Assembly (NCBI GenBank): GCA_030612025.1
Contig: JAUWOR010000005.1
Coordinates: 32,001-96,000 of the forward strand
From: Dehalococcoidia bacterium
Lineage (GTDB): Bacteria; Chloroflexota; Dehalococcoidia; GIF9; AB-539-J10
Length of the DNA stretch: 64,000 nt
Direction: 5' to 3'
Positions 1 to 64,000 of this stretch are shown here, piece after piece (positions within the stretch are counted from its first letter, which is position 1; each line of letters starts with the position of its first letter). The notes beneath the pieces were generated by a model. That model saw only the letters and a list, made by a program, of their open reading frames with translations, did no database searches and was not told the DNA's origin. The translations under genes were made by a program, and so were the position numbers.

Positions 1-819
1 ATTACCCAGTAGTATGGCTCTGGCTTTTATCCCCCCATCTTCATTCTTATCAGTAATCTCTATAAGCCAATAACCGATGTTTTTGGTTGCTGACTCATCA
101 TAAATCTTGCTTGTCTCTCCAGGCTCAAGGCTGAAAGCAACCTCTCCAATAAGGGATTCGGGCATTAATTCTCGGGGCAGCCAGCCTAAATCACCCTCGA
201 TTTGGGGATTGCAGGAGAACTCATCAACCAAGGCAGTGAAATTCCCGCTGCTTTCGATTTTAGCCATTACCACATCGGCCATTTCTTGACTCTCCACAAG
301 CATCACTTGAACATGTGCCTGCTCCATTGTATCAGGTAACTCAGAGTCAAAATATTCTTGAAGTTTTTCCCCTAATAAGCCAACGGCTACTATATCACAA
401 TATATTCTATCCTTGGGCAATTCATTCTCCTCAATTTCCTTATCTATCTCCTTGTCTGTAACCTCGATTCCCAAGCTATTGGCTCCTTGCCTAATCAGCT
501 CATCTTGCACAATTTGATTGGTAATAATGTCGGGCATATAGTAAAGTCGAGACGGTTCCATACCCTTGGTATAGGCGTCGAACGTCTTTACATAACAATC
601 CATATTAAACGAGGTATCATTTACCTCAATTACAATCTCGTGAAAAGGCTTAATTTCACTATTATAGTATCCATAGCCCACATAACCCAAAATGCCAGCT
701 AGAAAAATAGCGACGGCGATTATTATAATATGGCGCATCCTCGCCTGGCGTTGCCATTTGGAGAGCTGACGTTTGGTAGGGACTTGCTTGGGTTTATTTT
801 CCTTTTGCTTCTTAGCCAA
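1..819 (-). CDS. Membrane-anchored peptidyl-prolyl isomerase/foldase (PrsA/SurA-like), runs off the window edge
   Basis: Manual translation from TTG at 819: MAKKQKENKPKQVPTKRQLSKWQRQARMRHIIIIAVAIFLAGILGYVGY (basic N-terminus, then a TM helix), later QAHVQVMLVES...GDLGWLPRELM...VAFSLEPGE (parvulin-like). Absent from the ORF track because no stop codon lies in the window. Confidence 0.8.
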   Translation of the reverse strand, partial: MAKKQKENKPKQVPTKRQLSKWQRQARMRHIIIIAVAIFLAGILGYVGYGYYNSEIKPFHEIVIEVNDTSFNMDCYVKTFDAYTKGMEPSRLYYMPDIITNQIVQDELIRQGANSLGIEVTDKEIDKEIEENELPKDRIYCDIVAVGLLGEKLQEYFDSELPDTMEQAHVQVMLVESQEMADVVMAKIESSGNFTALVDEFSCNPQIEGDLGWLPRELMPESLIGEVAFSLEPGETSKIYDESATKNIGYWLIEITDKNEDGGIKARAILLGN

Positions 820-835
820 GGCTATGAATCCTGTA

Positions 836-897
836 TGTCATTCCGAGCCCTATGGGCGAAGAATCTCTTGTATGGACTCCTCGCTTCGCTCAGAGTA
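836..897. repeat. Palindromic REP-like element (TGTCATTC..GAAGAATCTC family)
   Basis: tgtcattccgagccctatgggcgaagaatctc...cgcttcgctcagagt; same family as 19138, 27868 and 60674. Confidence 0.65.
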
Positions 898-966
898 AAA
901 TTTCTCAGTTAGTAATTGTTGCCCTAGTAGCTCTATTATGATAGCATATGAGGAAAGGTTAAGCGA

Positions 967-1040
967 CGGGGTGTAGCGCAGTCTGGTAGCGCACCTGAAT
1001 GGGGTTCAGGTGGTCGGAGGTTCAAATCCTCTCACCCCGA
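967..1040 (+). tRNA. tRNA-Pro(GGG)
   Basis: CGGGGTG..CACCCCG acceptor stem, anticodon arm cctga-at-GGG-gt-tcagg, GGTTCAAATCC T-arm. CCA is not encoded. Confidence 0.95.
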
Positions 1041-1260
1041 TATAGAAATTTTTCGACAGGATTTTCGAACAAAGATTTACTAACTCGATTCGCACGAGGT
1101 ATCGAGTCCAAGCTGGATAAGTTTTACCAAACTTATGAGGAGAAAAGGAGCCCCCAACAAGTTGATCCTCTTAGAAAGTTATTACCTCATACGGCTAAGG
1201 CTATTTATGATGCCACAACCTGAAGTTGGGTTACCTACTTAAATGATTTGCCACGGATGG

Positions 1261-1289
1261 TTGACAGCCTTTGGGAGAGGTAGTAGCCT
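1261..1289 (+). promoter_or_regulatory. Putative sigma70-type promoter of the etfB operon
   Basis: TTGACA-17 nt-TAGCCT. Confidence 0.45.
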
Positions 1290-1388
1290 ATGGCGAATAT
1301 GGTAGCTTATGGCTGTCACAGAGTTCCTGGGCTGGAATAGTCCGGAGCCCCGGGGAAGTGTTAGCTTTTTGACATGCTACTAAGTTTG

Positions 1389-1565
1389 AGGGTGTTTGAA
1401 AATGCAGTGCGGGGCTTTAGCCCTGTGTAGTAGCGAAGATTACTACACGGGGTAGCCTCGTGCACGACCCTAAAGGGTCGCACTACGAGAATCTTGGGGG
1501 TGAATGGGTATTAAAACTGGATGAGGCAAATCTAGTTTTGAATCTGAGGCAAAATTAAACAACCT
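1389..1565 (+). mobile_element. MITE-like element, divergent copy 1 (177 bp), with a different internal REP hairpin and a nested mini-insertion
   Basis: Ends agggtgtttgaa...ttaaacaacct, the internal ttgggggtgaa and the terminal caaaattaaac match the copies at 10420 and 43253. Confidence 0.65.
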
Positions 1566-1587
1566 AAAAATTTTATTTGGAGGTGAT

Positions 1588-2394
1588 ATGCTGAAAATCG
1601 TAGTGCCTATTAAACAAGTACCTGATATTGGGCGAGTGAAGTTTGATACTGAGAAAGGTAGGGTAGATAGAACCTCGGCGCCAGCGGAAATCAATCCCTT
1701 TGACTTAAATGCTTTAGAAGCGGCGGTTCAAATCAAGGATAAACTAGGTGGCACGATTACCACCATAAGTATGGGGCCTCCGCAAGCAGAATCAGCGCTG
1801 AAGGACGCCTTATCCCGAGGAGCGGATGAGGCTGTTTTGCTGGTGGATAGGGAATTTGCTGGTGCTGATACCTTGGCTACCTCATACACGCTTGCCAGCG
1901 CCATTAGAAAACTAGGCGGATTCGACTTGATTATATGCGGAGAGAAGACCGTTGATGGAGATACAGGTCAAGTTGGGCCTGAGATTGCTGAGCACCTAGG
2001 CATACCACATGTGGCTTATGTATCAAAGGTGGAAGAGGTTGGGGAAAAGATAACAGTTGTCTGTGATATGGAAGGTGACCGTTACTTAATAGAGTCGGGT
2101 TTTCCTATGCTAATCACAGTAAGTAAAGATATCAATACGCCACGACTACCAACCTTCAGTGATAAATTAAAAGCAAGAAAAGCAAAAGTTGAAATATGGA
2201 CTGCTGCTGACCTTTCTTCTATTGCTGACCAGGCAAGATTTGGGTCGCAGGGTTCAGCAACAGCAGTTCGCAAGGTCGTAGTGCCAAGCGAAGAGGCTAG
2301 AAAAGGAAAGATTTTCCGAGGTATTGTGGATGAAGAGGTAGGGGGAATTATAGATGCCCTGGAGGAAGGACGAATACTGGAGGGTATAAAATGA
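1588..2394 (+). CDS. etfB: Electron transfer flavoprotein beta subunit
   Basis: IKQVPD, INPFDLNALE, GADTLATS and DGDTGQVGP motifs; GGAGGTG RBS. Confidence 0.95.
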   Translation: MLKIVVPIKQVPDIGRVKFDTEKGRVDRTSAPAEINPFDLNALEAAVQIKDKLGGTITTISMGPPQAESALKDALSRGADEAVLLVDREFAGADTLATSYTLASAIRKLGGFDLIICGEKTVDGDTGQVGPEIAEHLGIPHVAYVSKVEEVGEKITVVCDMEGDRYLIESGFPMLITVSKDINTPRLPTFSDKLKARKAKVEIWTAADLSSIADQARFGSQGSATAVRKVVVPSEEARKGKIFRGIVDEEVGGIIDALEEGRILEGIK

Positions 2395-3374
2395 AGGAAT
2401 ATAAAGGCTTAATGGTTTTTGCTGAGCAAAGGGAGGGTAGAATTCACCCAATTTCATATGAATTGCTGGGTAAGGGGAAGGAGATAGCGGACAGGCTTGG
2501 TGTGGAACTTTCTAGCGTTTTATTAGGCCACCAAATGGAGGAAGAGGCCAAGGAGCTCATTTATTATGGGGCAGACAAGGTATTTTTGTATGACCATCCA
2601 GCTTTTAAGGATTTTGATTTATTAAATTACAAGCACAATATCGCGAGATTAGTAAGGGAAGTTAAACCTGAGATTTTCCTTTTTGGGGCGACCCGTCTGG
2701 GAAGGTCATTGGGGCCCAGAGTAGCTGTGGCATTAGACACGGGATTGACAGCAGATTGCACTGGCTTAGACTTGGATGAAGATGGTAATTTAATCCAGAT
2801 TCGTCCGGCGTTTACCGGCAATATCCTGGCCCATATAAAAACGGCGACAAGACCACAAATGTCAACCATTAGATACAAGGTGATGCAGAAGAAGGTTCGA
2901 GATGCGAATAGAAGGGGGGAAATAATAAAGAAAGATGCTGAGCTCGTGCCCTCGCTGCTAACAATTAAAAAGAAAGAGAAGTTGGGTGGAGTCAACATAG
3001 CGGAGGCCGATGTGATTGTTTCCGGTGGTAGGGGATTAAAGAAGGCAGAAGATTTCGGCATTTTAGCCGCTTTAGCAGAGCTTTTGGGGGGGGTAGTCGG
3101 GTCCAGCAGGCCGCTGGTGGATGATGGGTGGATAGGTAAAGAGCACCAAGTTGGCTTTAGTGGTAATACGGTTAAGCCGAAACTCTATGTTGCCTGTGGT
3201 ATCTCGGGGAGTCCTCAGCATTTGGCAGGCATGAGGGATTCGGATGTTATTATCGCCATAAACAGTGACCCGTCGGCACCGATATTTAAACTGGCCGATT
3301 ATGGAATTGTGGGAGACCTGTATGAAGTGGTGCCGAGGTTAACAAACGAAATTAAAGGGAGGCGTGCAGGATGA
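2391..3374 (+). CDS. etfA: Electron transfer flavoprotein alpha subunit (no N-terminal ferredoxin domain)
   Basis: GLTADCT, VSGGRG, QVGFSGNTVKPKLYVACGISGSPQH; ATGA-type overlap with etfB. Confidence 0.95.
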   Translation: MKEYKGLMVFAEQREGRIHPISYELLGKGKEIADRLGVELSSVLLGHQMEEEAKELIYYGADKVFLYDHPAFKDFDLLNYKHNIARLVREVKPEIFLFGATRLGRSLGPRVAVALDTGLTADCTGLDLDEDGNLIQIRPAFTGNILAHIKTATRPQMSTIRYKVMQKKVRDANRRGEIIKKDAELVPSLLTIKKKEKLGGVNIAEADVIVSGGRGLKKAEDFGILAALAELLGGVVGSSRPLVDDGWIGKEHQVGFSGNTVKPKLYVACGISGSPQHLAGMRDSDVIIAINSDPSAPIFKLADYGIVGDLYEVVPRLTNEIKGRRAG

Positions 3375-4738
3375 ATGTGGAAAAACTACAGGATATTGTA
3401 GGTCAGGACTGGGTTATAACCAAGCGAGAGCAAATGGAGAGCTATCTAGTAGATGAAACGGCTCTAGCGGTAAGACCTAAGCCGGCTGATAATGTTGTTG
3501 TGGTAAAGCCGGCCAATAGCAAGGAAATATCAGAGATTTTAAAACTGGCCAATAGAGAGAAAACCCCTGTTTTCATTAGAGGTGGAGGGACAGGATTATG
3601 TGGGGGTGCTATGCCTACTGTGGATGGCATAGTTCTTTCTATGGAAAGGCTGGACAAGGTTGAGGAAGTAGACAAAGATAACTTAATGATAGTTGTTGAG
3701 GGTGGTGTTACGCTGGAAACAATGTTAAAAGCAGTAGAAGATGCTGGTCTGTTTTTCCCACCACATCCTGGAGATGAGGGGGCCTATATTGGAGGTCTGG
3801 TTGCCTGCAATGCTGGTGGCGCCAGGGCGGTAAAATATGGTGTCATAAGAAACTATGTCAAAGGCATGGAGGTTGTGCTTCCTACTGGAGAGATAATGAA
3901 TGTGGGAGGAAAGCTAATCAAGAATAACCAAGGGCTTGATTTGCTCCATTTGCTAATACACAGCGAAGGAATTTTAGGGGTGATAACCAAGGTAATTTTC
4001 CGCTTATATCCTAGGGTCGCTAGTAGCGGTACCATGGTCATATCATATGATACTCGACACGACGCCATGGATAGCGTTCCCAAGATATTGCGCAGCGGTG
4101 TAATACCCTTAGCGGTAGAATATGTAGACCGCGATGTAATTGAAATGTCAGCCGAGTATCTCGGTATGAAGTGGCCAGCTACAAAGGGAAGCGCTCATGT
4201 GATCGTAATTGTGACCGGTGCGAATGAGGATGAGGTATATTTGCAAGCGGAGCGGGTATCTGATATCTGCCAGAAATCTAATGCCATCGATATTTTAATT
4301 GCGGAGAGGAGAGATGAGCAGGCTAATATTCTAAAGATGAGAAGTGAGATATATTCAGCCATAAAGGACAAATCGGCCGATATTTTGGATGTAACAGTAC
4401 CACCAGCCAGTGTGGGACTCATTATGGATAAGTGTGATGAAATCGCAAAGCGATATAATACCACTATTCCCTTTTATGGGCATATTGGAGATGGCAATTT
4501 CCATCCCCACCTGATGAATGACCTACGAGATAGGGGGATAGTGAGAGAAGTGAAGAGGGAGGTATATAAGGAGGCCATCAAGTTAGGTGGAGTTATAACC
4601 GGCGAGCATGGTGTCGGTGTAGTCAGGGTTCCGGAACTTGATCTGTGCCCAGACGGCAAGATGTGGGAGTTGATGAGAGGAATTAAAAGCGTCTTTGACC
4701 CCAACAATATATTGAATCCGGGGGTTGGCATATTATAA
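3371..4738 (+). CDS. FAD-linked 2-hydroxyacid dehydrogenase (LctD/GlcD family), probably ETF-coupled lactate dehydrogenase
   Basis: RGGGTGLCGGA, NAGGARAVKYG, GHIGDGNFH, GEHGVG, DPNNILNPG; lies between etfBA and larA. Confidence 0.9.
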   Translation: MNVEKLQDIVGQDWVITKREQMESYLVDETALAVRPKPADNVVVVKPANSKEISEILKLANREKTPVFIRGGGTGLCGGAMPTVDGIVLSMERLDKVEEVDKDNLMIVVEGGVTLETMLKAVEDAGLFFPPHPGDEGAYIGGLVACNAGGARAVKYGVIRNYVKGMEVVLPTGEIMNVGGKLIKNNQGLDLLHLLIHSEGILGVITKVIFRLYPRVASSGTMVISYDTRHDAMDSVPKILRSGVIPLAVEYVDRDVIEMSAEYLGMKWPATKGSAHVIVIVTGANEDEVYLQAERVSDICQKSNAIDILIAERRDEQANILKMRSEIYSAIKDKSADILDVTVPPASVGLIMDKCDEIAKRYNTTIPFYGHIGDGNFHPHLMNDLRDRGIVREVKREVYKEAIKLGGVITGEHGVGVVRVPELDLCPDGKMWELMRGIKSVFDPNNILNPGVGIL

Positions 4739-6018
4739 TGAGCACCGAAGAAATTGAGTTTCCCTATGGCGATTCTTCTATAAAAGCTAGAATACCCACT
4801 AAGAACATAACTTGTATTTTAAGCTCAAAGTATGTAAAAGGGCTTGAAAATGAGAGGGAGGCTATCACCAATAGCCTGAGGTCTCCGATAGGATGTTCAC
4901 CCCTTCGAGATTGTGTTACTAAAAATGATAAAGTTGTAGTTCTGGTTACGGATAATACCAGGCCATGTCCCGACGATAGGCTGCTTCCTCCAATATTGGC
5001 TGAGTTAGAAGAAAAAGTGCCTCGGGAGAACATAACCATAATAATTGCTCTCGGTTTGCACCCGCTTTTAAACAAAGATGAGCTAGTCAAATTGCTCGGC
5101 CGGGATATAGTTGAGAACTACAACGTGGTAAATCATGACGTTAACCAAACTGTATATATCGGCACGACATCCCGGGGTACTCCGGTTGACATAAATACCA
5201 AGGTGATGGAGGCGGATTTCCGAATCAGCACTGGGTATATTGAGCCTCACTTTTTCGCTGGTTTCTCTGGCGGTAGGAAAAGTATAGCCCCTGGTGTATT
5301 CAGCGTCAGGTCAGCTTATAAGAACCACAGTTATAAAATGATAGAGCATCCGCGTACTAGAGCTGGGATTCTCAAGGGAAATCAACTCCACGAAGACTTG
5401 ATGGAGCAGGCGAAAATGGCTAAACTAGATTTTATAGTTAACGTGCTTTTAAACTGGTCTATTCGCTACCGGGAGAGGCAAATTACGCATGTAGTAGCTG
5501 GGGATTTCGTAAAGGCTCATGAAAGGGGCTGTGAGCTAGAGAGGGCTATTGCCGAGGTAAAAGTTGACCATAAGGCAGACATAACCATTACCACAAACAC
5601 CGGAGCGCCACTGGACTTGGATTTGTATCAAAGTTGTAAGGGAATAGATACCGCCGCAGAGATAACCCGGGATGGAGGGATCGTAATAGTAGCTGCGTCT
5701 TGCTTCGCCGGAGTTGGGCCGGAAGCATTTAGGGAAGTGCATGCCTCTTGTAGCCGTCCTATAGAGGTTCTGCAGAAAGTAAGGCGCGAAGAGCCGCTAG
5801 GCGTTCAATGGGAAAATCAAGTATTAGCCCGCACCCAATTGAAGAATGATGTTTACCTGGTGTCAAATCTGGAAGATAGCGTGGTTAAAGATATGATGAT
5901 AACACCCATCCGCACGATAGAGGAAGGTTTAGAGAAAGCATTTAAAGTTCTGGGAAGCGATGTTGAGATTGCTGTGATTCCAGAAGGTCCATTAGTGATT
6001 CCTTTGCTGCAAGATTGA
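4738..6018 (+). CDS. larA: Nickel-pincer-dependent lactate racemase family protein
   Basis: DNTRP, ALGLH, EPHFFAGFSGGRKS, NHS, LDLDLYQSCKG. Confidence 0.9.
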   Translation: MSTEEIEFPYGDSSIKARIPTKNITCILSSKYVKGLENEREAITNSLRSPIGCSPLRDCVTKNDKVVVLVTDNTRPCPDDRLLPPILAELEEKVPRENITIIIALGLHPLLNKDELVKLLGRDIVENYNVVNHDVNQTVYIGTTSRGTPVDINTKVMEADFRISTGYIEPHFFAGFSGGRKSIAPGVFSVRSAYKNHSYKMIEHPRTRAGILKGNQLHEDLMEQAKMAKLDFIVNVLLNWSIRYRERQITHVVAGDFVKAHERGCELERAIAEVKVDHKADITITTNTGAPLDLDLYQSCKGIDTAAEITRDGGIVIVAASCFAGVGPEAFREVHASCSRPIEVLQKVRREEPLGVQWENQVLARTQLKNDVYLVSNLEDSVVKDMMITPIRTIEEGLEKAFKVLGSDVEIAVIPEGPLVIPLLQD

Positions 6019-6034
6019 AGTAAGCGCCGTTGCC

Positions 6035-6156
6035 TTGACATCGGGAACATAATCTGGTATAACATTTACGCTTTTTAGCTAAGCTAAAAAACTAACCTTT
6101 AAGTGCAACCGAAGAGCCCTTGCCCTCTTGACAGGGGAGCGGGGCAAGAATAACAT
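6035..6156 (+). promoter_or_regulatory. Tandem sigma70-type promoters with an intervening palindromic operator upstream of the TRAP operon
   Basis: TTGACA(6035)-17-TATAAC; TTGACA(6128)-17-TAACAT; palindrome TTTTTAGCT-A-AGCTAAAAA at 6072-6090. Confidence 0.6.
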
Positions 6157-6281
6157 ATTATTTATCGCTTAAGAAGGAAGCCTTTTCCAGAAATGATAAG
6201 GCTAAAAAGGAGGTGGTTATATAAGGGTATAATGCTAGCATTAGGGGTGTTATCTGGAAAAATCTTATATGGGAGGGAAAA

Positions 6282-7439
6282 GTGAAAAAGAAAATATTGT
6301 TAGTTCCTTTGGCGTTTTTGTTAGCCATTAGCTTGGTTGCTGTAGCTTGTGCACCCGCGCCAACCCCGACCCCAACACCAACACCGACACCGGCACCGGA
6401 AAAAGAAGTTTACACGCTTAGGGTGCAGGAAGCCTATCCTGCCGGGATTGCGGGGTTCCGCATCTTCGAGAGGTGGGCAGCTGATATGAAGACGATAAGT
6501 GACGGGCAAATTGACATCAAGCCCTTTCCCGAAGGGGGGGTAGTAGCTACCTTTGATGCCTTTGATGCCGTCTCAACCGGTGTTCTTGACGGATTCATTA
6601 GTTGGCCCCAGTACTGGCCAGGTAAGCATGCTTTAGCTGTCTACATCTCTTCTTTCCCCTACGGTCTTGATATGGCGTATATGTGGGAAGTCTGGTTCTA
6701 CGAATGTGGTGGTATTGAGCTGGCTCAAGATGATTATGCGCGGTTCGGTATTCATTATGTTGCTCCGATACAGACTGGTCCAAATTATGCCCACTGCGTA
6801 TACGAGCTTGAGAAAATGGAAGACTGGGACGGGCTAAAGTGTCGATACCCCGGTGGTATGATTGCTGAAATTTATGCCAAAATGGGAGCTTCGGTAATCA
6901 TTCTGCCTGGCGGTGAGATTTACACTGCCATGGCCACGGGTGTTATCGAGCTGGGCGAGTATATCGGGCATGCCATGAACAAGGAGCTTGGTCTGAATGA
7001 GGTTGGCAAGTATATTATCGGCCCGGGAAAAATGCACCAGCCGGTAGACATACAAGCCTTTGTACTAAATAAGGATGTCTGGGATGGGATACCGGCACAC
7101 CTCCAGCGTTTACTTGAGGTTGGATCTAGGGAGCTGTCCTGGAGCTTGCATACCAATATCATCGGTTACGATCTCGTTGCCCTTGAGTGGATGGTGGAGG
7201 AATATGGCAATGTCTATGTAGAGATATCAGAGGAGGAGCGAGCCAGGATGAGGATGGTAGCTATCGAGCTGTGGCAGAAGTGGGCCACTGAGCCTAATGC
7301 CGTGGAGGCAATAGAATCACAAATCTTGCTTATGCGGGAGTTTGGGCTTCTGGAGTTCCCTGGAATTAGCGAGGAAGTAGAAAAATACTTCCCCGGCCTA
7401 CTTGCCGAACCGATAGCCGGTCACGTTGTGGAACGATAA
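6282..7439 (+). CDS. dctP: TRAP transporter solute-binding lipoprotein (DctP/TakP monocarboxylate type)
   Basis: Lipobox LVAVAC followed by a (PT)n linker; SDGQIDIKPFPEGGVV..FDAVSTGVLD, GLKCRYPGG, LPGGEIYTAM. Confidence 0.9.
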   Translation: MKKKILLVPLAFLLAISLVAVACAPAPTPTPTPTPTPAPEKEVYTLRVQEAYPAGIAGFRIFERWAADMKTISDGQIDIKPFPEGGVVATFDAFDAVSTGVLDGFISWPQYWPGKHALAVYISSFPYGLDMAYMWEVWFYECGGIELAQDDYARFGIHYVAPIQTGPNYAHCVYELEKMEDWDGLKCRYPGGMIAEIYAKMGASVIILPGGEIYTAMATGVIELGEYIGHAMNKELGLNEVGKYIIGPGKMHQPVDIQAFVLNKDVWDGIPAHLQRLLEVGSRELSWSLHTNIIGYDLVALEWMVEEYGNVYVEISEEERARMRMVAIELWQKWATEPNAVEAIESQILLMREFGLLEFPGISEEVEKYFPGLLAEPIAGHVVER

Positions 7440-7478
7440 TGGTGTAAGCCTCTCGTCCTGACGGCGAGGGATAGACGG

Positions 7479-7526
7479 CTGAGAAGGTGGGGGAGAGGAA
7501 GGGTAGCCAATCCCCCACCTTCTCAG
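7479..7526 (+). terminator. Strong stem-loop after dctP (terminator or mRNA-stabilising hairpin)
   Basis: ctgagaaggtggggga...tcccccaccttctcag is a perfect 16-bp stem with no U-tract. Confidence 0.65.
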
Positions 7527-7550
7527 AAGCGTGCCACGAAGAAACACAAG

Positions 7551-7709
7551 ATGGGGACAAAGATGAAATTCGACGCAATGCAGCCACTCACTATGTGGAG
7601 GCAAATGCCTACCCCGCAAAAAATCGCCTTGGTGATAGCAGTCATACTAACCGTTAGTTACCCGGCAGCAATATGGATACATTTTGCTTTCATTCGGGTA
7701 ACTTTTTAG
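7551..7709 (+). CDS. Putative small single-TM membrane protein inside the TRAP operon
   Basis: Manual translation MGTKMKFDAMQPLTMWRQMPTPQKIALVIAVILTVSYPAAIWIHFAFIRVTF; start codon uncertain. Confidence 0.5.
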   Translation: MGTKMKFDAMQPLTMWRQMPTPQKIALVIAVILTVSYPAAIWIHFAFIRVTF

Positions 7710-7754
7710 AAGCCGCTTTCGGGGCTATATTGCTAAATAAGGGGTATAGTTAGC

Positions 7755-8288
7755 ATGAAGAAGATGAAGTCTTTATTGTCTTTTATTGATGCCACCAGTG
7801 AGTATACCGGGAAGTTTTTCGGTGTCATGTTGATACTGGCACTAGTGGGGATGATAGTTGTTGAGGTAGTAAGGAGGTACGTCTTTGACGACCCGATAAT
7901 GGGCATTCAGGATGTACAGTGTGCCTATTTTGGTGCTTATTACATGATGGCGTCGGCCTATTGCTATTTAGTGGGAGGGCATGTCAGGGTAGATGTGGTT
8001 CATGCGCGCTTTTCACCGCGGGGAAGAGCCATTTTAGACCTGATTACCTTTCCCCTTGGCCTTCTCTTTATCTGCGTACTAATCTGGAGCGGCTGGAAAT
8101 TCGCCATGGACGCCACCTGGATGAAAGGTGTCGGCTGGGTCTTGGAAGTGGACCAATCCCATCTGCGCCTGCCCATGTACCTGGTAAAGTGGACCATACC
8201 CATAGGCACCTTCCTGTTACTTCTTCAGGCATTGGCTAAATTCTTTCGCGACCTCTATTTTGTTGTCACCAGGAAGGAGCTAGTATGA
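7755..8288 (+). CDS. dctQ: TRAP transporter small permease
   Basis: Four TM segments, EVVRRYVF, HVRVDV. Confidence 0.92.
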   Translation: MKKMKSLLSFIDATSEYTGKFFGVMLILALVGMIVVEVVRRYVFDDPIMGIQDVQCAYFGAYYMMASAYCYLVGGHVRVDVVHARFSPRGRAILDLITFPLGLLFICVLIWSGWKFAMDATWMKGVGWVLEVDQSHLRLPMYLVKWTIPIGTFLLLLQALAKFFRDLYFVVTRKELV

Positions 8289-9616
8289 GCATTGAGCTTA
8301 TTACCATACTCATGTTCGGTGGCCTTATTTTTCTCTTGATTTTAGGGATGCCGGTTTTCCTTGCCACCGGTAGCCTGGCGGTGATATTTATCACTTTCCT
8401 GTGGAGTCCGGCGGCTTTAGGTGTCGTTGCTATGCGCGTCTTTGGTCAGATGTATCAATACCTTCTCTTTGCTATTCCCCTGTTTATCTTTCTGGCAAGT
8501 ATGATGCAGCAGGCTGGTATCATCGAGGACATGTTTACCACGTTTCGGGAGTGGACAGGTCGGCTGGGAGGTGGATTGGCATCGGCGACGGTGCTGGTGG
8601 GTACTCTTTTGGCAGCTGTAGTTGGCGTTATCGGTGCCGCCGTGGTTACCATGGGAATCATCGCCCTGCCGGCTATGCTGAAACGCAAATACAGCAAGGA
8701 GATAGCCCTGGGGTCTATTATGGCCGGGGGAACTCTGGGAATCCTTATTCCTCCCAGCATATTGTTCATCCTTTATGCCCTGGTGGCTGGGGAATCGTGC
8801 GGAAAACTGTTTATCGGTGGTATCCTGCCTGGTTTGGTCCTTTCCGCTCTTTTTATTATCTATATAACTATAAGGTGCTGGCGCAAGCCGGAACTTGGTC
8901 CACCTCTTACCAAGGAAGAGTTGGCGGAGCTTACCTGGAAGCGGAAATTAATTGACCTGAAGGGTATAGCCTTCCCTATCGGCCTCATCATCCTAATTTT
9001 TGGCTCAATTTTCTTTGGGCTGGCTAGCATCACCGAGGCCGCTGGTGTTGGTGCTTTCGGTGCCATGGTGTGTGCTGCGACAAAGCGCCAGCTTACCTGG
9101 AAAAATGTGAAGGCAGCCAGCCACCAGACGGCAATTGTTACCTGCATGGTTCTATGGACCATCTTCGGCGCCCAGGCTTTCGTCACTTTCTACCTGGCTG
9201 TAGGCGGCGGCGAATTTATAAGCGGGCTGATATTGGGCACAGGGCTGGGTCCATATGGCATCCTATTCATAATAATGGGCATCCTCATTGTCCTGGGGAT
9301 GTTCCTGGACTGGGTAGGCATTATGCTCCTGTGCGTGCCTATCTTTCTTCCCATAATCAAGATGCTGGGTTTTGACCCATTATGGTTCGGCATCCTTTAC
9401 AACGTCAATATGCAGATGTCTTTCTTGAGTCCCCCTTTTGGTTACGCCCTGTTTTATCTCAAAGGAGTAGCCCCTCCAGGAATAAGTATGGAGGACATCA
9501 TCAAGGCTGCCTTACCCTTCCTCGGCCTTCAGTTTATCGGCCTGCTTATTTGTATTAAGTGGCCTATAATATGTTTATATCTTCCCGGTTTGATGTTTGT
9601 TGGCTTTGCGAAGTAG
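8285..9616 (+). CDS. dctM: TRAP transporter large permease
   Basis: AIPLFIF, GGTLGILIPPSI, SFLSPPFGYALFYLKG. Confidence 0.95.
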   Translation: MSIELITILMFGGLIFLLILGMPVFLATGSLAVIFITFLWSPAALGVVAMRVFGQMYQYLLFAIPLFIFLASMMQQAGIIEDMFTTFREWTGRLGGGLASATVLVGTLLAAVVGVIGAAVVTMGIIALPAMLKRKYSKEIALGSIMAGGTLGILIPPSILFILYALVAGESCGKLFIGGILPGLVLSALFIIYITIRCWRKPELGPPLTKEELAELTWKRKLIDLKGIAFPIGLIILIFGSIFFGLASITEAAGVGAFGAMVCAATKRQLTWKNVKAASHQTAIVTCMVLWTIFGAQAFVTFYLAVGGGEFISGLILGTGLGPYGILFIIMGILIVLGMFLDWVGIMLLCVPIFLPIIKMLGFDPLWFGILYNVNMQMSFLSPPFGYALFYLKGVAPPGISMEDIIKAALPFLGLQFIGLLICIKWPIICLYLPGLMFVGFAK

Positions 9617-9690
9617 ACGTCTTGCCGGAAAGAAAATCCGTAGTTATTAATGGGTTAGACTCTTTATTACTGTCGCTGCGAACTCAACAA

Positions 9691-9789
9691 AAGGAAATAG
9701 GATTTGATGGGGTATTTACCCCCGGGGCGACCAGGGAAGAAATAGTATCATCTATACCTGAAATTGTATCTAGCAGAATTGCTAGCTAA
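9691..9789 (+). pseudogene. Possible C-terminal remnant of a cobalamin-binding (mutase small subunit-like) protein
   Basis: KEIGFDGVFTPGATREEIVSSI resembles the G(V/F)DxVFxPG(T)xxEEIV end of B12-binding domains; no DxH motif upstream. Confidence 0.45.
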
Positions 9790-9943
9790 TTTAGAGTTCA
9801 TAATCTTGCCTTTCAGCGCTACTTGTTCAGTAGTTCTAATAGTGCTATCTTGAATCGATGTTGTAATTCTAGTGGTATTTGTACCACCAATTAAAGTGAG
9901 AGAGTTTTTTGCTGAGGAGCCGAGTAATGGGGGCATATATAAG

Positions 9944-10345
9944 ATGAGCAGGCATTTATTCCATGATTTTTTAGCCAGTGATGATACTCTCTGGGTGTAT
10001 AGTGGGGATAGGCTTTTGTTTACCTCAGCTAAAGATGGCTTGCTGCCATTACTTGATTATATTGATAAGTTTGCTCCTTACGAGGAGGGAGTTACAGTTT
10101 TTGACCGAATTGTGGGTAATGCTGCTGCTTTACTACTGGTTAAGGCTGCTGGCAAGAAAGTTTATAGCCCTTTAGGTAGTGAACTTGCCGCCAGGACATT
10201 GGGCAACTACACTGTTGAATATCACTTTAGTGAAGCTGTGCCATATATTCGCAATCCTAGTGGGCAGGATATGTGTCCAATGGAGAAATTATCTTTAAAT
10301 AAAAGTCCTGAGGAGTTTTACGAGCTAATGAAGCTCTCGTATTAG
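9944..10345 (+). CDS. DUF1893 (TM1506-like) protein
   Basis: GLLPLL, DRIVGNAAA, CPMEKL; ATG at 9944 preferred over the ORF-track start at 9872. Confidence 0.8.
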   Translation: MSRHLFHDFLASDDTLWVYSGDRLLFTSAKDGLLPLLDYIDKFAPYEEGVTVFDRIVGNAAALLLVKAAGKKVYSPLGSELAARTLGNYTVEYHFSEAVPYIRNPSGQDMCPMEKLSLNKSPEEFYELMKLSY

Positions 10346-10363
10346 ATGAGTTAAATTGCCTTA

Positions 10364-10392
10364 TTGACAAGACAGAATCCTTTTCTTAAGAT
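10364..10392 (+). promoter_or_regulatory. Putative sigma70-type promoter of the CoA-ligase operon
   Basis: TTGACA-17 nt-TAAGAT. Confidence 0.6.
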
Positions 10393-10419
10393 TAGAATAA
10401 AAATAAATTCCATTAGTTG

Positions 10420-10551
10420 AGGCCGTTTAAAAATGTAGTTGCCCAATTTATTGGGCGACTGTGCCTGATAAATCAGGCAACTACAAAAATTTGGGGGTGA
10501 AATACCTCTGAGATGGCTGAAATTGAACGGAGAATCAAAATTAAACAGCCT
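10420..10551 (+). mobile_element. 132-bp MITE-like element, copy 2, with an internal GTAG-type REP
   Basis: TIRs aggccgtttaa/ttaaacagcct; internal gtagttgcccaatttattgggc..gcctgataaatcaggcaactac; near-identical inverted copy at 43253-43384. Confidence 0.8.
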
Positions 10552-10572
10552 ATGGTTTTAAAGGAGGTGTAA

Positions 10573-11820
10573 ATGGCTAGGTTATTTGAATACCAAGGGA
10601 AAGAGTTTCTCAAAGATGTTGGGATTGCGATTCCAAATGGGGGAGTTGCCTCTACGGCGCAAGAGGCGCATGAGATTGCTGCCAGAATAGGTAAACCCGT
10701 GGCGTTGAAAGCTCAAGTTTGGGTTGGAGGGCGTGGGAAGGCAGGGGCAATAAAGTTTGCTGATACTCCTGAGGAAGCAGAAAAGGCAGCCAGTGCTATT
10801 TTAGGAATGGAAGTAAGAGGATTTCCAGTCCGGAAGGTGCTAGTAGAGGAGAAACTGGATATCGAGAAAGAATATTACGTAGGTGTAATTCCCGATGCTT
10901 CCTGGGATTGTAGAGCTCCGGTAATCATGTTCAGCCCCGAAGGAGGGATAGATATAGAAGAAGTCCCAGAGGATAAAATTTTCCGAGCCAGGGTTGATTA
11001 CCTTAAAGGTTTTCCTTTCTATGATGCCTTGGATCTGGCTAGCAGTGCAGGCATCCCTAGTAAGTTGCTAAGGGAAATGGCGGGGGTTATTTCTAAAGTG
11101 GTGGAAGTCTTTAAGAAACGTGATTGCAATATCCTGGAGATCAATCCTTTGGTATTGACTCGAGAGGGCAAAGTGATTGCCGGAGACTGTCGTATGGGTA
11201 TTGATGATAGTTCAACCTTCCGTCACCCTGAGATGGGGATCGCTATCCCCAGGGAATTTCCCTGGGAGCCCACAGATTTTGACATGGTTGGCTGGGGAAT
11301 TGAAGAAACAGACCTTCGTGGTTCAGGATTTGTTATGAAGATGAGCCTGGATGAAACAAGTCCTGGTTTCATCGGTTTCCATGCCATTGGTGGTGGGGGA
11401 GCCATGGTAGGGATGGACGCACTTAGTCGGGTAGGTCTCAAACCGGCAAATTTTGCTGACACGAGTGGCAATCCAGTGGCTTCCAAAATTTATCGAGTGG
11501 CCAAAGTAATTCTATCCCAGCCCAATATTGAAGGTTACCTGCTGGCCGGCTTCCTAATCGCCAACCAGGAGCAGTGGCATCACGCCCATGCTATAGTCAA
11601 GGCCTTGAGAGAAGAACTTCCCAAAAGACCGGGGTTTCCTTGTGTCCTTCTTCTGGCTGGGAATAAGGAGGAAGAGTCTTTGCAAATACTAAGAGAGGGT
11701 CTGAAAGATGTGCCTGGGCGTATCGAAATTTATGGAAGCGAACGTGTAGAGGATAGCGATTTCATTGGGGAAAGGATGCTGGCGTTAGTGAAAGAATACC
11801 ATGAAGAGAAAGGAAAATAA
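10573..11820 (+). CDS. ADP-forming acid:CoA ligase beta subunit (SucC/MtkA-like, divergent)
   Basis: LFEYQGKE, KAQVWVGGRGKAG, EGGIDIEE, EINPL; atypical GGGGAMVGMD and PANFADTSGNP in place of the usual GAGLAMATMD. Confidence 0.85.
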   Translation: MARLFEYQGKEFLKDVGIAIPNGGVASTAQEAHEIAARIGKPVALKAQVWVGGRGKAGAIKFADTPEEAEKAASAILGMEVRGFPVRKVLVEEKLDIEKEYYVGVIPDASWDCRAPVIMFSPEGGIDIEEVPEDKIFRARVDYLKGFPFYDALDLASSAGIPSKLLREMAGVISKVVEVFKKRDCNILEINPLVLTREGKVIAGDCRMGIDDSSTFRHPEMGIAIPREFPWEPTDFDMVGWGIEETDLRGSGFVMKMSLDETSPGFIGFHAIGGGGAMVGMDALSRVGLKPANFADTSGNPVASKIYRVAKVILSQPNIEGYLLAGFLIANQEQWHHAHAIVKALREELPKRPGFPCVLLLAGNKEEESLQILREGLKDVPGRIEIYGSERVEDSDFIGERMLALVKEYHEEKGK

Positions 11821-11830
11821 GGGAGGTTCT

Positions 11831-12124
11831 ATGTCCATGGAATTTGAAGAAAGAACCATTAAGGTAATCATTGATACCGATAAATGCCCGGATTGCCTAA
11901 GCAAAGCTTGCATAGAGGCCTGTAAGGTTTACAGTCGGGCTATTTTGCAATTAAGTGACGGGAGGCCCTCTGTAAGTCATCTTAGCCCTGAGGAGCTAAG
12001 ACGGAGAGGCACAGAATGTTTAGCCTGCGAGTATGAATGTTGGCAGCGTGGCAATAATGCTATCTATATCGAGATTCCTATTAAAGGTTTGGATGACTAT
12101 CTGAAGAAACGCAGTCTTAAATAG
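11831..12124 (+). CDS. Small ferredoxin-like Fe-S protein
   Basis: IDTDKCPDCLSKACIEAC and TECLACEYEC; GGAGG RBS before ATG 11831. Confidence 0.75.
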   Translation: MSMEFEERTIKVIIDTDKCPDCLSKACIEACKVYSRAILQLSDGRPSVSHLSPEELRRRGTECLACEYECWQRGNNAIYIEIPIKGLDDYLKKRSLK

Positions 12125-12133
12125 GGGGTAAAA

Positions 12134-13030
12134 ATGGCGATTATTATTGATGAAAATACCAAGGTAATTGTTCAAGGAATAACGGGACGAGAGGGCTCTC
12201 TTCGATCCAAGTATATGAAAGGTTATGGCACTAAGCTAGTAGCGGGTACTTCTCCTGGACGAGGTGGAGAGGAAGTGGATGGAATTCCGGTCTATAATAC
12301 TGTTAAGGAAGCGGTGAGGGCTCAGGGCGCGATAGATATGAGCGTTACCTTTATTCCCGGCCCGGGACTGAAAACGGCGGTATTGGAAGCTATTGACTCT
12401 GGTGTCAAATATATTGTTGCTCCAGTAGAGCGGGTGCCTCTTCATGATATCATGGAGATGGTCTCGGTAGCCAGTAAGTCAGGAGTGATGATAATCGGGC
12501 CGGGGTCGATTGGTATCATGAGCCCGGGGAAGGCTGTGGCAGGATGGTTAGGTGGGAATGTCCAGTGGGCGAATAAGCTATTTCAGCCTGGTCCAATTGG
12601 AGTCTTATCTCGGAGTGGCGGGGAGTCTGGGACAGTGCCATGGGTTCTCAAGAACGGAGGGTTTGGTGTAAGTACAGCCATTCATACAGGTACCGAACCA
12701 ATTCTTGGGGTGTCCTTTGCTGACCTTCTTCTCCTGTTTGAAAAAGACGAACAGACTCTTGCTGTGGCTGCATTTGGCGAGATTGGCGGCAGTCAGGAGG
12801 AGGAGGCAGCCGAGGTTATCAAAGCTGGTAAAGTTACCAAACCTTTCATTATCTATATTGCCGGAACAGCGGCTCCTGAAGGACAACGCTTCTCCCATGC
12901 ATCTGCTATAGTAGAGCGAGGGCGTGGTTCGGTGCAAAGCAAAGTAAAAGTCCTTCGTGAGGCAGGGGCTTATCCCGTGGAAACGCCTAAAGAAATCGTC
13001 CCTACGCTTAAAAAACTGTTGAAGTTATAG
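12134..13030 (+). CDS. ADP-forming acid:CoA ligase alpha subunit (SucD/MtkB-like)
   Basis: VQGITGREG, SRSGG, GEIGG, catalytic His in FSHASAI. Confidence 0.9.
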   Translation: MAIIIDENTKVIVQGITGREGSLRSKYMKGYGTKLVAGTSPGRGGEEVDGIPVYNTVKEAVRAQGAIDMSVTFIPGPGLKTAVLEAIDSGVKYIVAPVERVPLHDIMEMVSVASKSGVMIIGPGSIGIMSPGKAVAGWLGGNVQWANKLFQPGPIGVLSRSGGESGTVPWVLKNGGFGVSTAIHTGTEPILGVSFADLLLLFEKDEQTLAVAAFGEIGGSQEEEAAEVIKAGKVTKPFIIYIAGTAAPEGQRFSHASAIVERGRGSVQSKVKVLREAGAYPVETPKEIVPTLKKLLKL

Positions 13031-13111
13031 GGGGTGTAATATGTAGAGTGGTTGTTATGTTGGGGTCTTTTTCCAGGTAGTCAAAAAATTAAATCTATAG
13101 GAGGTAAGAAA

Positions 13112-14011
13112 ATGCCAGTTTTGAGGTCAGTGTTTTATGTTCCAGGAAATAAGGAGGAGTTGATTGCCAAGATTCCGAGGATAGCGGCGGATGTTATTAC
13201 ACTGGATATTGAGGATTCGGTGCCGCCGGCAGAGAAACAAAAAGCTCGAGAATTGAGCCATAAGAATCTCAAATTTGCGGCATCATCTGGCGCCGACGTT
13301 TATGTTCGTATCAACAACTGGGAAACGGGTATGACCAATGCAGATTGTGAAGCGGTGGTTGATGAAGGGCTTGTGGCTATTTGTCTGGCTAAGTGTGGGG
13401 GAGCAGATCATGTAAAGCGTTTGGCTTGGAAACTAGAAGAATTGGAACAGAGAAAGGGGTTAGAGGTAGGGAGCATAAAAATTCAGCTATTGATTGAAAC
13501 TGCTAAAGGCATGATGAATGTTTATGAAGCGGCTACTGCCAGTGAAAGAGTTAATTCGCTGATTTTTGGGGCGGTGGATTATACTACCGATATGAGGGTT
13601 ACCCTGACCCAGCCGATAGGTGAGGAACAGAAATGGGCTAGGGCGCGCATGGCCTGTGCCGCTAGAGCGGCCGGTATTATAGCTATTGACTGTCCTTATG
13701 TAGCCTTCAGAGACACTGAGGGCTTTGAGAAAGATACACTCTACGGTCGGCAGTTAGGCATGGAAGGAAGAATGCTGATTCATCCCAGCCAGATTGAGCC
13801 TTCTCACAGGATTTACACTCCGGCACCTGAGAGGGTAGAGTGGGCTAGAGAGGTTGTTAAGGTGTTTGAAGAGGAAGGAATCGCCAAGGGGTCGGCAGCA
13901 GTGTCATACAAAGGCAAGATGGTGGATACGCCTGTTTACGTCGGAGCTAAGAAGATCCTTGATACTATGGCGGAGATCGAAGCCAGGGAAAGAAAGCGCG
14001 CCGGAAAGTAG
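13112..14011 (+). CDS. CitE-family CoA-ester lyase (malyl-, citramalyl- or citryl-CoA lyase type)
   Basis: RSVFYVPGN, LDIEDSVP, VRIN, IETAKG, FGAVDY, IHPSQI, GKMVDTP; AGGAGG RBS before ATG 13112. Confidence 0.9.
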   Translation: MPVLRSVFYVPGNKEELIAKIPRIAADVITLDIEDSVPPAEKQKARELSHKNLKFAASSGADVYVRINNWETGMTNADCEAVVDEGLVAICLAKCGGADHVKRLAWKLEELEQRKGLEVGSIKIQLLIETAKGMMNVYEAATASERVNSLIFGAVDYTTDMRVTLTQPIGEEQKWARARMACAARAAGIIAIDCPYVAFRDTEGFEKDTLYGRQLGMEGRMLIHPSQIEPSHRIYTPAPERVEWAREVVKVFEEEGIAKGSAAVSYKGKMVDTPVYVGAKKILDTMAEIEARERKRAGK

Positions 14012-14088
14012 TGCAGTTGTAAAACAGCCAAGTGTTAACTAGTGCCAAAGCTAGCACTAGCAAACGAAATTAGAAGGAGGCGTTCATA

Positions 14089-15465
14089 ATGGATGTCAAA
14101 AAATTGCAGGATATCGTGGGTAGAGATTGGGTGGTAACGAAACCGGAACAAATGGTGGACTATATGCAGGATGCAGTGATGGGAGCTGTAATACCTAAGC
14201 CGGCAAAAAATGTCATCCTGGTAAAACCGGCTAATGCGCAAGAGATATCGGGGATATTGAAGCTGGCGAATAAGGAGAAATTCCCGGTCATTGTTAGGGG
14301 TGGAGGAAGTGGAATGGCTGGCGGTGCTGTACCAAATATAGACTGTGTACTTCTCTCGCTAGAAAGGCTTAACAAGATTGTAGAGCTAAGCAAAGAGGAT
14401 TTAATGGTCACTGTTGAGGCAGGAGTTCCTTACGGTGAGATGTGCGGAGTAGTAGAAGCCGAGGGCATGTTCTTCGCCCCAAGGCCGGGGGATGTGGGTG
14501 CTCATTGTGGCGGTATAGTTGCCACCAATGCCGGCGGTGCCAGAGCAGTAAAGTATGGTGTCACCAGGGCCTTTGTCAAGGGCCTTGAAGTGGTAACTCC
14601 CACCGGGGAAATACTGCATCTTGGTGGCAAGCTACTTAAGTACTCCATGGGTCTTGATTTGCTGCATTTGTTTGTAGGCAGCAAAGGGGTTTTAGGTGTG
14701 ATAACTAAAGTAACCTTCAGGCTTGCTTTGAAGCCGCCCTTTACTTCGCTTATGCTGGCGTCATATGATGAGCGTCTTGATGCCATGAAAGTTGCTCCAC
14801 ATGTAACTGAAGCGATGATAATTCCATTAGCCGGAGAGTATATCGATCACGACCTAGCCGTCGATACTGCTAAGTATCTGGGCATTGAATGGCCGGCCAA
14901 GAAAGGCAAGGCTCACATATTTTTTGTCAGTGAAGGCGCAAGTGAGGATGTAGTGTATTCGGAGCTTGAGAAAATATCCAAGATATGCGAGGAACACGGG
15001 GCACTCGATATAGTAATGGCAGAGAGAAAAGAAGAACAAGATGTTATTTTAAAGTCAAGAGGTGAGACAGGCTCAATGCAAAAGGCGGCCGGTAATATAG
15101 GGGACTTCATGGACGTAGCTGTGCCTCCATCGCGTGTGGCGGATCTCTTTGAGGGAATATTAGAAATCGAGAAGAAATACAATACCTGGATCCCTACCTG
15201 TGGACATGCAAGCGATGGTAATTTACATCCTACGCCTTTGAAGGAACTTGCCGATAGGGGTGTGCTCGAGGATTGTAAGACTGATATATATAAGAAAACT
15301 GTCGAGTTAGGCGGAGTTTTAACTGGTGAACATGGTATAGGAACAATCAGACTTCATAATACTCCTTTGTGGCCCGAGCCCCAAATATGGGAGTACATGA
15401 GAGGAATCAAAAAGGTATTTGACCCGAACAACATATTAAATCCGCACCGTGAAATCCCAGATTGA
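14089..15465 (+). CDS. Second FAD-linked 2-hydroxyacid dehydrogenase (GlcD/LctD family)
   Basis: RGGGSGMAGGA, NAGGARAVKYG, GHASDGNLH, GEHGIG; clear paralog of 3371-4738. Confidence 0.9.
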   Translation: MDVKKLQDIVGRDWVVTKPEQMVDYMQDAVMGAVIPKPAKNVILVKPANAQEISGILKLANKEKFPVIVRGGGSGMAGGAVPNIDCVLLSLERLNKIVELSKEDLMVTVEAGVPYGEMCGVVEAEGMFFAPRPGDVGAHCGGIVATNAGGARAVKYGVTRAFVKGLEVVTPTGEILHLGGKLLKYSMGLDLLHLFVGSKGVLGVITKVTFRLALKPPFTSLMLASYDERLDAMKVAPHVTEAMIIPLAGEYIDHDLAVDTAKYLGIEWPAKKGKAHIFFVSEGASEDVVYSELEKISKICEEHGALDIVMAERKEEQDVILKSRGETGSMQKAAGNIGDFMDVAVPPSRVADLFEGILEIEKKYNTWIPTCGHASDGNLHPTPLKELADRGVLEDCKTDIYKKTVELGGVLTGEHGIGTIRLHNTPLWPEPQIWEYMRGIKKVFDPNNILNPHREIPD

Positions 15466-15586
15466 TCTTCTCTATTTTTGTTTGCCAAGTAATACTACCG
15501 CTGAAGTGAGCTGAGGAATGGATGGCGCATGTTTGGTCATCCTGCTGTCCGGTGGTTATGGTTGTACTCCGTATCATTATTAATTT

Positions 15587-15643
15587 CCTTAGCCCCTCCT
15601 CTTTCACTAAGCCTTAAAAAAGGGAGGGGCTAAGGTATTTTTA
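15587..15643. terminator. Intrinsic terminator-like hairpin between convergent units
   Basis: ccttagcccctcc...ggaggggctaagg followed by tattttt. Confidence 0.65.
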
Positions 15644-15786
15644 TAGCACCTCCAGTTTTCGAGGAATTTAATCTGCTGAACTATAAACATAATATAGCGA
15701 AGTTGGCAAGGGGGGTTAAACCTATGTTAAAGCAATGGCCGCCCAGATTCGTATTGTAAGGCAAGTCAATTGTCATTTCCTTGTAT

Positions 15787-16611
15787 TTAGGGCATTTTAT
15801 GGTGTAACTCTTCAATGCGGTAGCTAAATGTGCCAGCAGGGGCGATGACTTCAATTGTTTGTCCTCTTTCTTTGCCTAAAAGGGCTTTGCCTATAGGTGA
15901 TGCGATGGAAATTCTGCCCTTGGTTGGATTTGATTCCCGGGGGTAGACTAGGATGTAGTGGAGCTGCTTATCTGAAGAGAAGTCGTAAAGCATCACTGTG
16001 TCACCGCTTTTTATCTTCGATGTGCCTTGATTTTCAGCCATAATTGTGGCTGATTTTAAAGTTGCCTCTAACTCTTGGATTCTTCCTTCTAGATGTGCTT
16101 TATGTTCTCGAGCTGCTGCCAGTGGAGCATTTTCTCGGAAGTCTTTATCAGCTGCCGCTCTACGTATTTCCTCGGTGACCTCAGAGCGCTGACTCTTCAA
16201 ATCAGCCAACTCTTTTTCAAGTTTGGCATAACCTTGTGCCGTTAGAGTAGTTTGGGCTGGGAGATTTTGCTGAGGTGAAGCTCCCTTGTGGGATATTTTT
16301 TTCACTCGGAGGTGGACAGCTAAATTCACCTTGCTGAATCCTTTTCTGCGAATATAGGTAAGGAAAGACTTAACCGGCTTTGTCTCCGAGGGGGTGATTT
16401 GCTCAGCGTAGATAGCTATATCGAGAGGACTAAGCTCGTCTACTTTTCTGTGTAGGCCAAGCCAGCGGATAAATTTATATATTTCCCTCTGTGCCTTTTC
16501 TCTGTCTTGCGGGGGTAGACTAATTAAATAATCAGCAGCTACTTCAACTACTGTAGAATCTGGACTAGTGATATTACTCACAGAATAACTAATGATAAGA
16601 TGAAAGGGCAA
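15787..16611 (-). CDS. greA: Transcription elongation factor GreA with a ~115-aa N-terminal extension
   Basis: LTAQGYAKLEKEL, DKDFRENA, ISIASPIGKALLG; true start may be GTG 16581. Confidence 0.85.
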   Translation of the reverse strand: MPFHLIISYSVSNITSPDSTVVEVAADYLISLPPQDREKAQREIYKFIRWLGLHRKVDELSPLDIAIYAEQITPSETKPVKSFLTYIRRKGFSKVNLAVHLRVKKISHKGASPQQNLPAQTTLTAQGYAKLEKELADLKSQRSEVTEEIRRAAADKDFRENAPLAAAREHKAHLEGRIQELEATLKSATIMAENQGTSKIKSGDTVMLYDFSSDKQLHYILVYPRESNPTKGRISIASPIGKALLGKERGQTIEVIAPAGTFSYRIEELHHKMP

Positions 16612-16626
16612 GCAGTGTCAATTGAT

Positions 16627-17745
16627 TTAGGGTCTTAATTTCATTTCTAAGTCAACTCGCGTGCGAAGAAAACGATTTAGGTCTTCTCGGTTCAATATGC
16701 CGATAACCTTTCCCTCTTCTACCACCGGTATGTGGTCTGTTTTCCCTATCTCCTGTAGCAGACTTAAGATATCTTGATTAGGGTGGGCTGTTTTCAACTT
16801 GTTAACCGGAGTCATTATATCTCGCACCGTGGTGGTATCCCAATGGGGTGGGGGGATTTTCTTTATGGCACTTAGGGTTATCATGCCTTCTAATAAGGTT
16901 TCCCTGGCTACCGGGAAACAATTCCGTCCTGTAGGCAGAATATACTCTTGAACCAACCTCTCCAAAGTAAGCTCAGGAGTGACAAGGGGGCAGCTATAAT
17001 CGGTAACATGGTGTACTTTAACACCGGAGAGGGAGTCACGTAGCAGGGTCTGTTGATAGGTAGCTCTAGCGGCATCGTGCAAGAACCAACCGATGAAGAT
17101 AAGCCACAGTCCATTCAACCATAAGTGGGCCACAAAAATAATTACCACACCACCAGCGACAAAGGCATAAGCTATACCTTGTCCTACCTTGGTAGCGAGG
17201 CGTGTTGCCCGGTGGTAATTACCCGTTCTCCGCCATATAATGGCACGAAATACTCTGCCTCCATCCAAAGGGAAGCCAGGGATTAGGTTGAACAAAGCTA
17301 AGATCACATTGATTATAGCCAGCCACCGCATTGAGTCGGCTATTAGGGTTTGTTGAGCTTGTGCTAGCAGAATGGACAACCCGTAAAAGATGCCGGCCAT
17401 AGCTAAGCTGGCTAATGGACCAACTACGGCTATCAAAAGCTCTGTGTTTGGGCGGGTTGCCTCTTTAGTTATCTGGGAAATACCGCCGAAGACAAAAAGA
17501 GTAATTTCTTTCACCGGGATGCCATTGCGAATAGCAAGGATACTGTGAGCCAGCTCGTGGATAATTATGGAAGCGAAGAAAAGGATACTGGTTAATATGC
17601 CAAAAGCTATTCGTTCTACGGTAGGATAATCGCCAGGGAAGTAAAGCACTAATGAGGTGGTTACTAGAGCGAAGATAATGAACCAGGTGTAATGGAGCCG
17701 TAGTGGGATGCCAAAAATTTTACCTAGGCTTATGCTACTTTTCAT
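16627..17745 (-). CDS. Site-2 (M50) membrane zinc protease with CBS domains
   Basis: HELAH, FNLIPGFPLDGGR, C-terminal CBS pair. Confidence 0.92.
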   Translation of the reverse strand: MKSSISLGKIFGIPLRLHYTWFIIFALVTTSLVLYFPGDYPTVERIAFGILTSILFFASIIIHELAHSILAIRNGIPVKEITLFVFGGISQITKEATRPNTELLIAVVGPLASLAMAGIFYGLSILLAQAQQTLIADSMRWLAIINVILALFNLIPGFPLDGGRVFRAIIWRRTGNYHRATRLATKVGQGIAYAFVAGGVVIIFVAHLWLNGLWLIFIGWFLHDAARATYQQTLLRDSLSGVKVHHVTDYSCPLVTPELTLERLVQEYILPTGRNCFPVARETLLEGMITLSAIKKIPPPHWDTTTVRDIMTPVNKLKTAHPNQDILSLLQEIGKTDHIPVVEEGKVIGILNREDLNRFLRTRVDLEMKLRP

Positions 17746-18644
17746 CGCTTATCTTGTGGTATAGCGTAGCCTATAAGCTTATAAACCAGTTTGGCCAACA
17801 GAAAAGCACAAGAAGCTGGACCCTCTTGAGGGCAGAACTCCATTAAATCAAAGCCAACTATGTGCCTATGAAGGGCTACCAACCTCAGCAGATTTAAGAC
17901 TTCCTGCCATTGCATGCCCTCAGGTTCAGGAGTGCCCACTGCTGGCATAATTGAGGGGTCAAAGACATCCACGTCTATGGTTAGATAAACGTTTTCGCTG
18001 AGCGTGGCTGTTATTTGCTCGGCGGAAGCTGCACTTGATGCCAAATCAGACATATAGAAAGGTGTCATCTTGTGCTGGTTTAAGAATTGTTTCTCTTCCC
18101 AGCTAAGGCTGCGCACTCCAACTTGAACAATGGGGCAAAGCTCGAAGATGCGACGCATAACGCAAGCCTGGCTATATTTGGTTCCTAGATATTTATGGCG
18201 AAGGTCGGCATGAGCATCCAGTTGCAGCACGGAAAGCTCGGAGAATGTTTCCTTGAAAGCCTGGACTGCTCCTAAAGAGAGCGAGTGTTCCCCACCCAGC
18301 ATTACCACAAATTTCCCCTTTTGTATTAATCCCCTGGTTATATGATAGACCCTGTCTATCATATCTTTGGGGCTGCTCATCACAGACTCTACTTCTGGCA
18401 GAGTATGAATGCCAACTTTATATATCTCCCGGTTTAGCTCTAAGTCATAAAGTTCCAGGTATTGTGAGGCATCAATGATAGCTTGTGAGCCATGACGGGT
18501 GCCACCTCGCCACTCAGTTGTGTTCTCGTAGGGGATGGGTAGGATGGCTACTTTGGCCTTTTCCAAATCAAAGTAAGGTGGTGCTAATCCCGCGAAGACT
18601 CGTCGTGGCAGGAATACCTCTTCTTTATTCCCCATGGTAAACAA
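17742..18644 (-). CDS. speB: Agmatinase
   Basis: GGEHS, DAHADL, DVDVFDPS..PAVGTPEPEG. Confidence 0.92.
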   Translation of the reverse strand: MFTMGNKEEVFLPRRVFAGLAPPYFDLEKAKVAILPIPYENTTEWRGGTRHGSQAIIDASQYLELYDLELNREIYKVGIHTLPEVESVMSSPKDMIDRVYHITRGLIQKGKFVVMLGGEHSLSLGAVQAFKETFSELSVLQLDAHADLRHKYLGTKYSQACVMRRIFELCPIVQVGVRSLSWEEKQFLNQHKMTPFYMSDLASSAASAEQITATLSENVYLTIDVDVFDPSIMPAVGTPEPEGMQWQEVLNLLRLVALHRHIVGFDLMEFCPQEGPASCAFLLAKLVYKLIGYAIPQDKR

Positions 18645-19023
18645 AATTCGGGGGATTAGCTACCGCAGCAAATTCTGCTGACCCTTCCCTATTAATAAGG
18701 CAAGTCCTCAGTTTAGCTAACTGAAATTTATCTCGCAAATCTTTAATTGCTTTATCCGCATCAAAATCCCTGCAGGAAAAGATATCTATATTGACATAAT
18801 TGCTCTCAACAAAGGTATGGACGCTAATATGGCTCTCAGCAATAAAAACAAATCCAGACATCCCCCAATCCTCTGACTTTGATCCTACATACCTAAGCAC
18901 GTAAGGTGGTGAAATTCTTGTCATGCCAATTTCAGAGGGGTAAGTTTCCAACCAATGCTTAAGAGAATCCATGTCTTGAAGAATTTTTTGGTTAGCGGAA
19001 TAACCATCTATAATCAAATGCAT
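18625..19023 (-). CDS. speD: Pyruvoyl-dependent decarboxylase proenzyme (class 1B AdoMetDC family)
   Basis: MHLIIDGY, cleavage motif IAESHISVHT, DIFSC. Confidence 0.85.
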   Translation of the reverse strand: MHLIIDGYSANQKILQDMDSLKHWLETYPSEIGMTRISPPYVLRYVGSKSEDWGMSGFVFIAESHISVHTFVESNYVNIDIFSCRDFDADKAIKDLRDKFQLAKLRTCLINREGSAEFAAVANPPNFVYHGE

Positions 19024-19074
19024 CAGACTTCCTTCATAAGACGAGGATGACCCCCGCCATTATGGTTGTTTACC

Positions 19075-19280
19075 GTAGGGTCGGGGCTTGTCTCCGACCG
19101 GCACTTTAACAATATTAGCTCCCAGCCCCTCACTTCTTGTCATTCTGAGGGAGAGAAGCGACCCAAGAATCTCCTCTTCACGGAGCCTGCCCTGAGCACT
19201 AAGAGATTCTTCGCTATGCTCAGAATGACACCAAGCGAAGGGTTCAGAGCTTTGGCTCATCAGGACAAGCTCCGCAATGC
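19075..19280. repeat. Composite cluster of palindromic repeats
   Basis: GTAG-type gtaggggtcggggcttgtctccgacc, then tgtcattctgag...aagaatctc / gagattcttcgctatgctcagaatgaca, nested with cctgccctgagc..gcgaaggg. Confidence 0.75.
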
Positions 19281-19289
19281 AGCCATCAA

Positions 19290-20585
19290 TTAGCATTTAA
19301 TTGCCGAAACACCTAAGTATTTTTCTACTATTGCCATGGCACAATATTTGCCACACATGCTGCAAGTTTCTCCTGCTGTGGGAATCTTACTATGAATTCG
19401 CTTTGAAAGCTCTGGATCCAAGGACAATTCAATTTGAGTGGCCCAATCAAGATTCTTGCGAGCCCGGGACATTCTTTCATCCCACTCCTTGGCACCCTTT
19501 ACCCCCTTAACAATGTCACCAGCATGAGCAGCTATGCGAGAGGCTATCACTCCTTGCTTTACATCTTCTATATTGGGAAGGGAAAGGTGTTCCGTGGGAG
19601 TGACGTAGCACAAGAAATCTGCCCCAGCGGCGGCAGCAATGGCACCTCCGATAGCACCAGTAATGTGGTCGTAGCCAGCACCTATATCAGTTACCAATGG
19701 ACCCAGGACATAGAAAGGCGCTCCGTGGCACAAGCTTTTTTCTAATTGAACATTGCTGGCTACTTGATCCAGGGGTAAATGTCCTGGCCCTTCGACAAAA
19801 ACTTGAATTTCAGCTTCCCTAGCGCGCTTTACTAATTCACCTTGGATGATTAACTCCTCGATTTGAGCCCTATCGGTGGCATCGGCGATACTTCCTGGAC
19901 GCAAGCTATCTCCCAAGCTTAAGGCAAAATCACATTTATGGGCTAAATCTAACAAGCGGTCATAATATTGATATAGAGGATTTTCTTCCTCGTTATGTAG
20001 CATCCAGCCAGTGAGGAAGGCGCCTCCCCGAGAAACTATATCAGTTGTTCTACCTTGGTTTTTTAGCCGTGCTATGGATGCCCGAGTTACACCACAATGA
20101 ACGGTCATGAAATCAACGCCGTCTCTAGCTTGCTCCTCAACCACGTCAAAGATCTCGTCAACAGTCATGTTCAGGATAGCTCCGTGCTTCTCAATAGCCT
20201 CAATCCCAGCTTGATAAATGGGCACAGTTCCCATGGGCAAGGGGCTAGCGTTGATGATGGCTCTTCTGATGGCTGAAATATCACCTCCGGTGCTCAAATC
20301 CATCACTGTATCGCTGCCAGAATCAATGGCGGCTTGTAGTTTCTTAAGTTCTGTGTCTAAATCAAAAAAGTCCGATGATGTACCTATATTGGCATTAATT
20401 TTAGTCCTTAGTCCCTTGCCTATGCCACAAGGGACTAGGTTTGCATGATTAGGATTGGCTGGAATTACGATTGAGCCCTCAACCAAGCCTTGAAGAACAA
20501 AGTTTACCTCTACCCTTTCCTGCTCAGCTACATGTTTTACCTGGGGCGAAACAACACCACTTCGAGCCAGTTCTAGTTGAGTCAT
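19290..20585 (-). CDS. thiC: Phosphomethylpyrimidine synthase (ThiC family; BzaF-like paralog not excluded)
   Basis: [29 protein letters not shown]-terminal CSMCGKYC. Confidence 0.88.
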
Positions 20586-20721
20586 CTTGCTATATACCTC
20601 TATATTAAATTAAGTTTAGATGGCAAATTTAACATGGGACGATTCTGAATGCAAGTCTGAAAAGCTTGAATAAGCTAGCTAAATAGCTACCAAGAGCAGG
20701 GCCTTTAATTGTTGAGATACT

Positions 20722-22404
20722 TCACATTCTTTCCGGAGCTGTCATGCCCATGAGGTGAAGGGTCTTGGCTAGGACAATTTGAGTTGCCTTGACCAGTTTG
20801 AGCCGAGCTCTGGTTAATGCCTCATCTTGGGAAACTACCCGGCACTGCTTGTAGAAGCTATGGAAGGCAGTGGCCAAATCCTGGGCATAGTAAGGCAAAT
20901 GGTGAGGCTCGAGAGTATTTACTATCTCCTCTATTACTTCGGGTAGGAGGATTAAGCGGCGAATTAAGGTTAGCTCTGGCTCAGTAATAAGCAGGGAAAC
21001 ATCACCTTGGCTGTAATCAATTCCCTTTTGGTTGGCTAAGCGAAGGATACTGGCAATCCTGGCATGGGCATATTGAACATAATAGACAGGGTTATCTAGT
21101 GACTGTTTCTTAGCTAGCTCTAGGTCGAAGTCCATCTGGCTATCAGCGGAGCGAGAGAGGAAGAAAAAGCGGCAGGCATCTGCCCCTACCTCCTCTACTA
21201 CCTCCCGCAGGGTAATAATATCGCCGCTACGCTTGGATGCTCTAATTACCTCCTCCCCACGCCGTAAGGTGACTAACTGGCAGATTATTACTTTGAGCTG
21301 TTCAGGGTCCTTTCCCAGGGCTTTCATTACCGCCTTCATACGGGGCACATGCCCTTGGTGATCAGCACCCCAGATATCAATCACGGTGTCAAATTTTCGT
21401 TTTATGAACTTGTTGTAATGGTAGGCAATATCGGAGGCAAAATAAGTAGGGGAGCCATCACTACGCACCAGCACGTTATCTTTATCCTCACCCAAGGCAC
21501 TTGATTCAAACCAGATGGCATTATCCCTTTTAGTTACATAGCCTTCTCCTTGTAATAACTCCATAGCTCGGTGGTATTGCTTATTGTGATAAAGGCTTTT
21601 TTCGCTAAACCAAGCGTCGAACTCCACGCCTAAAAGCTCGAGGTCAGACCTTATCCACTTAATAATCTTACCCTGTCCAATTTTGCCTATTTCTTGAACA
21701 GGATATTTCCCCTCAAAACTAATCTCCGCTATTTTACAAATTGCCTTCTCTTTTCCCCCTTGTTCAGCAATAATTTCCCTTGCCAGCTCTATCATATAGT
21801 CACCGAGGTAGCCATCTTTTGGCATCTCAGCAGAGATTTCCAAAAGCTGCAGATAGCGAGCATGGAGAGAGCGGTTGAAAGCATCTATCTGGCTACCGGC
21901 GTCGTTGATATAGTATTCCTTTTCCACATAATAGCCAGCAGCAGTGAGAACGTTGGCTAGAGTACTACCTAAGACAGCACCACGACCATGACCTACGTGA
22001 AGAGGTCCGGTGGGATTGACGCTAACGAACTCAATTTGAGTGTGACTGCCTTTGCCTAGAGTAAGGTTACCGTATGACTCACCAGCAGCCGAAACAAATT
22101 CTGCTTGTTCGGCTAGCCAATCATCTCGCAGGGTGAAATTAATGAAGCCCGGTGGAGCGATGGCAAACCTATCAATTTCCGGAGGGAGTGATATATGCTT
22201 AGCTACTTTCTCAGCTATAACCAGAGGGGGCTCTTTAGCTGTTCGAGCTAGCTTTAGGGGAAGTCCTGAGGCGAAATCTCCATGCTCGGGATTCTGGGGG
22301 TGCTCTATAACTACTTCGGGCAGCGTTACAACAACGAGACTGCCCTCTCGTTGTGCCTCAGTTACAGCCTGCTGCAAACAAGTGGCTAACCTTTTCTTAA
22401 CCAT
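20722..22404 (-). CDS. argS: Arginine--tRNA ligase
   Basis: EFVSVNPTGPLHVGHGR, WGADHQG, SKRSG, YVQYAHARI. Confidence 0.97.
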   Translation of the reverse strand: MVKKRLATCLQQAVTEAQREGSLVVVTLPEVVIEHPQNPEHGDFASGLPLKLARTAKEPPLVIAEKVAKHISLPPEIDRFAIAPPGFINFTLRDDWLAEQAEFVSAAGESYGNLTLGKGSHTQIEFVSVNPTGPLHVGHGRGAVLGSTLANVLTAAGYYVEKEYYINDAGSQIDAFNRSLHARYLQLLEISAEMPKDGYLGDYMIELAREIIAEQGGKEKAICKIAEISFEGKYPVQEIGKIGQGKIIKWIRSDLELLGVEFDAWFSEKSLYHNKQYHRAMELLQGEGYVTKRDNAIWFESSALGEDKDNVLVRSDGSPTYFASDIAYHYNKFIKRKFDTVIDIWGADHQGHVPRMKAVMKALGKDPEQLKVIICQLVTLRRGEEVIRASKRSGDIITLREVVEEVGADACRFFFLSRSADSQMDFDLELAKKQSLDNPVYYVQYAHARIASILRLANQKGIDYSQGDVSLLITEPELTLIRRLILLPEVIEEIVNTLEPHHLPYYAQDLATAFHSFYKQCRVVSQDEALTRARLKLVKATQIVLAKTLHLMGMTAPERM

Positions 22405-22405
22405 A

Positions 22406-22433
22406 GAGATTGCTTCGCTCCGCTCGCAATGAC
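22406..22433. repeat. REP-like element (GAGATTGCTTCGCT..CGCAATGACA family)
   Basis: Copies at 22406, 22723 (inside recG), 40181 and 43423; degenerate copies at 53664 and 54410. Confidence 0.8.
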
Positions 22434-22437
22434 ATTA

Positions 22438-24933
22438 CTAGCTCCATTCAGCGCTTTTAGACCACACTTGAGATAATTGCTGTCTTAGAAGGCGATGTTC
22501 GGGTTTTCCCAAATTACTGTCACTTTGAAAAAGGGCTATTGCCTCCTGCCGAGCCAGCTCTAGGAGGCGTAAATTTGATAGTTTAGCTATTTTAAGGTCA
22601 GGTAGGCCACTTTGGTGTGTGCCAAAAAATTCTCCCGGGCCTCTTAGCTCTAGATCCTTCTCGGCTAAAGCAAAACCATCGTGAGTTTTCTCCATTAGCT
22701 GAAGGCGGTCTCTTGCTTCAGGTGTGGTTGCTTCGCTTCGCTCGCAATGACAGGAAGGGATAAGTAGGCAATAAGCTTGCTCTTTATCTCGGCCCACTCG
22801 CCCTCTAAATTGATGGAGCTGTGATAGCCCGAAGCGCTCAGCGCCCTCCACTAACATTACTGTGGCGTTAGGTATATCAATGCCCACTTCTACCACCGAT
22901 GTTGACACTAGAATATCAAGCATACCTTCTCGGAAGCGGCGCATTACCTTTTCTTTATCACCAGGGGGCATTCGCCCATGGAGTAACCCCAATTTTAAAT
23001 CTGGGAAAATTTCTCTGGATAGATACTCGTATTCACTTGTAGCGGCTTTTGCCTCAAGTGTTTCTGATTCTTCAATCAGAGGACAGATAATGAAAGCTTG
23101 CTTACCATTACTGACCTGGCGACGGAGGAAGCTATAAGCTTTTTCTGTGTACTGGGGCTCAAGGAATCTTGTTTTCACTTCCTGTCGTCCTGGAGGCAGC
23201 TCGTCAATAACTGAGAGGTCGAGGTCACCGTAAAGTGTCAGTGCCATAGTTCGCGGGATAGGGGTGGCGGTCATAACCAATATATGAGGGTTAAAGCCTT
23301 TTTGACGCAATGCAGAACGTTGTAAAACACCGAATCTTTGTTGCTCATCTGTCACTGCTAACCCTAGCTGGTAAAATTCTACCTCTTTTTGGATAAGGGC
23401 GTGGGTGCCAATGACAATATCAATTTCACCCTGCTTAATTTTACGATGTAAATCCTCCTTCACGCTATCTTTAAGGCTGCCGATGAGCAAAGCGATAGTA
23501 AGTGGCTGGGAGAGAAAGCCTATATAGCATTCAACATTATTGCCTATTTTCTCTTTCTGCGTGCTGGCGTTAGACAAATAATCACAGATATTGCTGAAAT
23601 GCTGCTCAGCCAGCACTTCAGTGGGCGCCATCAACGCTCCTTGGTAGCTGTTGGCCGCTGCCATTAATAAAGCCAAAGTAGCAATCACGGTCTTGCCACT
23701 CCCTACTTCGCCTTGAAGAAGGCGTGACATAGCTCTGGGTTGCTTAAGGTCAGCTAAAATTTCCCATAGTACTCGCTCCTGAGCTCGGGTCAAAGTGAAG
23801 GGTAAACAATGTAAGAACCCGTCAATAACCTCCTGATATATATTAAAGGCATGGCCTGGCTGGCTTTCTTGCCAATCCCGCTTTCTTGCCAGCACGCCTA
23901 ATTGAAGTAAGAATAGCTCATCAAAGGCTACCCTCTCCTTTGCCCTCCCCGCTATTAAGTGGCCGTCAGGATAGTGGATTTGAGCAATCGCTTCAGGAAG
24001 ATTTAATAGCTGGTAGCGGTTTTTTATCTCCAAGGGTAAGAAATCGCTCACTCGCCATGCCCAACCATCAATGGCTTCTTTCGTCCATTTCCTCACTTGC
24101 CGGGGATACAAGCCTTGAGTAAGAGGATAAATGGGGACCAAGCGGCCAGTGTGGATCAGTTCTTTATTCTCAAGCAATTCCCATTCAGGAGACTGGAAGA
24201 CTTTTTGACCCTTGAATAAACTGACTGTACCACTAATTACTACCTTGGCGTTGGTGGGAAATCTTTTAGCCAGATAAGGTTGGTTGAACCAGACTACTTT
24301 GATGTTCCCAGTCTCATCGCTCACTATTGCCTCAGTGCCTTGCCGATTACCAAAAGTAGCTATCCTAGCTTGCCATATTGTAGCTACAATAGTTTGCTCC
24401 TCACCTTCCTTAAGTTCAGAGATAGGTTTCCTCTGGCTGTAATCGACATACCTCCGGGGGAAAAAATAAAGTAAATCATGCATTGTTCTCACATCTAGCT
24501 TGGCAAATTTAGTGGCTACACGGGGTGTAATGCCTTTGATAATAGTTATAGGGGAATTTAATCCTTCGCTTCTTTTCCCAGGGCGTGACGTAACTGTTAC
24601 CCTCACCTTATTCCTCTCTTGTAAGGAAGAAGAGAATTCATTACATAGAGGAGAGGTGAGGGTGCCTTGCTTTACTTCTTCCAGCTTGCTTAGCCAGTCG
24701 AAGAGACGCATTACACATTTCTTACGCTCGTCTACATCACAGGAGCCGTAATTGGAGTTAGCTAAATTGAGTTTATCGAATTCAGCTAAAAGTTGCTGGT
24801 TATTTACGCCTTGCCTGATTTGTCCTGCCTGTTTGTGAAGATATTTATCCAAACCACCGATTACTGCTTTATCGGTATATCCTTGCTTACGCTCCAGTTC
24901 AAGGATTTTTCTTAGTGAATCGGTAGTTATCAC
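22438..24933 (-). CDS. recG: ATP-dependent DNA helicase RecG
   Basis: QGEVGSGKT, MAPTEVLAEQH, DEQQRFG, MTATPIPRT, QLHQFRGRVGR, DLELRGPGE. Confidence 0.96.
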   Translation of the reverse strand: MITTDSLRKILELERKQGYTDKAVIGGLDKYLHKQAGQIRQGVNNQQLLAEFDKLNLANSNYGSCDVDERKKCVMRLFDWLSKLEEVKQGTLTSPLCNEFSSSLQERNKVRVTVTSRPGKRSEGLNSPITIIKGITPRVATKFAKLDVRTMHDLLYFFPRRYVDYSQRKPISELKEGEEQTIVATIWQARIATFGNRQGTEAIVSDETGNIKVVWFNQPYLAKRFPTNAKVVISGTVSLFKGQKVFQSPEWELLENKELIHTGRLVPIYPLTQGLYPRQVRKWTKEAIDGWAWRVSDFLPLEIKNRYQLLNLPEAIAQIHYPDGHLIAGRAKERVAFDELFLLQLGVLARKRDWQESQPGHAFNIYQEVIDGFLHCLPFTLTRAQERVLWEILADLKQPRAMSRLLQGEVGSGKTVIATLALLMAAANSYQGALMAPTEVLAEQHFSNICDYLSNASTQKEKIGNNVECYIGFLSQPLTIALLIGSLKDSVKEDLHRKIKQGEIDIVIGTHALIQKEVEFYQLGLAVTDEQQRFGVLQRSALRQKGFNPHILVMTATPIPRTMALTLYGDLDLSVIDELPPGRQEVKTRFLEPQYTEKAYSFLRRQVSNGKQAFIICPLIEESETLEAKAATSEYEYLSREIFPDLKLGLLHGRMPPGDKEKVMRRFREGMLDILVSTSVVEVGIDIPNATVMLVEGAERFGLSQLHQFRGRVGRDKEQAYCLLIPSCHCERSEATTPEARDRLQLMEKTHDGFALAEKDLELRGPGEFFGTHQSGLPDLKIAKLSNLRLLELARQEAIALFQSDSNLGKPEHRLLRQQLSQVWSKSAEWS

Positions 24934-24945
24934 TTTGCGAAGGCG

Positions 24946-25227
24946 TCACTTAATTATGCTAAGGTTACAGCACTTATAGAATATCACATTTGTCTCTTTA
25001 GATAATTTAGTAAAAAGCTCAGCAAAGAAATCCGGGGGCACAGTTGAGGTGGTGGGGATAATCTTGCCTCTTTCTAGCCTATAATAGAATTCCTCTGTGC
25101 TTATATCAACATTATCGCGGTAAGCCTCGCTACCAAAATTGACATACAACGGCACCATTGTAATCCCAAACTTCTGAGCTAGTTGAGGAGTAATATTAGA
25201 GAGGCTATCAGTTACAGCTTTAACCAT
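24946..25227 (-). pseudogene. Truncated DegV/FakB (N-terminal third only)
   Basis: VTDS...ITMVPLYVNFG..YRDNVDISTEEFY...PTTS, ending at 93 aa; DegV proteins are about 280 aa. Confidence 0.75.
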
Positions 25228-25270
25228 TACTCTCTGCCCCTGAAAAACTTAGTTTTTCAGGGGCCCGAGG

Positions 25271-26923
25271 TTATTCCAGCGAGATTATATAATTATAATG
25301 TGGTTGCCCACCCTGGACCACTTCAACCTCAAGGTGATATTCCTCCCGGATTTTCTGGGCTATATCCTCCGCTTCAATGGCTTGAGCTTCAGCAGCGTAA
25401 TAAATAGTTACCATTTCTGTGTTTTCAATATTGGCTTTCGTTAGAGCTTGAAAAATAACATCTAACATATTATTGCCACCAGCTATTAAATCCTCATCAT
25501 TTAGAATAGCAATAGGTTGCCCCTTCTTTATTTCTTGGCCGTTCATCCGTGTCTTACGCACTGCTTTAGTAACTCCTATGGTCTTTACTGCGGTCATCGC
25601 CTCTTCCATAGCTCGAGTATTTTCCTCTAAGTCCATGTCATAACTAAAGGCGAGGGATGCGGCTATGCCCTGGGGGATAGTCCTGGTAGGGATTACCTTC
25701 ACCCTCTTTGAAGTTAAAGACTCAACCTGCGAAGCTGTGTGGATGATATTCTTGTTATTGGGCAATAGAATAATATTGTCCGAGGGTGCTGCTTCTACAG
25801 CCTTCAATAACTCGCGAACGCTGGGATTCATTGTTTGACCGCCAGGAACAATAATTGTAGCCCCTAGGCTATTAAACACCTCAAAAAAGCCATCTCCAGC
25901 GGCGACTGTTACTATAGCGATGTCGACCCTGGGCATTCTTTCTTTTTGTATCTTAATAAATTCTGCATATTGATCATCCATATTGTTGACCTTTACCTGA
26001 TGTAGTGTGCCTAAGTGGGTAGCATAATCAAGAATTTCACCGGGCTTAAAGCTGTGGATATGAATTCTAACCATGGAGCAGTTGCCAGCAACAATTAGGG
26101 ATTGCCCTTTCTTCTTTAACTTTTTCTTGATCTTGCTCAAATTAAGTTTTTGCCCCTCCAGTAGAAACTCGAGGCAATATCCATAAGGCACTTCTACCTC
26201 AGCCGTTGGAGCCATTTTAGAAGCTAGGGGTAAGTTGGCAGAGACTAGCTGAGGTTTCCGGCCTTTCATTTTATCGGCTTCTCCTTTAAGGAAGTGCCGG
26301 GCACCATCGAGCAATACATATAAACCTTGCCCCCCGGCATCTACTACCCCAGCTTCACGTAATACTGGTAGCAAGTCAGGTGTCCGAGCCACTGAATCCC
26401 TAGCTGCCTCTGTGGCAGTTTCTACTACGGAAAGCAAGTTTTCAGAATCGGTTTTGGCGGCTATATCGGCCGCGTTAGCGGCATCTTTAAGCACCGTCAG
26501 TATAGTTCCTTCTACCGGGTGCATGATTCCTTCGTAAGCAACTTGCGATGCTTCAGCTAGGGCCTTGGCAAAATCTTTGCCATTGAAGGATTTCTTGTCT
26601 TCCAATCCCTTGGCCAAGCCACGCAGGAATTGGGATAGGATAACTCCTGAATTACCTCGTGCTCCCATTAAAGCACCATAAGCCATTGATTTGGCTACTG
26701 AAGAAGCATCGCTATCTGTGTTCTGTTTTGCCTCTTGCATAGCAGAGTGCATAGTAAGCAACATGTTGGTTCCTGTATCCCCATCGGGGACCGGGAAAAC
26801 ATTTATAGCGTTGATTTCGGGAACACATTTCTCAATCCAGGTTGTACCTAGGGCAAACATCTTTCTCAATATCTTGCCATCAGCTAATTTAGCTCCCATT
26901 TCTCTTCGCCTACCTTGGTACAA
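25271..26923 (-). CDS. fakA: DAK2-domain fatty acid kinase subunit A
   Basis: INVFPVPDGDTGTNM, GARGNSGVILSQ, VVDAGGQG, GGQTMNPS, GGQPHY. Confidence 0.93.
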   Translation of the reverse strand: MYQGRRREMGAKLADGKILRKMFALGTTWIEKCVPEINAINVFPVPDGDTGTNMLLTMHSAMQEAKQNTDSDASSVAKSMAYGALMGARGNSGVILSQFLRGLAKGLEDKKSFNGKDFAKALAEASQVAYEGIMHPVEGTILTVLKDAANAADIAAKTDSENLLSVVETATEAARDSVARTPDLLPVLREAGVVDAGGQGLYVLLDGARHFLKGEADKMKGRKPQLVSANLPLASKMAPTAEVEVPYGYCLEFLLEGQKLNLSKIKKKLKKKGQSLIVAGNCSMVRIHIHSFKPGEILDYATHLGTLHQVKVNNMDDQYAEFIKIQKERMPRVDIAIVTVAAGDGFFEVFNSLGATIIVPGGQTMNPSVRELLKAVEAAPSDNIILLPNNKNIIHTASQVESLTSKRVKVIPTRTIPQGIAASLAFSYDMDLEENTRAMEEAMTAVKTIGVTKAVRKTRMNGQEIKKGQPIAILNDEDLIAGGNNMLDVIFQALTKANIENTEMVTIYYAAEAQAIEAEDIAQKIREEYHLEVEVVQGGQPHYNYIISLE

Positions 26924-27006
26924 TTGCTGCTATGACTTTAGTATGATAGCATTACTATAATACCCCGGGTATCATTTATAGTAAAGGGGGTTAAAAGAAT
27001 TTTCCC

Positions 27007-27189
27007 ATGAAGTGCGATATTTGTGGCAAAAGAGTTCAATTTGGACAGAGTGTAAGTCATTCTAAAAAGAGTACTAAACGGAAGTGGTTACCCAATATTC
27101 ATAGGGTTACAATTGTTGTGGGTGGGAAGAAGCAGAAAGTTAATATTTGCACCAGGTGTCTGCGTAGCCAATACAAAGCAGCCCATTAG
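27007..27189 (+). CDS. rpmB: 50S ribosomal protein L28
   Basis: CDICGK..GQSVSHS..KRKWLPNI..CTRCLR. Confidence 0.95.
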   Translation: MKCDICGKRVQFGQSVSHSKKSTKRKWLPNIHRVTIVVGGKKQKVNICTRCLRSQYKAAH

Positions 27190-27851
27190 CTTATTGCTTC
27201 CCTGATTTTTTGTAATGCTTGGCTCATTCCTTCTTTAGCATTAAACACACTTGTGCCGACAACTAGAACTCTACCACCAGCCTTAACTATGCTAGATGCA
27301 TTGTTAATGGTAATACCTCCATCAACTTCGAGCTCGGCATCCACCTTTCTGCTATCAAGCATCCGGCGCAAGCGACTTATCTTTTCTAGTGTTTCAGGGA
27401 TGAAAACTTGTCCGCCGAAACCAGGGTCAACGCTCATAATAAGAATCAAATCAACCTGAGGCATAATCTCGTCTACCATGCTTAAAGAACTCGCTGGATT
27501 TAAAGCCACCCCGGCTTTTACCCCAAGTTCCTTTATTACTTGAATCGTTCGGTGGAGATGAGGGCAAGCTTCCGCATGCACGGTAATGATATCAGCGCCA
27601 GAATCGACAAAGTGGGAAATATGCCGCTCAGGCTGTTCTATCATCAAGTGGACATCTAAAGGCAAGTGTGTCCAGCTACGAAGGGAAGCCACTACTGGAG
27701 CCCCGATAGTGATATTGGGCACGAAATGTCCATCCATGACATCAATATGAATATAGTCAGCCCCTGCTTTAGTAGCCTCAGCTACTTGCTCCCCAAGGCG
27801 AGCAAAATCAGCAGAAAGGATTGATGGTGCTAGCTTAATTTTGTCCTTCAT
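27186..27851 (-). CDS. rpe: Ribulose-phosphate 3-epimerase
   Basis: APSILSADF, HIDVMDGHFVPNITIG, EVDGG. Confidence 0.97.
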   Translation of the reverse strand: MKDKIKLAPSILSADFARLGEQVAEATKAGADYIHIDVMDGHFVPNITIGAPVVASLRSWTHLPLDVHLMIEQPERHISHFVDSGADIITVHAEACPHLHRTIQVIKELGVKAGVALNPASSLSMVDEIMPQVDLILIMSVDPGFGGQVFIPETLEKISRLRRMLDSRKVDAELEVDGGITINNASSIVKAGGRVLVVGTSVFNAKEGMSQALQKIREAIS

Positions 27852-27876
27852 TTTTTACTCCTCTGAGTGAGATTCT

Positions 27877-29292
27877 TCATTCCACTTCGTTCCATTCAGA
27901 ATGACATACTTTGTCATTCTGAGCGTAGCGAAGAATCTCCCTTGCTCTGGTTAATGCTGCTTCTACCTGTTGGGGGGAAGTGCCGCCGACAATATTTCGA
28001 GCCGCCACAGATGATTCTAAGGTTATATTATATACATCTTCACTGAAAAGAGGGGAAAAATTGCGATATTCACTTAAGCTAAGCTCATGGAAGCCTTTGG
28101 CTTTGTTAACGGCGTATTCGCTAAGTTTAGCCACCACGCTATGCGCTTCCCTAAATGGCGTGCCTTTCCTCACCAGATAGTCAGCTAAATCGGTAGCCAA
28201 AATGTAATCCTTTTTAATAGCGTCACGAACACGCTTTACATTGACCTTGATTGTTTTTACCATTTCAGCAAATACTCTTAGAGTAGAGTGTAACGTATCC
28301 ACAGTATCAAAAAGCCCTTCCTTATCCTCTTGCGTATCCCGGTTATAGGCTAGAGGCAAAGCTTTCATGGTAGTTAGAATGGCTATCAGATTTCCATATA
28401 CTCGGCCTGTTTTACCTCTGGCGAGCTCCGCTACATCGGGATTTTTTTTCTGTGGCATGATGCTACTGCCAGTGGTAAAGGCTTCGCCAATCTCTATAAA
28501 GCCAAACTCGATGGATGACCATAGGACGATCTCCTCAGCTAATCGTGAGAGGTGCATCATAGTAAGAGCAGCCGAGGCCTGAAACTCTGCTACGAAGTCT
28601 TTATCAGAAACAGCGTCAAGGCTGTTAGTGCTTACTTTGCTAAAACCTAGGTCTCGGGCAACAAATTCCCGGTCTACAGGATAAGAAACGCCAGCCAAAG
28701 CACCGCTACCCAAAGGTAAGACGTCAGTGCGTTTGAAACAATCACAGAACCTCTCCTTATCCCGTTGAAACATCTCAAAATAAGCCAACAGATGGTGAGC
28801 GAGAAGCACTGGCTGAGCTTGCTGTAAATGGGTATAGCCAGGCATGATGACATCTTTATTTGCCTCAGCTAGTTCCACTAGCGAACGCTGCAAGGTTTTT
28901 AACTCATCAATGGTTTTCAAAATTTCCTCTTTAATAAAAAGGCGCAGATCTAAAGCTATTTGGTCATTTCGGGAGCGAGCGGTGTGGAGTTTCCCAGCCA
29001 CATCTCCAATCTTCTCAAAGAGCCTTGTTTCGATATTCATATGTATGTCTTCGAGTTCGATCCTAAATGGGAATTTTTCTTGCTCAATTTCCGCCCGAAT
29101 AGAAGTAAGTCCAGCAATTATACTTTTAGCATCGCTATTAGTTATTATCCCTTGCTTTGCTAGCATCTTAACATGAGCGATACTTCCTTCGATGTCATGA
29201 CGATATAAGCGTTGGTCGAAAGGAATAGAAGCGACATAATCTTGCGCCAGTTTATTAGCCTCTTTCTGAAAACGATGGTGTAAGTAATTCAT
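27877..29292 (-). CDS. argH: Argininosuccinate lyase (C-terminus extended by a repeat)
   Basis: HTARSRNDQ, GYTHLQ, GSSIMPQKKNPD. Confidence 0.97.
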   Translation of the reverse strand: MNYLHHRFQKEANKLAQDYVASIPFDQRLYRHDIEGSIAHVKMLAKQGIITNSDAKSIIAGLTSIRAEIEQEKFPFRIELEDIHMNIETRLFEKIGDVAGKLHTARSRNDQIALDLRLFIKEEILKTIDELKTLQRSLVELAEANKDVIMPGYTHLQQAQPVLLAHHLLAYFEMFQRDKERFCDCFKRTDVLPLGSGALAGVSYPVDREFVARDLGFSKVSTNSLDAVSDKDFVAEFQASAALTMMHLSRLAEEIVLWSSIEFGFIEIGEAFTTGSSIMPQKKNPDVAELARGKTGRVYGNLIAILTTMKALPLAYNRDTQEDKEGLFDTVDTLHSTLRVFAEMVKTIKVNVKRVRDAIKKDYILATDLADYLVRKGTPFREAHSVVAKLSEYAVNKAKGFHELSLSEYRNFSPLFSEDVYNITLESSVAARNIVGGTSPQQVEAALTRAREILRYAQNDKVCHSEWNEVE

Positions 29293-29362
29293 CTAAATCT
29301 GCCTCAAGTATCAAAGTGAAATCTTGATACTTTCTTTCCCTATTTGTCAACCAGTTTTCACT
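29292..29362. repeat. Island-junction repeats duplicated at 35375-35419 and 35205-35228
   Basis: tctaaatctgcctcaag..gtgaaatc.tgata recurs at 35375; cctatttgtcaaccagttttcact (24 bp) is identical at 29339 and 35205. Confidence 0.85.
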
Positions 29363-29651
29363 AAATAAGCGATTTTCATTGGTTAGGAAAAAGGTAATTT
29401 TTGTTGAATTAAGTCTCAGCATGGAAAACAAATAGGCGATGTTGTATTTATAGAGGGAACAGAAAGTGCCGTTTTCAGATTCTGGGTCTCAGATATCATT
29501 GCACACTACTCGCTATCTATAACCTCTTTGGTGAGTATCTAATTATAAAAAGCAGCCTTATGCTCAAATACTTATATCTCTCCAGTTTGTTTGGGGTAGT
29601 GCTGAGTGGTGTCACATTTGGATTCGTCGACTGGGAGAGAGCTTGATTATC

Positions 29652-30074
29652 TCACCCACCCCTTTTACATTCGTACTCGCCTGTCAGAAACTCGTGGCTA
29701 ATGCCATTCTGGATTGTTATTTCATCACCCACTACTGTTATCGTGGAGTGCCCTACGGTGACATCGCCGTATATATCATCAAAGTACTCCCAGCCCTTAG
29801 GCCAAAGGCCTTCCTCTGAGGGCCTTGATTTCCCATCGATAACACTATCACCATCCCAATCACAAAAGCGGATATAATTCACTCGTTCGCTATCCCGATA
29901 GTACTCAATTTCGGCGACAAGGCCGCTTGGACTTAGCGATTCAACAGTGATCTTGATAGTTTGGGTATATGTACCTGCACTGCATCCCGAGAATAGAATT
30001 ACCACTGTAGTTAATACCGAAGCTACAATTACCAAAGCATGTAGTTTCCCTTTCCATATGCCATTCTTTATCAT
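29652..30074 (-). CDS. Hypothetical lipoprotein
   Basis: Signal peptide ending LFSGC; DWDGDSVIDG resembles a Dx[DN]xDG loop; ATG 30074 preferred. Confidence 0.6.
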   Translation of the reverse strand: MIKNGIWKGKLHALVIVASVLTTVVILFSGCSAGTYTQTIKITVESLSPSGLVAEIEYYRDSERVNYIRFCDWDGDSVIDGKSRPSEEGLWPKGWEYFDDIYGDVTVGHSTITVVGDEITIQNGISHEFLTGEYECKRGG

Positions 30075-30574
30075 GTTAGGCTTTCTTTCCATTTGAAAAT
30101 TCTCCTGGGATTCTTCGCTCCACATTGGAACAGCAGTCTCACTGCTTGCGGTAATCTCTGCAACGCTTGTAAGGTATGCTGCGCCTAGAGTTGCCATTAT
30201 TCTACCACATGGTTCCGGCTTCTTGAAAGAGGATCTCCTGTTTGCACATTGTTGGTTTTGGCTTTTGTTTACGAACTATCACCATTATAAGCTTTCACTA
30301 TGAGCGGTTACTGGATCCAGCTAAACAATATGAGGGTTTATTGGGAATGCCCAGGTCTCCCTAACCAGCTGGTGAAATATTCTCCCGACAACCACGCAGA
30401 CTCTGGCTGATAGCGGGAGTAGTTTTCACCGAGCACGGCTTTGCTCTATAAGGATGGATGTGTTATTGTGTTGCTTATACTGGCTTCAGGTTCGTTCAAT
30501 AATCTATGTGAGATGGAAGCCAGCGAGTAGTGTAACCATGTCAGCTATGGTTTAGAAAGGTTGGGTAGAATAGA

Positions 30575-33361
30575 TTGAGTTCATTTGATCAGAGGAAATG
30601 GCAACGCTGGTTTTCCAAGATCGGAGGCGAGGAACCTGTACGACCTGCCCGGCGCGGAGGCGCCCCCAAGGCAATCATAATCATAGCCGTTGTCTTGGCT
30701 TTATTCATTGTCTTGGGTATAGCAAAGGGGTTCTACACTGACTGGTTATGGTTTAGCAGCCTGGGTTATGGCAGTGTCTATACCACTATCTTGAGAACCA
30801 GAATATTGCTCTTCTTCTCCGCGGCTATCATCTTTTGCATCTTGCTTTTAGGGAACCTAGTCCTGGCTACGCGCCTGGCACCCAAGACTGAAGCACATTT
30901 CTGGCCTTGGGCTATAGTACGTCGGCTACAACAGACCCTCAAGTTAGGTGTTATCTTGGGAACAGCACTGCTCAGTATAATATTTGGACTGGTGGCCCAG
31001 GGCAACTGGGAGGTTGTGCTGCGGTTCTTCAGCAGGCAGCCATTTGGCATCACTGACCCAATCTTCCATAAGGAGATTGGCTTCTACGTCTTCTCGTTGC
31101 CTTTCCTTAACATGCTGCGAAGTTGGGTCCTGGGCGCGCTGATAATCACCCTTCTTGGCAGTGCTGGAGTATATCTTCTGAGCTATGCGGCGCAGCGGCT
31201 TAAGTTCGACTTTGCCAGGCCGGTGCTAGCCCATGTTGGTGGACTGGCCATGGCTATACTTGGCCTTTTCGCCTGGGGTTACTGGCTTGGCATCTGGGAG
31301 TTAGTCTTCTCCGAACGAGGAGTGGTCTTCGGCGCCAGCTATGCTGATATGCATGCCAAACTTCCAGCGCAGTGGATACTCTTGGTAGTGGTGCTCGTGG
31401 TCATGGGAGTCATGCTGGTTTCTGTATTGAAACACAAATTTCGCTGGCCTCTCTACGCCATTGGGGGATGGATAGCAGCAGCCATCATCGCTGGAGGGAT
31501 ATTCCCCGCCGTGGTACAGCGTCTTCAAGTGGAGCCCAACGAGCTGGCCCGCGAGAGGCCCTACATCGAGTACAATATCCAATCCACCAGAGAGGCCTTC
31601 GCCCTGAGCCGGATTGAGGAGGAGCCCTTTCCTGCGGAGGGAACTCCGAGTTACCAGGATATAGTCCAAAATGAGGAGACCATCAATAACATCAGGCTCT
31701 GGGACCCACGCCCGCTAAAGGACACCTATAACCAGATCCAGTCCTTTCGGCTTTACTATGACTTCCATGATGTTGATATCGACCGCTATATCATTGATGG
31801 TGAGTACCGGCAGGTCATGCTATCGGGTCGGGAATTATCGGCGGAGAAATTGGCCGAGGAGGCGCAGACCTGGGTCAACCGTCGGTTACAGTTTACCCAT
31901 GGCTATGGTGTTGCCCTGAGTCCGGTAAATGAGGTCACTGTTGAGGGGCTGCCGGTATTGCTGGTAAAGGATATCCCCCCCGTTGGTAACTTCGATATAG
32001 AGCGACCGCAGATATACTTTGGGGAAAAGACTGATAATTACGTGATTGTGAAAACAAATACCCAGGAATTTGACTATCCTATGGGCGATGAGAATGTCTA
32101 CGGTCACTATGAAGGGACAGGCGGAGTTAGCATCAGCAGCTTCGTCCGCCGAGTGGCGTATGCCTGGCAATTTGCTGATTTTAATATCCTTATAAGTGGT
32201 GAGTTAACTCCTGAGAGCAGTGTCCTCTATTATCGGAATATCAGAGAGAGGGTGAACCACCTGGCACCATTTTTGCAACTGGACAATGATCCCTATCTAG
32301 TGATAATGGATGGGAGGTTATTCTGGATACAGGATGCCTATACCACCACTGAGCGCTATCCTTATTCTGAGCCGCATGGGAGTGGGCTAAACTATATTCG
32401 CAACAGCGTTAAAGCAGTTATTGATGCCTACAATGGCAGTGTAACCTTCTATATCACCGACCCAGAGGATGCTTTGATACGGACATACCAGGCTATCTTC
32501 CCCGAGCTCTTTGTCCCCGCTGAACAGGCGCCCGAGTCCTTGCGAGCCCACTTCCGTTATCCCGAAGATATGTTCAATATTCAGGCCTCGGTATACCAAA
32601 GCTACCATATGAGAGATGCCCGGGTATTCTACAATAAGGAAGACCTGTGGGCTATACCCAAAGAGCTCTATTTCGGCCAAGAACAGCCTATGGATTCCTA
32701 CTACATCATCATGCGCCTGCCAGATGAGGAGAGGGAGGAGTTCCTGCTGATGTTGCCCTTCACCCCGGTGAACAAGAATAATACCATTGGCTGGCTGGCT
32801 GCCCGCTCTGATGGAGAAAACTACGGGAAGCTGCTTGCCTACCTTTTCCCCAAGGAGCGGCTGGTGTATGGTCCTAGCCAGATCGAGAACCGAATCCAGC
32901 AGGATACCGTCATCACTGAGCAGCTTGCCCTGTGGGGTCGCGGTGGTTCTCGGGTTATCCGAGGCAACCTGCTGCTGATTCCTTTAGGCAAGTCCATCCT
33001 GTATGTGGAGCCAGTCTTCCTCCAGGCGGAGGGCGGTGGGCTGCCACAGCTAAAGCGAGTTATTGTAGTTGCCGGCGACCAGATAGCTATGGAACCCACG
33101 TTGGAGGAAAGCCTTGCCGTTATCTTTGGTACGGAGGCGATACCGCCTGAGGAACCTGAGGTTGAGCCACCGACTCCGGGAGAGCCAGAGGAAGCGCTAA
33201 GCGCGGAGATAGCCAGTCTAATTGAGGAGGCGCAACAGCATTATGACAGGGCTCAGCAGTACCTCAAAGCAGGTGATTGGACTGGCTACGGGGAAGAACT
33301 GGATGCCCTGAAGGCGGTGCTGGATCAGCTGGCGGAACTTATTGCTGAAGAGAAACGATAG
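30575..33361 (+). CDS. UPF0182 family membrane protein
   Basis: YTDWLWFSSLGY, DPIFHKEIGFYVFSLP, NIRLWDPRP, FTHGYG, HFRYPEDMF, VIRGNLL. Confidence 0.95.
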   Translation: MSSFDQRKWQRWFSKIGGEEPVRPARRGGAPKAIIIIAVVLALFIVLGIAKGFYTDWLWFSSLGYGSVYTTILRTRILLFFSAAIIFCILLLGNLVLATRLAPKTEAHFWPWAIVRRLQQTLKLGVILGTALLSIIFGLVAQGNWEVVLRFFSRQPFGITDPIFHKEIGFYVFSLPFLNMLRSWVLGALIITLLGSAGVYLLSYAAQRLKFDFARPVLAHVGGLAMAILGLFAWGYWLGIWELVFSERGVVFGASYADMHAKLPAQWILLVVVLVVMGVMLVSVLKHKFRWPLYAIGGWIAAAIIAGGIFPAVVQRLQVEPNELARERPYIEYNIQSTREAFALSRIEEEPFPAEGTPSYQDIVQNEETINNIRLWDPRPLKDTYNQIQSFRLYYDFHDVDIDRYIIDGEYRQVMLSGRELSAEKLAEEAQTWVNRRLQFTHGYGVALSPVNEVTVEGLPVLLVKDIPPVGNFDIERPQIYFGEKTDNYVIVKTNTQEFDYPMGDENVYGHYEGTGGVSISSFVRRVAYAWQFADFNILISGELTPESSVLYYRNIRERVNHLAPFLQLDNDPYLVIMDGRLFWIQDAYTTTERYPYSEPHGSGLNYIRNSVKAVIDAYNGSVTFYITDPEDALIRTYQAIFPELFVPAEQAPESLRAHFRYPEDMFNIQASVYQSYHMRDARVFYNKEDLWAIPKELYFGQEQPMDSYYIIMRLPDEEREEFLLMLPFTPVNKNNTIGWLAARSDGENYGKLLAYLFPKERLVYGPSQIENRIQQDTVITEQLALWGRGGSRVIRGNLLLIPLGKSILYVEPVFLQAEGGGLPQLKRVIVVAGDQIAMEPTLEESLAVIFGTEAIPPEEPEVEPPTPGEPEEALSAEIASLIEEAQQHYDRAQQYLKAGDWTGYGEELDALKAVLDQLAELIAEEKR

Positions 33362-33425
33362 CGTATTACTTTAACACTATGGCTGATTGTTACACATCTC
33401 AAGGATATAGATCATGACCAGCAGT

Positions 33426-33752
33426 TTAGTTTCTTCTTTGTCTTACTCTGCTACTGAAGCAGCCACCTCTCTTGTCACCATAGGAGCCCGTGCCTCTGTT
33501 CTTAGAAAGAGCGAGGGCCTGAATAACATCAATCGCCCTATCCCTTAGTGATTTTCCATTGAGGGCAGTGATTGCGGCTTGACCTTCAGACTGTGATGTC
33601 ATTTCAACAAATCCATATCCCCTAGATTGGCCACTACCAATATACTTGTCGTTCATGATGGTTACAGATAGCACTTCTCCGAAAGCCATGAATTCTCGTC
33701 GCAGTTCCTCCTCAGTCGCCTCGAGAGATAAGTTACCTACATATATATTCAT
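33426..33752 (-). CDS. RRM RNA-binding protein (Rbp type)
   Basis: RNP2 IYVGNL, RNP1 RGYGFVEM; start moved to MNIYV after an AAAGGGGG RBS. Confidence 0.9.
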   Translation of the reverse strand: MNIYVGNLSLEATEEELRREFMAFGEVLSVTIMNDKYIGSGQSRGYGFVEMTSQSEGQAAITALNGKSLRDRAIDVIQALALSKNRGTGSYGDKRGGCFSSRVRQRRN

Positions 33753-33880
33753 GTTGCCCCCCTTTCGCGGTAACGGGGTTATTCTTGGCCCGCTGTTTGT
33801 CACTAACGCCTGAACTAATAGCCCTTTGGAGTTATGAATACATTTTATGTGCCTTAAGCAGAAATAAATGAAGAGGGAGT

Positions 33881-34198
33881 TTAATATCTTCTCTGTCTTC
33901 CTCCGCTAAAGCCGCTGCCTCTCCTGCCACCATACGACCCGTCGCTTCTGTTATCAGAGCGAGGTCGAGCCGCATTAACAGTTAACATTCGATCCTTTAA
34001 AGTTTTCCCGTTGAGGCCAGTAATTGCAGCTTGACCTTCAGACACCGATGGCATTTCAACAAACCCGAATCCTTTTGGCTGTCCACTATACTTGTCCGTT
34101 ATGATATTTACAGATTCAACCTTCCCAAAAGCCAGGAATTCTTGGCGTAATTCCTCCTCAGTTACCTCATATGATAAGTTACCCACATAGATTTTCAT
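33881..34198 (-). CDS. RRM RNA-binding protein with Gly/Arg-rich tail
   Basis: IYVGNL, KGFGFVEM, tail GGRRGSGFSGGRQRRY; AAGGAG RBS. Confidence 0.92.
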   Translation of the reverse strand: MKIYVGNLSYEVTEEELRQEFLAFGKVESVNIITDKYSGQPKGFGFVEMPSVSEGQAAITGLNGKTLKDRMLTVNAARPRSDNRSDGSYGGRRGSGFSGGRQRRY

Positions 34199-34310
34199 AT
34201 TAGTGCTCCTTTCGCTTAATCTCGTAACTATTTGCCGAGGGTCTCGCCAGCATATCAAGTACCCAAGCAGAGTATGACCATAGTCATCAGCCTTTTGGTT
34301 GCTTTCTGGT

Positions 34311-34496
34311 TTACCCACAACGGCGCCTTCGTCTGGCGCTCTTTTGCGCTTTCATGCGTGCCACCTCCCCCTTGGATAAAAAATGATTATGGGCCTTTGC
34401 CTCGCGCAGAATTCCACTCATTTGCACTATCCTTTGAAAGCGACGCAGCAGGGAATCTTGGGATTCACCTTCACGTATCGAAACTTCCATTGACAT
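34311..34496 (-). CDS. rpsU: 30S ribosomal protein S21
   Basis: VSIREGESQDSLLRRFQR...GILREAK..F.SKGE..R.K...RRRRR. Confidence 0.85.
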   Translation of the reverse strand: MSMEVSIREGESQDSLLRRFQRIVQMSGILREAKAHNHFLSKGEVARMKAQKSARRRRRCG

Positions 34497-34572
34497 GACA
34501 CATCACCACATTCTAGAGACATGCACGGGCCAGATATCTCCAGCCCATGTATGTCTAAGGGCTCAAACCAGT

Positions 34573-34878
34573 TTATCTACCTGGTCTGACTTTACGGTAG
34601 CAATCGCTACAATACACTGGCTTATCACCGCGAGGTTCAAAGGGTACTTCGGTGTCTTTGCCGCACTCGGCGCATATTGCAGGAAACATTTGGCGTGGGG
34701 CCCCGTAGCTGTGGCCACTATTTCCGTATCGCTCTGCCTTCCTTGCCTGGCGACACGAGGGACAGCGCTTGGGCTCATTAGTATAGCCCTTAGATTGAAA
34801 AAACTCTTGTTCCTCAGCGCTGAAAGTGAAGGCAGTCCCACAATCGGAACACTGGATCGACTTGTCCTGAAAACTCAT
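34573..34878 (-). CDS. Zinc-ribbon / CxxC-x17-CxxC domain protein
   Basis: CSDCG.FTFSAEEQEFF..KG..NEPKRCPSCR and CAECGKDTEVPFEP..DKPVYCSDCY; AGGAGG RBS. Confidence 0.9.
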   Translation of the reverse strand: MSFQDKSIQCSDCGTAFTFSAEEQEFFQSKGYTNEPKRCPSCRQARKAERYGNSGHSYGAPRQMFPAICAECGKDTEVPFEPRGDKPVYCSDCYRKVRPGR

Positions 34879-34988
34879 TAGATGACCTCCTCTCTTCGAA
34901 ATTTTAGTTAGAGCTCCGGTCATCCAACACTTTGGGAAATCTGTGGTGATTCAAGTATGTAACAACCTAAACTGAAACTACTAAGTAA

Positions 34989-35017
34989 ATTATACACCAA
35001 AGCGACCCACTTTGCAA
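34989..35017 (-). promoter_or_regulatory. Sigma70-type promoter of the Zn-ribbon/rpsU/RRM operon, followed by a ~100-nt leader
   Basis: Minus-strand TTGCAA-17 nt-TATAAT. Confidence 0.7.
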
Positions 35018-35364
35018 ATAAATAGCCTAACCCTGTTAGTAAGAAGAACGCCACAACTAAAATCCAATGATTTTTGCTGGACACTGATGACGTGATTTAT
35101 CGCTTACTGCCTCACAGTACGTCGCCTAATTGGTAACAACATGATGGAAAGTGCAGTTTTCTAGTTACCTTCAAGCACTGGGGTGTAGCCTTGCTATTTA
35201 CCCTCCTATTTGTCAACCAGTTTTCACTGAACAGGTTACGCCTTGTGAATTCTAATGATGATTCGCAAAGCAATAATATTCCTAATTATACTATCTCAGG
35301 AATTTATCAACTTTTCCCGTCTATCCTGAATGCCCTGCCTAGGATTTTCAATTTCAACGTGGCT

Positions 35365-35460
35365 TTATTCTTCGTCTAAATCTGCCTCAAGCGTCGAGGT
35401 GAAATCCTGATATTTTCCCTCTCTTAGCCTTTGGAAGAACAAATCATAGCTTTCCACTTT
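35365..35460 (-). pseudogene. 3' gene stub, resembling the C-terminus of a type III-like restriction (Res) subunit
   Basis: KVESYDLFFQRLREGKYQDFTSTLEADLDEE*, no start codon, abuts the radical SAM stop. Family assignment is from recall only. Confidence 0.5.
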
Positions 35461-36679
35461 AGCTTTTATATGCCTTCATTTTTTCTCGGTGGAAAATGTG
35501 TTCTTCAGGTTGCTCTATGATATATTTGAATTCATTTACATCTTTTCCAAAGGCCCTCTCAAAGAATGGCCTTTTGGGCCCCACTACACCATGTGTAGCA
35601 TGTAAAATGCATTGTATGCCTCTCAATTGCTGCTTAGTCCAATGAGGATTATTGACATGCTTTCTATCCTTAGCATCCAAGGGGATAAATCTCATCGGGA
35701 AGGAAAAAATGTTTAGACCCAATTCTTCGTTTAATTCAATATTTATTCTTAATCTTTCATAGAAGTCTTCAGGGGTATCGTTATAGTTAAATAATATGAA
35801 GTTCGAAAGGTGTTTAATTCCATATTTATGAGCGAGGCGTATCTTCTCTATATATAGTCTTTTGAGTTCAATATGATCGAAAGCTATCCTTAAAGGCTTA
35901 ATAGCAATCTCACTTAGAAGTGCCATCTTTTCTTCTGTGAGCAATTTTGCATCTACTCCTTGGTTAAAGTCGATATAACGAAATCTTCCTTTAAACTTAG
36001 CTCCCTTGTAAAATCCATATTTCCCAATTTCCTCTATTATTTTTCGAAATTTGGAGGATGCCAAAACATTATTATCAAGGAGGATTAAGTCTTTCTTATC
36101 AGGGTCGATTTGTTTTTCCAAAGGTATGAAATGAACATACTCGGGTTCTAGTTTGGGCACTGCACAGTACGGACAATGCCATATACATCCTTTGGTCATA
36201 TACCCAATACTTGCGTCATTGGTATAATAATCGTATATGCCATCAAATAGTTTATAGTCTGGTGCCAACCTATCAACTTCTTCCCACAGTCCAAAGTGAG
36301 GTGTTATGCCAGTTTCCCTTCTTACATCATCCTGTAAGAGGGAACCAAGAATTCCTCCAACTTGAATATTACTTTCGTTAGCCTTGTTCCGTTGATAGAA
36401 TTTGATCGTGTTTATTGTGATATTCCACTGAAATGTAAACATAGTAGTAATGTAAATAGCATCCCATTTTTGGTCTTTTAATTCTTTATTCATGCCTTTC
36501 CAAAATTTCACTTCATCCCCTTGCTGCTTGTGGTAAGTCGAGATTTTCATTAATCCAAGGGGTGGATATTTGGCTTTGTAGGCTGGTTCTATGAGTAGCA
36601 CCCTCTTCGGTTTTTTGACTCGAATATTAGCTCTGATTGGTAGATCAGTGCTTAAACTCAATTTGTTGTCCTTTAACAT
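35459..36679 (-). CDS. Radical SAM protein with an N-terminal B12-binding-like domain
   Basis: CIWHCPYC (CxxxCxxC); LIEP..KYPPLGLMKISTYHK..GDEV; LDNNVLAS; DFNQGVD; RIAFD. Confidence 0.88.
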   Translation of the reverse strand: MLKDNKLSLSTDLPIRANIRVKKPKRVLLIEPAYKAKYPPLGLMKISTYHKQQGDEVKFWKGMNKELKDQKWDAIYITTMFTFQWNITINTIKFYQRNKANESNIQVGGILGSLLQDDVRRETGITPHFGLWEEVDRLAPDYKLFDGIYDYYTNDASIGYMTKGCIWHCPYCAVPKLEPEYVHFIPLEKQIDPDKKDLILLDNNVLASSKFRKIIEEIGKYGFYKGAKFKGRFRYIDFNQGVDAKLLTEEKMALLSEIAIKPLRIAFDHIELKRLYIEKIRLAHKYGIKHLSNFILFNYNDTPEDFYERLRINIELNEELGLNIFSFPMRFIPLDAKDRKHVNNPHWTKQQLRGIQCILHATHGVVGPKRPFFERAFGKDVNEFKYIIEQPEEHIFHREKMKAYKS

Positions 36680-36683
36680 CTTG

Positions 36684-38957
36684 CTACCCTGACTCTTCCG
36701 TTTCTTCTAACCCAATGCATTCCCTTATCCATTTCATTCCCCAATACCCCAAATTTTTGCTAACTTCAGTGCATTGCTGTTCACGGTGATGTCCATAAGT
36801 ATCTCTTAGCTCCTCGAAGGATTTAAATTGAACTGAGGTTATATCCTTATCCTTAGTGAATATATGCTTAAATCGCTGCTCCCAATTCGGATTGTAAACT
36901 ATGATTTCTCTTAAGTGTGGGGTAGCAATGTAATCTAACCTTCTCTCTGGAGGGAGTAAAAGCAAAACATCTTTTTGCCGCGGTTCTCTCTCTCCTCTTT
37001 CTTTTATACGCTCATTAGCATAATTCTTTATGCCCTCAGGGATACCCCGCCGCCACCAAGCCTCGCCATGGAGGCTTTTCAATTCTTTGGCTATGAAGTT
37101 CCTCAGATTTATTTCTGTATCTCCTAAGAGCCGCCTAATATCTTCATTGCTTAATTTCTTTGGCCTTGGAGGCGTCCAGGTCCGCAGCAGTTCAAGACCA
37201 AATCCATCAAATTCTTCCTTAATCCACCATGTCATTTGTTTAGCGTTTTCAGTCAATGGCCCTTTACCGACTTGCTTCCTAATCGCACTTCGCTCTTCAT
37301 CGGACTTATTTTTTAACTTCGCTATTATGGGGTTGAGTAATTTCTTTGTCTCATCCCGGAACTTGCTCAGGTCTTTTTTCTTATAAATTCCCTCTTGTCC
37401 TGCATACCTTAGGTAAAGCATAAGCTGTCTGAAGATAATAAAAAGTATGCGAACGCCGATATTCGAGCGAAGCCGCCCTTCCTCTCCCTTTTGCCAGTCT
37501 TCAGGGAAGGACACCCTAATGACATCAAAGTATGCTTTCAACCTTTCACAGGCAAAATCGACTGTCGAATCATAATCATCTTTATAAACTAACACCTCAT
37601 TTTTATTAATTAGCCTATTCTCTTTGATTCCCTCGCATACTGTTGTCATTGTCAGATTGGGTATCTCTTTGCCCTTGGGAAGCATACTTGGAATTTTAGT
37701 GTGATTATAAAGAGGTGAGTCACTATCCGAGTTCAATTTCCTAGCTATCAATGAAATAGCCCGTTTAATCTGATGCTCCTCTTCCTCTGAGTCTGCGTAA
37801 ATGACTGGGTATAAATCCCACAGAAGGTTAGGAGTAACTGCTTTTTGCTCCCTATTTATATCAACAAAAAGGTTTGCTTGATCTTTCGGAGATAAAGACT
37901 CGAAGGCAAGAACAGGAACTGTATCCTTCATTTTCCTTTCGTTATTGGCATATCCATATAGTCTATGCTGACCATCAATAATCCAGGCGCTTCCGTAATA
38001 GTGAGGAAATTCAAGCATTCCACACACTACATTTCCTGCCTGTTTTTCCTTCTCAAACCTATGGAAAGTCGGTTTTTGGGTGAAGTTAAGGATGATGTTA
38101 TTTGGGAAATACCCACCTTTTGATATGAATTCATCGATTTTCTTTAAACGAGGTTTTTTAACTATTCTCTGATATGAATCACTGACTTCGCTAGGAGAGC
38201 TCTCTCTGCGATGCACATAAGCAACTTTAAGCAATTCTTCAGGTTTAATAATAAAGCTATAATACTTTGCATCTCCTCTACCACCAAGGATAGCGGGTAC
38301 TTTGATATTCCTTAGGGCTGGGATTTTCTTATTCCTGAATAGGATGGTGTAAATTTGAAATTTTGCACTTGCTCCTAAATGCTTAATAAGGTCACCATAA
38401 GATTTGAGGTCTCCTTCCTTCCACACAGCATTTTGGTTATTTTTAGCGAGAACTTCATTACCTTCACTCCATTTAATACCTCGTGTTGCTATTACAAAAG
38501 AAATTCGAATATGTCTATCATTGTATTTCGCTTTAATCGAAGCGGTAATATCCCTCTTTAAATCGGAGATTTCGTGAATGTCCCTCCGTGAGATTTGTGT
38601 CTCATGGGTGCTAGCTTTACATTCCACAACAAATGCATCGTTTCCACTCTTAGCAAACACATCAATCTGTTTCTGGATCGGCCCTGCCTGTATTCTAAAG
38701 TTTCTGTCTTTATTCATTTCTGCAAAGCCCGTATCGTAAAAAAGCAACCAAACCTCATCTTCTAGCAATTCATCGAGTTCCTTCTCTTTAGATAATCTTG
38801 CCTTATTCTTCGGTTGCTTCGGTTTGAGCTCCCATCCGTGTTGTAAATAGGAATCCCGCGCAGCTTGAGAGACTGTTAGTTCGTGATATTTCTTCTTTCG
38901 TTGTCTCGCAGTTTTATTCAGCTCTTCGTTTTGGACTAAATCTCCGTAGAAGTACAA
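36684..38957 (-). CDS. DGQHR (DndB/ParB-like) protein with an N-terminal PD-(D/E)XK-like nuclease and a C-terminal Swt1/HEPN-like domain
   Basis: QIDVFAK..VVECKAS; YQRIVKKPRL..FPNNIIL..IIDGQHRLYGY..LFVDINREQKAV; EINLRNFI..WW..LDY..LRDTYGH (Rx4H). Confidence 0.85.
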   Translation of the reverse strand: MYFYGDLVQNEELNKTARQRKKKYHELTVSQAARDSYLQHGWELKPKQPKNKARLSKEKELDELLEDEVWLLFYDTGFAEMNKDRNFRIQAGPIQKQIDVFAKSGNDAFVVECKASTHETQISRRDIHEISDLKRDITASIKAKYNDRHIRISFVIATRGIKWSEGNEVLAKNNQNAVWKEGDLKSYGDLIKHLGASAKFQIYTILFRNKKIPALRNIKVPAILGGRGDAKYYSFIIKPEELLKVAYVHRRESSPSEVSDSYQRIVKKPRLKKIDEFISKGGYFPNNIILNFTQKPTFHRFEKEKQAGNVVCGMLEFPHYYGSAWIIDGQHRLYGYANNERKMKDTVPVLAFESLSPKDQANLFVDINREQKAVTPNLLWDLYPVIYADSEEEEHQIKRAISLIARKLNSDSDSPLYNHTKIPSMLPKGKEIPNLTMTTVCEGIKENRLINKNEVLVYKDDYDSTVDFACERLKAYFDVIRVSFPEDWQKGEEGRLRSNIGVRILFIIFRQLMLYLRYAGQEGIYKKKDLSKFRDETKKLLNPIIAKLKNKSDEERSAIRKQVGKGPLTENAKQMTWWIKEEFDGFGLELLRTWTPPRPKKLSNEDIRRLLGDTEINLRNFIAKELKSLHGEAWWRRGIPEGIKNYANERIKERGEREPRQKDVLLLLPPERRLDYIATPHLREIIVYNPNWEQRFKHIFTKDKDITSVQFKSFEELRDTYGHHREQQCTEVSKNLGYWGMKWIRECIGLEETEESG

Positions 38958-39024
38958 TTACTACCTTGCTAATGTGGCTGTTTGCATATCTAGTTTATCA
39001 TATAGCCAAAGCACAAATGGCAAA

Positions 39025-39150
39025 TTAGGTAAGCTCATATTCCTTCTTGGTTTCAAACGGGATTATGTAGCGGTAGCTATCGGGCAAAGGTTTGCCTTCC
39101 TTTAAGCACTGGGTGATAAATTCAATTTCATTCTGGTTTAGTCGTTCCAT
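39025..39150 (-). pseudogene. 5' gene stub, resembling the N-terminus of a type III-like DNA methyltransferase (Mod)
   Basis: MERLNQNEIEFITQCLKEGKPLPDSYRYIIPFETKKEYELT*; second copy at 40260-40412. Family assignment is from recall only. Confidence 0.55.
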
Positions 39151-39323
39151 AAGAATCCCTTGTTCCCGTTAATCCCTTACACTGCTTTGTTGGTGTATTT
39201 GAACTTTGGCTTAAACATCTCTCTTTAATTATATCAGAGCAAGGTCGCTGTTTTGGAGACGGCTTTGACATTTCGACTCAACCTTACCATAGTTCGCCAG
39301 CCCATATAAGCTTAGTAAGCTTC

Positions 39324-39794
39324 TCATCGTTTTTCATATTCGGTGTCTCCTACCAAAACATAATCGCCGATCCATTTTACCTGAGGTAATTTGCCCCTGA
39401 CTGCTTGGTAAAATGGTCTGTCCCCGGTCCAGAGCTCACAACCCTCGCTTTCAGCCAGAGCAAGATAAGAGGCATCGTAAGCAGACAGGTTGTGCTCTAA
39501 CGCTAATTCCAAAATCCTCTCCGGCTCCGCCTCTTTTAATTCTACTCCTAGCTCCAAGAGGGTATCCATAACTTCCAGTGCTTTGTCTGAAGCTAGTCTT
39601 TTCATATTGGTGGCAGTAAGGATGCCGTTTACCACCTCGTAGATTAAAAGATAGGGGGCTATCGCTTTGACAGCTTCTAGGGCATAAAAATCGTTTCTTA
39701 GCGCAGTGGCTTGCGGAATATACTCTTCATCGTCAAGCTGCCATTTCAAGACCACTGAGGTGTCTACGACTACCAGCCTTGGTTCTTGTGGCAT
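39324..39794 (-). CDS. vapC: VapC-family PIN toxin
   Basis: VVDTSVVLKW, YEVVN, LSAYDASYLALAE, LWTGD. Confidence 0.9.
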   Translation of the reverse strand: MPQEPRLVVVDTSVVLKWQLDDEEYIPQATALRNDFYALEAVKAIAPYLLIYEVVNGILTATNMKRLASDKALEVMDTLLELGVELKEAEPERILELALEHNLSAYDASYLALAESEGCELWTGDRPFYQAVRGKLPQVKWIGDYVLVGDTEYEKR

Positions 39795-39799
39795 ATTTT

Positions 39800-40069
39800 C
39801 TATCTCCGCCGGCCTTCCTCAACGAGTTCAGCGGTAGAAATGCCAATGGGGCCTATCTCCTGCCTGAGCTTGTCCATACGAGATAATAAAGCCATCTTAT
39901 TCTTGTCATCGGCCTCAGCGCTTCTCTCGCCATCCCTGACGAGGCGCTCCTCGATAGCCCGGGCACAATAATCAGTCACAGTCATTCCTCGCTTGGCTGC
40001 TGCTACTTTAATCTGTCTCTTAATTTCCTCATCTTCAAGATAGAGGCCAAGCCTTGCTTTGTTTGCCAT
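39800..40069 (-). CDS. Antitoxin (ribbon-helix-helix type), partner of VapC
   Basis: IKRQIKVAAAKRGMTVTDY; C-terminal STAELVEEGR; GGAGGTG RBS before ATG 40069. Confidence 0.8.
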   Translation of the reverse strand: MANKARLGLYLEDEEIKRQIKVAAAKRGMTVTDYCARAIEERLVRDGERSAEADDKNKMALLSRMDKLRQEIGPIGISTAELVEEGRRR

Positions 40070-40088
40070 TTCTATCACCTCCAGGCTA

Positions 40089-40117
40089 AGTTTAACGACA
40101 AAGCAACTTGTCGTCAA
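40089..40117 (-). promoter_or_regulatory. TA promoter with a palindromic operator over the spacer
   Basis: Minus-strand TTGACG-17-TAAACT; inverted repeat ACGACAA-n6-TTGTCGT at 40095-40114. Confidence 0.7.
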
Positions 40118-40259
40118 ATAGCTCTACTTATTCATATGATATGCCACGCTGACTGCTTTCTTGTCGGTTCCTTTTTCCCTGAGATTGCTTCGCTTCGCGC
40201 GCAATGACATCTCTTGTTTGCGGGAAGACCTATAAGCCAGATTATGGGTTCTCTTACCC

Positions 40260-40412
40260 TTATCGCTGGAAGAAAGCAGTTACTGGCGATATGCGGCTGT
40301 CAGTGGACTTTCGAGCAAGCAGGACTATATTGCGATAGCTATCTGGCAAAGGCTTGCCTTCCTTCAAACAATGAGTGATAAATTCAATTTCGCTCTGACT
40401 TAGTCGTTCCAT
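40260..40412 (-). pseudogene. Second 5' stub of the putative Mod gene
   Basis: MERLSQSEIEFITHCLKEGKPLPDSYRNIV, then loss of similarity to the 39150 copy. Confidence 0.55.
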
Positions 40413-40442
40413 TTTCAAACTCCGATAGCAGGAGTGTGAAAA

Positions 40443-40847
40443 TCATTCCTTTGCACCTTGCATCATTTTTAGTAGCGTCCTTTTGGCCTCTGCTACAAAC
40501 TTTCGGGCACAGTCAATTTGCTCCACCGCATCCTCCTCAGTGATTTTAACAAAATCTCCATAGTCAGCATCTTCTCTTATCCCTTTTGCCTCTCTGAGGA
40601 ACTTACTAAATCCTGTGGGGAAAAGCCCAGCTTTTACAATGTGCTGGTTAAACAAAGAAATGACTCCAGAATGTTTACTGCTATCCAGTTCTTTTAATGC
40701 TAAAAGCGCTCTTGCTGAGGTGAACATGGCGTAATAACTCCTATTGACTGCCAAGCTGAAATGTCTTTGTTTGAAAGAATCTTCAGCCTCTTTCAGCATC
40801 TCCTTTGCCTTCTCCAGCCTGTATTTAGCTAAATTTACGTGGCTCAT
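40443..40847 (-). CDS. HEPN-domain protein (MNT-HEPN pair)
   Basis: AVNRSYYAMF, KHSGVISLF, REDADYG. Confidence 0.88.
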   Translation of the reverse strand: MSHVNLAKYRLEKAKEMLKEAEDSFKQRHFSLAVNRSYYAMFTSARALLALKELDSSKHSGVISLFNQHIVKAGLFPTGFSKFLREAKGIREDADYGDFVKITEEDAVEQIDCARKFVAEAKRTLLKMMQGAKE

Positions 40848-41188
40848 AAAAGAATTCCCTCCTTTTCCACATTTTCGAAGAAGAAAGAGCCTAATTCTTT
40901 GTTCTTCTGGTATTCAAATAGGTCGTAAAGAACAGGAGATAGAGGTAAGCCGTATTCGATATCATAATTAGCAGTTATCTCTGCTAATTTACTACGAATA
41001 TATGATGTCTTTTCCTTCACCAGGATAAATATGTCAATATCCGAATCTTGATAGAAATCTCCTCTTGCTTTAGAGCCGAAAAGCCGTATAGATACAATTT
41101 CATCTCCTAATTTTTCTTTTAGCTCTTTTACAAAGGAGTTTATTACTGCTCCTTCTCTTTTATTTAAGCAGCCTAATTCGCTCTCCAT
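40844..41188 (-). CDS. Minimal nucleotidyltransferase (MNT)
   Basis: LFGSKARGD...SDIDI (GS-x10-DxD). Confidence 0.9.
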   Translation of the reverse strand: MESELGCLNKREGAVINSFVKELKEKLGDEIVSIRLFGSKARGDFYQDSDIDIFILVKEKTSYIRSKLAEITANYDIEYGLPLSPVLYDLFEYQKNKELGSFFFENVEKEGILL

Positions 41189-41190
41189 AA

Positions 41191-42012
41191 TTATCCTTGC
41201 CTCTTTAAGTTTAAGAAATTCAACTCGTATTCTTCAATCAGCTTTTCATCGGCAAAGCTAAAGTATCTATTATCGCCTATTATGATATGGTCTAAGACCT
41301 TAATCTGCATAATATTGCCAGCGAAGACTAAATCCTGGGTTATTTGTTTGTCATTATCGCTGGGCTCAGGATTTCCCGCGGGGTGATTGTGGACAAAGAT
41401 TAGAGCGGCAGCATTGTATTTGATGGCCCTCTCGATGATTTCCCGGGGATAGACGGCGCTAGCAGTTAATGTTCCCTCGAAGAGGTCATCCACTTCGATA
41501 ACTTGATTTTGGGCATTGAGGAACATAACTTTGAAGGTCTCTTTTTTGAGGTCTCGCATAGAGAGGTAGAGATAATCGAAAACCTCTTTTGAGGACTTAC
41601 AATAGGGTTTATTAAGAATCTGCTCCTCGAGGAACTTCTGGGATAGTTCCTGTATCAGCTTGATGGCGAAGGCGTTGGCTGGACCAATACCTTTAATCTC
41701 TTGCAGTTCTTCACTAGAAGCGGCTAAAACTCCCCGCAAGGTTTTGAACCTTTTTATTGCTTCTTTGGCCTGTGGTTTGCAATCGCCACGCGTACCACCC
41801 AGGGTCAGTAATAGTTCAACAATCTCGTAATCAAGGAATGCCGCCAGTCCAGACTGATTGAATTTCTCCCGTAGCCGTGCTCTATGCCCTTCCCGTGTTA
41901 ATTGAGGATTGCTTGCCTTAGGCGTCTCCTGAGGTTCCCGTTGCATAACCCCTTTCCCGCTTTTTGGCTGTAAGCCAAGTTTTGTCAATTTTGCCCCCTT
42001 TGGCAAAAGCAA
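41191..42012 (-). CDS. radC: RadC/JAB family protein
   Basis: GHRARLR, HhH KGIGPA, VYPREI, HNHPAGNPEPSDND, VLDHII; true start may be ATG 41946. Confidence 0.93.
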   Translation of the reverse strand: MLLPKGAKLTKLGLQPKSGKGVMQREPQETPKASNPQLTREGHRARLREKFNQSGLAAFLDYEIVELLLTLGGTRGDCKPQAKEAIKRFKTLRGVLAASSEELQEIKGIGPANAFAIKLIQELSQKFLEEQILNKPYCKSSKEVFDYLYLSMRDLKKETFKVMFLNAQNQVIEVDDLFEGTLTASAVYPREIIERAIKYNAAALIFVHNHPAGNPEPSDNDKQITQDLVFAGNIMQIKVLDHIIIGDNRYFSFADEKLIEEYELNFLNLKRQG

Positions 42013-42026
42013 AGAATTCCCCTTTA

Positions 42027-43232
42027 CTATTCGGATGGTTTTGGAGGTTGCACTCTCGCTTGGGTTCTCACCGGCAAACCCCAGATATGAATGAAGCCGG
42101 GAGAGGCGCTCTGGTCAAAGACATCACCTTTATCATAAGTAGCCAGGCTGAAATTGTAGAGGGAATAGGGAGACTTTCTACCCACTATTCGGCAATTACC
42201 TTTGTGAAGCTTGACCTTCACTATGCCAGTAACGTATCTTTGCGAACTTTGCACATAAGCAGCTAAGTCTTGGCGAAGACCGGTAAACCATAATCCATTG
42301 TAAATAAGGTCAGCATATTCGCTAACTACTTTTGCCTTAAAGCGGAGCTGCTCTTTGGTCAGCACCAGATCCTCTAAAGCTTGATGAGCTTTGAGCAGCA
42401 CAGTAGCCGCTGGTGCTTCATAAACCTCCCTCGATTTTATGCCCACTAATCTGTTTTCCACATGGTCAATCCTGCCTATGCCATGCTCACCGGCTAACTC
42501 GTGAATTCTCTGAACAAGCGTGACCCCATCCAATTTTTCGTCATCAAGGCTTACTAGTATTCCTTTTTCAAAACCGATCTCCACATAGCTAGGTTGTCCT
42601 GGTGTTTCTTCAAGTGATTTTGTCCAGGCAAAGACATCCTTGGGAGGCTCACTCCAGGGGTCTTCCAGGGCGCCGCATTCAATGCTCCTTCCCCACAAAT
42701 TTTCGTCAACGGAATATGGGCTAGCCGTTGTAGCTGGAACAGGGATATTATGCTCCTGGGCATAGGCAATTGTTTGCTCTCTGGTCATATTCCACTCCCT
42801 GGCTGGAGCTATCACTTTGAGCTCAGGAGCCAGAGCGGCTATGCTTACATCGAATCTTACTTGGTCGTTGCCCTTGCCGGTGCAGCCATGAGCTACAATG
42901 GTAGCTCCTTCTTTTTTAGCTGTAGCCACTAAAAGTCGGGCGATGAGGGGGCGCCCTAGCGCGGTGGCTAGCGGATATTGACCCTCATAAAGGGCATCAG
43001 CTTGAAGAGCGGGGAAAACAAAGGATTTTATAAAAGTTTCTTTGGCATCAACTACCAGTGCTTTTGTCGCTCCTATATCGAGTGCCTTTTGCCTAATAGC
43101 TTCGAGATTGCTATAGCTACCTATATCCGCAGTAAGAGTAATAACCTTCAGGTTATATCTTTCCTTGAGCCACTTTATGGCTACAGAGGTATCCAGACCA
43201 CCACTGTAAGCTAAAACTGCTTTGTCTGACAT
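42027..43232 (-). CDS. argG: Argininosuccinate synthase
   Basis: LAYSGGLDTS, HGCTGKGNDQVRF, ENRLVGIKSRE; AGGAGG RBS before ATG 43232. Confidence 0.97.
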   Translation of the reverse strand: MSDKAVLAYSGGLDTSVAIKWLKERYNLKVITLTADIGSYSNLEAIRQKALDIGATKALVVDAKETFIKSFVFPALQADALYEGQYPLATALGRPLIARLLVATAKKEGATIVAHGCTGKGNDQVRFDVSIAALAPELKVIAPAREWNMTREQTIAYAQEHNIPVPATTASPYSVDENLWGRSIECGALEDPWSEPPKDVFAWTKSLEETPGQPSYVEIGFEKGILVSLDDEKLDGVTLVQRIHELAGEHGIGRIDHVENRLVGIKSREVYEAPAATVLLKAHQALEDLVLTKEQLRFKAKVVSEYADLIYNGLWFTGLRQDLAAYVQSSQRYVTGIVKVKLHKGNCRIVGRKSPYSLYNFSLATYDKGDVFDQSASPGFIHIWGLPVRTQARVQPPKPSE

Positions 43233-43252
43233 CTTACCTCCTATTGTCATTG

Positions 43253-43384
43253 AGCCCGTTTAATTTTGATTCCCCGTTCAATTTCAGCCATCTCGGACGT
43301 GTTTCACCCCCAAATTTTTGTAGTTGCCTGATTTATCAGGCACGGTCGCCCAATAAATTGGGCAACTACATTTTTAAACACCCT
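43253..43384 (-). mobile_element. 132-bp MITE-like element, copy 3
   Basis: Reverse complement of 10420-10551; same length, a few substitutions. Confidence 0.8.
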
Positions 43385-43435
43385 CTCATTATAAGAACCT
43401 GTGAAGCGATTCCCAGATGTGATGAGATTGCTTCA

Positions 43436-44692
43436 CTACGCTCGCAATGACATTAAAGTATCTTCTAAAATGTCAATCGCCTTGCCCACCTCCCTTTCGG
43501 TAATAATGAGGGGGGGCATAAAACGGATAGTGTTTGGCTTCACTTTGTTAACTAGCAAGCCCCTTTTTAAACAAGCCAAGGCTATTTCCTCAGCGATTTC
43601 ACCCTTGAATTCCAAAGCTATTAGGAGTCCTCTACCCCTCACCTGAGTGATGAAATCAAATTGCTGCTTCAAGCTCTCCAGCTTAGCCATAAAATACTTT
43701 CCCACCTGTTTAACCTTTCCCGGTATATCATCCTCGATAATGTATTTCATGGTGGCGTAAGCAGCAGCGCAAGCTAAAGGATTACCACCAAAGGTAGAAC
43801 CATGCTCACCAGGGGCAAAGACAGAAGCATGCTCTTTGGCTAAGAAAGCACCGATAGGCACACCGCTGCCTAATCCCTTAGCTAGAGTCATTATGTCTGG
43901 CTCCACATTATATTGCTCATAGGCAAAAAGCGTTCCTGTTCGACCAATGCCTGTCTGGATTTCATCCAGAATAAGGAGAATACCCTTTTCGTGACACCAT
44001 TCCTCTACCTCCTTAAGGTAGTTGTCGTCTGGCACATTGACTCCGCCTTCGCCCTGGATTGGCTCTAGCATTACACCGCAGGTGCGGGCGGTAGTGGCTG
44101 CTCTGATTTTTTCTACATCGTTGTAATCAACATTGATGAAACCGGTGGGCAAAGGTATGTAGGGCTGCTGGAATTTACTTTGACCCGTGGCAGCAGTCAT
44201 AGCTAAAGTTCGCCCGTGGAAGGAACTATGAGTGGTGATAATATCATAAGCACCATTGAGGCGGAGCTTCCCATATCTGCGGGCTAGTTTCACGGCACCC
44301 TCGTTAGCCTCAGCGCCGCTATTACAGAAGAAAACCCTATCGAGGCAACTATTCTGTATCAAGATTTGGGCTAATTGTATCTGTGGAATGGTATAAAATT
44401 GATTCGAGGCCTGTATAAGGGTTTTAGCCTGCTTCTCCAAAGCTTCAACTACCACTGGTGGGCAGTGACCCAGGCTATCGACTGCCCAACCACCAACAAG
44501 GTCGAGGTATTTTTTGCCTTGATCATCCCAGACCCAAGCTCCTTCACCTCGAACCAAGGTCACAGGAAACCTGTTAAACGTTCTGAGAAACAACTTTTGC
44601 TCTAATTCTTGCCAGTTATCGTGGTACAATGCTTGTTCCTCCACTCTCTTTTTCAACCTCCTTGAGCAAAGCGTGAGGCATTCTGCCGTCAA
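43436..44692 (-). CDS. argD: Acetylornithine aminotransferase
   Basis: NSGAEANE, FHGRT, EPIQGEGG, DEIQTG, TLAKGLG; the ORF-track start overlaps argB, so the true start is probably downstream. Confidence 0.93.
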   Translation of the reverse strand: MTAECLTLCSRRLKKRVEEQALYHDNWQELEQKLFLRTFNRFPVTLVRGEGAWVWDDQGKKYLDLVGGWAVDSLGHCPPVVVEALEKQAKTLIQASNQFYTIPQIQLAQILIQNSCLDRVFFCNSGAEANEGAVKLARRYGKLRLNGAYDIITTHSSFHGRTLAMTAATGQSKFQQPYIPLPTGFINVDYNDVEKIRAATTARTCGVMLEPIQGEGGVNVPDDNYLKEVEEWCHEKGILLILDEIQTGIGRTGTLFAYEQYNVEPDIMTLAKGLGSGVPIGAFLAKEHASVFAPGEHGSTFGGNPLACAAAYATMKYIIEDDIPGKVKQVGKYFMAKLESLKQQFDFITQVRGRGLLIALEFKGEIAEEIALACLKRGLLVNKVKPNTIRFMPPLIITEREVGKAIDILEDTLMSLRA

Positions 44693-45395
44693 TGATGCGT
44701 ACCACAGGCACTGTAGTCAAGGCTTTGAGGCTAGCCTCTATTTTAGGGACCATTCCACCGGAGATTATGCCGTTGGTAAGCATTTTTCTCGCCTCAGCAG
44801 CACTAAGCCTGGATAGCGTTTTGCCTGAGTCATCGTGTATGCCATCAACATCGGTCAAAAATATAAGTTTCTCAGCAGCCAAGGCAGCGGCAATTTCTCC
44901 AGCAGCAGCATCCCCATTAATATTAAGCAGCATTGTCCTGTTCCCAACTAAGCCAAAACTTACTGGTGCCACCACGGGCATATAGCCTTTTTCTAATAAC
45001 GTCCTTAAAGGGCTGGGGTCAACAGCCACAATCTCACCAACATAACCTAGTTCAGGGTTCTTCATAGTTGACCAGAGCAAATTGCCATCAGCACCGCTTA
45101 AACCAACTGCCTTCCCCTCCAAAGCTTGAATGGCTACTACCAATTCTTTATTAACTAAGCCGCCAAACACTGCAGCCACTACCTTTAAAGTCTCAGCATC
45201 GGTAACTCTTAATCCTTTTATGAAGCTGGTGGAGATACCAAGCCTGGCAAGCCACTCAGAAGCCACTTGACCACCACCATGAACCACAACTAGGGATTTT
45301 CCTTGTTTTTGAAGCTCTACCAGGTCTTCCAAGGTGGTGTCCTGATTGCCCAAAATGCTGCCACCAATCTTTACTACAATAGTATTCTTCTGCAT
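44616..45395 (-). CDS. argB: Acetylglutamate kinase
   Basis: VVKIGG, VHGGG, GLRVTD, NINGD, GGMVPK. Confidence 0.95.
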   Translation of the reverse strand: MQKNTIVVKIGGSILGNQDTTLEDLVELQKQGKSLVVVHGGGQVASEWLARLGISTSFIKGLRVTDAETLKVVAAVFGGLVNKELVVAIQALEGKAVGLSGADGNLLWSTMKNPELGYVGEIVAVDPSPLRTLLEKGYMPVVAPVSFGLVGNRTMLLNINGDAAAGEIAAALAAEKLIFLTDVDGIHDDSGKTLSRLSAAEARKMLTNGIISGGMVPKIEASLKALTTVPVVRIIDGRMPHALLKEVEKESGGTSIVPR

Positions 45396-46594
45396 TACGT
45401 TGAATAAGCGCTATTTATAGTAACATACTCCTCAGATAGGTCACAGCCCCAAGCAGTAGTCTTGGCCTCTCCTAAGTTTAGACATACTTTGATAATCACG
45501 CTATCACTGTTGCTCAAGGCTATTTTCATTTCTTCCTTGTTGAAGGGTGCGGAGCAACCTTGCTTCATGACGCAAGTGTCGTTCAAATAGACATCCAGTT
45601 TGTCTTCTATTAGCTCTATCCCACTTCTTCCTAGAGCAGCAACAATGCGCCCCCAATTAGGGTCATTACCATGTATGGCTGCTTTCACCAGCGGCGAGCT
45701 AACAATAGTTCGAACTGCCTGGCGAGCTTCAGCCTGCTGTATAGCTCCTTCCACGGTAACTTCTATAAGCTTGGTTGCCCCTTCGCCATCTCGAGCGATC
45801 GACTTAGCCAAATAAGTGCAAACCTCATCCAAGGCCTCTTGGAAAGCTCCACCATTGCCAAAGCTGATGATTTTATTACCAGCCAAACCGTTAGCTAGTA
45901 AAAATGCACAATCGCTGGGACTGGTGTCACCATCAATGCTAATCATGTTAAAAGAGGTATCTACTGCGTCCTGCAGTGATGATTGTAAAAAGTCGGCATT
46001 TATTAAAGCATCAGTGGCTATGAAGCAGAGCATAGTAGCCAGATTAGGGTGGATCATGCCTGCCCCTTTAGCTACCCCAGCGATGATGAATTTACTTCCT
46101 TCCACATCAACCCTAACTGCTATTTCCTTAGGCCTGGTATCGGTAGTCATTATTGCCTTAGTAAAATCGTGACCTCCATCTTCATTAAGCTCTGTCTCTT
46201 TAATTCCATATCTTATACGATCCATAGGCAATGGTATCCCGGTTATGCCTGTGCTAGCTACAAGGACATCTTCAGCCTTGATAGCTAACTTTCTCGCTGT
46301 TAGGCTCGCCATTTCTGAGGCATCGGCTATGCCTTGCTCACCAAGGCAGGCATTGGCACATCCTGAATTTACCACGATTGCCTGTGCTTGTCTTCTTAAT
46401 AAATGTCTTTGGGATAGAATAACTGGTGCTGACTTAATCCGATTAGTGGTAAAGAAGCCGACAGCGATACAGGGCATCTCAGAGTAAAGAATGGCTAAAT
46501 CAAGCTCATCCTTGGTCTTTATCCCAGCGTGAATTGCTCCAGCTAGAAACCCTTTTGCTGAGGTAATAGTGCCTGAGGGAATTAACTCAAACAT
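45395..46594 (-). CDS. argJ: Bifunctional ornithine acetyltransferase
   Basis: NSGCANA, IMTTD, KGAGMIHPNLATML, DGEGATK, DPNWGR. Confidence 0.96.
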   Translation of the reverse strand: MFELIPSGTITSAKGFLAGAIHAGIKTKDELDLAILYSEMPCIAVGFFTTNRIKSAPVILSQRHLLRRQAQAIVVNSGCANACLGEQGIADASEMASLTARKLAIKAEDVLVASTGITGIPLPMDRIRYGIKETELNEDGGHDFTKAIMTTDTRPKEIAVRVDVEGSKFIIAGVAKGAGMIHPNLATMLCFIATDALINADFLQSSLQDAVDTSFNMISIDGDTSPSDCAFLLANGLAGNKIISFGNGGAFQEALDEVCTYLAKSIARDGEGATKLIEVTVEGAIQQAEARQAVRTIVSSPLVKAAIHGNDPNWGRIVAALGRSGIELIEDKLDVYLNDTCVMKQGCSAPFNKEEMKIALSNSDSVIIKVCLNLGEAKTTAWGCDLSEEYVTINSAYST

Positions 46595-46700
46595 AAAACC
46601 TTTGGCTATAAAAAGTTAATTAATACTATAGCACGTATTACTTTATCTATTCACTTTACCTTTTGGGGTTTGCGATGTAAAATCAATTTAAGGAGTAACT

Positions 46701-47447
46701 ATGTCGGGACATTCTAAGTGGTCACAGATTAAACGGCAGAAAGGGGTAGCTGATGCCAGGCGGGGGGAGTTATTTACCAAGCTTGCTCGGGAAATAATGG
46801 TGGCGGTGAGGCAGGGCGGGCCCAATTCAGAAAGCAATTTCCAGTTAAGGTTAGCAGTGCAGAAGGCCCGTGATAGTAACATGCCCCTGGAGAATATTGA
46901 CAGGGCTATAAAGCGTGCCAGCGGTGGAGTTGAGGCATCTGATTTAGCCGAGGTAACCCTTGAAGGCTACGGACCGAACAGCGTGGCGGTTTTGGTAGCA
47001 GCATTGACCAACAATCGTAACCGTACCATTCAGGATGTGCGTCGCCTTTTCACACGCCACGGTGGTAATCTGGGTGAGAGTGGCTGTGTCTCATGGCTCT
47101 TTGAAAGTAAAGGAGTAATTACTGTAGAAAGCGATGGCTCGGATGCTGAAGAAATAGCCTTGCAGGCTATCGATGTTGGAGCCGAAGATGTTAAGACGGA
47201 AAGGGGCTATATTGAAATCTACACTCAACCACAGGATTTGGAAAAGGTAAGAAAAGCCATTGAAGAGGGAAAACATATAATCTCTGCGGAGCTCTCCCTG
47301 ATACCTAAAACGACAATGTTATTGGATGAAAAGGAAGCAGCTCAGGCATTGAGCCTCCTCGACCATCTCGAGGAGCTAGACGATGTACAACATGTGTTCT
47401 CCAATGTTGACTTCTCTGATGCCACTCTAGAGAAGCTGCGCGGTTAG
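46701..47447 (+). CDS. yebC: YebC/PmpR family protein
   Basis: MSGHSKWSQIKRQKG, EGYGP, LEELDDVQ. Confidence 0.96.
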   Translation: MSGHSKWSQIKRQKGVADARRGELFTKLAREIMVAVRQGGPNSESNFQLRLAVQKARDSNMPLENIDRAIKRASGGVEASDLAEVTLEGYGPNSVAVLVAALTNNRNRTIQDVRRLFTRHGGNLGESGCVSWLFESKGVITVESDGSDAEEIALQAIDVGAEDVKTERGYIEIYTQPQDLEKVRKAIEEGKHIISAELSLIPKTTMLLDEKEAAQALSLLDHLEELDDVQHVFSNVDFSDATLEKLRG

Positions 47448-47454
47448 GCATAGC

Positions 47455-47955
47455 ATGCGCATTCTTGGCATTGACCCCGGGACTATAAAGTTAGGCTATA
47501 GTATAGTGGATGCTGAGGAAGAGACACAGGTGGTGGATTATGGGGTACTCAATTTCCCGCCTCGAATGCCTATAGAGGAAAGATTATGCTCTTTATATGT
47601 CGGATTAAGCGAAATTATTGCCAAGCATAGGCCAGACGAGGTAGCTATTGAAGAGCCTTTTATTGGTCGTAATGTACACTCAGCGTTGGCTATTGGCCGG
47701 GCAGAAGCTGTTGCCATTTTGGCAACAGCTAACCAAGGATTACCCATCCACTATTACTCACCAGCCCAGGTAAAGAAGCAGGTAACCGGCTACGGACGAA
47801 GCGATAAACAGCAAGTACAGGAAATGGTGAAAATCCAGCTTGGACTTCCTCAACTTCCTCAGCCCAGTGATGCTGCCGATGCCTTGGCTATAGCCATTTG
47901 CCATATTCAGCAGAGCCGCCTTAATCGGTGGCTCGCTAAACAGATATCGAAATGA
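47455..47955 (+). CDS. ruvC: Holliday junction resolvase
   Basis: ILGIDPG, VAIEE, VKKQVTGYG, DAADALAIA. Confidence 0.96.
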   Translation: MRILGIDPGTIKLGYSIVDAEEETQVVDYGVLNFPPRMPIEERLCSLYVGLSEIIAKHRPDEVAIEEPFIGRNVHSALAIGRAEAVAILATANQGLPIHYYSPAQVKKQVTGYGRSDKQQVQEMVKIQLGLPQLPQPSDAADALAIAICHIQQSRLNRWLAKQISK

Positions 47956-48536
47956 TAGCTATTCTAGAAGGGACGCTGGAATATCGGGGCGTTGACTCGG
48001 TCATCATCAATGTGGGTGGCATAGGCTTTCAGGTACATGTACCCGGCTCAACTTTAAGTCAACTGGGAGCCATCAACGATAAAGTCTCCCTTTATACTCA
48101 TCTCCACCTGAGAGAGGATAATGTCTCTCTCTATGGCTTTGCCTCTGAGGAAGAGCTAGCTTTGTTCAAGAACCTCATTTCTGTCTCAGGAATTGGCCCC
48201 AAGGCAGCTTTAGCGTTGCTGTCTGCTTTGAATCCTGAGCAACTTGCTATGGCTATCGCCAGCGGTAATGTGGATGTCATCAGCCAGGTGCCTGGCATTG
48301 GCAAAAAAATAGCCGGCCGCCTAGTTGTCGAACTTAAGGGTAAGCTAGAGAGGGAGTGGAAGAAGGGGGCAGTCTTGCCTTTAGCTGCAGAAAATACTGA
48401 TGCCATAGCTGCCTTAACTAACTTAGGCTATTCCCTAAGGGAAGCCATCCAGGCTGTCTCTAATCTCCCTGATTCTGCAGAACTGAGCCTGGAGGAGAAG
48501 GTTAAAATGGCACTACAACAATTGGCGGCAAAATGA
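47952..48536 (+). CDS. ruvA: Holliday junction branch migration protein A
   Basis: LYGF, VSGIGPKAAL, PGIGKK.A.RLVVELK. Confidence 0.96.
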   Translation: MIAILEGTLEYRGVDSVIINVGGIGFQVHVPGSTLSQLGAINDKVSLYTHLHLREDNVSLYGFASEEELALFKNLISVSGIGPKAALALLSALNPEQLAMAIASGNVDVISQVPGIGKKIAGRLVVELKGKLEREWKKGAVLPLAAENTDAIAALTNLGYSLREAIQAVSNLPDSAELSLEEKVKMALQQLAAK

Positions 48537-49390
48537 ACAGAGTGGCTGTGGTCACTGATAGCGTTGCCTCTCTGCCACAGGAAGTGATTGACAAATACAA
48601 TATTCATATCATTCCTGTGCGGCTCACAATTGAGGGCAAGGTCTATCGGGATACTGATGAAGACTTACCTCCAGAGATAGTTCACGAGTTTCAAAGACTG
48701 CCGCAGATTGATACAACTCCCTGGCCCCCAGAATTTTACTTTCAGGAATATGAGAAGCTGAGTCAGAAAGCAGATAACATAGTTCACGTTGTTTGCTTTT
48801 CTCAGTTTACCTCAACAATTTCCTTAGCCAAGGCAGGAGCAAAGATGGCACAAGAAGCTATACCCCATCTAAAGATAGAAGTATTTGATTCTGCAACAAC
48901 CACTATGGCTCAAGGCTTTATCGCCTTAGCAGCAGCTCGGGCTGCTGCCAATGGCAAAGATATAAATGGGGTAGTTGAAGCTGCCAATGCCATTAAATTG
49001 AAGGTAAATTCAATTTTCGCCTTTGATACTCTGAACTACTTAGCTAGGACAGGGCGCATCAATAAATTAGCTGCCTGGGCAAGCTCTTTGCTCAAAGTGA
49101 AGCCGCTCGTTGGCCTTTCCCAGGGCGAGGCACATCCTCTTTCCTTAGTTAGAAATCGGTCACAGGCTATTAGAAATATCGTCAAGACGATGCGTGGCAG
49201 TATCGAGTCTGAAAAGCCATTGCATGTGGCTATAATGGATGTTGAATGTCCCCACGAAGCAGAAGAGCTGGCAAATATGGTCAAAGAGCAATTTCAACCT
49301 GCTGAACTTTACATAACACAATTTACCTCTGTTATGCAAATTGTCGCTGGGCCAGATATACTAGGCGTTGCTTTTTATTGTGGTGAGTGA
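48533..49390 (+). CDS. DegV/FakB family protein
   Basis: VAVVTDS, FDS, YLARTGRI, LKVKP, GPDILG. Confidence 0.88.
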   Translation: MNRVAVVTDSVASLPQEVIDKYNIHIIPVRLTIEGKVYRDTDEDLPPEIVHEFQRLPQIDTTPWPPEFYFQEYEKLSQKADNIVHVVCFSQFTSTISLAKAGAKMAQEAIPHLKIEVFDSATTTMAQGFIALAAARAAANGKDINGVVEAANAIKLKVNSIFAFDTLNYLARTGRINKLAAWASSLLKVKPLVGLSQGEAHPLSLVRNRSQAIRNIVKTMRGSIESEKPLHVAIMDVECPHEAEELANMVKEQFQPAELYITQFTSVMQIVAGPDILGVAFYCGE

Positions 49391-49393
49391 AAT

Positions 49394-51388
49394 ATGCCTC
49401 GGTTTAAACTTACCTCTGATTTTCGTCTTACCGCTGATCAGCCACAGGCAGTAGATAAGCTGGTTAGTGGGCTGGAGAAAGGCTATCAACAGCAAACGCT
49501 GATTGGTGTCACTGGCAGCGGCAAGACCTTTACTATGGCTAATGTTATTGAGAGAGTGCAAAGACCAACTCTGGTTATTTGCCATAATAAAACCTTGGCT
49601 GCTCAGCTAGCCACGGAATTCAAGGAATTCTTCCCCAATAGTCCTGTGGGGTATTTTGTTAGTTATTATGACTACTATCAGCCAGAGGCTTATATTCCCG
49701 GTACTGATACCTATATTGAGAAGGAAACCGATATCAATGAAGAAATTGATAAGCTACGCCATGCAGCTACCAGAGCTCTCTTTGAGCGTCGGGATGTAAT
49801 TATAGTGGCTTCGGTCTCCTGTATTTATAGCTTGGGGCCACCTGAGGAATATCATGGCTTTGCAGTCACGGTAAAAAGGAACGGGAATTACAAGCGAGAT
49901 AAGCTGGTTCGCCGCCTTGTGGATATGCAATATGAGAGGAACGATTTTGAGCTCACCCGAGGTAAATTCCGTATCAGAGGTGACACCCTGGAAATCCAGC
50001 CAGCCTATGAGGAAACAGCCCTGAGAATCGAGTTCTGGGGGGATGAAATTGACCGCATTGTAGAGGTTGATCCCCTTACTGGCGAGTTACTGGCTCACCT
50101 TGAGCAAGTGGATATTTATCCTGCTAAGCACTTCGTTACTCCTTATGATAAGCTGATGGCGGCAATCGAAGATATCAAGGCTGAGCTAGAGCAAAGGCTA
50201 AAAGAGTTAAGGGCTGATGATAAGCTGCTGGAAGCTCAGCGGCTTGAGGCGCGGACTAACTATGATATCGAGATGCTTCAGGAAGTGGGTTATTGCACCG
50301 GGGTAGAAAATTACTCCCGACACCTTCAGCGGCGCGCTCCAGGAAGCACGCCATGGACTTTGCTGGATTATTTTCCCAGTGATTTTTTGATGTTCATCGA
50401 TGAATCACATATGACCCTACCTCAGATAAGAGGCATGTATCATGGCGACATCTCGCGGAAGCAAACTCTGGTTGATTATGGTTTTCGTCTTCCTTCAGCT
50501 TTAGATAACCGCCCACTGAATTTTGAGGAATTCGAGGAACGCATCAACCAGGTTATCTATGTTTCAGCTACCCCGAAACCATACGAATATGAGCATAGCC
50601 AACAGGTGGTTGAGCAACTAGTCCGACCTACCGGGCTGCTGGAGCCTAGCATAGAGGTCAAGCCAACTAAAGGGCAAATTGATGACCTCATTTATCAGAT
50701 AAAGACCCGGGTGGATAGAGGGGAACGTTGCTTGGTGACCACTTTGACCAAGAGGATGGCTGAGGAATTAAGTGACTACCTCAGGGAGATGGAAATAAAG
50801 ACTCACTATCTTCACTCTGAGGTTGAGACGCTGGAGAGGGTGGAGATTCTCCGTGATCTTCGTCTCGGCGTTTATGATGTGGTTGTGGGTATTAATTTGC
50901 TTCGTGAGGGGCTGGATTTGCCCGAGGTAAGTTTGGTAGCCATACTCGATGCCGATAAAGAAGGCTATCTCAGGTCAGAGGAAGCGCTTATCCAGACAAT
51001 GGGGCGGGCTGCCAGACATGTGAATGCTCATGCCATAATGTATGCTGACTCTATTACTACCTCCATGCATAAAGCGATAGAGGAAACCTCCCGCCGACGG
51101 AAGATTCAGGAAGCTTATAACAAGGAGCATGGTATAACCCCACAAGGGATTAAAAAGGCAATCAAGGACATAACTGAGCGAGTTCAAGCAGTGGCGGAAA
51201 CTCGAATCCCTTACATGGTCACCCCTATTTCCAGAGAAGAGATGCTTCGCCTCATCAAACAGCTTGAATCCCAGATGAAAGCAGCGGCTAAGAATCTAGA
51301 GTTTGAGAAGGCTGCTCTCATCCGTGACCGCATCATGGAATTAAGAAGGGACGAGGAATTGATCTCACCTCTAGCCAAACTCAGGTAA
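49394..51388 (+). CDS. uvrB: Excinuclease ABC subunit B
   Basis: [36 protein letters not shown]-terminal UVR coil. Confidence 0.98.
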
Positions 51389-51484
51389 ATTGATGGATAG
51401 CCCTCGAATCTTTGGTCTGGCTTTTCTATATAAGACACGCTGTAGTTGACCTCTTGACATATGAATTAAGCGTTACTAATAATT

Positions 51485-52078
51485 GTGATACCGATGGCAA
51501 GTAGTTTAAGTGAGGATGTAGAGAGATTGCGACAAGGCCTTGAGGGCTTGCCTTCACCTCAAGTAGAGCCTCCATTTGTTGTAGTTAGTGGCTTGCCGGG
51601 CACAGGCAAGTCTTTTTTCTGCTGTAAGTTAGCTGAGAGGCAACCTTTTATTATCTTGGCAAGTGATGTCTTGCGCAAAATCTTGTTTCCCTGCCCAATG
51701 TATGATAAGGATGAAAACAAGCAGTTTTTCCCTGCTTGCCATGCTCTTATTGAGGAGCTTCTAAAGAGGGGAATACCGATTATTTTTGATGCTACAAACC
51801 TATTGGAGAGGCATCGGGAACACCTCTATCATATTGCTGACAAGACGGGAGCGAAACTCATCCTGGTTGGTGTTGAAGCTCCTCCAGAGGTAGTGCGGCA
51901 ACGTCTTCTTGCACGGGAAAGGGGAGTGGACCCGCAAGATGACTCGCAAGCTGGCTGGGGTGTGTATCAGAAAATGAAACCCCGGAAGGAAAAGATTTCC
52001 CGTAATTATTTTGTCGTTGATACTTCACGAGATATCACTCCAGCAATCGATAAGATTGTGCGCCTAATAAAGAAATAA
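51485..52078 (+). CDS. P-loop kinase (AAA_33-like)
   Basis: VSGLPGTGKS, SDVLRK, IFDATN. Confidence 0.8.
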   Translation: MIPMASSLSEDVERLRQGLEGLPSPQVEPPFVVVSGLPGTGKSFFCCKLAERQPFIILASDVLRKILFPCPMYDKDENKQFFPACHALIEELLKRGIPIIFDATNLLERHREHLYHIADKTGAKLILVGVEAPPEVVRQRLLARERGVDPQDDSQAGWGVYQKMKPRKEKISRNYFVVDTSRDITPAIDKIVRLIKK

Positions 52079-52169
52079 ACAAATTTTTTCCCTCAACCCC
52101 TTCAATTCTTTGGCTAAAACGAGTAAAATTATATGTTTCGAAAAATTGTATATACCCTGAGGGATAAAT

Positions 52170-53663
52170 ATGGAAGTTAAAGTTATCGCTGGAGATATAA
52201 CCCAGATCGAGGCTGATGCCATTGTAGTGAATCTTTTTGAAGGAGTGGAGCAGCTTGGTGGTGCCACTGCTGCTGTAGATAAAGCTTTGGATGGGGGCGT
52301 AACTCGGCTCATTAGCAATGGCGAGATTAAGGGCAAGTTTGGGGAGGTTGGTATTATTCATACCCTTGGCAAGCTGCCAGCGGGAATAGTGGCTGTTGCT
52401 GGGCTAGGTAAGCGCCAGGATTTCACTCTGGATAAAGTTCGGGGAGTAGCGGGGGAGTTCTGCCGTTCTTTACGGAAGTTAAATTGTCATAGGATAGCCA
52501 CAATACTTCATGGTGCTGGCATTGGTGGCATTGAGCCTGAAGCTTCAGTTGAGGCAATAGTGGAAGGTAGCCTTCTCGGGCTCTATAGCTTCACCAGATA
52601 TAAGAAGCCTGAGTACGAGGGTGTTAAGGAAATACTGATAGTGGAAAGAGAAGTGGATAAACTTCCAGCCTTGGAGCGAGGTGTTCAAAAGGGGAAAGTA
52701 ATGGCGGAAGCTACCGCTCTGGCTCGTGATATGGTTAATGAGCCGGCTAATTGCATGACGCCCAGCCGTATGTCTGAAGTAGCTAAAGAAATAGCCAACG
52801 AGCATAACCTGGTATTTAATGTGCTTGACTCAAATGACATGGAGGCGATAGGCATGGGGGCACTTCTTGGTGTGGCAAAGGGAAGCAGCCAAGCCCCAAA
52901 GTTAATAACTCTCAGCTATAAAGGAGATGTAAGTTCTAAAAACGCCATTGGCTTTATCGGCAAGGGCGTTACCTTTGATTCCGGAGGGATTTCCATTAAG
53001 CCGTCGGAGGGCATGGGTGAGATGAAGGATGATATGGCTGGTGGGGCTGCAGTCATGGCGGCACTTAGTGCTATCGCTCAATTGAAACTAAAGATTAACG
53101 TTGCTGGTATCATCCCCGCTACTGAGAATTTACCCAGTGGCAGTGCCTTGAAGCCAGGAGATGTATTGAAGGCGATGAGTGGCAAGACTATAGAAGTTAT
53201 AAGCACTGATGCTGAAGGAAGGCTTATTTTAGCCGATGCCCTGAGCTATGCTGTGAAACAAGCTTTTTCTCCCCTGGTGGATGTGGCTACTTTAACAGGA
53301 GCCTGTCGCGTTGCCTTAGGTACTGGATATAGTGGCGTTTTTGGCAATGACCAAGAGCTAGTAGATAAAGTTCTTAAGGCTGGTAGCGAAGCTGGGGAGA
53401 AGTTGTGGCAATTGCCTATGCCTGAGGAATATAAGGAGCAAAATAAAAGTGAAATTGCTGATATTAAGAATACCGGTGATAAGTATGGGGGGGCTATCAC
53501 CGCCGCTCTTTTCTTAGCTGAATTTGTAGATAATACTCCTTGGGTTCATCTTGACATAGCAGGCACTGCCTCAAGCAGTAAGGAAAGTGGCTGCATAGTG
53601 AAAGGAGCTACTGGAGTAGGAGTCAGAACTTTGGTCGAATTAGCTTTATCACTAGCCAAGTAA
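52170..53663 (+). CDS. pepA: Leucyl aminopeptidase (M17)
   Basis: GKGVTFDSGG, MKDDMAG, STDAEGRL, ATLTGA. Confidence 0.96.
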   Translation: MEVKVIAGDITQIEADAIVVNLFEGVEQLGGATAAVDKALDGGVTRLISNGEIKGKFGEVGIIHTLGKLPAGIVAVAGLGKRQDFTLDKVRGVAGEFCRSLRKLNCHRIATILHGAGIGGIEPEASVEAIVEGSLLGLYSFTRYKKPEYEGVKEILIVEREVDKLPALERGVQKGKVMAEATALARDMVNEPANCMTPSRMSEVAKEIANEHNLVFNVLDSNDMEAIGMGALLGVAKGSSQAPKLITLSYKGDVSSKNAIGFIGKGVTFDSGGISIKPSEGMGEMKDDMAGGAAVMAALSAIAQLKLKINVAGIIPATENLPSGSALKPGDVLKAMSGKTIEVISTDAEGRLILADALSYAVKQAFSPLVDVATLTGACRVALGTGYSGVFGNDQELVDKVLKAGSEAGEKLWQLPMPEEYKEQNKSEIADIKNTGDKYGGAITAALFLAEFVDNTPWVHLDIAGTASSSKESGCIVKGATGVGVRTLVELALSLAK

Positions 53664-53749
53664 TGTTAGCTGTGAGTGGAGCGAAGCAAATTAAATAGGG
53701 TGATCCTCGCCCGCCCATCCCTTTATCTGGCGAGGTAGAGGAGGTTATT

Positions 53750-54397
53750 ATGATTATAAAGTGGTTAGGTCATGCTTGTTTTTTGATTACATCTGAGGAG
53801 GGGCTGAAGGTAATTACTGACCCCTATACCGTGGGCGGAAGTATTAATTATTCTCCTATTAGAGAAGTTGCTGATATTGTGGTGGTAAGCCATGGTCATG
53901 CTGATCACAATAATGTTTCAGCGGTGCGAGGAAAACCAGAGGTAGTTAAAGATAGCGGCACAAAAACTGCTAAAGGAGTTCAGTTTAGAGGCGTGGCTAC
54001 TTATCATGATACCGCTCAAGGTAAGCAAAGAGGAACCAACACCGTTTTTTGTTTTACCTTGGATGACATAAAACTCTGCCATTTGGGTGACTTAGGACAT
54101 TTGATTAGCCAAGGGCAAGTCAATGAAATTGGTGCCGTAGATATACTGTTTATTCCTGTAGGTGGCTTTTATACTATTGCTGCTGCTAATGCTAGCCAAG
54201 TATGTGATCAGCTAAAGTCGAAGGTAATAATCCCGATGCATTTTAAGACGCCTCAGTGTACTTATCCTATAGCCGGCGTTGATGATTTTCTCCGCGGTAA
54301 GGTGAATGTGGAAAAAATGGATTCTAGCGAGATTGAGTTTAAACTTGATGAGCTACCGGCGGTCACCCAGATTGTGGTCTTGAAGCCAGCTTTGTAA
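53750..54397 (+). CDS. Metallo-beta-lactamase fold hydrolase
   Basis: WLGHACF, SHGHADH, HLGD, IPMH. Confidence 0.88.
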   Translation: MIIKWLGHACFLITSEEGLKVITDPYTVGGSINYSPIREVADIVVVSHGHADHNNVSAVRGKPEVVKDSGTKTAKGVQFRGVATYHDTAQGKQRGTNTVFCFTLDDIKLCHLGDLGHLISQGQVNEIGAVDILFIPVGGFYTIAAANASQVCDQLKSKVIIPMHFKTPQCTYPIAGVDDFLRGKVNVEKMDSSEIEFKLDELPAVTQIVVLKPAL

Positions 54398-54477
54398 TTA
54401 ACAAAACAATGTTAGCTGCGAGTGAAGCGAAGCAATCATGGTGGGAGCATTGGGTAAATGGTCTATAGCTAAAAGTA

Positions 54478-55206
54478 ATGATTTTTAAAACCTCTGATTT
54501 TGTTTTTACACCTCCCCCACGGCTTTCCTGGGCAAGGCGCGTGTTAATCAAACCTTGCGCTGGTTACCCCTTGCCGTATCCGGTGACTACCAGCCCTGAA
54601 ATATTGAATATCATTATCGAGGGCATCAGGAAAGTCAGCGATGCTGATATCATCATTGCTGATGGGATTCCCGGTGGGGAGTCAATATATCCAATATACC
54701 AAGCTTTAGGATATAGTTTTCGCCATGTGCTTATGCTTGATGTCAGGGATTCCATTTTCTTGGAGATAGAGAATCCGCTGACCAAATTTTTTGCCACGCC
54801 TACTTTCTGGGTGCCTAATGCAGTCTTACGCAGCGACTTCTTGATCAGTGTGACTCCCTTTAAGGTTTGTGGCAATAGAGGTCGTTTTAGTATAGCAAAT
54901 CTGCTAGGTTTACTGCCAGTGAGTAAATATCGGATCGGTGAAGAAGGATGGGGCGCCTTGTGCGAATTAGGAATAGAGAGAGTGCTTGCTGATCTTTATT
55001 ACACTTTGCCCTTCGACTTGGGGATTATCGAAGCCCGTCAAAAGTTTTTCTATACTGATGATCCAAGGAAGGGGAGGATAGAGGAATGTGGCAAGATCCT
55101 TATTGGTGAACCGCATGAAGTTGATCGTGAAGCTGCACAATTGGCCCAGGTGGAGTGTGAGTACTTAAATCTGATTGACGAGAGTAGAAGTCAACTTGAG
55201 GATTAA
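54478..55206 (+). CDS. DUF362-like protein (divergent)
   Basis: RVLIKP..P.PVTTSP, SDFLISV; lacks the usual KPN and K.H residues. Confidence 0.6.
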   Translation: MIFKTSDFVFTPPPRLSWARRVLIKPCAGYPLPYPVTTSPEILNIIIEGIRKVSDADIIIADGIPGGESIYPIYQALGYSFRHVLMLDVRDSIFLEIENPLTKFFATPTFWVPNAVLRSDFLISVTPFKVCGNRGRFSIANLLGLLPVSKYRIGEEGWGALCELGIERVLADLYYTLPFDLGIIEARQKFFYTDDPRKGRIEECGKILIGEPHEVDREAAQLAQVECEYLNLIDESRSQLED

Positions 55207-55296
55207 GAAATGCAAAAAGCAAAAATACAGAGCAAAAATCAAAAAGTTTTGCATTTTGAGGCGTCATTTTGATTTTTGACCTTCGACTTTTAATTC
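55207..55296. repeat. Low-complexity heptad-like inverted repeat (CAAAAAT / ATTTTG) between convergent genes
   Basis: atgcaaaaagcaaaaatacagagcaaaaatcaaaaag..ttttgcattttg..attttgatttttgacc. Confidence 0.6.
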
Positions 55297-55305
55297 TCTG
55301 CTACG

Positions 55306-55590
55306 CTAGTATCTTATGCTAAAATCAGTGAACTCTCCTGAATAACCTGACCAAGCTACTTCCACCCTATTGACCCAAGCCCCTGGTGGGCCTATTTTAA
55401 GTTGCTCTATTAGTTTCTCTAGTTGCTGTTTATCTCCCTCGGCTTGAACTTCTACTGCATCGCCACTGGGTAGGTTGCGCACATAACCTTTTAGTCCCAA
55501 CTTTTTAGCTACATTCTTTACAAAATAGCGAAAAAAGACGCCTTGCACGCGACCATAAACTTTAGCTGAGAAACAAGCCATTTCCGCCAT
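55306..55590 (-). CDS. acyP: Acylphosphatase
   Basis: GRVQGVFFR, GYVRNL, GPPGA.V. Confidence 0.95.
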   Translation of the reverse strand: MAEMACFSAKVYGRVQGVFFRYFVKNVAKKLGLKGYVRNLPSGDAVEVQAEGDKQQLEKLIEQLKIGPPGAWVNRVEVAWSGYSGEFTDFSIRY

Positions 55591-55591
55591 T

Positions 55592-56566
55592 TTAAAATCT
55601 CACAATTATAGGTCTGGCTCTATCCAGCCGATTCAGCCCTGCTTGGTGAGCTAGCTCTACAGCCTCCTGAAATTCTGCTGTTGAAATTGGCCGTGCCAAA
55701 CTTGGGATCTCATAAGCTTTGTAACATGGGTGATATTGAGCCATGATGTTGCTGTAAGTATTTAAGGAAATTTGCTCACTAATGAAATTTACCACCTCTT
55801 TTGTTCCTGCTAATCCGTTGGGCAAGACCAGATGGCGCACTAAAAGCCCCCGTTGAGCTATTCCATCTTCGTCTATTTTTAGGTCGCCTACTTGGCGGCG
55901 CATTTCCTTAACTGCTGCCCTGTTTACCTGCGGGTAGTTTTCAATCCCTGATAGTTCTTTGGCAATGCTTTTATCGCTATACTTCATATCAGGCATATAA
56001 ATATCAACAATGCCGTCAAGGATGTTCAGGGTCTCCACTGAGTCATAGCCACCAGAGTTGTACACTAGGGGGAGGTGTAATCCTGACTCTACTGCTACCT
56101 CTAGCGCCTCTAATATTTGGGGGACTACATGTGTGGGCGATACCAGATTTATGTTGTGGCATCCTTGAGCTTGAAGGGAAAGCATCATGCAAGCTAACTC
56201 TTGCTTGTTCACCTTTTCGCCTTCGCCTAGCTGGCTTATGGAGTAATTTTGGCAGAAAAGGCATCTCAGATTGCAGTTAGTGAAAAAAATAGTACCTGAA
56301 CCACGCCTGCCCACCAGCGGTGCTTCCTCACCGAAGTGAGGTCCATAGCTGGATACTATGGCTTCGCTTGCTGTGCGACACCTTCCTACTTCACCCTCGA
56401 GGCGGTTGACACCACAGTGATGAGGGCAAAGATGGCAACTCTGTAATAGGGATTTAGCCGCCTCTATTCGTTCCTTCAGCTTGCCCCTGTGGAAAAGTTC
56501 CGTGTAAGCTGCCACACGTCCCTTGCCAGATAAAGGGTGGATGCAAGGAGGGCCTCCTTTTCCCAT
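55592..56566 (-). CDS. Radical SAM protein, PflX-like
   Basis: CHLCPHHCGVNR, HFGEE, CNLRCLFCQN, VRHLVLP. Confidence 0.9.
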   Translation of the reverse strand: MGKGGPPCIHPLSGKGRVAAYTELFHRGKLKERIEAAKSLLQSCHLCPHHCGVNRLEGEVGRCRTASEAIVSSYGPHFGEEAPLVGRRGSGTIFFTNCNLRCLFCQNYSISQLGEGEKVNKQELACMMLSLQAQGCHNINLVSPTHVVPQILEALEVAVESGLHLPLVYNSGGYDSVETLNILDGIVDIYMPDMKYSDKSIAKELSGIENYPQVNRAAVKEMRRQVGDLKIDEDGIAQRGLLVRHLVLPNGLAGTKEVVNFISEQISLNTYSNIMAQYHPCYKAYEIPSLARPISTAEFQEAVELAHQAGLNRLDRARPIIVRF

Positions 56567-56571
56567 TTCAT

Positions 56572-56721
56572 CTATTCTTCGTATTCCTCGGTGGTTGGCT
56601 TTTTCTTCTTCTTAACCACCTCTACCTCTGTGGGTGGCATGAACTCAGAAGCTACCTTTGATTTTTTAGCTCCCTTTTTAGGTTTCTTGGTCTCTCTCCA
56701 CCTGAAATCTCGTCTACCCAT
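56572..56721 (-). CDS. Small Lys-rich protein (49 aa)
   Basis: MGRRDFRWRETKKPKKGAKKSKVASEFMPPTEVEVVKKKKKPTTEEYEE; GAGG RBS; fills the rnc-pflX gap almost exactly. Confidence 0.7.
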   Translation of the reverse strand: MGRRDFRWRETKKPKKGAKKSKVASEFMPPTEVEVVKKKKKPTTEEYEE

Positions 56722-56723
56722 GG

Positions 56724-57491
56724 CTATACCTCACGTCCCTCGCCAGATAAGGGGTAGTTGTTGAGGGCCTCCGTTGCCTTTAATTTTTCCCAGGCTGACT
56801 TTGCTGCTTCCATTTCAGCGATCTTCTTACTCTTTCCTGTACCTCGGCCCAAAATCTTGCCTTCTATGAGCACCTCCACAGTGAATTGCTTATCATGGTC
56901 GGGGCCGATGGCTTCTATCAGACGGTAGATTGGCGGGGAATGTTTTTCGCTTTGGATGAACTCCTGTAATAATGCTTTGTAATTGGGGCTTAGCTCTCCA
57001 TGTTTTATTCTCTCTAGAAATGGCTTGAGTTGCTTGAGGATAAATTCCTTAGCTTTAGGCAGTCCCTGGTCGAGGTATATAGCTCCGATTAGCGCCTCCA
57101 TGGCATTTGCCAGGTTGCTTTGCTTTCTCTTCCCCCCGCTTGCCTCCTCGCCCTGTCCCAACAAAAGCCAGTCGCCAAGTTTGAGTGAAGAAGCTACCTC
57201 TGCTAAGGTCTGACGGCAAACTAGGGAAGCACGGGTCTTAGTTAGTTCCCCCTCAGGCAGCTCAGGGAACTCGCCATATAGCTGTTCAGCTGTTATGAAG
57301 TCGAGAATAGCGTCGCCTAAAAACTCCAGTCGCTCGTTACTGGGCAGAGCGAAGTCGGGATTTTCATTAAGGTAGGAGCGGTGCACAAAAGCTTGCTCTA
57401 ACAAAGACTCATTGTTAAAGTGTATCCCTAAAACTCTTTGGCAATTGTCCCAGTCAGTCATTCTATAATTCCTTCTCAAGTATAACAACAA
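56724..57491 (-). CDS. rnc: Ribonuclease III
   Basis: NERLEFLGDA, EALIGAIYLD, dsRBD; start probably ATG 57461. Confidence 0.96.
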   Translation of the reverse strand: MLLYLRRNYRMTDWDNCQRVLGIHFNNESLLEQAFVHRSYLNENPDFALPSNERLEFLGDAILDFITAEQLYGEFPELPEGELTKTRASLVCRQTLAEVASSLKLGDWLLLGQGEEASGGKRKQSNLANAMEALIGAIYLDQGLPKAKEFILKQLKPFLERIKHGELSPNYKALLQEFIQSEKHSPPIYRLIEAIGPDHDKQFTVEVLIEGKILGRGTGKSKKIAEMEAAKSAWEKLKATEALNNYPLSGEGREV

Positions 57492-57511
57492 AGCCTAGCT
57501 AGCTCAACTTC

Positions 57512-57540
57512 TTGCTTCGTAGGCGTTATGCAGTTATAAT
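57512..57540 (+). promoter_or_regulatory. Promoter of the tRNA pair
   Basis: TTGCTT-17 nt-TATAAT, 8 nt before tRNA-Gln. Confidence 0.7.
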
Positions 57541-57548
57541 TAACTCGT

Positions 57549-57622
57549 TGGGGATTAGTCTAGCGGTAGGACGACTGACTCTGGATCAGTTAGGCCAGGT
57601 TCGAACCCTGGATCCCCAGCCA
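57549..57622 (+). tRNA. tRNA-Gln(CTG)
   Basis: TGGGGAT/ATCCCCA stem, actga-ct-CTG-ga-tcagt, GGTTCGAACC, CCA end. Confidence 0.95.
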
Positions 57623-57627
57623 GCTAC

Positions 57628-57704
57628 GGCGCATTCGTCTAGGGGGTTAGGACACCTCCCTCTCAAGGAGGAGATCACCGGTTCGAATCCGGTATGCGCT
57701 ACCA
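57628..57704 (+). tRNA. tRNA-Glu(CTC)
   Basis: GGCGCAT/ATGCGCT stem, cctcc-ct-CTC-aa-ggagg, GGTTCGAATCC, CCA end. Confidence 0.95.
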
Positions 57705-57827
57705 CCATATTTAGGCTGGTGTAAATATAGCTGGCTAAGTTAATTTATTAGGTGACATGTCAAACCAGATTCCTTTAGCCTTGTTGCTTATTTGTCCTTT
57801 GTGTTAAACTTCGTCCCAAAACAAACA

Positions 57828-58829
57828 ATGAAGCGTGTTTTTTCTGGTTTCCGCCCCACAGGTAAACAGCATATTGGTAATTACCTGGGGACTATTCAGA
57901 ATTGCATTTCCCTTCAGGATGAGTACGATTGCATTTACTGTGTAGTGGATATTCATGCCCTCACTACGCTTGAGAGTACAGAAAGTCTTCGGGAGGATAT
58001 TTATGAGATGGTGCTTGATTGGCTGGCAGCCGGTATTGACCCGCAGAAAAGCATTATCTTCGTCCAATCTCATGTCCCTCAAGTGATGGAACTTCATACC
58101 TTATTCAGTATGGTGACCCCTTTAAGCTGGTTATTGCGTGTGCCCACGTTTAAAGAGAAGGTGAAGATGCAGCCACATAATGTTAATTATGGACTGGTAG
58201 GTTATCCTGTTCTTATGACGGCAGATATTGCCCTTTATAAAGGAGAGATTGTTCCTGTAGGTGAGGATCAGCTTCCTCATCTTGAATTAGCTCGAGAGAT
58301 AGTACGCCGGTTCAATTCCATTTATGGATTTGTGTTTCCCGAGCCGCAAGCAAAGCTCACCTCCTTTCCTTTGATTTTGGGTTTGGATGGAATACAGAAG
58401 ATGAGTAAAAGCTATAACAACTATATTGAAATAGCCGCCTCTCCCCAGGAAATCTTGGAGCGGGTGATGATTGCCTTTACCGATCCAGCGCGGAGGTACC
58501 GCTCTGACTCGGGACACCCTGACATATGTAACATTTTCTGCCTTCATAAATTTTTCACCCCGGCACGAGTAGATGAGATTGCTTCTGAATGTCGTTGTGC
58601 CGGCATTGGCTGTGTTGAGTGCAAAAAGATGCTAGCTGAAAGTATTAGCTCAACTCTTGAGCCTTTCCGGGAAAAGCGGGCTATTTTAGCCTCCAAACCT
58701 AATTATATTACTGAGGTTCTGGCTGATGGAGCTAACCGAGCTGAGGCTATAGCCAAAGAGACTATCAGGGAGGTTAAAGAGAAGATGAGGCTTCTTCAGC
58801 GTGTTCAATTAGAACATATTCGTGACTGA
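57828..58829 (+). CDS. trpS: Tryptophan--tRNA ligase
   Basis: PTGKQHIGNY, YPVLMTADI, VPVGEDQ, KMSKS. Confidence 0.97.
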   Translation: MKRVFSGFRPTGKQHIGNYLGTIQNCISLQDEYDCIYCVVDIHALTTLESTESLREDIYEMVLDWLAAGIDPQKSIIFVQSHVPQVMELHTLFSMVTPLSWLLRVPTFKEKVKMQPHNVNYGLVGYPVLMTADIALYKGEIVPVGEDQLPHLELAREIVRRFNSIYGFVFPEPQAKLTSFPLILGLDGIQKMSKSYNNYIEIAASPQEILERVMIAFTDPARRYRSDSGHPDICNIFCLHKFFTPARVDEIASECRCAGIGCVECKKMLAESISSTLEPFREKRAILASKPNYITEVLADGANRAEAIAKETIREVKEKMRLLQRVQLEHIRD

Positions 58830-58895
58830 GTTGCTGTTATCCTGCTGGAGCGCAGACATTGCCTTGAAGAATTTAAAGAATCTGCTCTATTTTCA

Positions 58896-59120
58896 CTAAG
58901 TTACCAATTCAGTAGCTGACCATTGGTCCTCTGTTTCACTGTAGCATAACTCAAATGACTTACCCTGCGCTGTAGTGACTTTAAATAATTTCTTGCCTGG
59001 TGCTTGCCATGCTTTTTCTATCTCCTCAACCTTATATTTTGTACCCTGCCACAGGAAAGATTGTGGTCGTTCAGCATAAGTATGGCCGGAATAGCAGTTG
59101 ACTTGAATCATTTTCATCAT
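58896..59120 (-). CDS. Small conserved protein (DUF6504-like)
   Basis: [20 protein letters not shown]...W..PG...FKV......EL.Y; coupled to gatA. Confidence 0.7.
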
Positions 59121-60643
59121 AATGGTGGCCTTTTTTTGTGCCAGTCAGTTGCTTGCTCATAGGCAAAAGCAATGCGCAACAGTGTTTCCTCGCTAAAAGG
59201 CTTACCTATAATCTGCATGCCGATGGGCAGGCCTTGTCCTGACCCTGAACGAAGTGAAGGGGAAGGATCTCTAGCGAACCCAGCAGGGATGGAAATAGCT
59301 GGGACGCCAGCAATATTTATCGGCAAGGTGCACACATCGCTCAAATACATCTGCATTGGGTCTTCTATTTTTTCGCCCAGTTTGAAAGCCACTGTTGGCG
59401 AGGTTGGAGTGACCAAAGCATCATACTTTTTAAAGGCTTGGTCAAATTCTTGCTTTATCAAGGTGCGCACCTTTTGTGCCTTGAGATAGTAGGCATCATA
59501 ATAACCAGCGGATAGAGCATAAGTGCCTAACATTATACGTCTTTTAACCTCAGGGCCGAAACCGAATTGTCGTGTCTTTTCTGTTGTTTCTATCACATTG
59601 CTGGCCCCTCGCTCAGAGAAGCCATATTTTACTCCATCATAGCGAGCCAGATTTGCTGAAGCTTCGGAGGGAGCAAGTATATAATAGACGGCTAAGGCAT
59701 ACTTGGTAGATAGTAGAGAGGCCTCCCAATCTATTTCTGCACCTAGTTCCTCTAGCCTCCTTATGGCTATTTGCAAAGCTGCTCTTACTTCATTCTGCAT
59801 GCCCTCTACGAAGTACTCCTGGGGAATACCGATCTTTAGTCCCTCGAGGCTTTGCCCTCGAGGGCTCGAGCCCGAAGGGTCAGGAATTAAGTGCTGGCTA
59901 TAGTCTGGAACAGGATAGGGAACCGAGGTTGAATCTCTAGGGTCATGTCCAGCAATGGCACTCATCACCAAAGCGCAGTCGGGCACATCTTTAGTTATCG
60001 GTCCAATTTGGTCAAGGGAGCTAGCGAAAGCGACTAAACCAAAGCGGCTTACGCGGCCATAGGTTGGTTTGAGGCCGACCATATTACAAAATCCCGCTGG
60101 TTGACGGACGCTCCCCCCGGTATCCGAGCCAAGGGCATAGATAGCTTCATCGGTAGCCACAGCAGCGGCTGAGCCACCACTGCTGCCTCCGGGAACACGA
60201 CTTAAATCCCAAGGGTTATGGGTGGGAAAGAAGGCGGAATGCTCAGTGGAGGAGCCCATAGCGAACTCATCCATATTTGTTTTGCCTAGTATTACTGCCT
60301 TTTGTGCCTTCAATTTTTCTATTACTGTGGCATTGTAAGGTGGAATGAAATTTTCCAGCATCTTCGAACCACAGGTGGTTCGTATCCCTTGGGTGCATAT
60401 AACATCCTTAATCAAGGTAGGTATACCAGTTAAAGGTGCAATATCACCGCTACTGATATGCTTATCTGCCTCTTCTGCCTGTCTTAAGGCCGAATCCTCG
60501 GTAATAGTGACGCAAGCATGAATCTTATCTTCCACTTCAGCGATGCGCTTCAATGCAGATCTGGTGAGTTCAACCGAGGAAATTTTCCTCTGTTTAAGAA
60601 GCTCGTGTGCCTCATGAATAGTTAGCTGATGTAGCTCGTTCAT
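59117..60643 (-). CDS. gatA: Glu/Asp-tRNA amidotransferase subunit A
   Basis: [47 protein letters not shown]. Confidence 0.97.
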
Positions 60644-60673
60644 TTACAAACAATCCCTCTAACTTCGCCCCCT

Positions 60674-60753
60674 ATCATTCTGAACGTAGCGAAGAATCTA
60701 GAGACCCTTCACTTGCCTTTTCGCTTCGTTCAGAGCTTCGGCTCAGGGTGACA
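60674..60753. repeat. Composite palindromic repeat between gatC and gatA
   Basis: tcattctgaacgtagcgaagaatct...cttcgttcagagcttcggctcagggtgaca. Confidence 0.7.
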
Positions 60754-60764
60754 GCTAAACGCTC

Positions 60765-61052
60765 TTATTCCAATATTGCTTGCACTTTGAAGCAATGCTC
60801 TTCTTGTCTAGGGGCATTGGCTAGAACCGCATTCTGGGGATATGATTTAGCTATCCTGTCTTCCCTGAAAACATTTTGCTGGGGGATAGACGGGGTTACT
60901 GGTGGCACATTGGTCGTGTCTATTTCCTCGAGTACCTCGAAGTTTTCCAAGATGTTAGATAGCTGAAAGCTAAATTTTTCGCTCTCAGCTTCACTCAAGC
61001 CTAAACGGGCTAGCCAGGCAATATGTTTTACTTGTTCGTAGCTTAATTTCAT
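60765..61052 (-). CDS. gatC: Amidotransferase subunit C
   Basis: VKHIAWLARL, FREDR, LANAP, FKV. Confidence 0.93.
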   Translation of the reverse strand: MKLSYEQVKHIAWLARLGLSEAESEKFSFQLSNILENFEVLEEIDTTNVPPVTPSIPQQNVFREDRIAKSYPQNAVLANAPRQEEHCFKVQAILE

Positions 61053-61237
61053 TTTACGTTAAGAATAATAATTATAGCACTAATTTAATTTCTCGGTGAC
61101 AATTGCGTAGCATGTGTCAAATTATTTTAAGTAGCTAACCCGACTTTAGATTGTTGCTTATCGTCTGGGTGGGAGCTTATAATTGTAATAATGCAGGGAA
61201 AGACTGCGAAGTCAAAAAAGAGAGGGTACATAGAATA

Positions 61238-63298
61238 ATGAACTCATATAAACCAGGCAAAGTCCGTAACGTTGTGCTGCTATCTCATTATGGTGCTGGC
61301 AAGACTTCCCTCGCTGAAGCGATGCTATTTACCTCGGGGGCTATCAAACGCTTAGGCAATGTTGAAAGCGGCACTACTACCTCTGATTATGATCCTAGCG
61401 AAATTGAGCGCCGCATGAGCATCAGCCTGTCTTTGTTGCCGCAAGAGTGGAAGGGAAGCAAGTTAAATCTCATTGATACTCCTGGTTATGTTGATTTTGC
61501 TAGTGAAGTCAAAGCAGGTTTGCGTGTCTGTGAGGGAGCAGTGATTGTAGTTTGTGCTGCTTCAGGAGTGGAAGTAGGCACTGAGCAAGTATGGTCTTAT
61601 GCTGAAAAGATGAATCTACCTCGCTTGATTTTCATTAATAAGATGGATCGAGATAATGCTGATTTCCTGCGAACTTTGACGGAAGTCCAGGCTAAATTAG
61701 CAGCAAGATGCTTGCCAGTTCAGCTACCTATAGGGGCGCAGAGTGATTTTCAAGGCATTGCAGACTTAGTGACTATGAAAGGTTATATTGGCGCTACTTT
61801 ACAGGAAATAGAGCTACCCTCTTCGCTTGTGGAGCAAGCGAAAATTAGCCGTGAGAAGCTGGTGGAAGCCGTGGTTGAGATTGATGATAAACTCATCGCT
61901 AAGTATTTGGAGGGTGAGGATATAAGCGACGAGGAAATTTTTACGGCTATAAAGCAAGCGACTATAGCCGGTAAGTTAGTGCCTGTTTTTACCGGTTCCG
62001 CCTCGCGTAATATTGGCATTAGTTCGCTTTTTGATGCTATTAGTAACTATTTGCCTTCGCCTGAAGAAAGAGATACTACTGTAGCTACAAATTTAATAAC
62101 TGGCGATAAGGAGGAAGTTAAACCAGAGGCAGGGGCACCCTTAAGCAGCTTCGTTTTTAAGACTAGCGCTGATCCATTTACCGGCAAGGTGAGCTATCTC
62201 CGAGTTTACTCGGGCATTATTTTCAGTAATTCCCAAGTTTGGAATGCTAACAAGAAGAGCATGGAGCGTATTGGTCAACTTTTTACCTTGTTGGGTAAAA
62301 ATCAGCAGCCGGTGCCTCAATTAGCTGCTGGAGATATTGGGGTAGTAGCCAGGTTAAACTTGACCACTGCCGGGGATACTCTTTGTGCTCATGAGCGTCC
62401 CGTGACCTTTGAAGGCATTGATTTTCCTCAAGCAAATTTCAGTATGGCGATCCAACCTCAGACAAAAGCTGATCTGGATAAGATGAGTACTGTCTTACCC
62501 AGAATTTGCGAGGAAGACCCTTCCTTGAAGGTACATCGTGATCCTGATACTAAGGAGGTCATTGTTTCTGGGGTCGGTGATAGCCATTTAGAGATGGTTA
62601 AGGAAAGGATGCGTCGCAAGTTTGGCGTGGAGGTGAAGTTGGAGCCACCAAGGGTTCCTTATAAGGAAACTATTACGGTGCCAACTAAGGCGGAATATAA
62701 ACATAGGAAACAGTCAGGGGGACATGGCCAATATGGGCATGTCTTTCTGGAGCTAGAGCCTTTATCTCGGGGTAGCGGCTTTGAATTTGGAGCGAAAGTA
62801 GTAGGTGGCTCGGTGCCTAAGAATTATATTCCCGCGGTAGAAAAGGGAGTCAATGAGGCGAAACAAGAGGGTGTTGTAGCTAAATATCCTGTAGTTGACG
62901 TAAAGGTGACGCTTTATGATGGTAGCTTCCACCCAGTAGATTCTTCCGATATTTGTTTCAAGATTGCTGGAGCACAGGCTTTAAAGAAGGGACTGTCTCA
63001 AGGGCAGCCCATACTGCTTGAGCCAATAATGAACCTTAATATAACTGTGCCCGAAGCATATACTGGGGATATTATTGGTGATCTTAATACTAAAAGGGGG
63101 CGTGTTCTTGGGATGATCCCTCAGGAAAACAATAATACTATTCAAGCTCAGGCGCCATATGCAGAGCTGCTTCACTATGCTATAGACTTGAGGTCAATGA
63201 CGCAAGGGCGTGGCAGCTTTACCGTGGAATTTAGCCATTATGAAGAAGTACCAGCCCATATTAGCCAAAAGATCGTTACTGGGCGGAAAGCAGAGTAG
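61238..63298 (+). CDS. Elongation factor G paralog (EF-G2 type)
   Basis: G1 SHYGAGKTSL (non-canonical), DTPG, NKMD, KQSGGHGQYG, LRSMTQGRG; not in the str operon. Confidence 0.9.
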   Translation: MNSYKPGKVRNVVLLSHYGAGKTSLAEAMLFTSGAIKRLGNVESGTTTSDYDPSEIERRMSISLSLLPQEWKGSKLNLIDTPGYVDFASEVKAGLRVCEGAVIVVCAASGVEVGTEQVWSYAEKMNLPRLIFINKMDRDNADFLRTLTEVQAKLAARCLPVQLPIGAQSDFQGIADLVTMKGYIGATLQEIELPSSLVEQAKISREKLVEAVVEIDDKLIAKYLEGEDISDEEIFTAIKQATIAGKLVPVFTGSASRNIGISSLFDAISNYLPSPEERDTTVATNLITGDKEEVKPEAGAPLSSFVFKTSADPFTGKVSYLRVYSGIIFSNSQVWNANKKSMERIGQLFTLLGKNQQPVPQLAAGDIGVVARLNLTTAGDTLCAHERPVTFEGIDFPQANFSMAIQPQTKADLDKMSTVLPRICEEDPSLKVHRDPDTKEVIVSGVGDSHLEMVKERMRRKFGVEVKLEPPRVPYKETITVPTKAEYKHRKQSGGHGQYGHVFLELEPLSRGSGFEFGAKVVGGSVPKNYIPAVEKGVNEAKQEGVVAKYPVVDVKVTLYDGSFHPVDSSDICFKIAGAQALKKGLSQGQPILLEPIMNLNITVPEAYTGDIIGDLNTKRGRVLGMIPQENNNTIQAQAPYAELLHYAIDLRSMTQGRGSFTVEFSHYEEVPAHISQKIVTGRKAE

Positions 63299-63309
63299 GG
63301 AATAATACT

Positions 63310-63999
63310 CTAGCCAGCTAGTAATTCCCTTAGCTTCTTAGTGAAAGCGGGTATCACCTCTTCGTAGCGGCCTACCACTCCGAATTTTGCTTCCCTAAAT
63401 ATATTTGCCTCTGGATCCTTGTTAATCGCTATGATGTTTTTTGAGCCAGAGCAACCTGCTATGTGTTGGCTAGCCCCTGATATAGCTATAGCAATGTAAA
63501 TATCAGGGGCAACAATCTTGCCTGTGAGGCCAACGTGTAGTGCCTCCGGTACCCAACCATTATCAGCCGGTGGGCGTGAAGCCCCTACTGCGCCATGTAA
63601 TACGTCAGCTAGCTCCTTCAAGGTCGTTTTGAATGGCTCGGGACCGCCAATGCCTCTACCTCCACTAACTATCACCGGGGCGTCCTCAAGCTTAACCCCG
63701 GTTACTTCTTCTTTTACTTTTTCTGTCACCTTTGTCCTTACCTGTGCCATATCTATTTCAACCTTTGTCGGTATGACCTCTCCTTTTCTTGAGTCGTCAC
63801 GCTCCATTGGCGACATCGCCTTTGCTCTAATAGTAACTACTTGGGGCATAGTGCTGCAGCTAAATATAGCTTGAGCGTTGCCCCCGTATACAGGTTTTGT
63901 TTGCAGAAGCAGCTTTGTCTCCGGATCTATGCTTAGGTCAATACAATCTGTTGATAAGCCAGTTCCTAATCTAAAGGCGAGGCGAGGGGCTAAGTCTCG
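63310..63999 (-). CDS. etfA: Second ETF alpha subunit (5' end outside the window)
   Basis: The frame stays open to the window edge (RDLAPRLA..GLSTDC); VSGGRG, VGLTGKIVAP, ISGASQH. Confidence 0.92.
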   Translation of the reverse strand, partial: RDLAPRLAFRLGTGLSTDCIDLSIDPETKLLLQTKPVYGGNAQAIFSCSTMPQVVTIRAKAMSPMERDDSRKGEVIPTKVEIDMAQVRTKVTEKVKEEVTGVKLEDAPVIVSGGRGIGGPEPFKTTLKELADVLHGAVGASRPPADNGWVPEALHVGLTGKIVAPDIYIAIAISGASQHIAGCSGSKNIIAINKDPEANIFREAKFGVVGRYEEVIPAFTKKLRELLAG

Positions 64000-64000
64000 G

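What the first reader, a model, noticed from the sequence alone, without database searches (positions are those of the whole stretch)
35459..38957. Candidate new defence/DNA-modification system: nuclease-DGQHR-HEPN protein paired with a B12-like radical SAM enzyme
Seen: two co-oriented genes 4 nt apart, visibly more AT-rich than the UPF0182 gene nearby. The 757-aa protein has three domains: PD-(D/E)XK-like (IDV..VECK), DGQHR, and Swt1/HEPN-like (RDTYGH). The 406-aa protein has CxxxCxxC and a PPLGLMK N-terminal domain. No dndA/C/D/E, dpd/tgt or intact methyltransferase genes lie nearby. Established: DGQHR domains occur in DndB and DpdB of DNA-modification systems; HEPN and PD-(D/E)XK domains are typical defence effectors; radical SAM enzymes can modify nucleotides (e.g. 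viperins). Inference: a stand-alone two-gene system in which the radical SAM makes a base modification or nucleotide signal and the DGQHR protein senses it and cuts DNA or RNA. Its position beside radC and TA pairs, in the slot of a lost R-M operon, supports a defence role. I do not recognise this pairing as a named system.
Basis: partly seen in the sequence, partly recalled or inferred. Interest (0 to 1): 0.85.

Follow-up and report, generated by a model that had tools for sequence, protein, structure and literature searches.

The report
Radical-SAM restriction-modification-like gene pair
A small mobile two-gene cassette pairs a three-part nuclease (DNA-cutting, ParB-like and RNA-cutting domains) with a very conserved iron-sulfur 'radical SAM' enzyme that sits where sister cassettes carry a DNA methylase, so it probably marks the cell's own DNA in a chemically new way to tell it from invading DNA.

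Summary
Two co-oriented minus-strand genes lie 4 nt apart and are more AT-rich than their surroundings. One is a 757-aa PD-(D/E)xK / DGQHR / HEPN protein. The other is a 406-aa radical SAM enzyme with a B12-like N-domain.

The pair recurs: 16 of 86 informative loci holding this radical SAM (rSAM) family have it. It is not a unique pairing. The same rSAM, 50-88% identical, ends at least five different operons built from parts of modification-dependent defence systems: PbeA/PbeC/PbeD-like, SNF2, BrxD/HerA/PLD and GHKL. Its tree ignores operon type.

The key result concerns full-length homologs of the three-domain protein that lack the rSAM. In 12 of 12 tested loci they sit beside a DNA adenine methyltransferase. 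One rSAM-linked clade nests among the methylase-linked ones. No DNA methyltransferase flanks 14 rSAM-type pairs.

Best reading (about 0.5): a restriction-modification-like cassette in which the rSAM replaces the methylase and writes an unknown mark on DNA.

PADLOC has no model for the rSAM, and nine literature searches found no description. This scan had noted the rSAM family and the methylase-linked cassette on other DNA. Function is untested.

The parts
36684..38957 (-). 757-aa three-domain protein (PD-(D/E)xK nuclease, DGQHR/ParB-like domain, HEPN), TTG start; predicted restriction/effector subunit
38391..38777 (-). PD-(D/E)xK nuclease domain (residues about 61-189; E66, D99, E112-C-K114)
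   Evidence: VIA: AF1548 Z 13.2, rmsd 2.0, 116 aligned; Card1/Can2/NucS nuclease domains Z 8.9-9.9. Motif conservation 21-27 of 28.
37419..38294 (-). DGQHR (DndB/DpdB-like, ParB superfamily) domain, residues 222-513; D328-G-Q-H-R332 invariant
   Evidence: TIGR03187 7.2e-47; PADLOC DpdB 2.4e-31; invariant in 28 of 28; ParB-like PadC Z 6.3, KorB Z 5.5.
36693..37160 (-). C-terminal HEPN domain (residues about 600-755) with R718xxxxH723
   Evidence: AbiF Z 9.1, Swt1 C-terminal Z 6.7; PADLOC PDC-M34B 2.3e-9; R718 28 of 28, H723 27 of 28.
35459..36679 (-). 406-aa radical SAM enzyme with B12-like N-terminal Rossmann domain; predicted DNA-modifying subunit
36269..36607 (-). B12-binding-like N-terminal domain of the rSAM (residues about 25-137, PPLGLMK motif)
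   Evidence: Pfam B12-binding 5.8e-3, sub-threshold; VIA: AerR Z 10.7, corrinoid protein 1y80 Z 9.5 over residues 21-137.
36164..36187 (-). C165xxxC169xxC172 motif for the radical SAM [4Fe-4S] cluster
   Evidence: Invariant in 28 of 28 aligned homologs.

Best explanation
This is a two-gene, horizontally mobile, restriction-modification-like defence cassette.

Inferred mechanism. The radical SAM enzyme uses a [4Fe-4S] cluster bound by C165, C169 and C172, SAM, and possibly a corrinoid in its N-domain. It puts a covalent mark of unknown chemistry on the host's DNA, taking the place that a DNA adenine methyltransferase holds in sister cassettes. The enzyme has no variable, specificity-type segment. 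The partner's ParB-like DGQHR domain therefore probably loads on DNA and presents the target in an NTP-dependent way, as the DGQHR ATPase DpdB does for DpdA. The same 757-aa partner then acts as the restriction arm: its PD-(D/E)xK domain cuts DNA that lacks the mark, and its HEPN RNase domain is a second, possibly abortive, effector.

Shown here: the domains, the conservation of their catalytic motifs, the tight coupling and recurrence of the pair, the promiscuous re-use of the rSAM with other restriction-type modules, and the replacement of the methylase by the rSAM in one protein family.

Inferred only: that DNA is the substrate, what the mark is, and which arm reads it.
For: 1. Recurrence. 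Of 86 rSAM loci with at least 1 kb upstream, 16 have a 750-790-aa three-domain protein directly upstream, with gaps of -14 to +61 nt.

2. Methylase displacement. Full-length homologs (26-33% identity, 758-811 aa) came from searches seeded with the three-domain protein: 9 genomes of the phylum sample and 7 viral contigs. In 12 of 12 tested loci they sit next to MT-A70 (5 loci) or D12 (7 loci) adenine methylases. L122 has the rSAM instead. L114, L115 (broken gene) and L121 were not tested. None of those 9 genomes has the rSAM at E<=1e-20. On the family tree one rSAM-linked clade is nested among D12-linked rows, and starred branches force at least 2 partner switches.

3. No DNA methylase near rSAM-type pairs. 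None of 41 neighbour proteins of 14 rSAM-type pairs is one. There is none on the window's contig either.

4. Re-use of the rSAM. It also ends operons built from PbeA (8e-211), PbeC/DndD-like (7e-167) and PbeD/dnd_assoc_4-like proteins. Others are built from SNF2 (ZorD/DpdE/DrmD-like) proteins, from BrxD/SngB-like plus DrmC-like PLD plus mad8/HerA-like proteins, or from a GHKL ATPase with BbrUII/HgiDII restriction-enzyme similarity. Passages of PMC10853773 say the Pbe/CxC-ABC-DndE systems are otherwise linked to phosphorothioation genes or to C5/N4 methylases.

5. Swapping. The rSAM tree does not follow operon type. The 15 pair-type rows need at least 10 changes. A same-genus genome (G403) has an 81%-identical rSAM behind a BrxD/PLD/HerA-type operon with no three-domain protein.

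6. Rare fusions. These are a C5 DNA methylase fused to the rSAM (P0336), a DGQHR/DpdB-like C-terminal half fused to the rSAM (P0323), and the rSAM fused to a ParB-like protein (P0360).

7. No variable segment. Sliding-window conservation of the rSAM is 0.69-0.96 over residues 21-406.

8. Precedent. DpdB's ATPase activity is needed for DpdA to insert preQ0 into DNA (abstract of PMC10164549).

9. Accessory-gene signature. The gene has low GC, is present in 5 of 401 genomes of the phylum sample, and sits in a variable hotspot. Phages carry solo relatives, as they do orphan methylases.
Against: - No experiment exists, and nothing here shows that DNA is the substrate.
- The closest solved structures act on a protein (MgmA), on small molecules (AprD4, TsrM, CysS, OxsB, TokK) or on tRNA and ribosomal protein (MiaB, RimO). 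None acts on DNA. No DNA-binding domain is evident in the rSAM.
- The conservation is very high: at least 69% identity among the best 120 of 6759 hits. This is unlike ordinary R-M methylases and would also fit a fixed small-molecule substrate.
- The three fusions are singletons at 90% clustering. The C5-methylase fusion was seen once among the 120 best proteins listed.
- The reverse test reached only distant homologs (26-33% identity). For the close homologs I have only the indirect hint that many share their longest-contig length with rSAM hits (read by eye).
- The locus set is the best 80 of 350 confirmed metagenome matches plus smaller sets, ranked by likeness to the query. The type frequencies are therefore biased.
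- My ORF caller is crude. Of 86 informative loci, 11 gave no upstream gene and 9 gave an unclassified one.
- E112 or K114 of the nuclease motif is replaced in 6-7 of 28 homologs.
- The rSAM is not always the last gene: 27 of 102 loci have a close same-strand gene after it.
- The rSAM model is only moderately confident (pLDDT 73).
Confidence: 0.5

Rival explanations
1. The rSAM is an effector or signal maker, not a marker. On activation it converts a nucleotide or another small metabolite into an antiviral or toxic product (viperin-like), or it consumes SAM. The nuclease/ATPase partners act as sensors or co-effectors.
For: The rSAM is very strongly conserved and has no variable segment, as expected for a fixed small substrate. 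Radical SAM enzymes are known antiviral effectors (pVips; Ophion OpnA, passages of bioRxiv 10.1101/2025.09.30.679545). The best structural match, AprD4 (Z 19.3), acts on a small sugar-like molecule.
Against: The rSAM occupies the place of DNA methylases in one protein family. It accompanies modules that elsewhere go with DNA-marking genes. One fusion is to a C5 DNA methylase. No kinase, phosphatase or nucleotide-handling partner was seen in the operons annotated. The viperin match covers only the rSAM core (Z 8.7).
Confidence: 0.15
2. The rSAM modifies an RNA (tRNA or rRNA). Either this protects the RNA from the partner's HEPN RNase, giving a toxin/immunity-like pair, or it shuts down translation during infection.
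For: MiaB, MtaB and RimO are among the best structural matches (Z 15.8-16.7). The HEPN Rx4H motif is the best-kept effector motif (27-28 of 28), while nuclease residues are lost in 6-7 of 28.
Against: The N-domain lacks the three cysteines of the methylthiotransferase auxiliary cluster. The only invariant Cys are 165, 169, 172 and 357. No TRAM-like RNA-binding domain is present. For most other operon types that use the same rSAM, the searches gave no HEPN match and showed DNA-directed parts: HKD-helicase, DndD/DndE-like, SNF2, a BglII-like nuclease. The sister cassettes carry D12 and MT-A70 methylases.
Confidence: 0.12
3. The rSAM post-translationally modifies its partner protein, as MgmA and Mmp10 methylate methyl-coenzyme M reductase, and so activates or restrains it.
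For: MgmA, a protein glutamine C-methylase, is the best Foldseek match (2.7e-9; Z 17.9). The genes are tightly coupled.
Against: An enzyme this conserved would have to act on at least five unrelated partner sets. I did not test whether the partners share a short motif.
Confidence: 0.05
4. There is no joint function. The rSAM is a conserved anchor gene of a mobile hotspot, and defence cargo merely lands next to it.
For: Partners are swapped freely in front of it. Solo copies exist in phage-like contigs and in Marinitoga camini virus 1.
Against: Spacing is operon-like, often with overlapping stop and start codons, in all the main types. Flanking genes differ between loci while the pair stays intact. 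Fusions to DGQHR-like, ParB-like and C5-methylase domains exist.
Confidence: 0.05

Closest known systems
Dpd system (DpdA/DpdB/DpdC modification with DpdD-K restriction; 7-deazaguanine in DNA)
   Same: A DGQHR-domain protein (best PADLOC hit DpdB, 2.4e-31) is encoded beside a non-methyltransferase DNA-modifying enzyme within a restriction-type context. DpdB's ATPase activity is needed for the modification (abstract of PMC10164549).
   Different: There is no TGT/DpdA homolog in the genome. The score against the DpdB equivalog model is 104 bits against a cut-off of 300. Here the DGQHR domain is fused to a nuclease and a HEPN domain, the modifying enzyme is a radical SAM protein, and the whole unit is two genes.
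Dnd phosphorothioation system and the Pbe / CxC-ABC-DndE systems
   Same: The DGQHR domain is DndB-like (Pfam DndB 2e-13). The same rSAM family ends operons of PbeA, PbeC (DndD-like) and PbeD (DndE-like) homologs.
   Different: There is no DndC in the genome, and no DndD or DndE next to the pair. TIGR04172 scores 88 bits against a cut-off of 450. The passages of PMC10853773 that I read mention radical SAM only in connection with DndC. Its supplements were not seen.
Uncharacterised methylase + PD-(D/E)xK/DGQHR/HEPN two-gene cassettes
   Same: The three-domain architecture and length are the same (758-811 aa; Rx4H in the last 160 residues in 28 of 29). The protein is tightly linked to one DNA-modification gene.
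   Different: The partner there is a D12 or MT-A70 adenine methyltransferase. Here it is the radical SAM enzyme. Sequence identity to the window's protein is only 26-33%.
B12-type (class B) radical SAM enzymes: MgmA, TsrM, CysS, TokK, OxsB; and AprD4
   Same: The build is the same two-domain one: an N-terminal Rossmann/B12-like domain plus a radical SAM barrel with CxxxCxxC.
   Different: No PDB chain matches by sequence (profile search, only hit E 0.5 to an unrelated chain). Identity in the structural alignments is 8-16%. None of those enzymes acts on DNA or sits in defence operons. Whether a corrinoid is bound here cannot be told.
Prokaryotic viperins and Ophion (OpnA)
   Same: They are radical SAM enzymes inside anti-phage systems (passages of bioRxiv 10.1101/2025.09.30.679545).
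   Different: Viperin-type enzymes have no B12-like domain, make free nucleotide analogues, and have kinase or PHP/PRTase partners. Here viperin aligns only to the rSAM core (Z 8.7).

Membership tests
DGQHR domain proteins (TIGR03187) | Score over the curated cut-off, and the DGQHR motif | tested here: met
   160.4 bits against 58.85. D328-R332 is invariant in 28 of 28.
Dpd system | DpdA (TGT-like transglycosylase) present | tested here: not met
   PF01702 gives 0 hits in the own genome (95.6% complete); the control rang in 14 of 14 genomes.
Dpd system | DpdB equivalog score | tested here: not met
   NF041060 scores 104.3 bits against a cut-off of 300.
Dnd phosphorothioation system | DndC present; DndD and DndE next to the DGQHR gene | tested here: not met
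   TIGR03183 gives 0 hits in the own genome. The 18 neighbouring ORFs show no DndD or DndE. TIGR04172 scores 87.9 bits against a cut-off of 450.
Radical SAM superfamily | CxxxCxxC cluster motif and the partial TIM-barrel fold | tested here: met
   C165, C169 and C172 are invariant. Fold matches have Z 14-19 over residues 22-400. The Pfam score of 20.2 bits is below the cut-off of 29.5.
Cobalamin-dependent (class B) radical SAM enzymes | N-terminal B12-binding Rossmann domain | tested here: met
   By fold only: AerR Z 10.7 and corrinoid protein 1y80 Z 9.5 over residues 21-137; whole-chain matches to MgmA, TsrM, CysS and OxsB. Pfam B12-binding is sub-threshold.
Cobalamin-dependent (class B) radical SAM enzymes | Actual binding and use of cobalamin | not testable with these tools
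   I know of no sequence motif that decides it (recalled). The best match, AprD4, is to my recollection a member of this fold that works without cobalamin (recalled, not checked).
MiaB/RimO methylthiotransferases | Three-Cys auxiliary cluster in the N-domain, and a TRAM domain | tested here: not met
   The only invariant Cys are 165, 169, 172 and 357. There is no TRAM or UPF0004 hit.
HEPN superfamily | Rx4-6H motif in a four-helix HEPN fold | tested here: met
   R718 in 28 of 28 and H723 in 27 of 28. AbiF Z 9.1 and Swt1 C-terminal Z 6.7. Pfam HEPN_Swt1 scores 17 bits against 27.5.
PD-(D/E)xK nucleases | The E...D...ExK catalytic pattern on the restriction-endonuclease fold | tested here: met
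   E66, D99, E112 and K114 are present in the window protein. AF1548 matches with Z 13.2 and rmsd 2.0.
Classical restriction-modification (types I-III) | A SAM-dependent DNA methyltransferase in the unit | tested here: not met
   There is none among the neighbours. On contig C1 there is no hit for N6_Mtase, N6_N4_Mtase, C5 or D12. The MT-A70 search is uninformative because its control rang nowhere.
Named systems of PADLOC-DB v2.0.0 | Both genes match models of one system | tested here: not met
   The rSAM has 0 hits at E<=1. The partner hits only DpdB and the candidate PDC-M34B. DefenseFinder models were not available here.
Viperin-like antiviral radical SAM enzymes | Single-domain viperin fold with a nucleotide-binding C-terminal extension | tested here: inconclusive
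   Mouse viperin aligns only to the core (Z 8.7, residues 154-367). The B12-like N-domain is foreign to viperins (recalled).

The most novel reading that the evidence does not exclude
A B12-type radical SAM enzyme writes a previously unknown covalent mark on DNA. From the chemistry of its structural relatives, one candidate is alkylation of an unactivated carbon, such as a base or thymine-methyl carbon. The mark serves as a portable, specificity-free 'M' subunit. At least five unrelated restriction architectures (DGQHR-nuclease-HEPN, Pbe/CxC-ABC-DndE, SNF2-ParB, BrxD-HerA-PLD and GHKL) recruit it to tell self from foreign DNA. This would be a third non-methyl epigenetic defence mark, after phosphorothioate and 7-deazaguanine.
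Probability: 0.4. Interest if true: 0.95.

Novelty: new variant of a known kind. Interest (0 to 1): 0.82.

Why it matters
If the rSAM marks DNA, this would be a new chemical kind of DNA modification and a new family of restriction-modification-like immunity.

The family is large. It has 311 clusters at 50% identity with E<=1e-30 and 1080 with E<=1e-10, and thousands of sequences. It occurs in anaerobes and their phages.

It would also give radical SAM enzymology a DNA substrate in a defence role. It would explain why one enzyme is shared by many different nuclease and ATPase modules.

The two-gene form in this window is the smallest version. That makes it the easiest version to test and, if it works, to use as an orthogonal DNA-marking tool.

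Even if the substrate is not DNA, a single radical SAM enzyme coupled to many defence architectures is an open problem that can be tested directly.

Tried and rejected
Searches and jobs that gave nothing:
- PDB sequence search with the rSAM profile gave only an unrelated chain at E 0.5.
- The protein atlas gave only unnamed or 'cobalamin-binding' clusters.
- The promoter/terminator scan found no more sites than shuffles do (10 against 12.0; 1 against 4.3), so I make no claim about signals.
It was never accepted because the queue was full, so there is no result of any kind.

Literature:
- Nine searches found no paper that describes a B12-type rSAM with DGQHR, Pbe, SNF2 or BrxD partners.
- The hits I read as passages were unrelated: a radical SAM near EVE in Alteromonadales (PMC7641849); Ophion (bioRxiv 10.1101/2025.09.30.679545); the HEPN survey, which lists ParB-HEPN fusions but no rSAM (PMC3710099); and PMC10853773.
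- Krishnan et al. 2020 (PMC7544218), which first described the CxC-ABC systems, is not held and may bear on novelty.
- No supplements were opened.

Ideas rejected:
- A methylthiotransferase, because there are no auxiliary-cluster cysteines.
- A Dpd or Dnd member, because there is no TGT or DndC.
- An m5C-dependent hypermodifier in this genome, because there is no C5 methylase hit.
- A CARF-type sensor at the N-terminus. The Can2, Card1 and VC1899 alignments start at chain residues 142-164, which I take (recalled domain layout) to be their C-terminal nuclease halves.

Method limits:
- The careful tree search did not finish, so the quick tree was used.
- The first was corrected. The second query was dropped.

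Full report
WHAT IS THERE

On the minus strand, ORF 36684..38957 (757 aa, TTG start) is followed after 4 nt by ORF 35459..36679 (406 aa). The pair has 36-42% GC. The UPF0182 gene has 50-54% and the rest of the region about 45%.

The neighbourhood, annotated with Pfam, reads as follows:
- argJ, argB, argD, argG
- radC
- an MNT-HEPN pair
- a VapBC-like pair
- the two genes of the finding
- a zinc-finger protein, S21 and two RRM proteins
- UPF0182 (on the plus strand)
- a 181-aa ORF
- argH

The region holds no dnd, dpd or methyltransferase gene.

THE 757-AA PROTEIN

The central domain is a DGQHR domain. TIGR03187 gives 7.2e-47, above its cut-off. PADLOC DpdB gives 2.4e-31.

An alignment of 28 homologs (38-100% identity; A2) and a confident model (pLDDT 87.5) support the two flanking domains, which Pfam sees only below threshold.
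- Residues 61-189 match the PD-(D/E)xK protein AF1548 (Z 13.2, rmsd 2.0, 116 residues). They also match the nuclease halves of Card1, Can2, VC1899 and NucS (Z 8.9-9.9).
- Residues 600-755 match the HEPN proteins AbiF (Z 9.1) and the Swt1 C-terminal domain (Z 6.7).
- Residues 229-372 match the ParB-like proteins PadC, sulfiredoxin and KorB (Z 5.5-6.3).

The DGQHR motif is invariant. The other catalytic residues are kept as follows:
- R718: 28 of 28
- H723: 27 of 28
- E66: 27 of 28
- D99: 26 of 28
- E112: 22 of 28
- K114: 21 of 28

THE 406-AA PROTEIN

It has the CxxxCxxC motif, invariant in 28 of 28 sequences, and no further conserved cysteine except C357 (A1). Sequence models see it only weakly: Radical_SAM 7e-4, B12-binding 6e-3 and BchE 1e-6. 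No PDB chain matches by sequence.

The model (pLDDT 73) matches two-domain B12-type radical SAM enzymes and methylthiotransferases.
- Foldseek: MgmA 2.7e-9, TsrM 4.4e-8, MiaB, OxsB, CysS and TokK.
- VIA: AprD4 Z 19.3, MgmA 17.9, MiaB 16.5, CysS 16.1, TsrM 16.0 and OxsB 15.5.
- The N-domain alone matches corrinoid-binding proteins with Z 9.5-10.7.

Because the N-domain lacks conserved cysteines, the protein is not a methylthiotransferase. Whether it binds cobalamin cannot be decided here.

HOW COMMON, AND WITH WHAT

The rSAM family is large and unusually conserved. Of 8000 candidates scored, 6759 had E<=1e-3, and the best 120 are 69-100% identical. Among representatives at 50% identity there are 2130 clusters at E<=1e-3, 1080 at E<=1e-10 and 311 at E<=1e-30. 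Its distribution is patchy: 5 of 401 genomes of the phylum sample have it.

I collected 102 loci:
- the window itself
- 8 from genome contigs
- 3 from the phylum search
- 80 metagenome loci, the best 80 of 350 confirmed matches
- 10 viral-contig loci

I called ORFs with a crude script, clustered them and annotated cluster representatives. Of the 102 loci, 86 have at least 1 kb upstream. Their upstream genes sort as follows:
- Type A, 16 loci plus 1 partial: the three-domain protein, as in the window.
- Type B, 25 loci: a roughly 1000-aa protein with a sigma-70 region-4 HTH, PbeA (8e-211), PbeC/DndD-like (7e-167) and a PbeD/dnd_assoc_4-like small protein.
- Type B', 2 loci: as type B, but with a BglII-like nuclease in place of the last two proteins.
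- Type C, about 15 loci: two copies of a roughly 340-aa weakly ParB-like protein, a 135-aa protein and an SNF2 helicase (ZorD/DpdE/DrmD-like). Four of these also have a short DGQHR protein.
- Type D, 3-4 loci: a BrxD/SngB-like ATPase, a DrmC-like PLD, mad8/HerA-like ATPases and a 413-aa protein.
- Type E, 2-3 loci: a GHKL ATPase with BbrUII/HgiDII restriction-enzyme similarity and a 335-aa protein.
- The remaining 11 loci gave no upstream gene and 9 gave an unclassified one. Some of these are artefacts of the ORF caller.

Spacing to the rSAM is operon-like in all the main types. In type A it is -14 to +61 nt. The rSAM is usually the last gene but not always: 27 of 102 loci have a close same-strand gene after it.

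MODULE SWAPPING

On a quick maximum-likelihood tree of 84 rSAM proteins, operon type is scattered. The careful search did not finish. The 15 type A rows need at least 10 changes, and the window's rSAM forms a supported clade with one type A row and one type D row.

Within the window's own genus, G403 has an 81%-identical rSAM behind a type D operon with no three-domain protein. The rSAM was not found in G401, G402 and G404, which are 68-86% complete.

THE DECISIVE COMPARISON

I searched from the three-domain protein instead of from the rSAM. This found full-length relatives (26-33% identity, 758-811 aa) in 9 further genomes of the same 401-genome sample and in 7 viral contigs. None of those 9 genomes has the rSAM.

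In 12 of 12 loci tested, the gene next to the relative, often overlapping it, is a DNA adenine methyltransferase. Five loci have MT-A70 and seven have D12. One viral locus (L122, on the same contig as L097) has the rSAM instead. Three loci were not tested: L114 and L115, where the gene is broken by a stop codon, and L121.

Conversely, none of 41 neighbour proteins of 14 type A loci is a DNA methyltransferase. The only hit of that general kind is a generic Methyltransf_25 protein two genes downstream in L083. The neighbours otherwise differ from locus to locus. Many are housekeeping genes; a few are defence-type (HNH, GmrSD, EVE, RadC).

On the tree of 29 three-domain proteins, one rSAM-linked clade holds the window's protein. 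A second is nested among D12-linked rows. Starred branches force at least two partner switches. An Rx4H motif lies in the last 160 residues of 28 of the 29 proteins.

One protein family therefore pairs with either a methylase or this rSAM, in the same operon position. This is the classic signature of non-orthologous displacement.

FURTHER HINTS

- The Pbe/CxC-ABC-DndE systems behind type B are reported to be linked to phosphorothioation genes or to C5/N4 methylases (passages of PMC10853773).
- Among the rSAM representatives there are rare fusions:
  - P0336 carries a C5 DNA methylase (PF00145, 5e-57) in front of the rSAM, with all the usual methylase motifs.
  - P0323 carries a DGQHR/DpdB-like C-terminal half (NF041060, 5.9e-7) in front of the rSAM.
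  - P0360 carries the type C ParB-like protein behind the rSAM (blastp 2.9e-20).
  - All three are single sequences, so they are anecdotes.
- The rSAM has no variable segment. Windowed conservation is 0.69-0.96 from residue 21 to the end. Any sequence specificity must therefore come from the partners.
- DpdB, the best-studied DGQHR protein, is an ATPase required for DpdA to put preQ0 into DNA (abstract of PMC10164549).
- Phage-like contigs carry solo copies (L098, L102, L105). Marinitoga camini virus 1 has a solo relative (36% identity) beside its resolvase and a HerA/NurA-like pair.

LOCAL CONTEXT

In same-genus genomes the flanks are conserved at 75-99% protein identity: argG-radC-MNT-HEPN on one side, and the zinc-finger gene (plus, in G403, the RRM and UPF0182 genes) on the other. 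The stretch between them differs.
- G404 has a Mod-like adenine methylase (PDB 6k0w, 3.5e-16), an SMC-like ATPase and an 835-aa ORF.
- G403 has a second RadC-like gene and three unannotated ORFs.

The cassette therefore sits in a variable defence hotspot. I saw no remnant of an R-M operon in the window itself.

INTERPRETATION

Best explanation (0.5): an R-M-like cassette in which the rSAM marks DNA and is helped or targeted by the DGQHR domain. The same large protein restricts unmarked DNA with its PD-(D/E)xK domain and has a HEPN RNase as a second effector.

Rivals:
- A viperin-like small-molecule effector (0.15).
- An RNA modifier tied to the HEPN domain (0.12).
- A modifier of the partner protein (0.05).
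- No joint function (0.05).

The main weaknesses:
- There is no experiment.
- No solved relative of the rSAM acts on DNA.
- The very high conservation would also fit a small substrate.
- The fusions are singletons.
- The locus sets are biased and were parsed crudely.
- The reverse test reached only distant homologs.

KNOWN OR NEW

PADLOC v2 has no model for the rSAM. The system is not Dpd (no TGT). It is not Dnd (no DndC). It is not a classical R-M system (no methylase).

Nine literature searches found nothing that describes it. Krishnan et al. 2020 could not be read, and no supplements were opened.

Earlier notes of this scan, on other genomes, had already flagged two things. One is the 'conserved rSAM with swappable nuclease partners' (e1-792782, e1-3607779). 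The other is the methylase-linked three-domain cassette (e1-4820608, e1-4798251).

I rate it a new variant of a known kind: modification-based immunity with a new class of modifying enzyme. Interest is high.

Noticed in passing
P0334, P0344, P0373 (homologs of window 35459-36679): Some homologs of the rSAM are interrupted by inteins (Intein_splicing with a LAGLIDADG or HNH homing-endonuclease domain). I take this (recalled) as typical of very conserved genes that travel on mobile elements.
   Followed up: no
window 34924-40442; L135 (G404) 122-7700; L136 (G403) 3565-9098: The stretch between the MNT-HEPN pair and the zinc-finger gene is a variable hotspot within the genus. G404 has a Mod-like adenine methylase, an SMC-like ATPase and an 835-aa ORF there. 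G403 has a second RadC-like gene and ORFs of 596, 466 and 284 aa.
   Followed up: partly
window 27877-46594: The arginine genes argJ-argB-argD-argG and argH are separated by about 13 kb. That stretch mixes accessory genes (radC, two toxin-antitoxin-like pairs, the cassette) with housekeeping ones (S21, two tandem RRM proteins, UPF0182).
   Followed up: no
L125, L127-L130, L132, L133 (viral contigs): Short DGQHR proteins (about 320-345 aa) are each followed closely by a 307-327-aa protein. The four partners tested (L125, L127, L129, L130) have no Pfam match. This is a different, recurrent DGQHR pair. Earlier scan notes describe similar pairs.
   Followed up: no
P0336 (777 aa, one MAG protein): A C5 cytosine DNA methyltransferase is fused in frame to a member of this rSAM family (39% identity to the window's rSAM). 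It was seen only once among the proteins listed.
   Followed up: partly
L083 2511-3383; L046 5163-6950; L004 4989-5495; L024 1020-1511: Some type A pairs have neighbours that read or cut modified DNA. There is an EVE-domain protein just upstream in L083, a GmrSD-type enzyme just downstream in L046, an HNH nuclease in L004 and a Holliday-resolvase-like nuclease in L024.
   Followed up: no
L140 (Marinitoga camini virus 1, KP836355.1) 4998-6080: A cultured temperate phage carries a solo relative of the rSAM (36% identity). It lies next to its resolvase and a convergent HerA plus NurA-like gene pair.
   Followed up: partly
L114 (G358), L115 (G183): In two genomes the methylase-type three-domain gene is interrupted by a single in-frame stop codon (one TGA, one TAG).
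   Followed up: no
L099-L103, L106; L010-L012: In several loci a GHKL (Hsp90/MutL-type) ATPase gene lies directly after or before a longer form of the rSAM (540-700 aa, with insertions).
   Followed up: no
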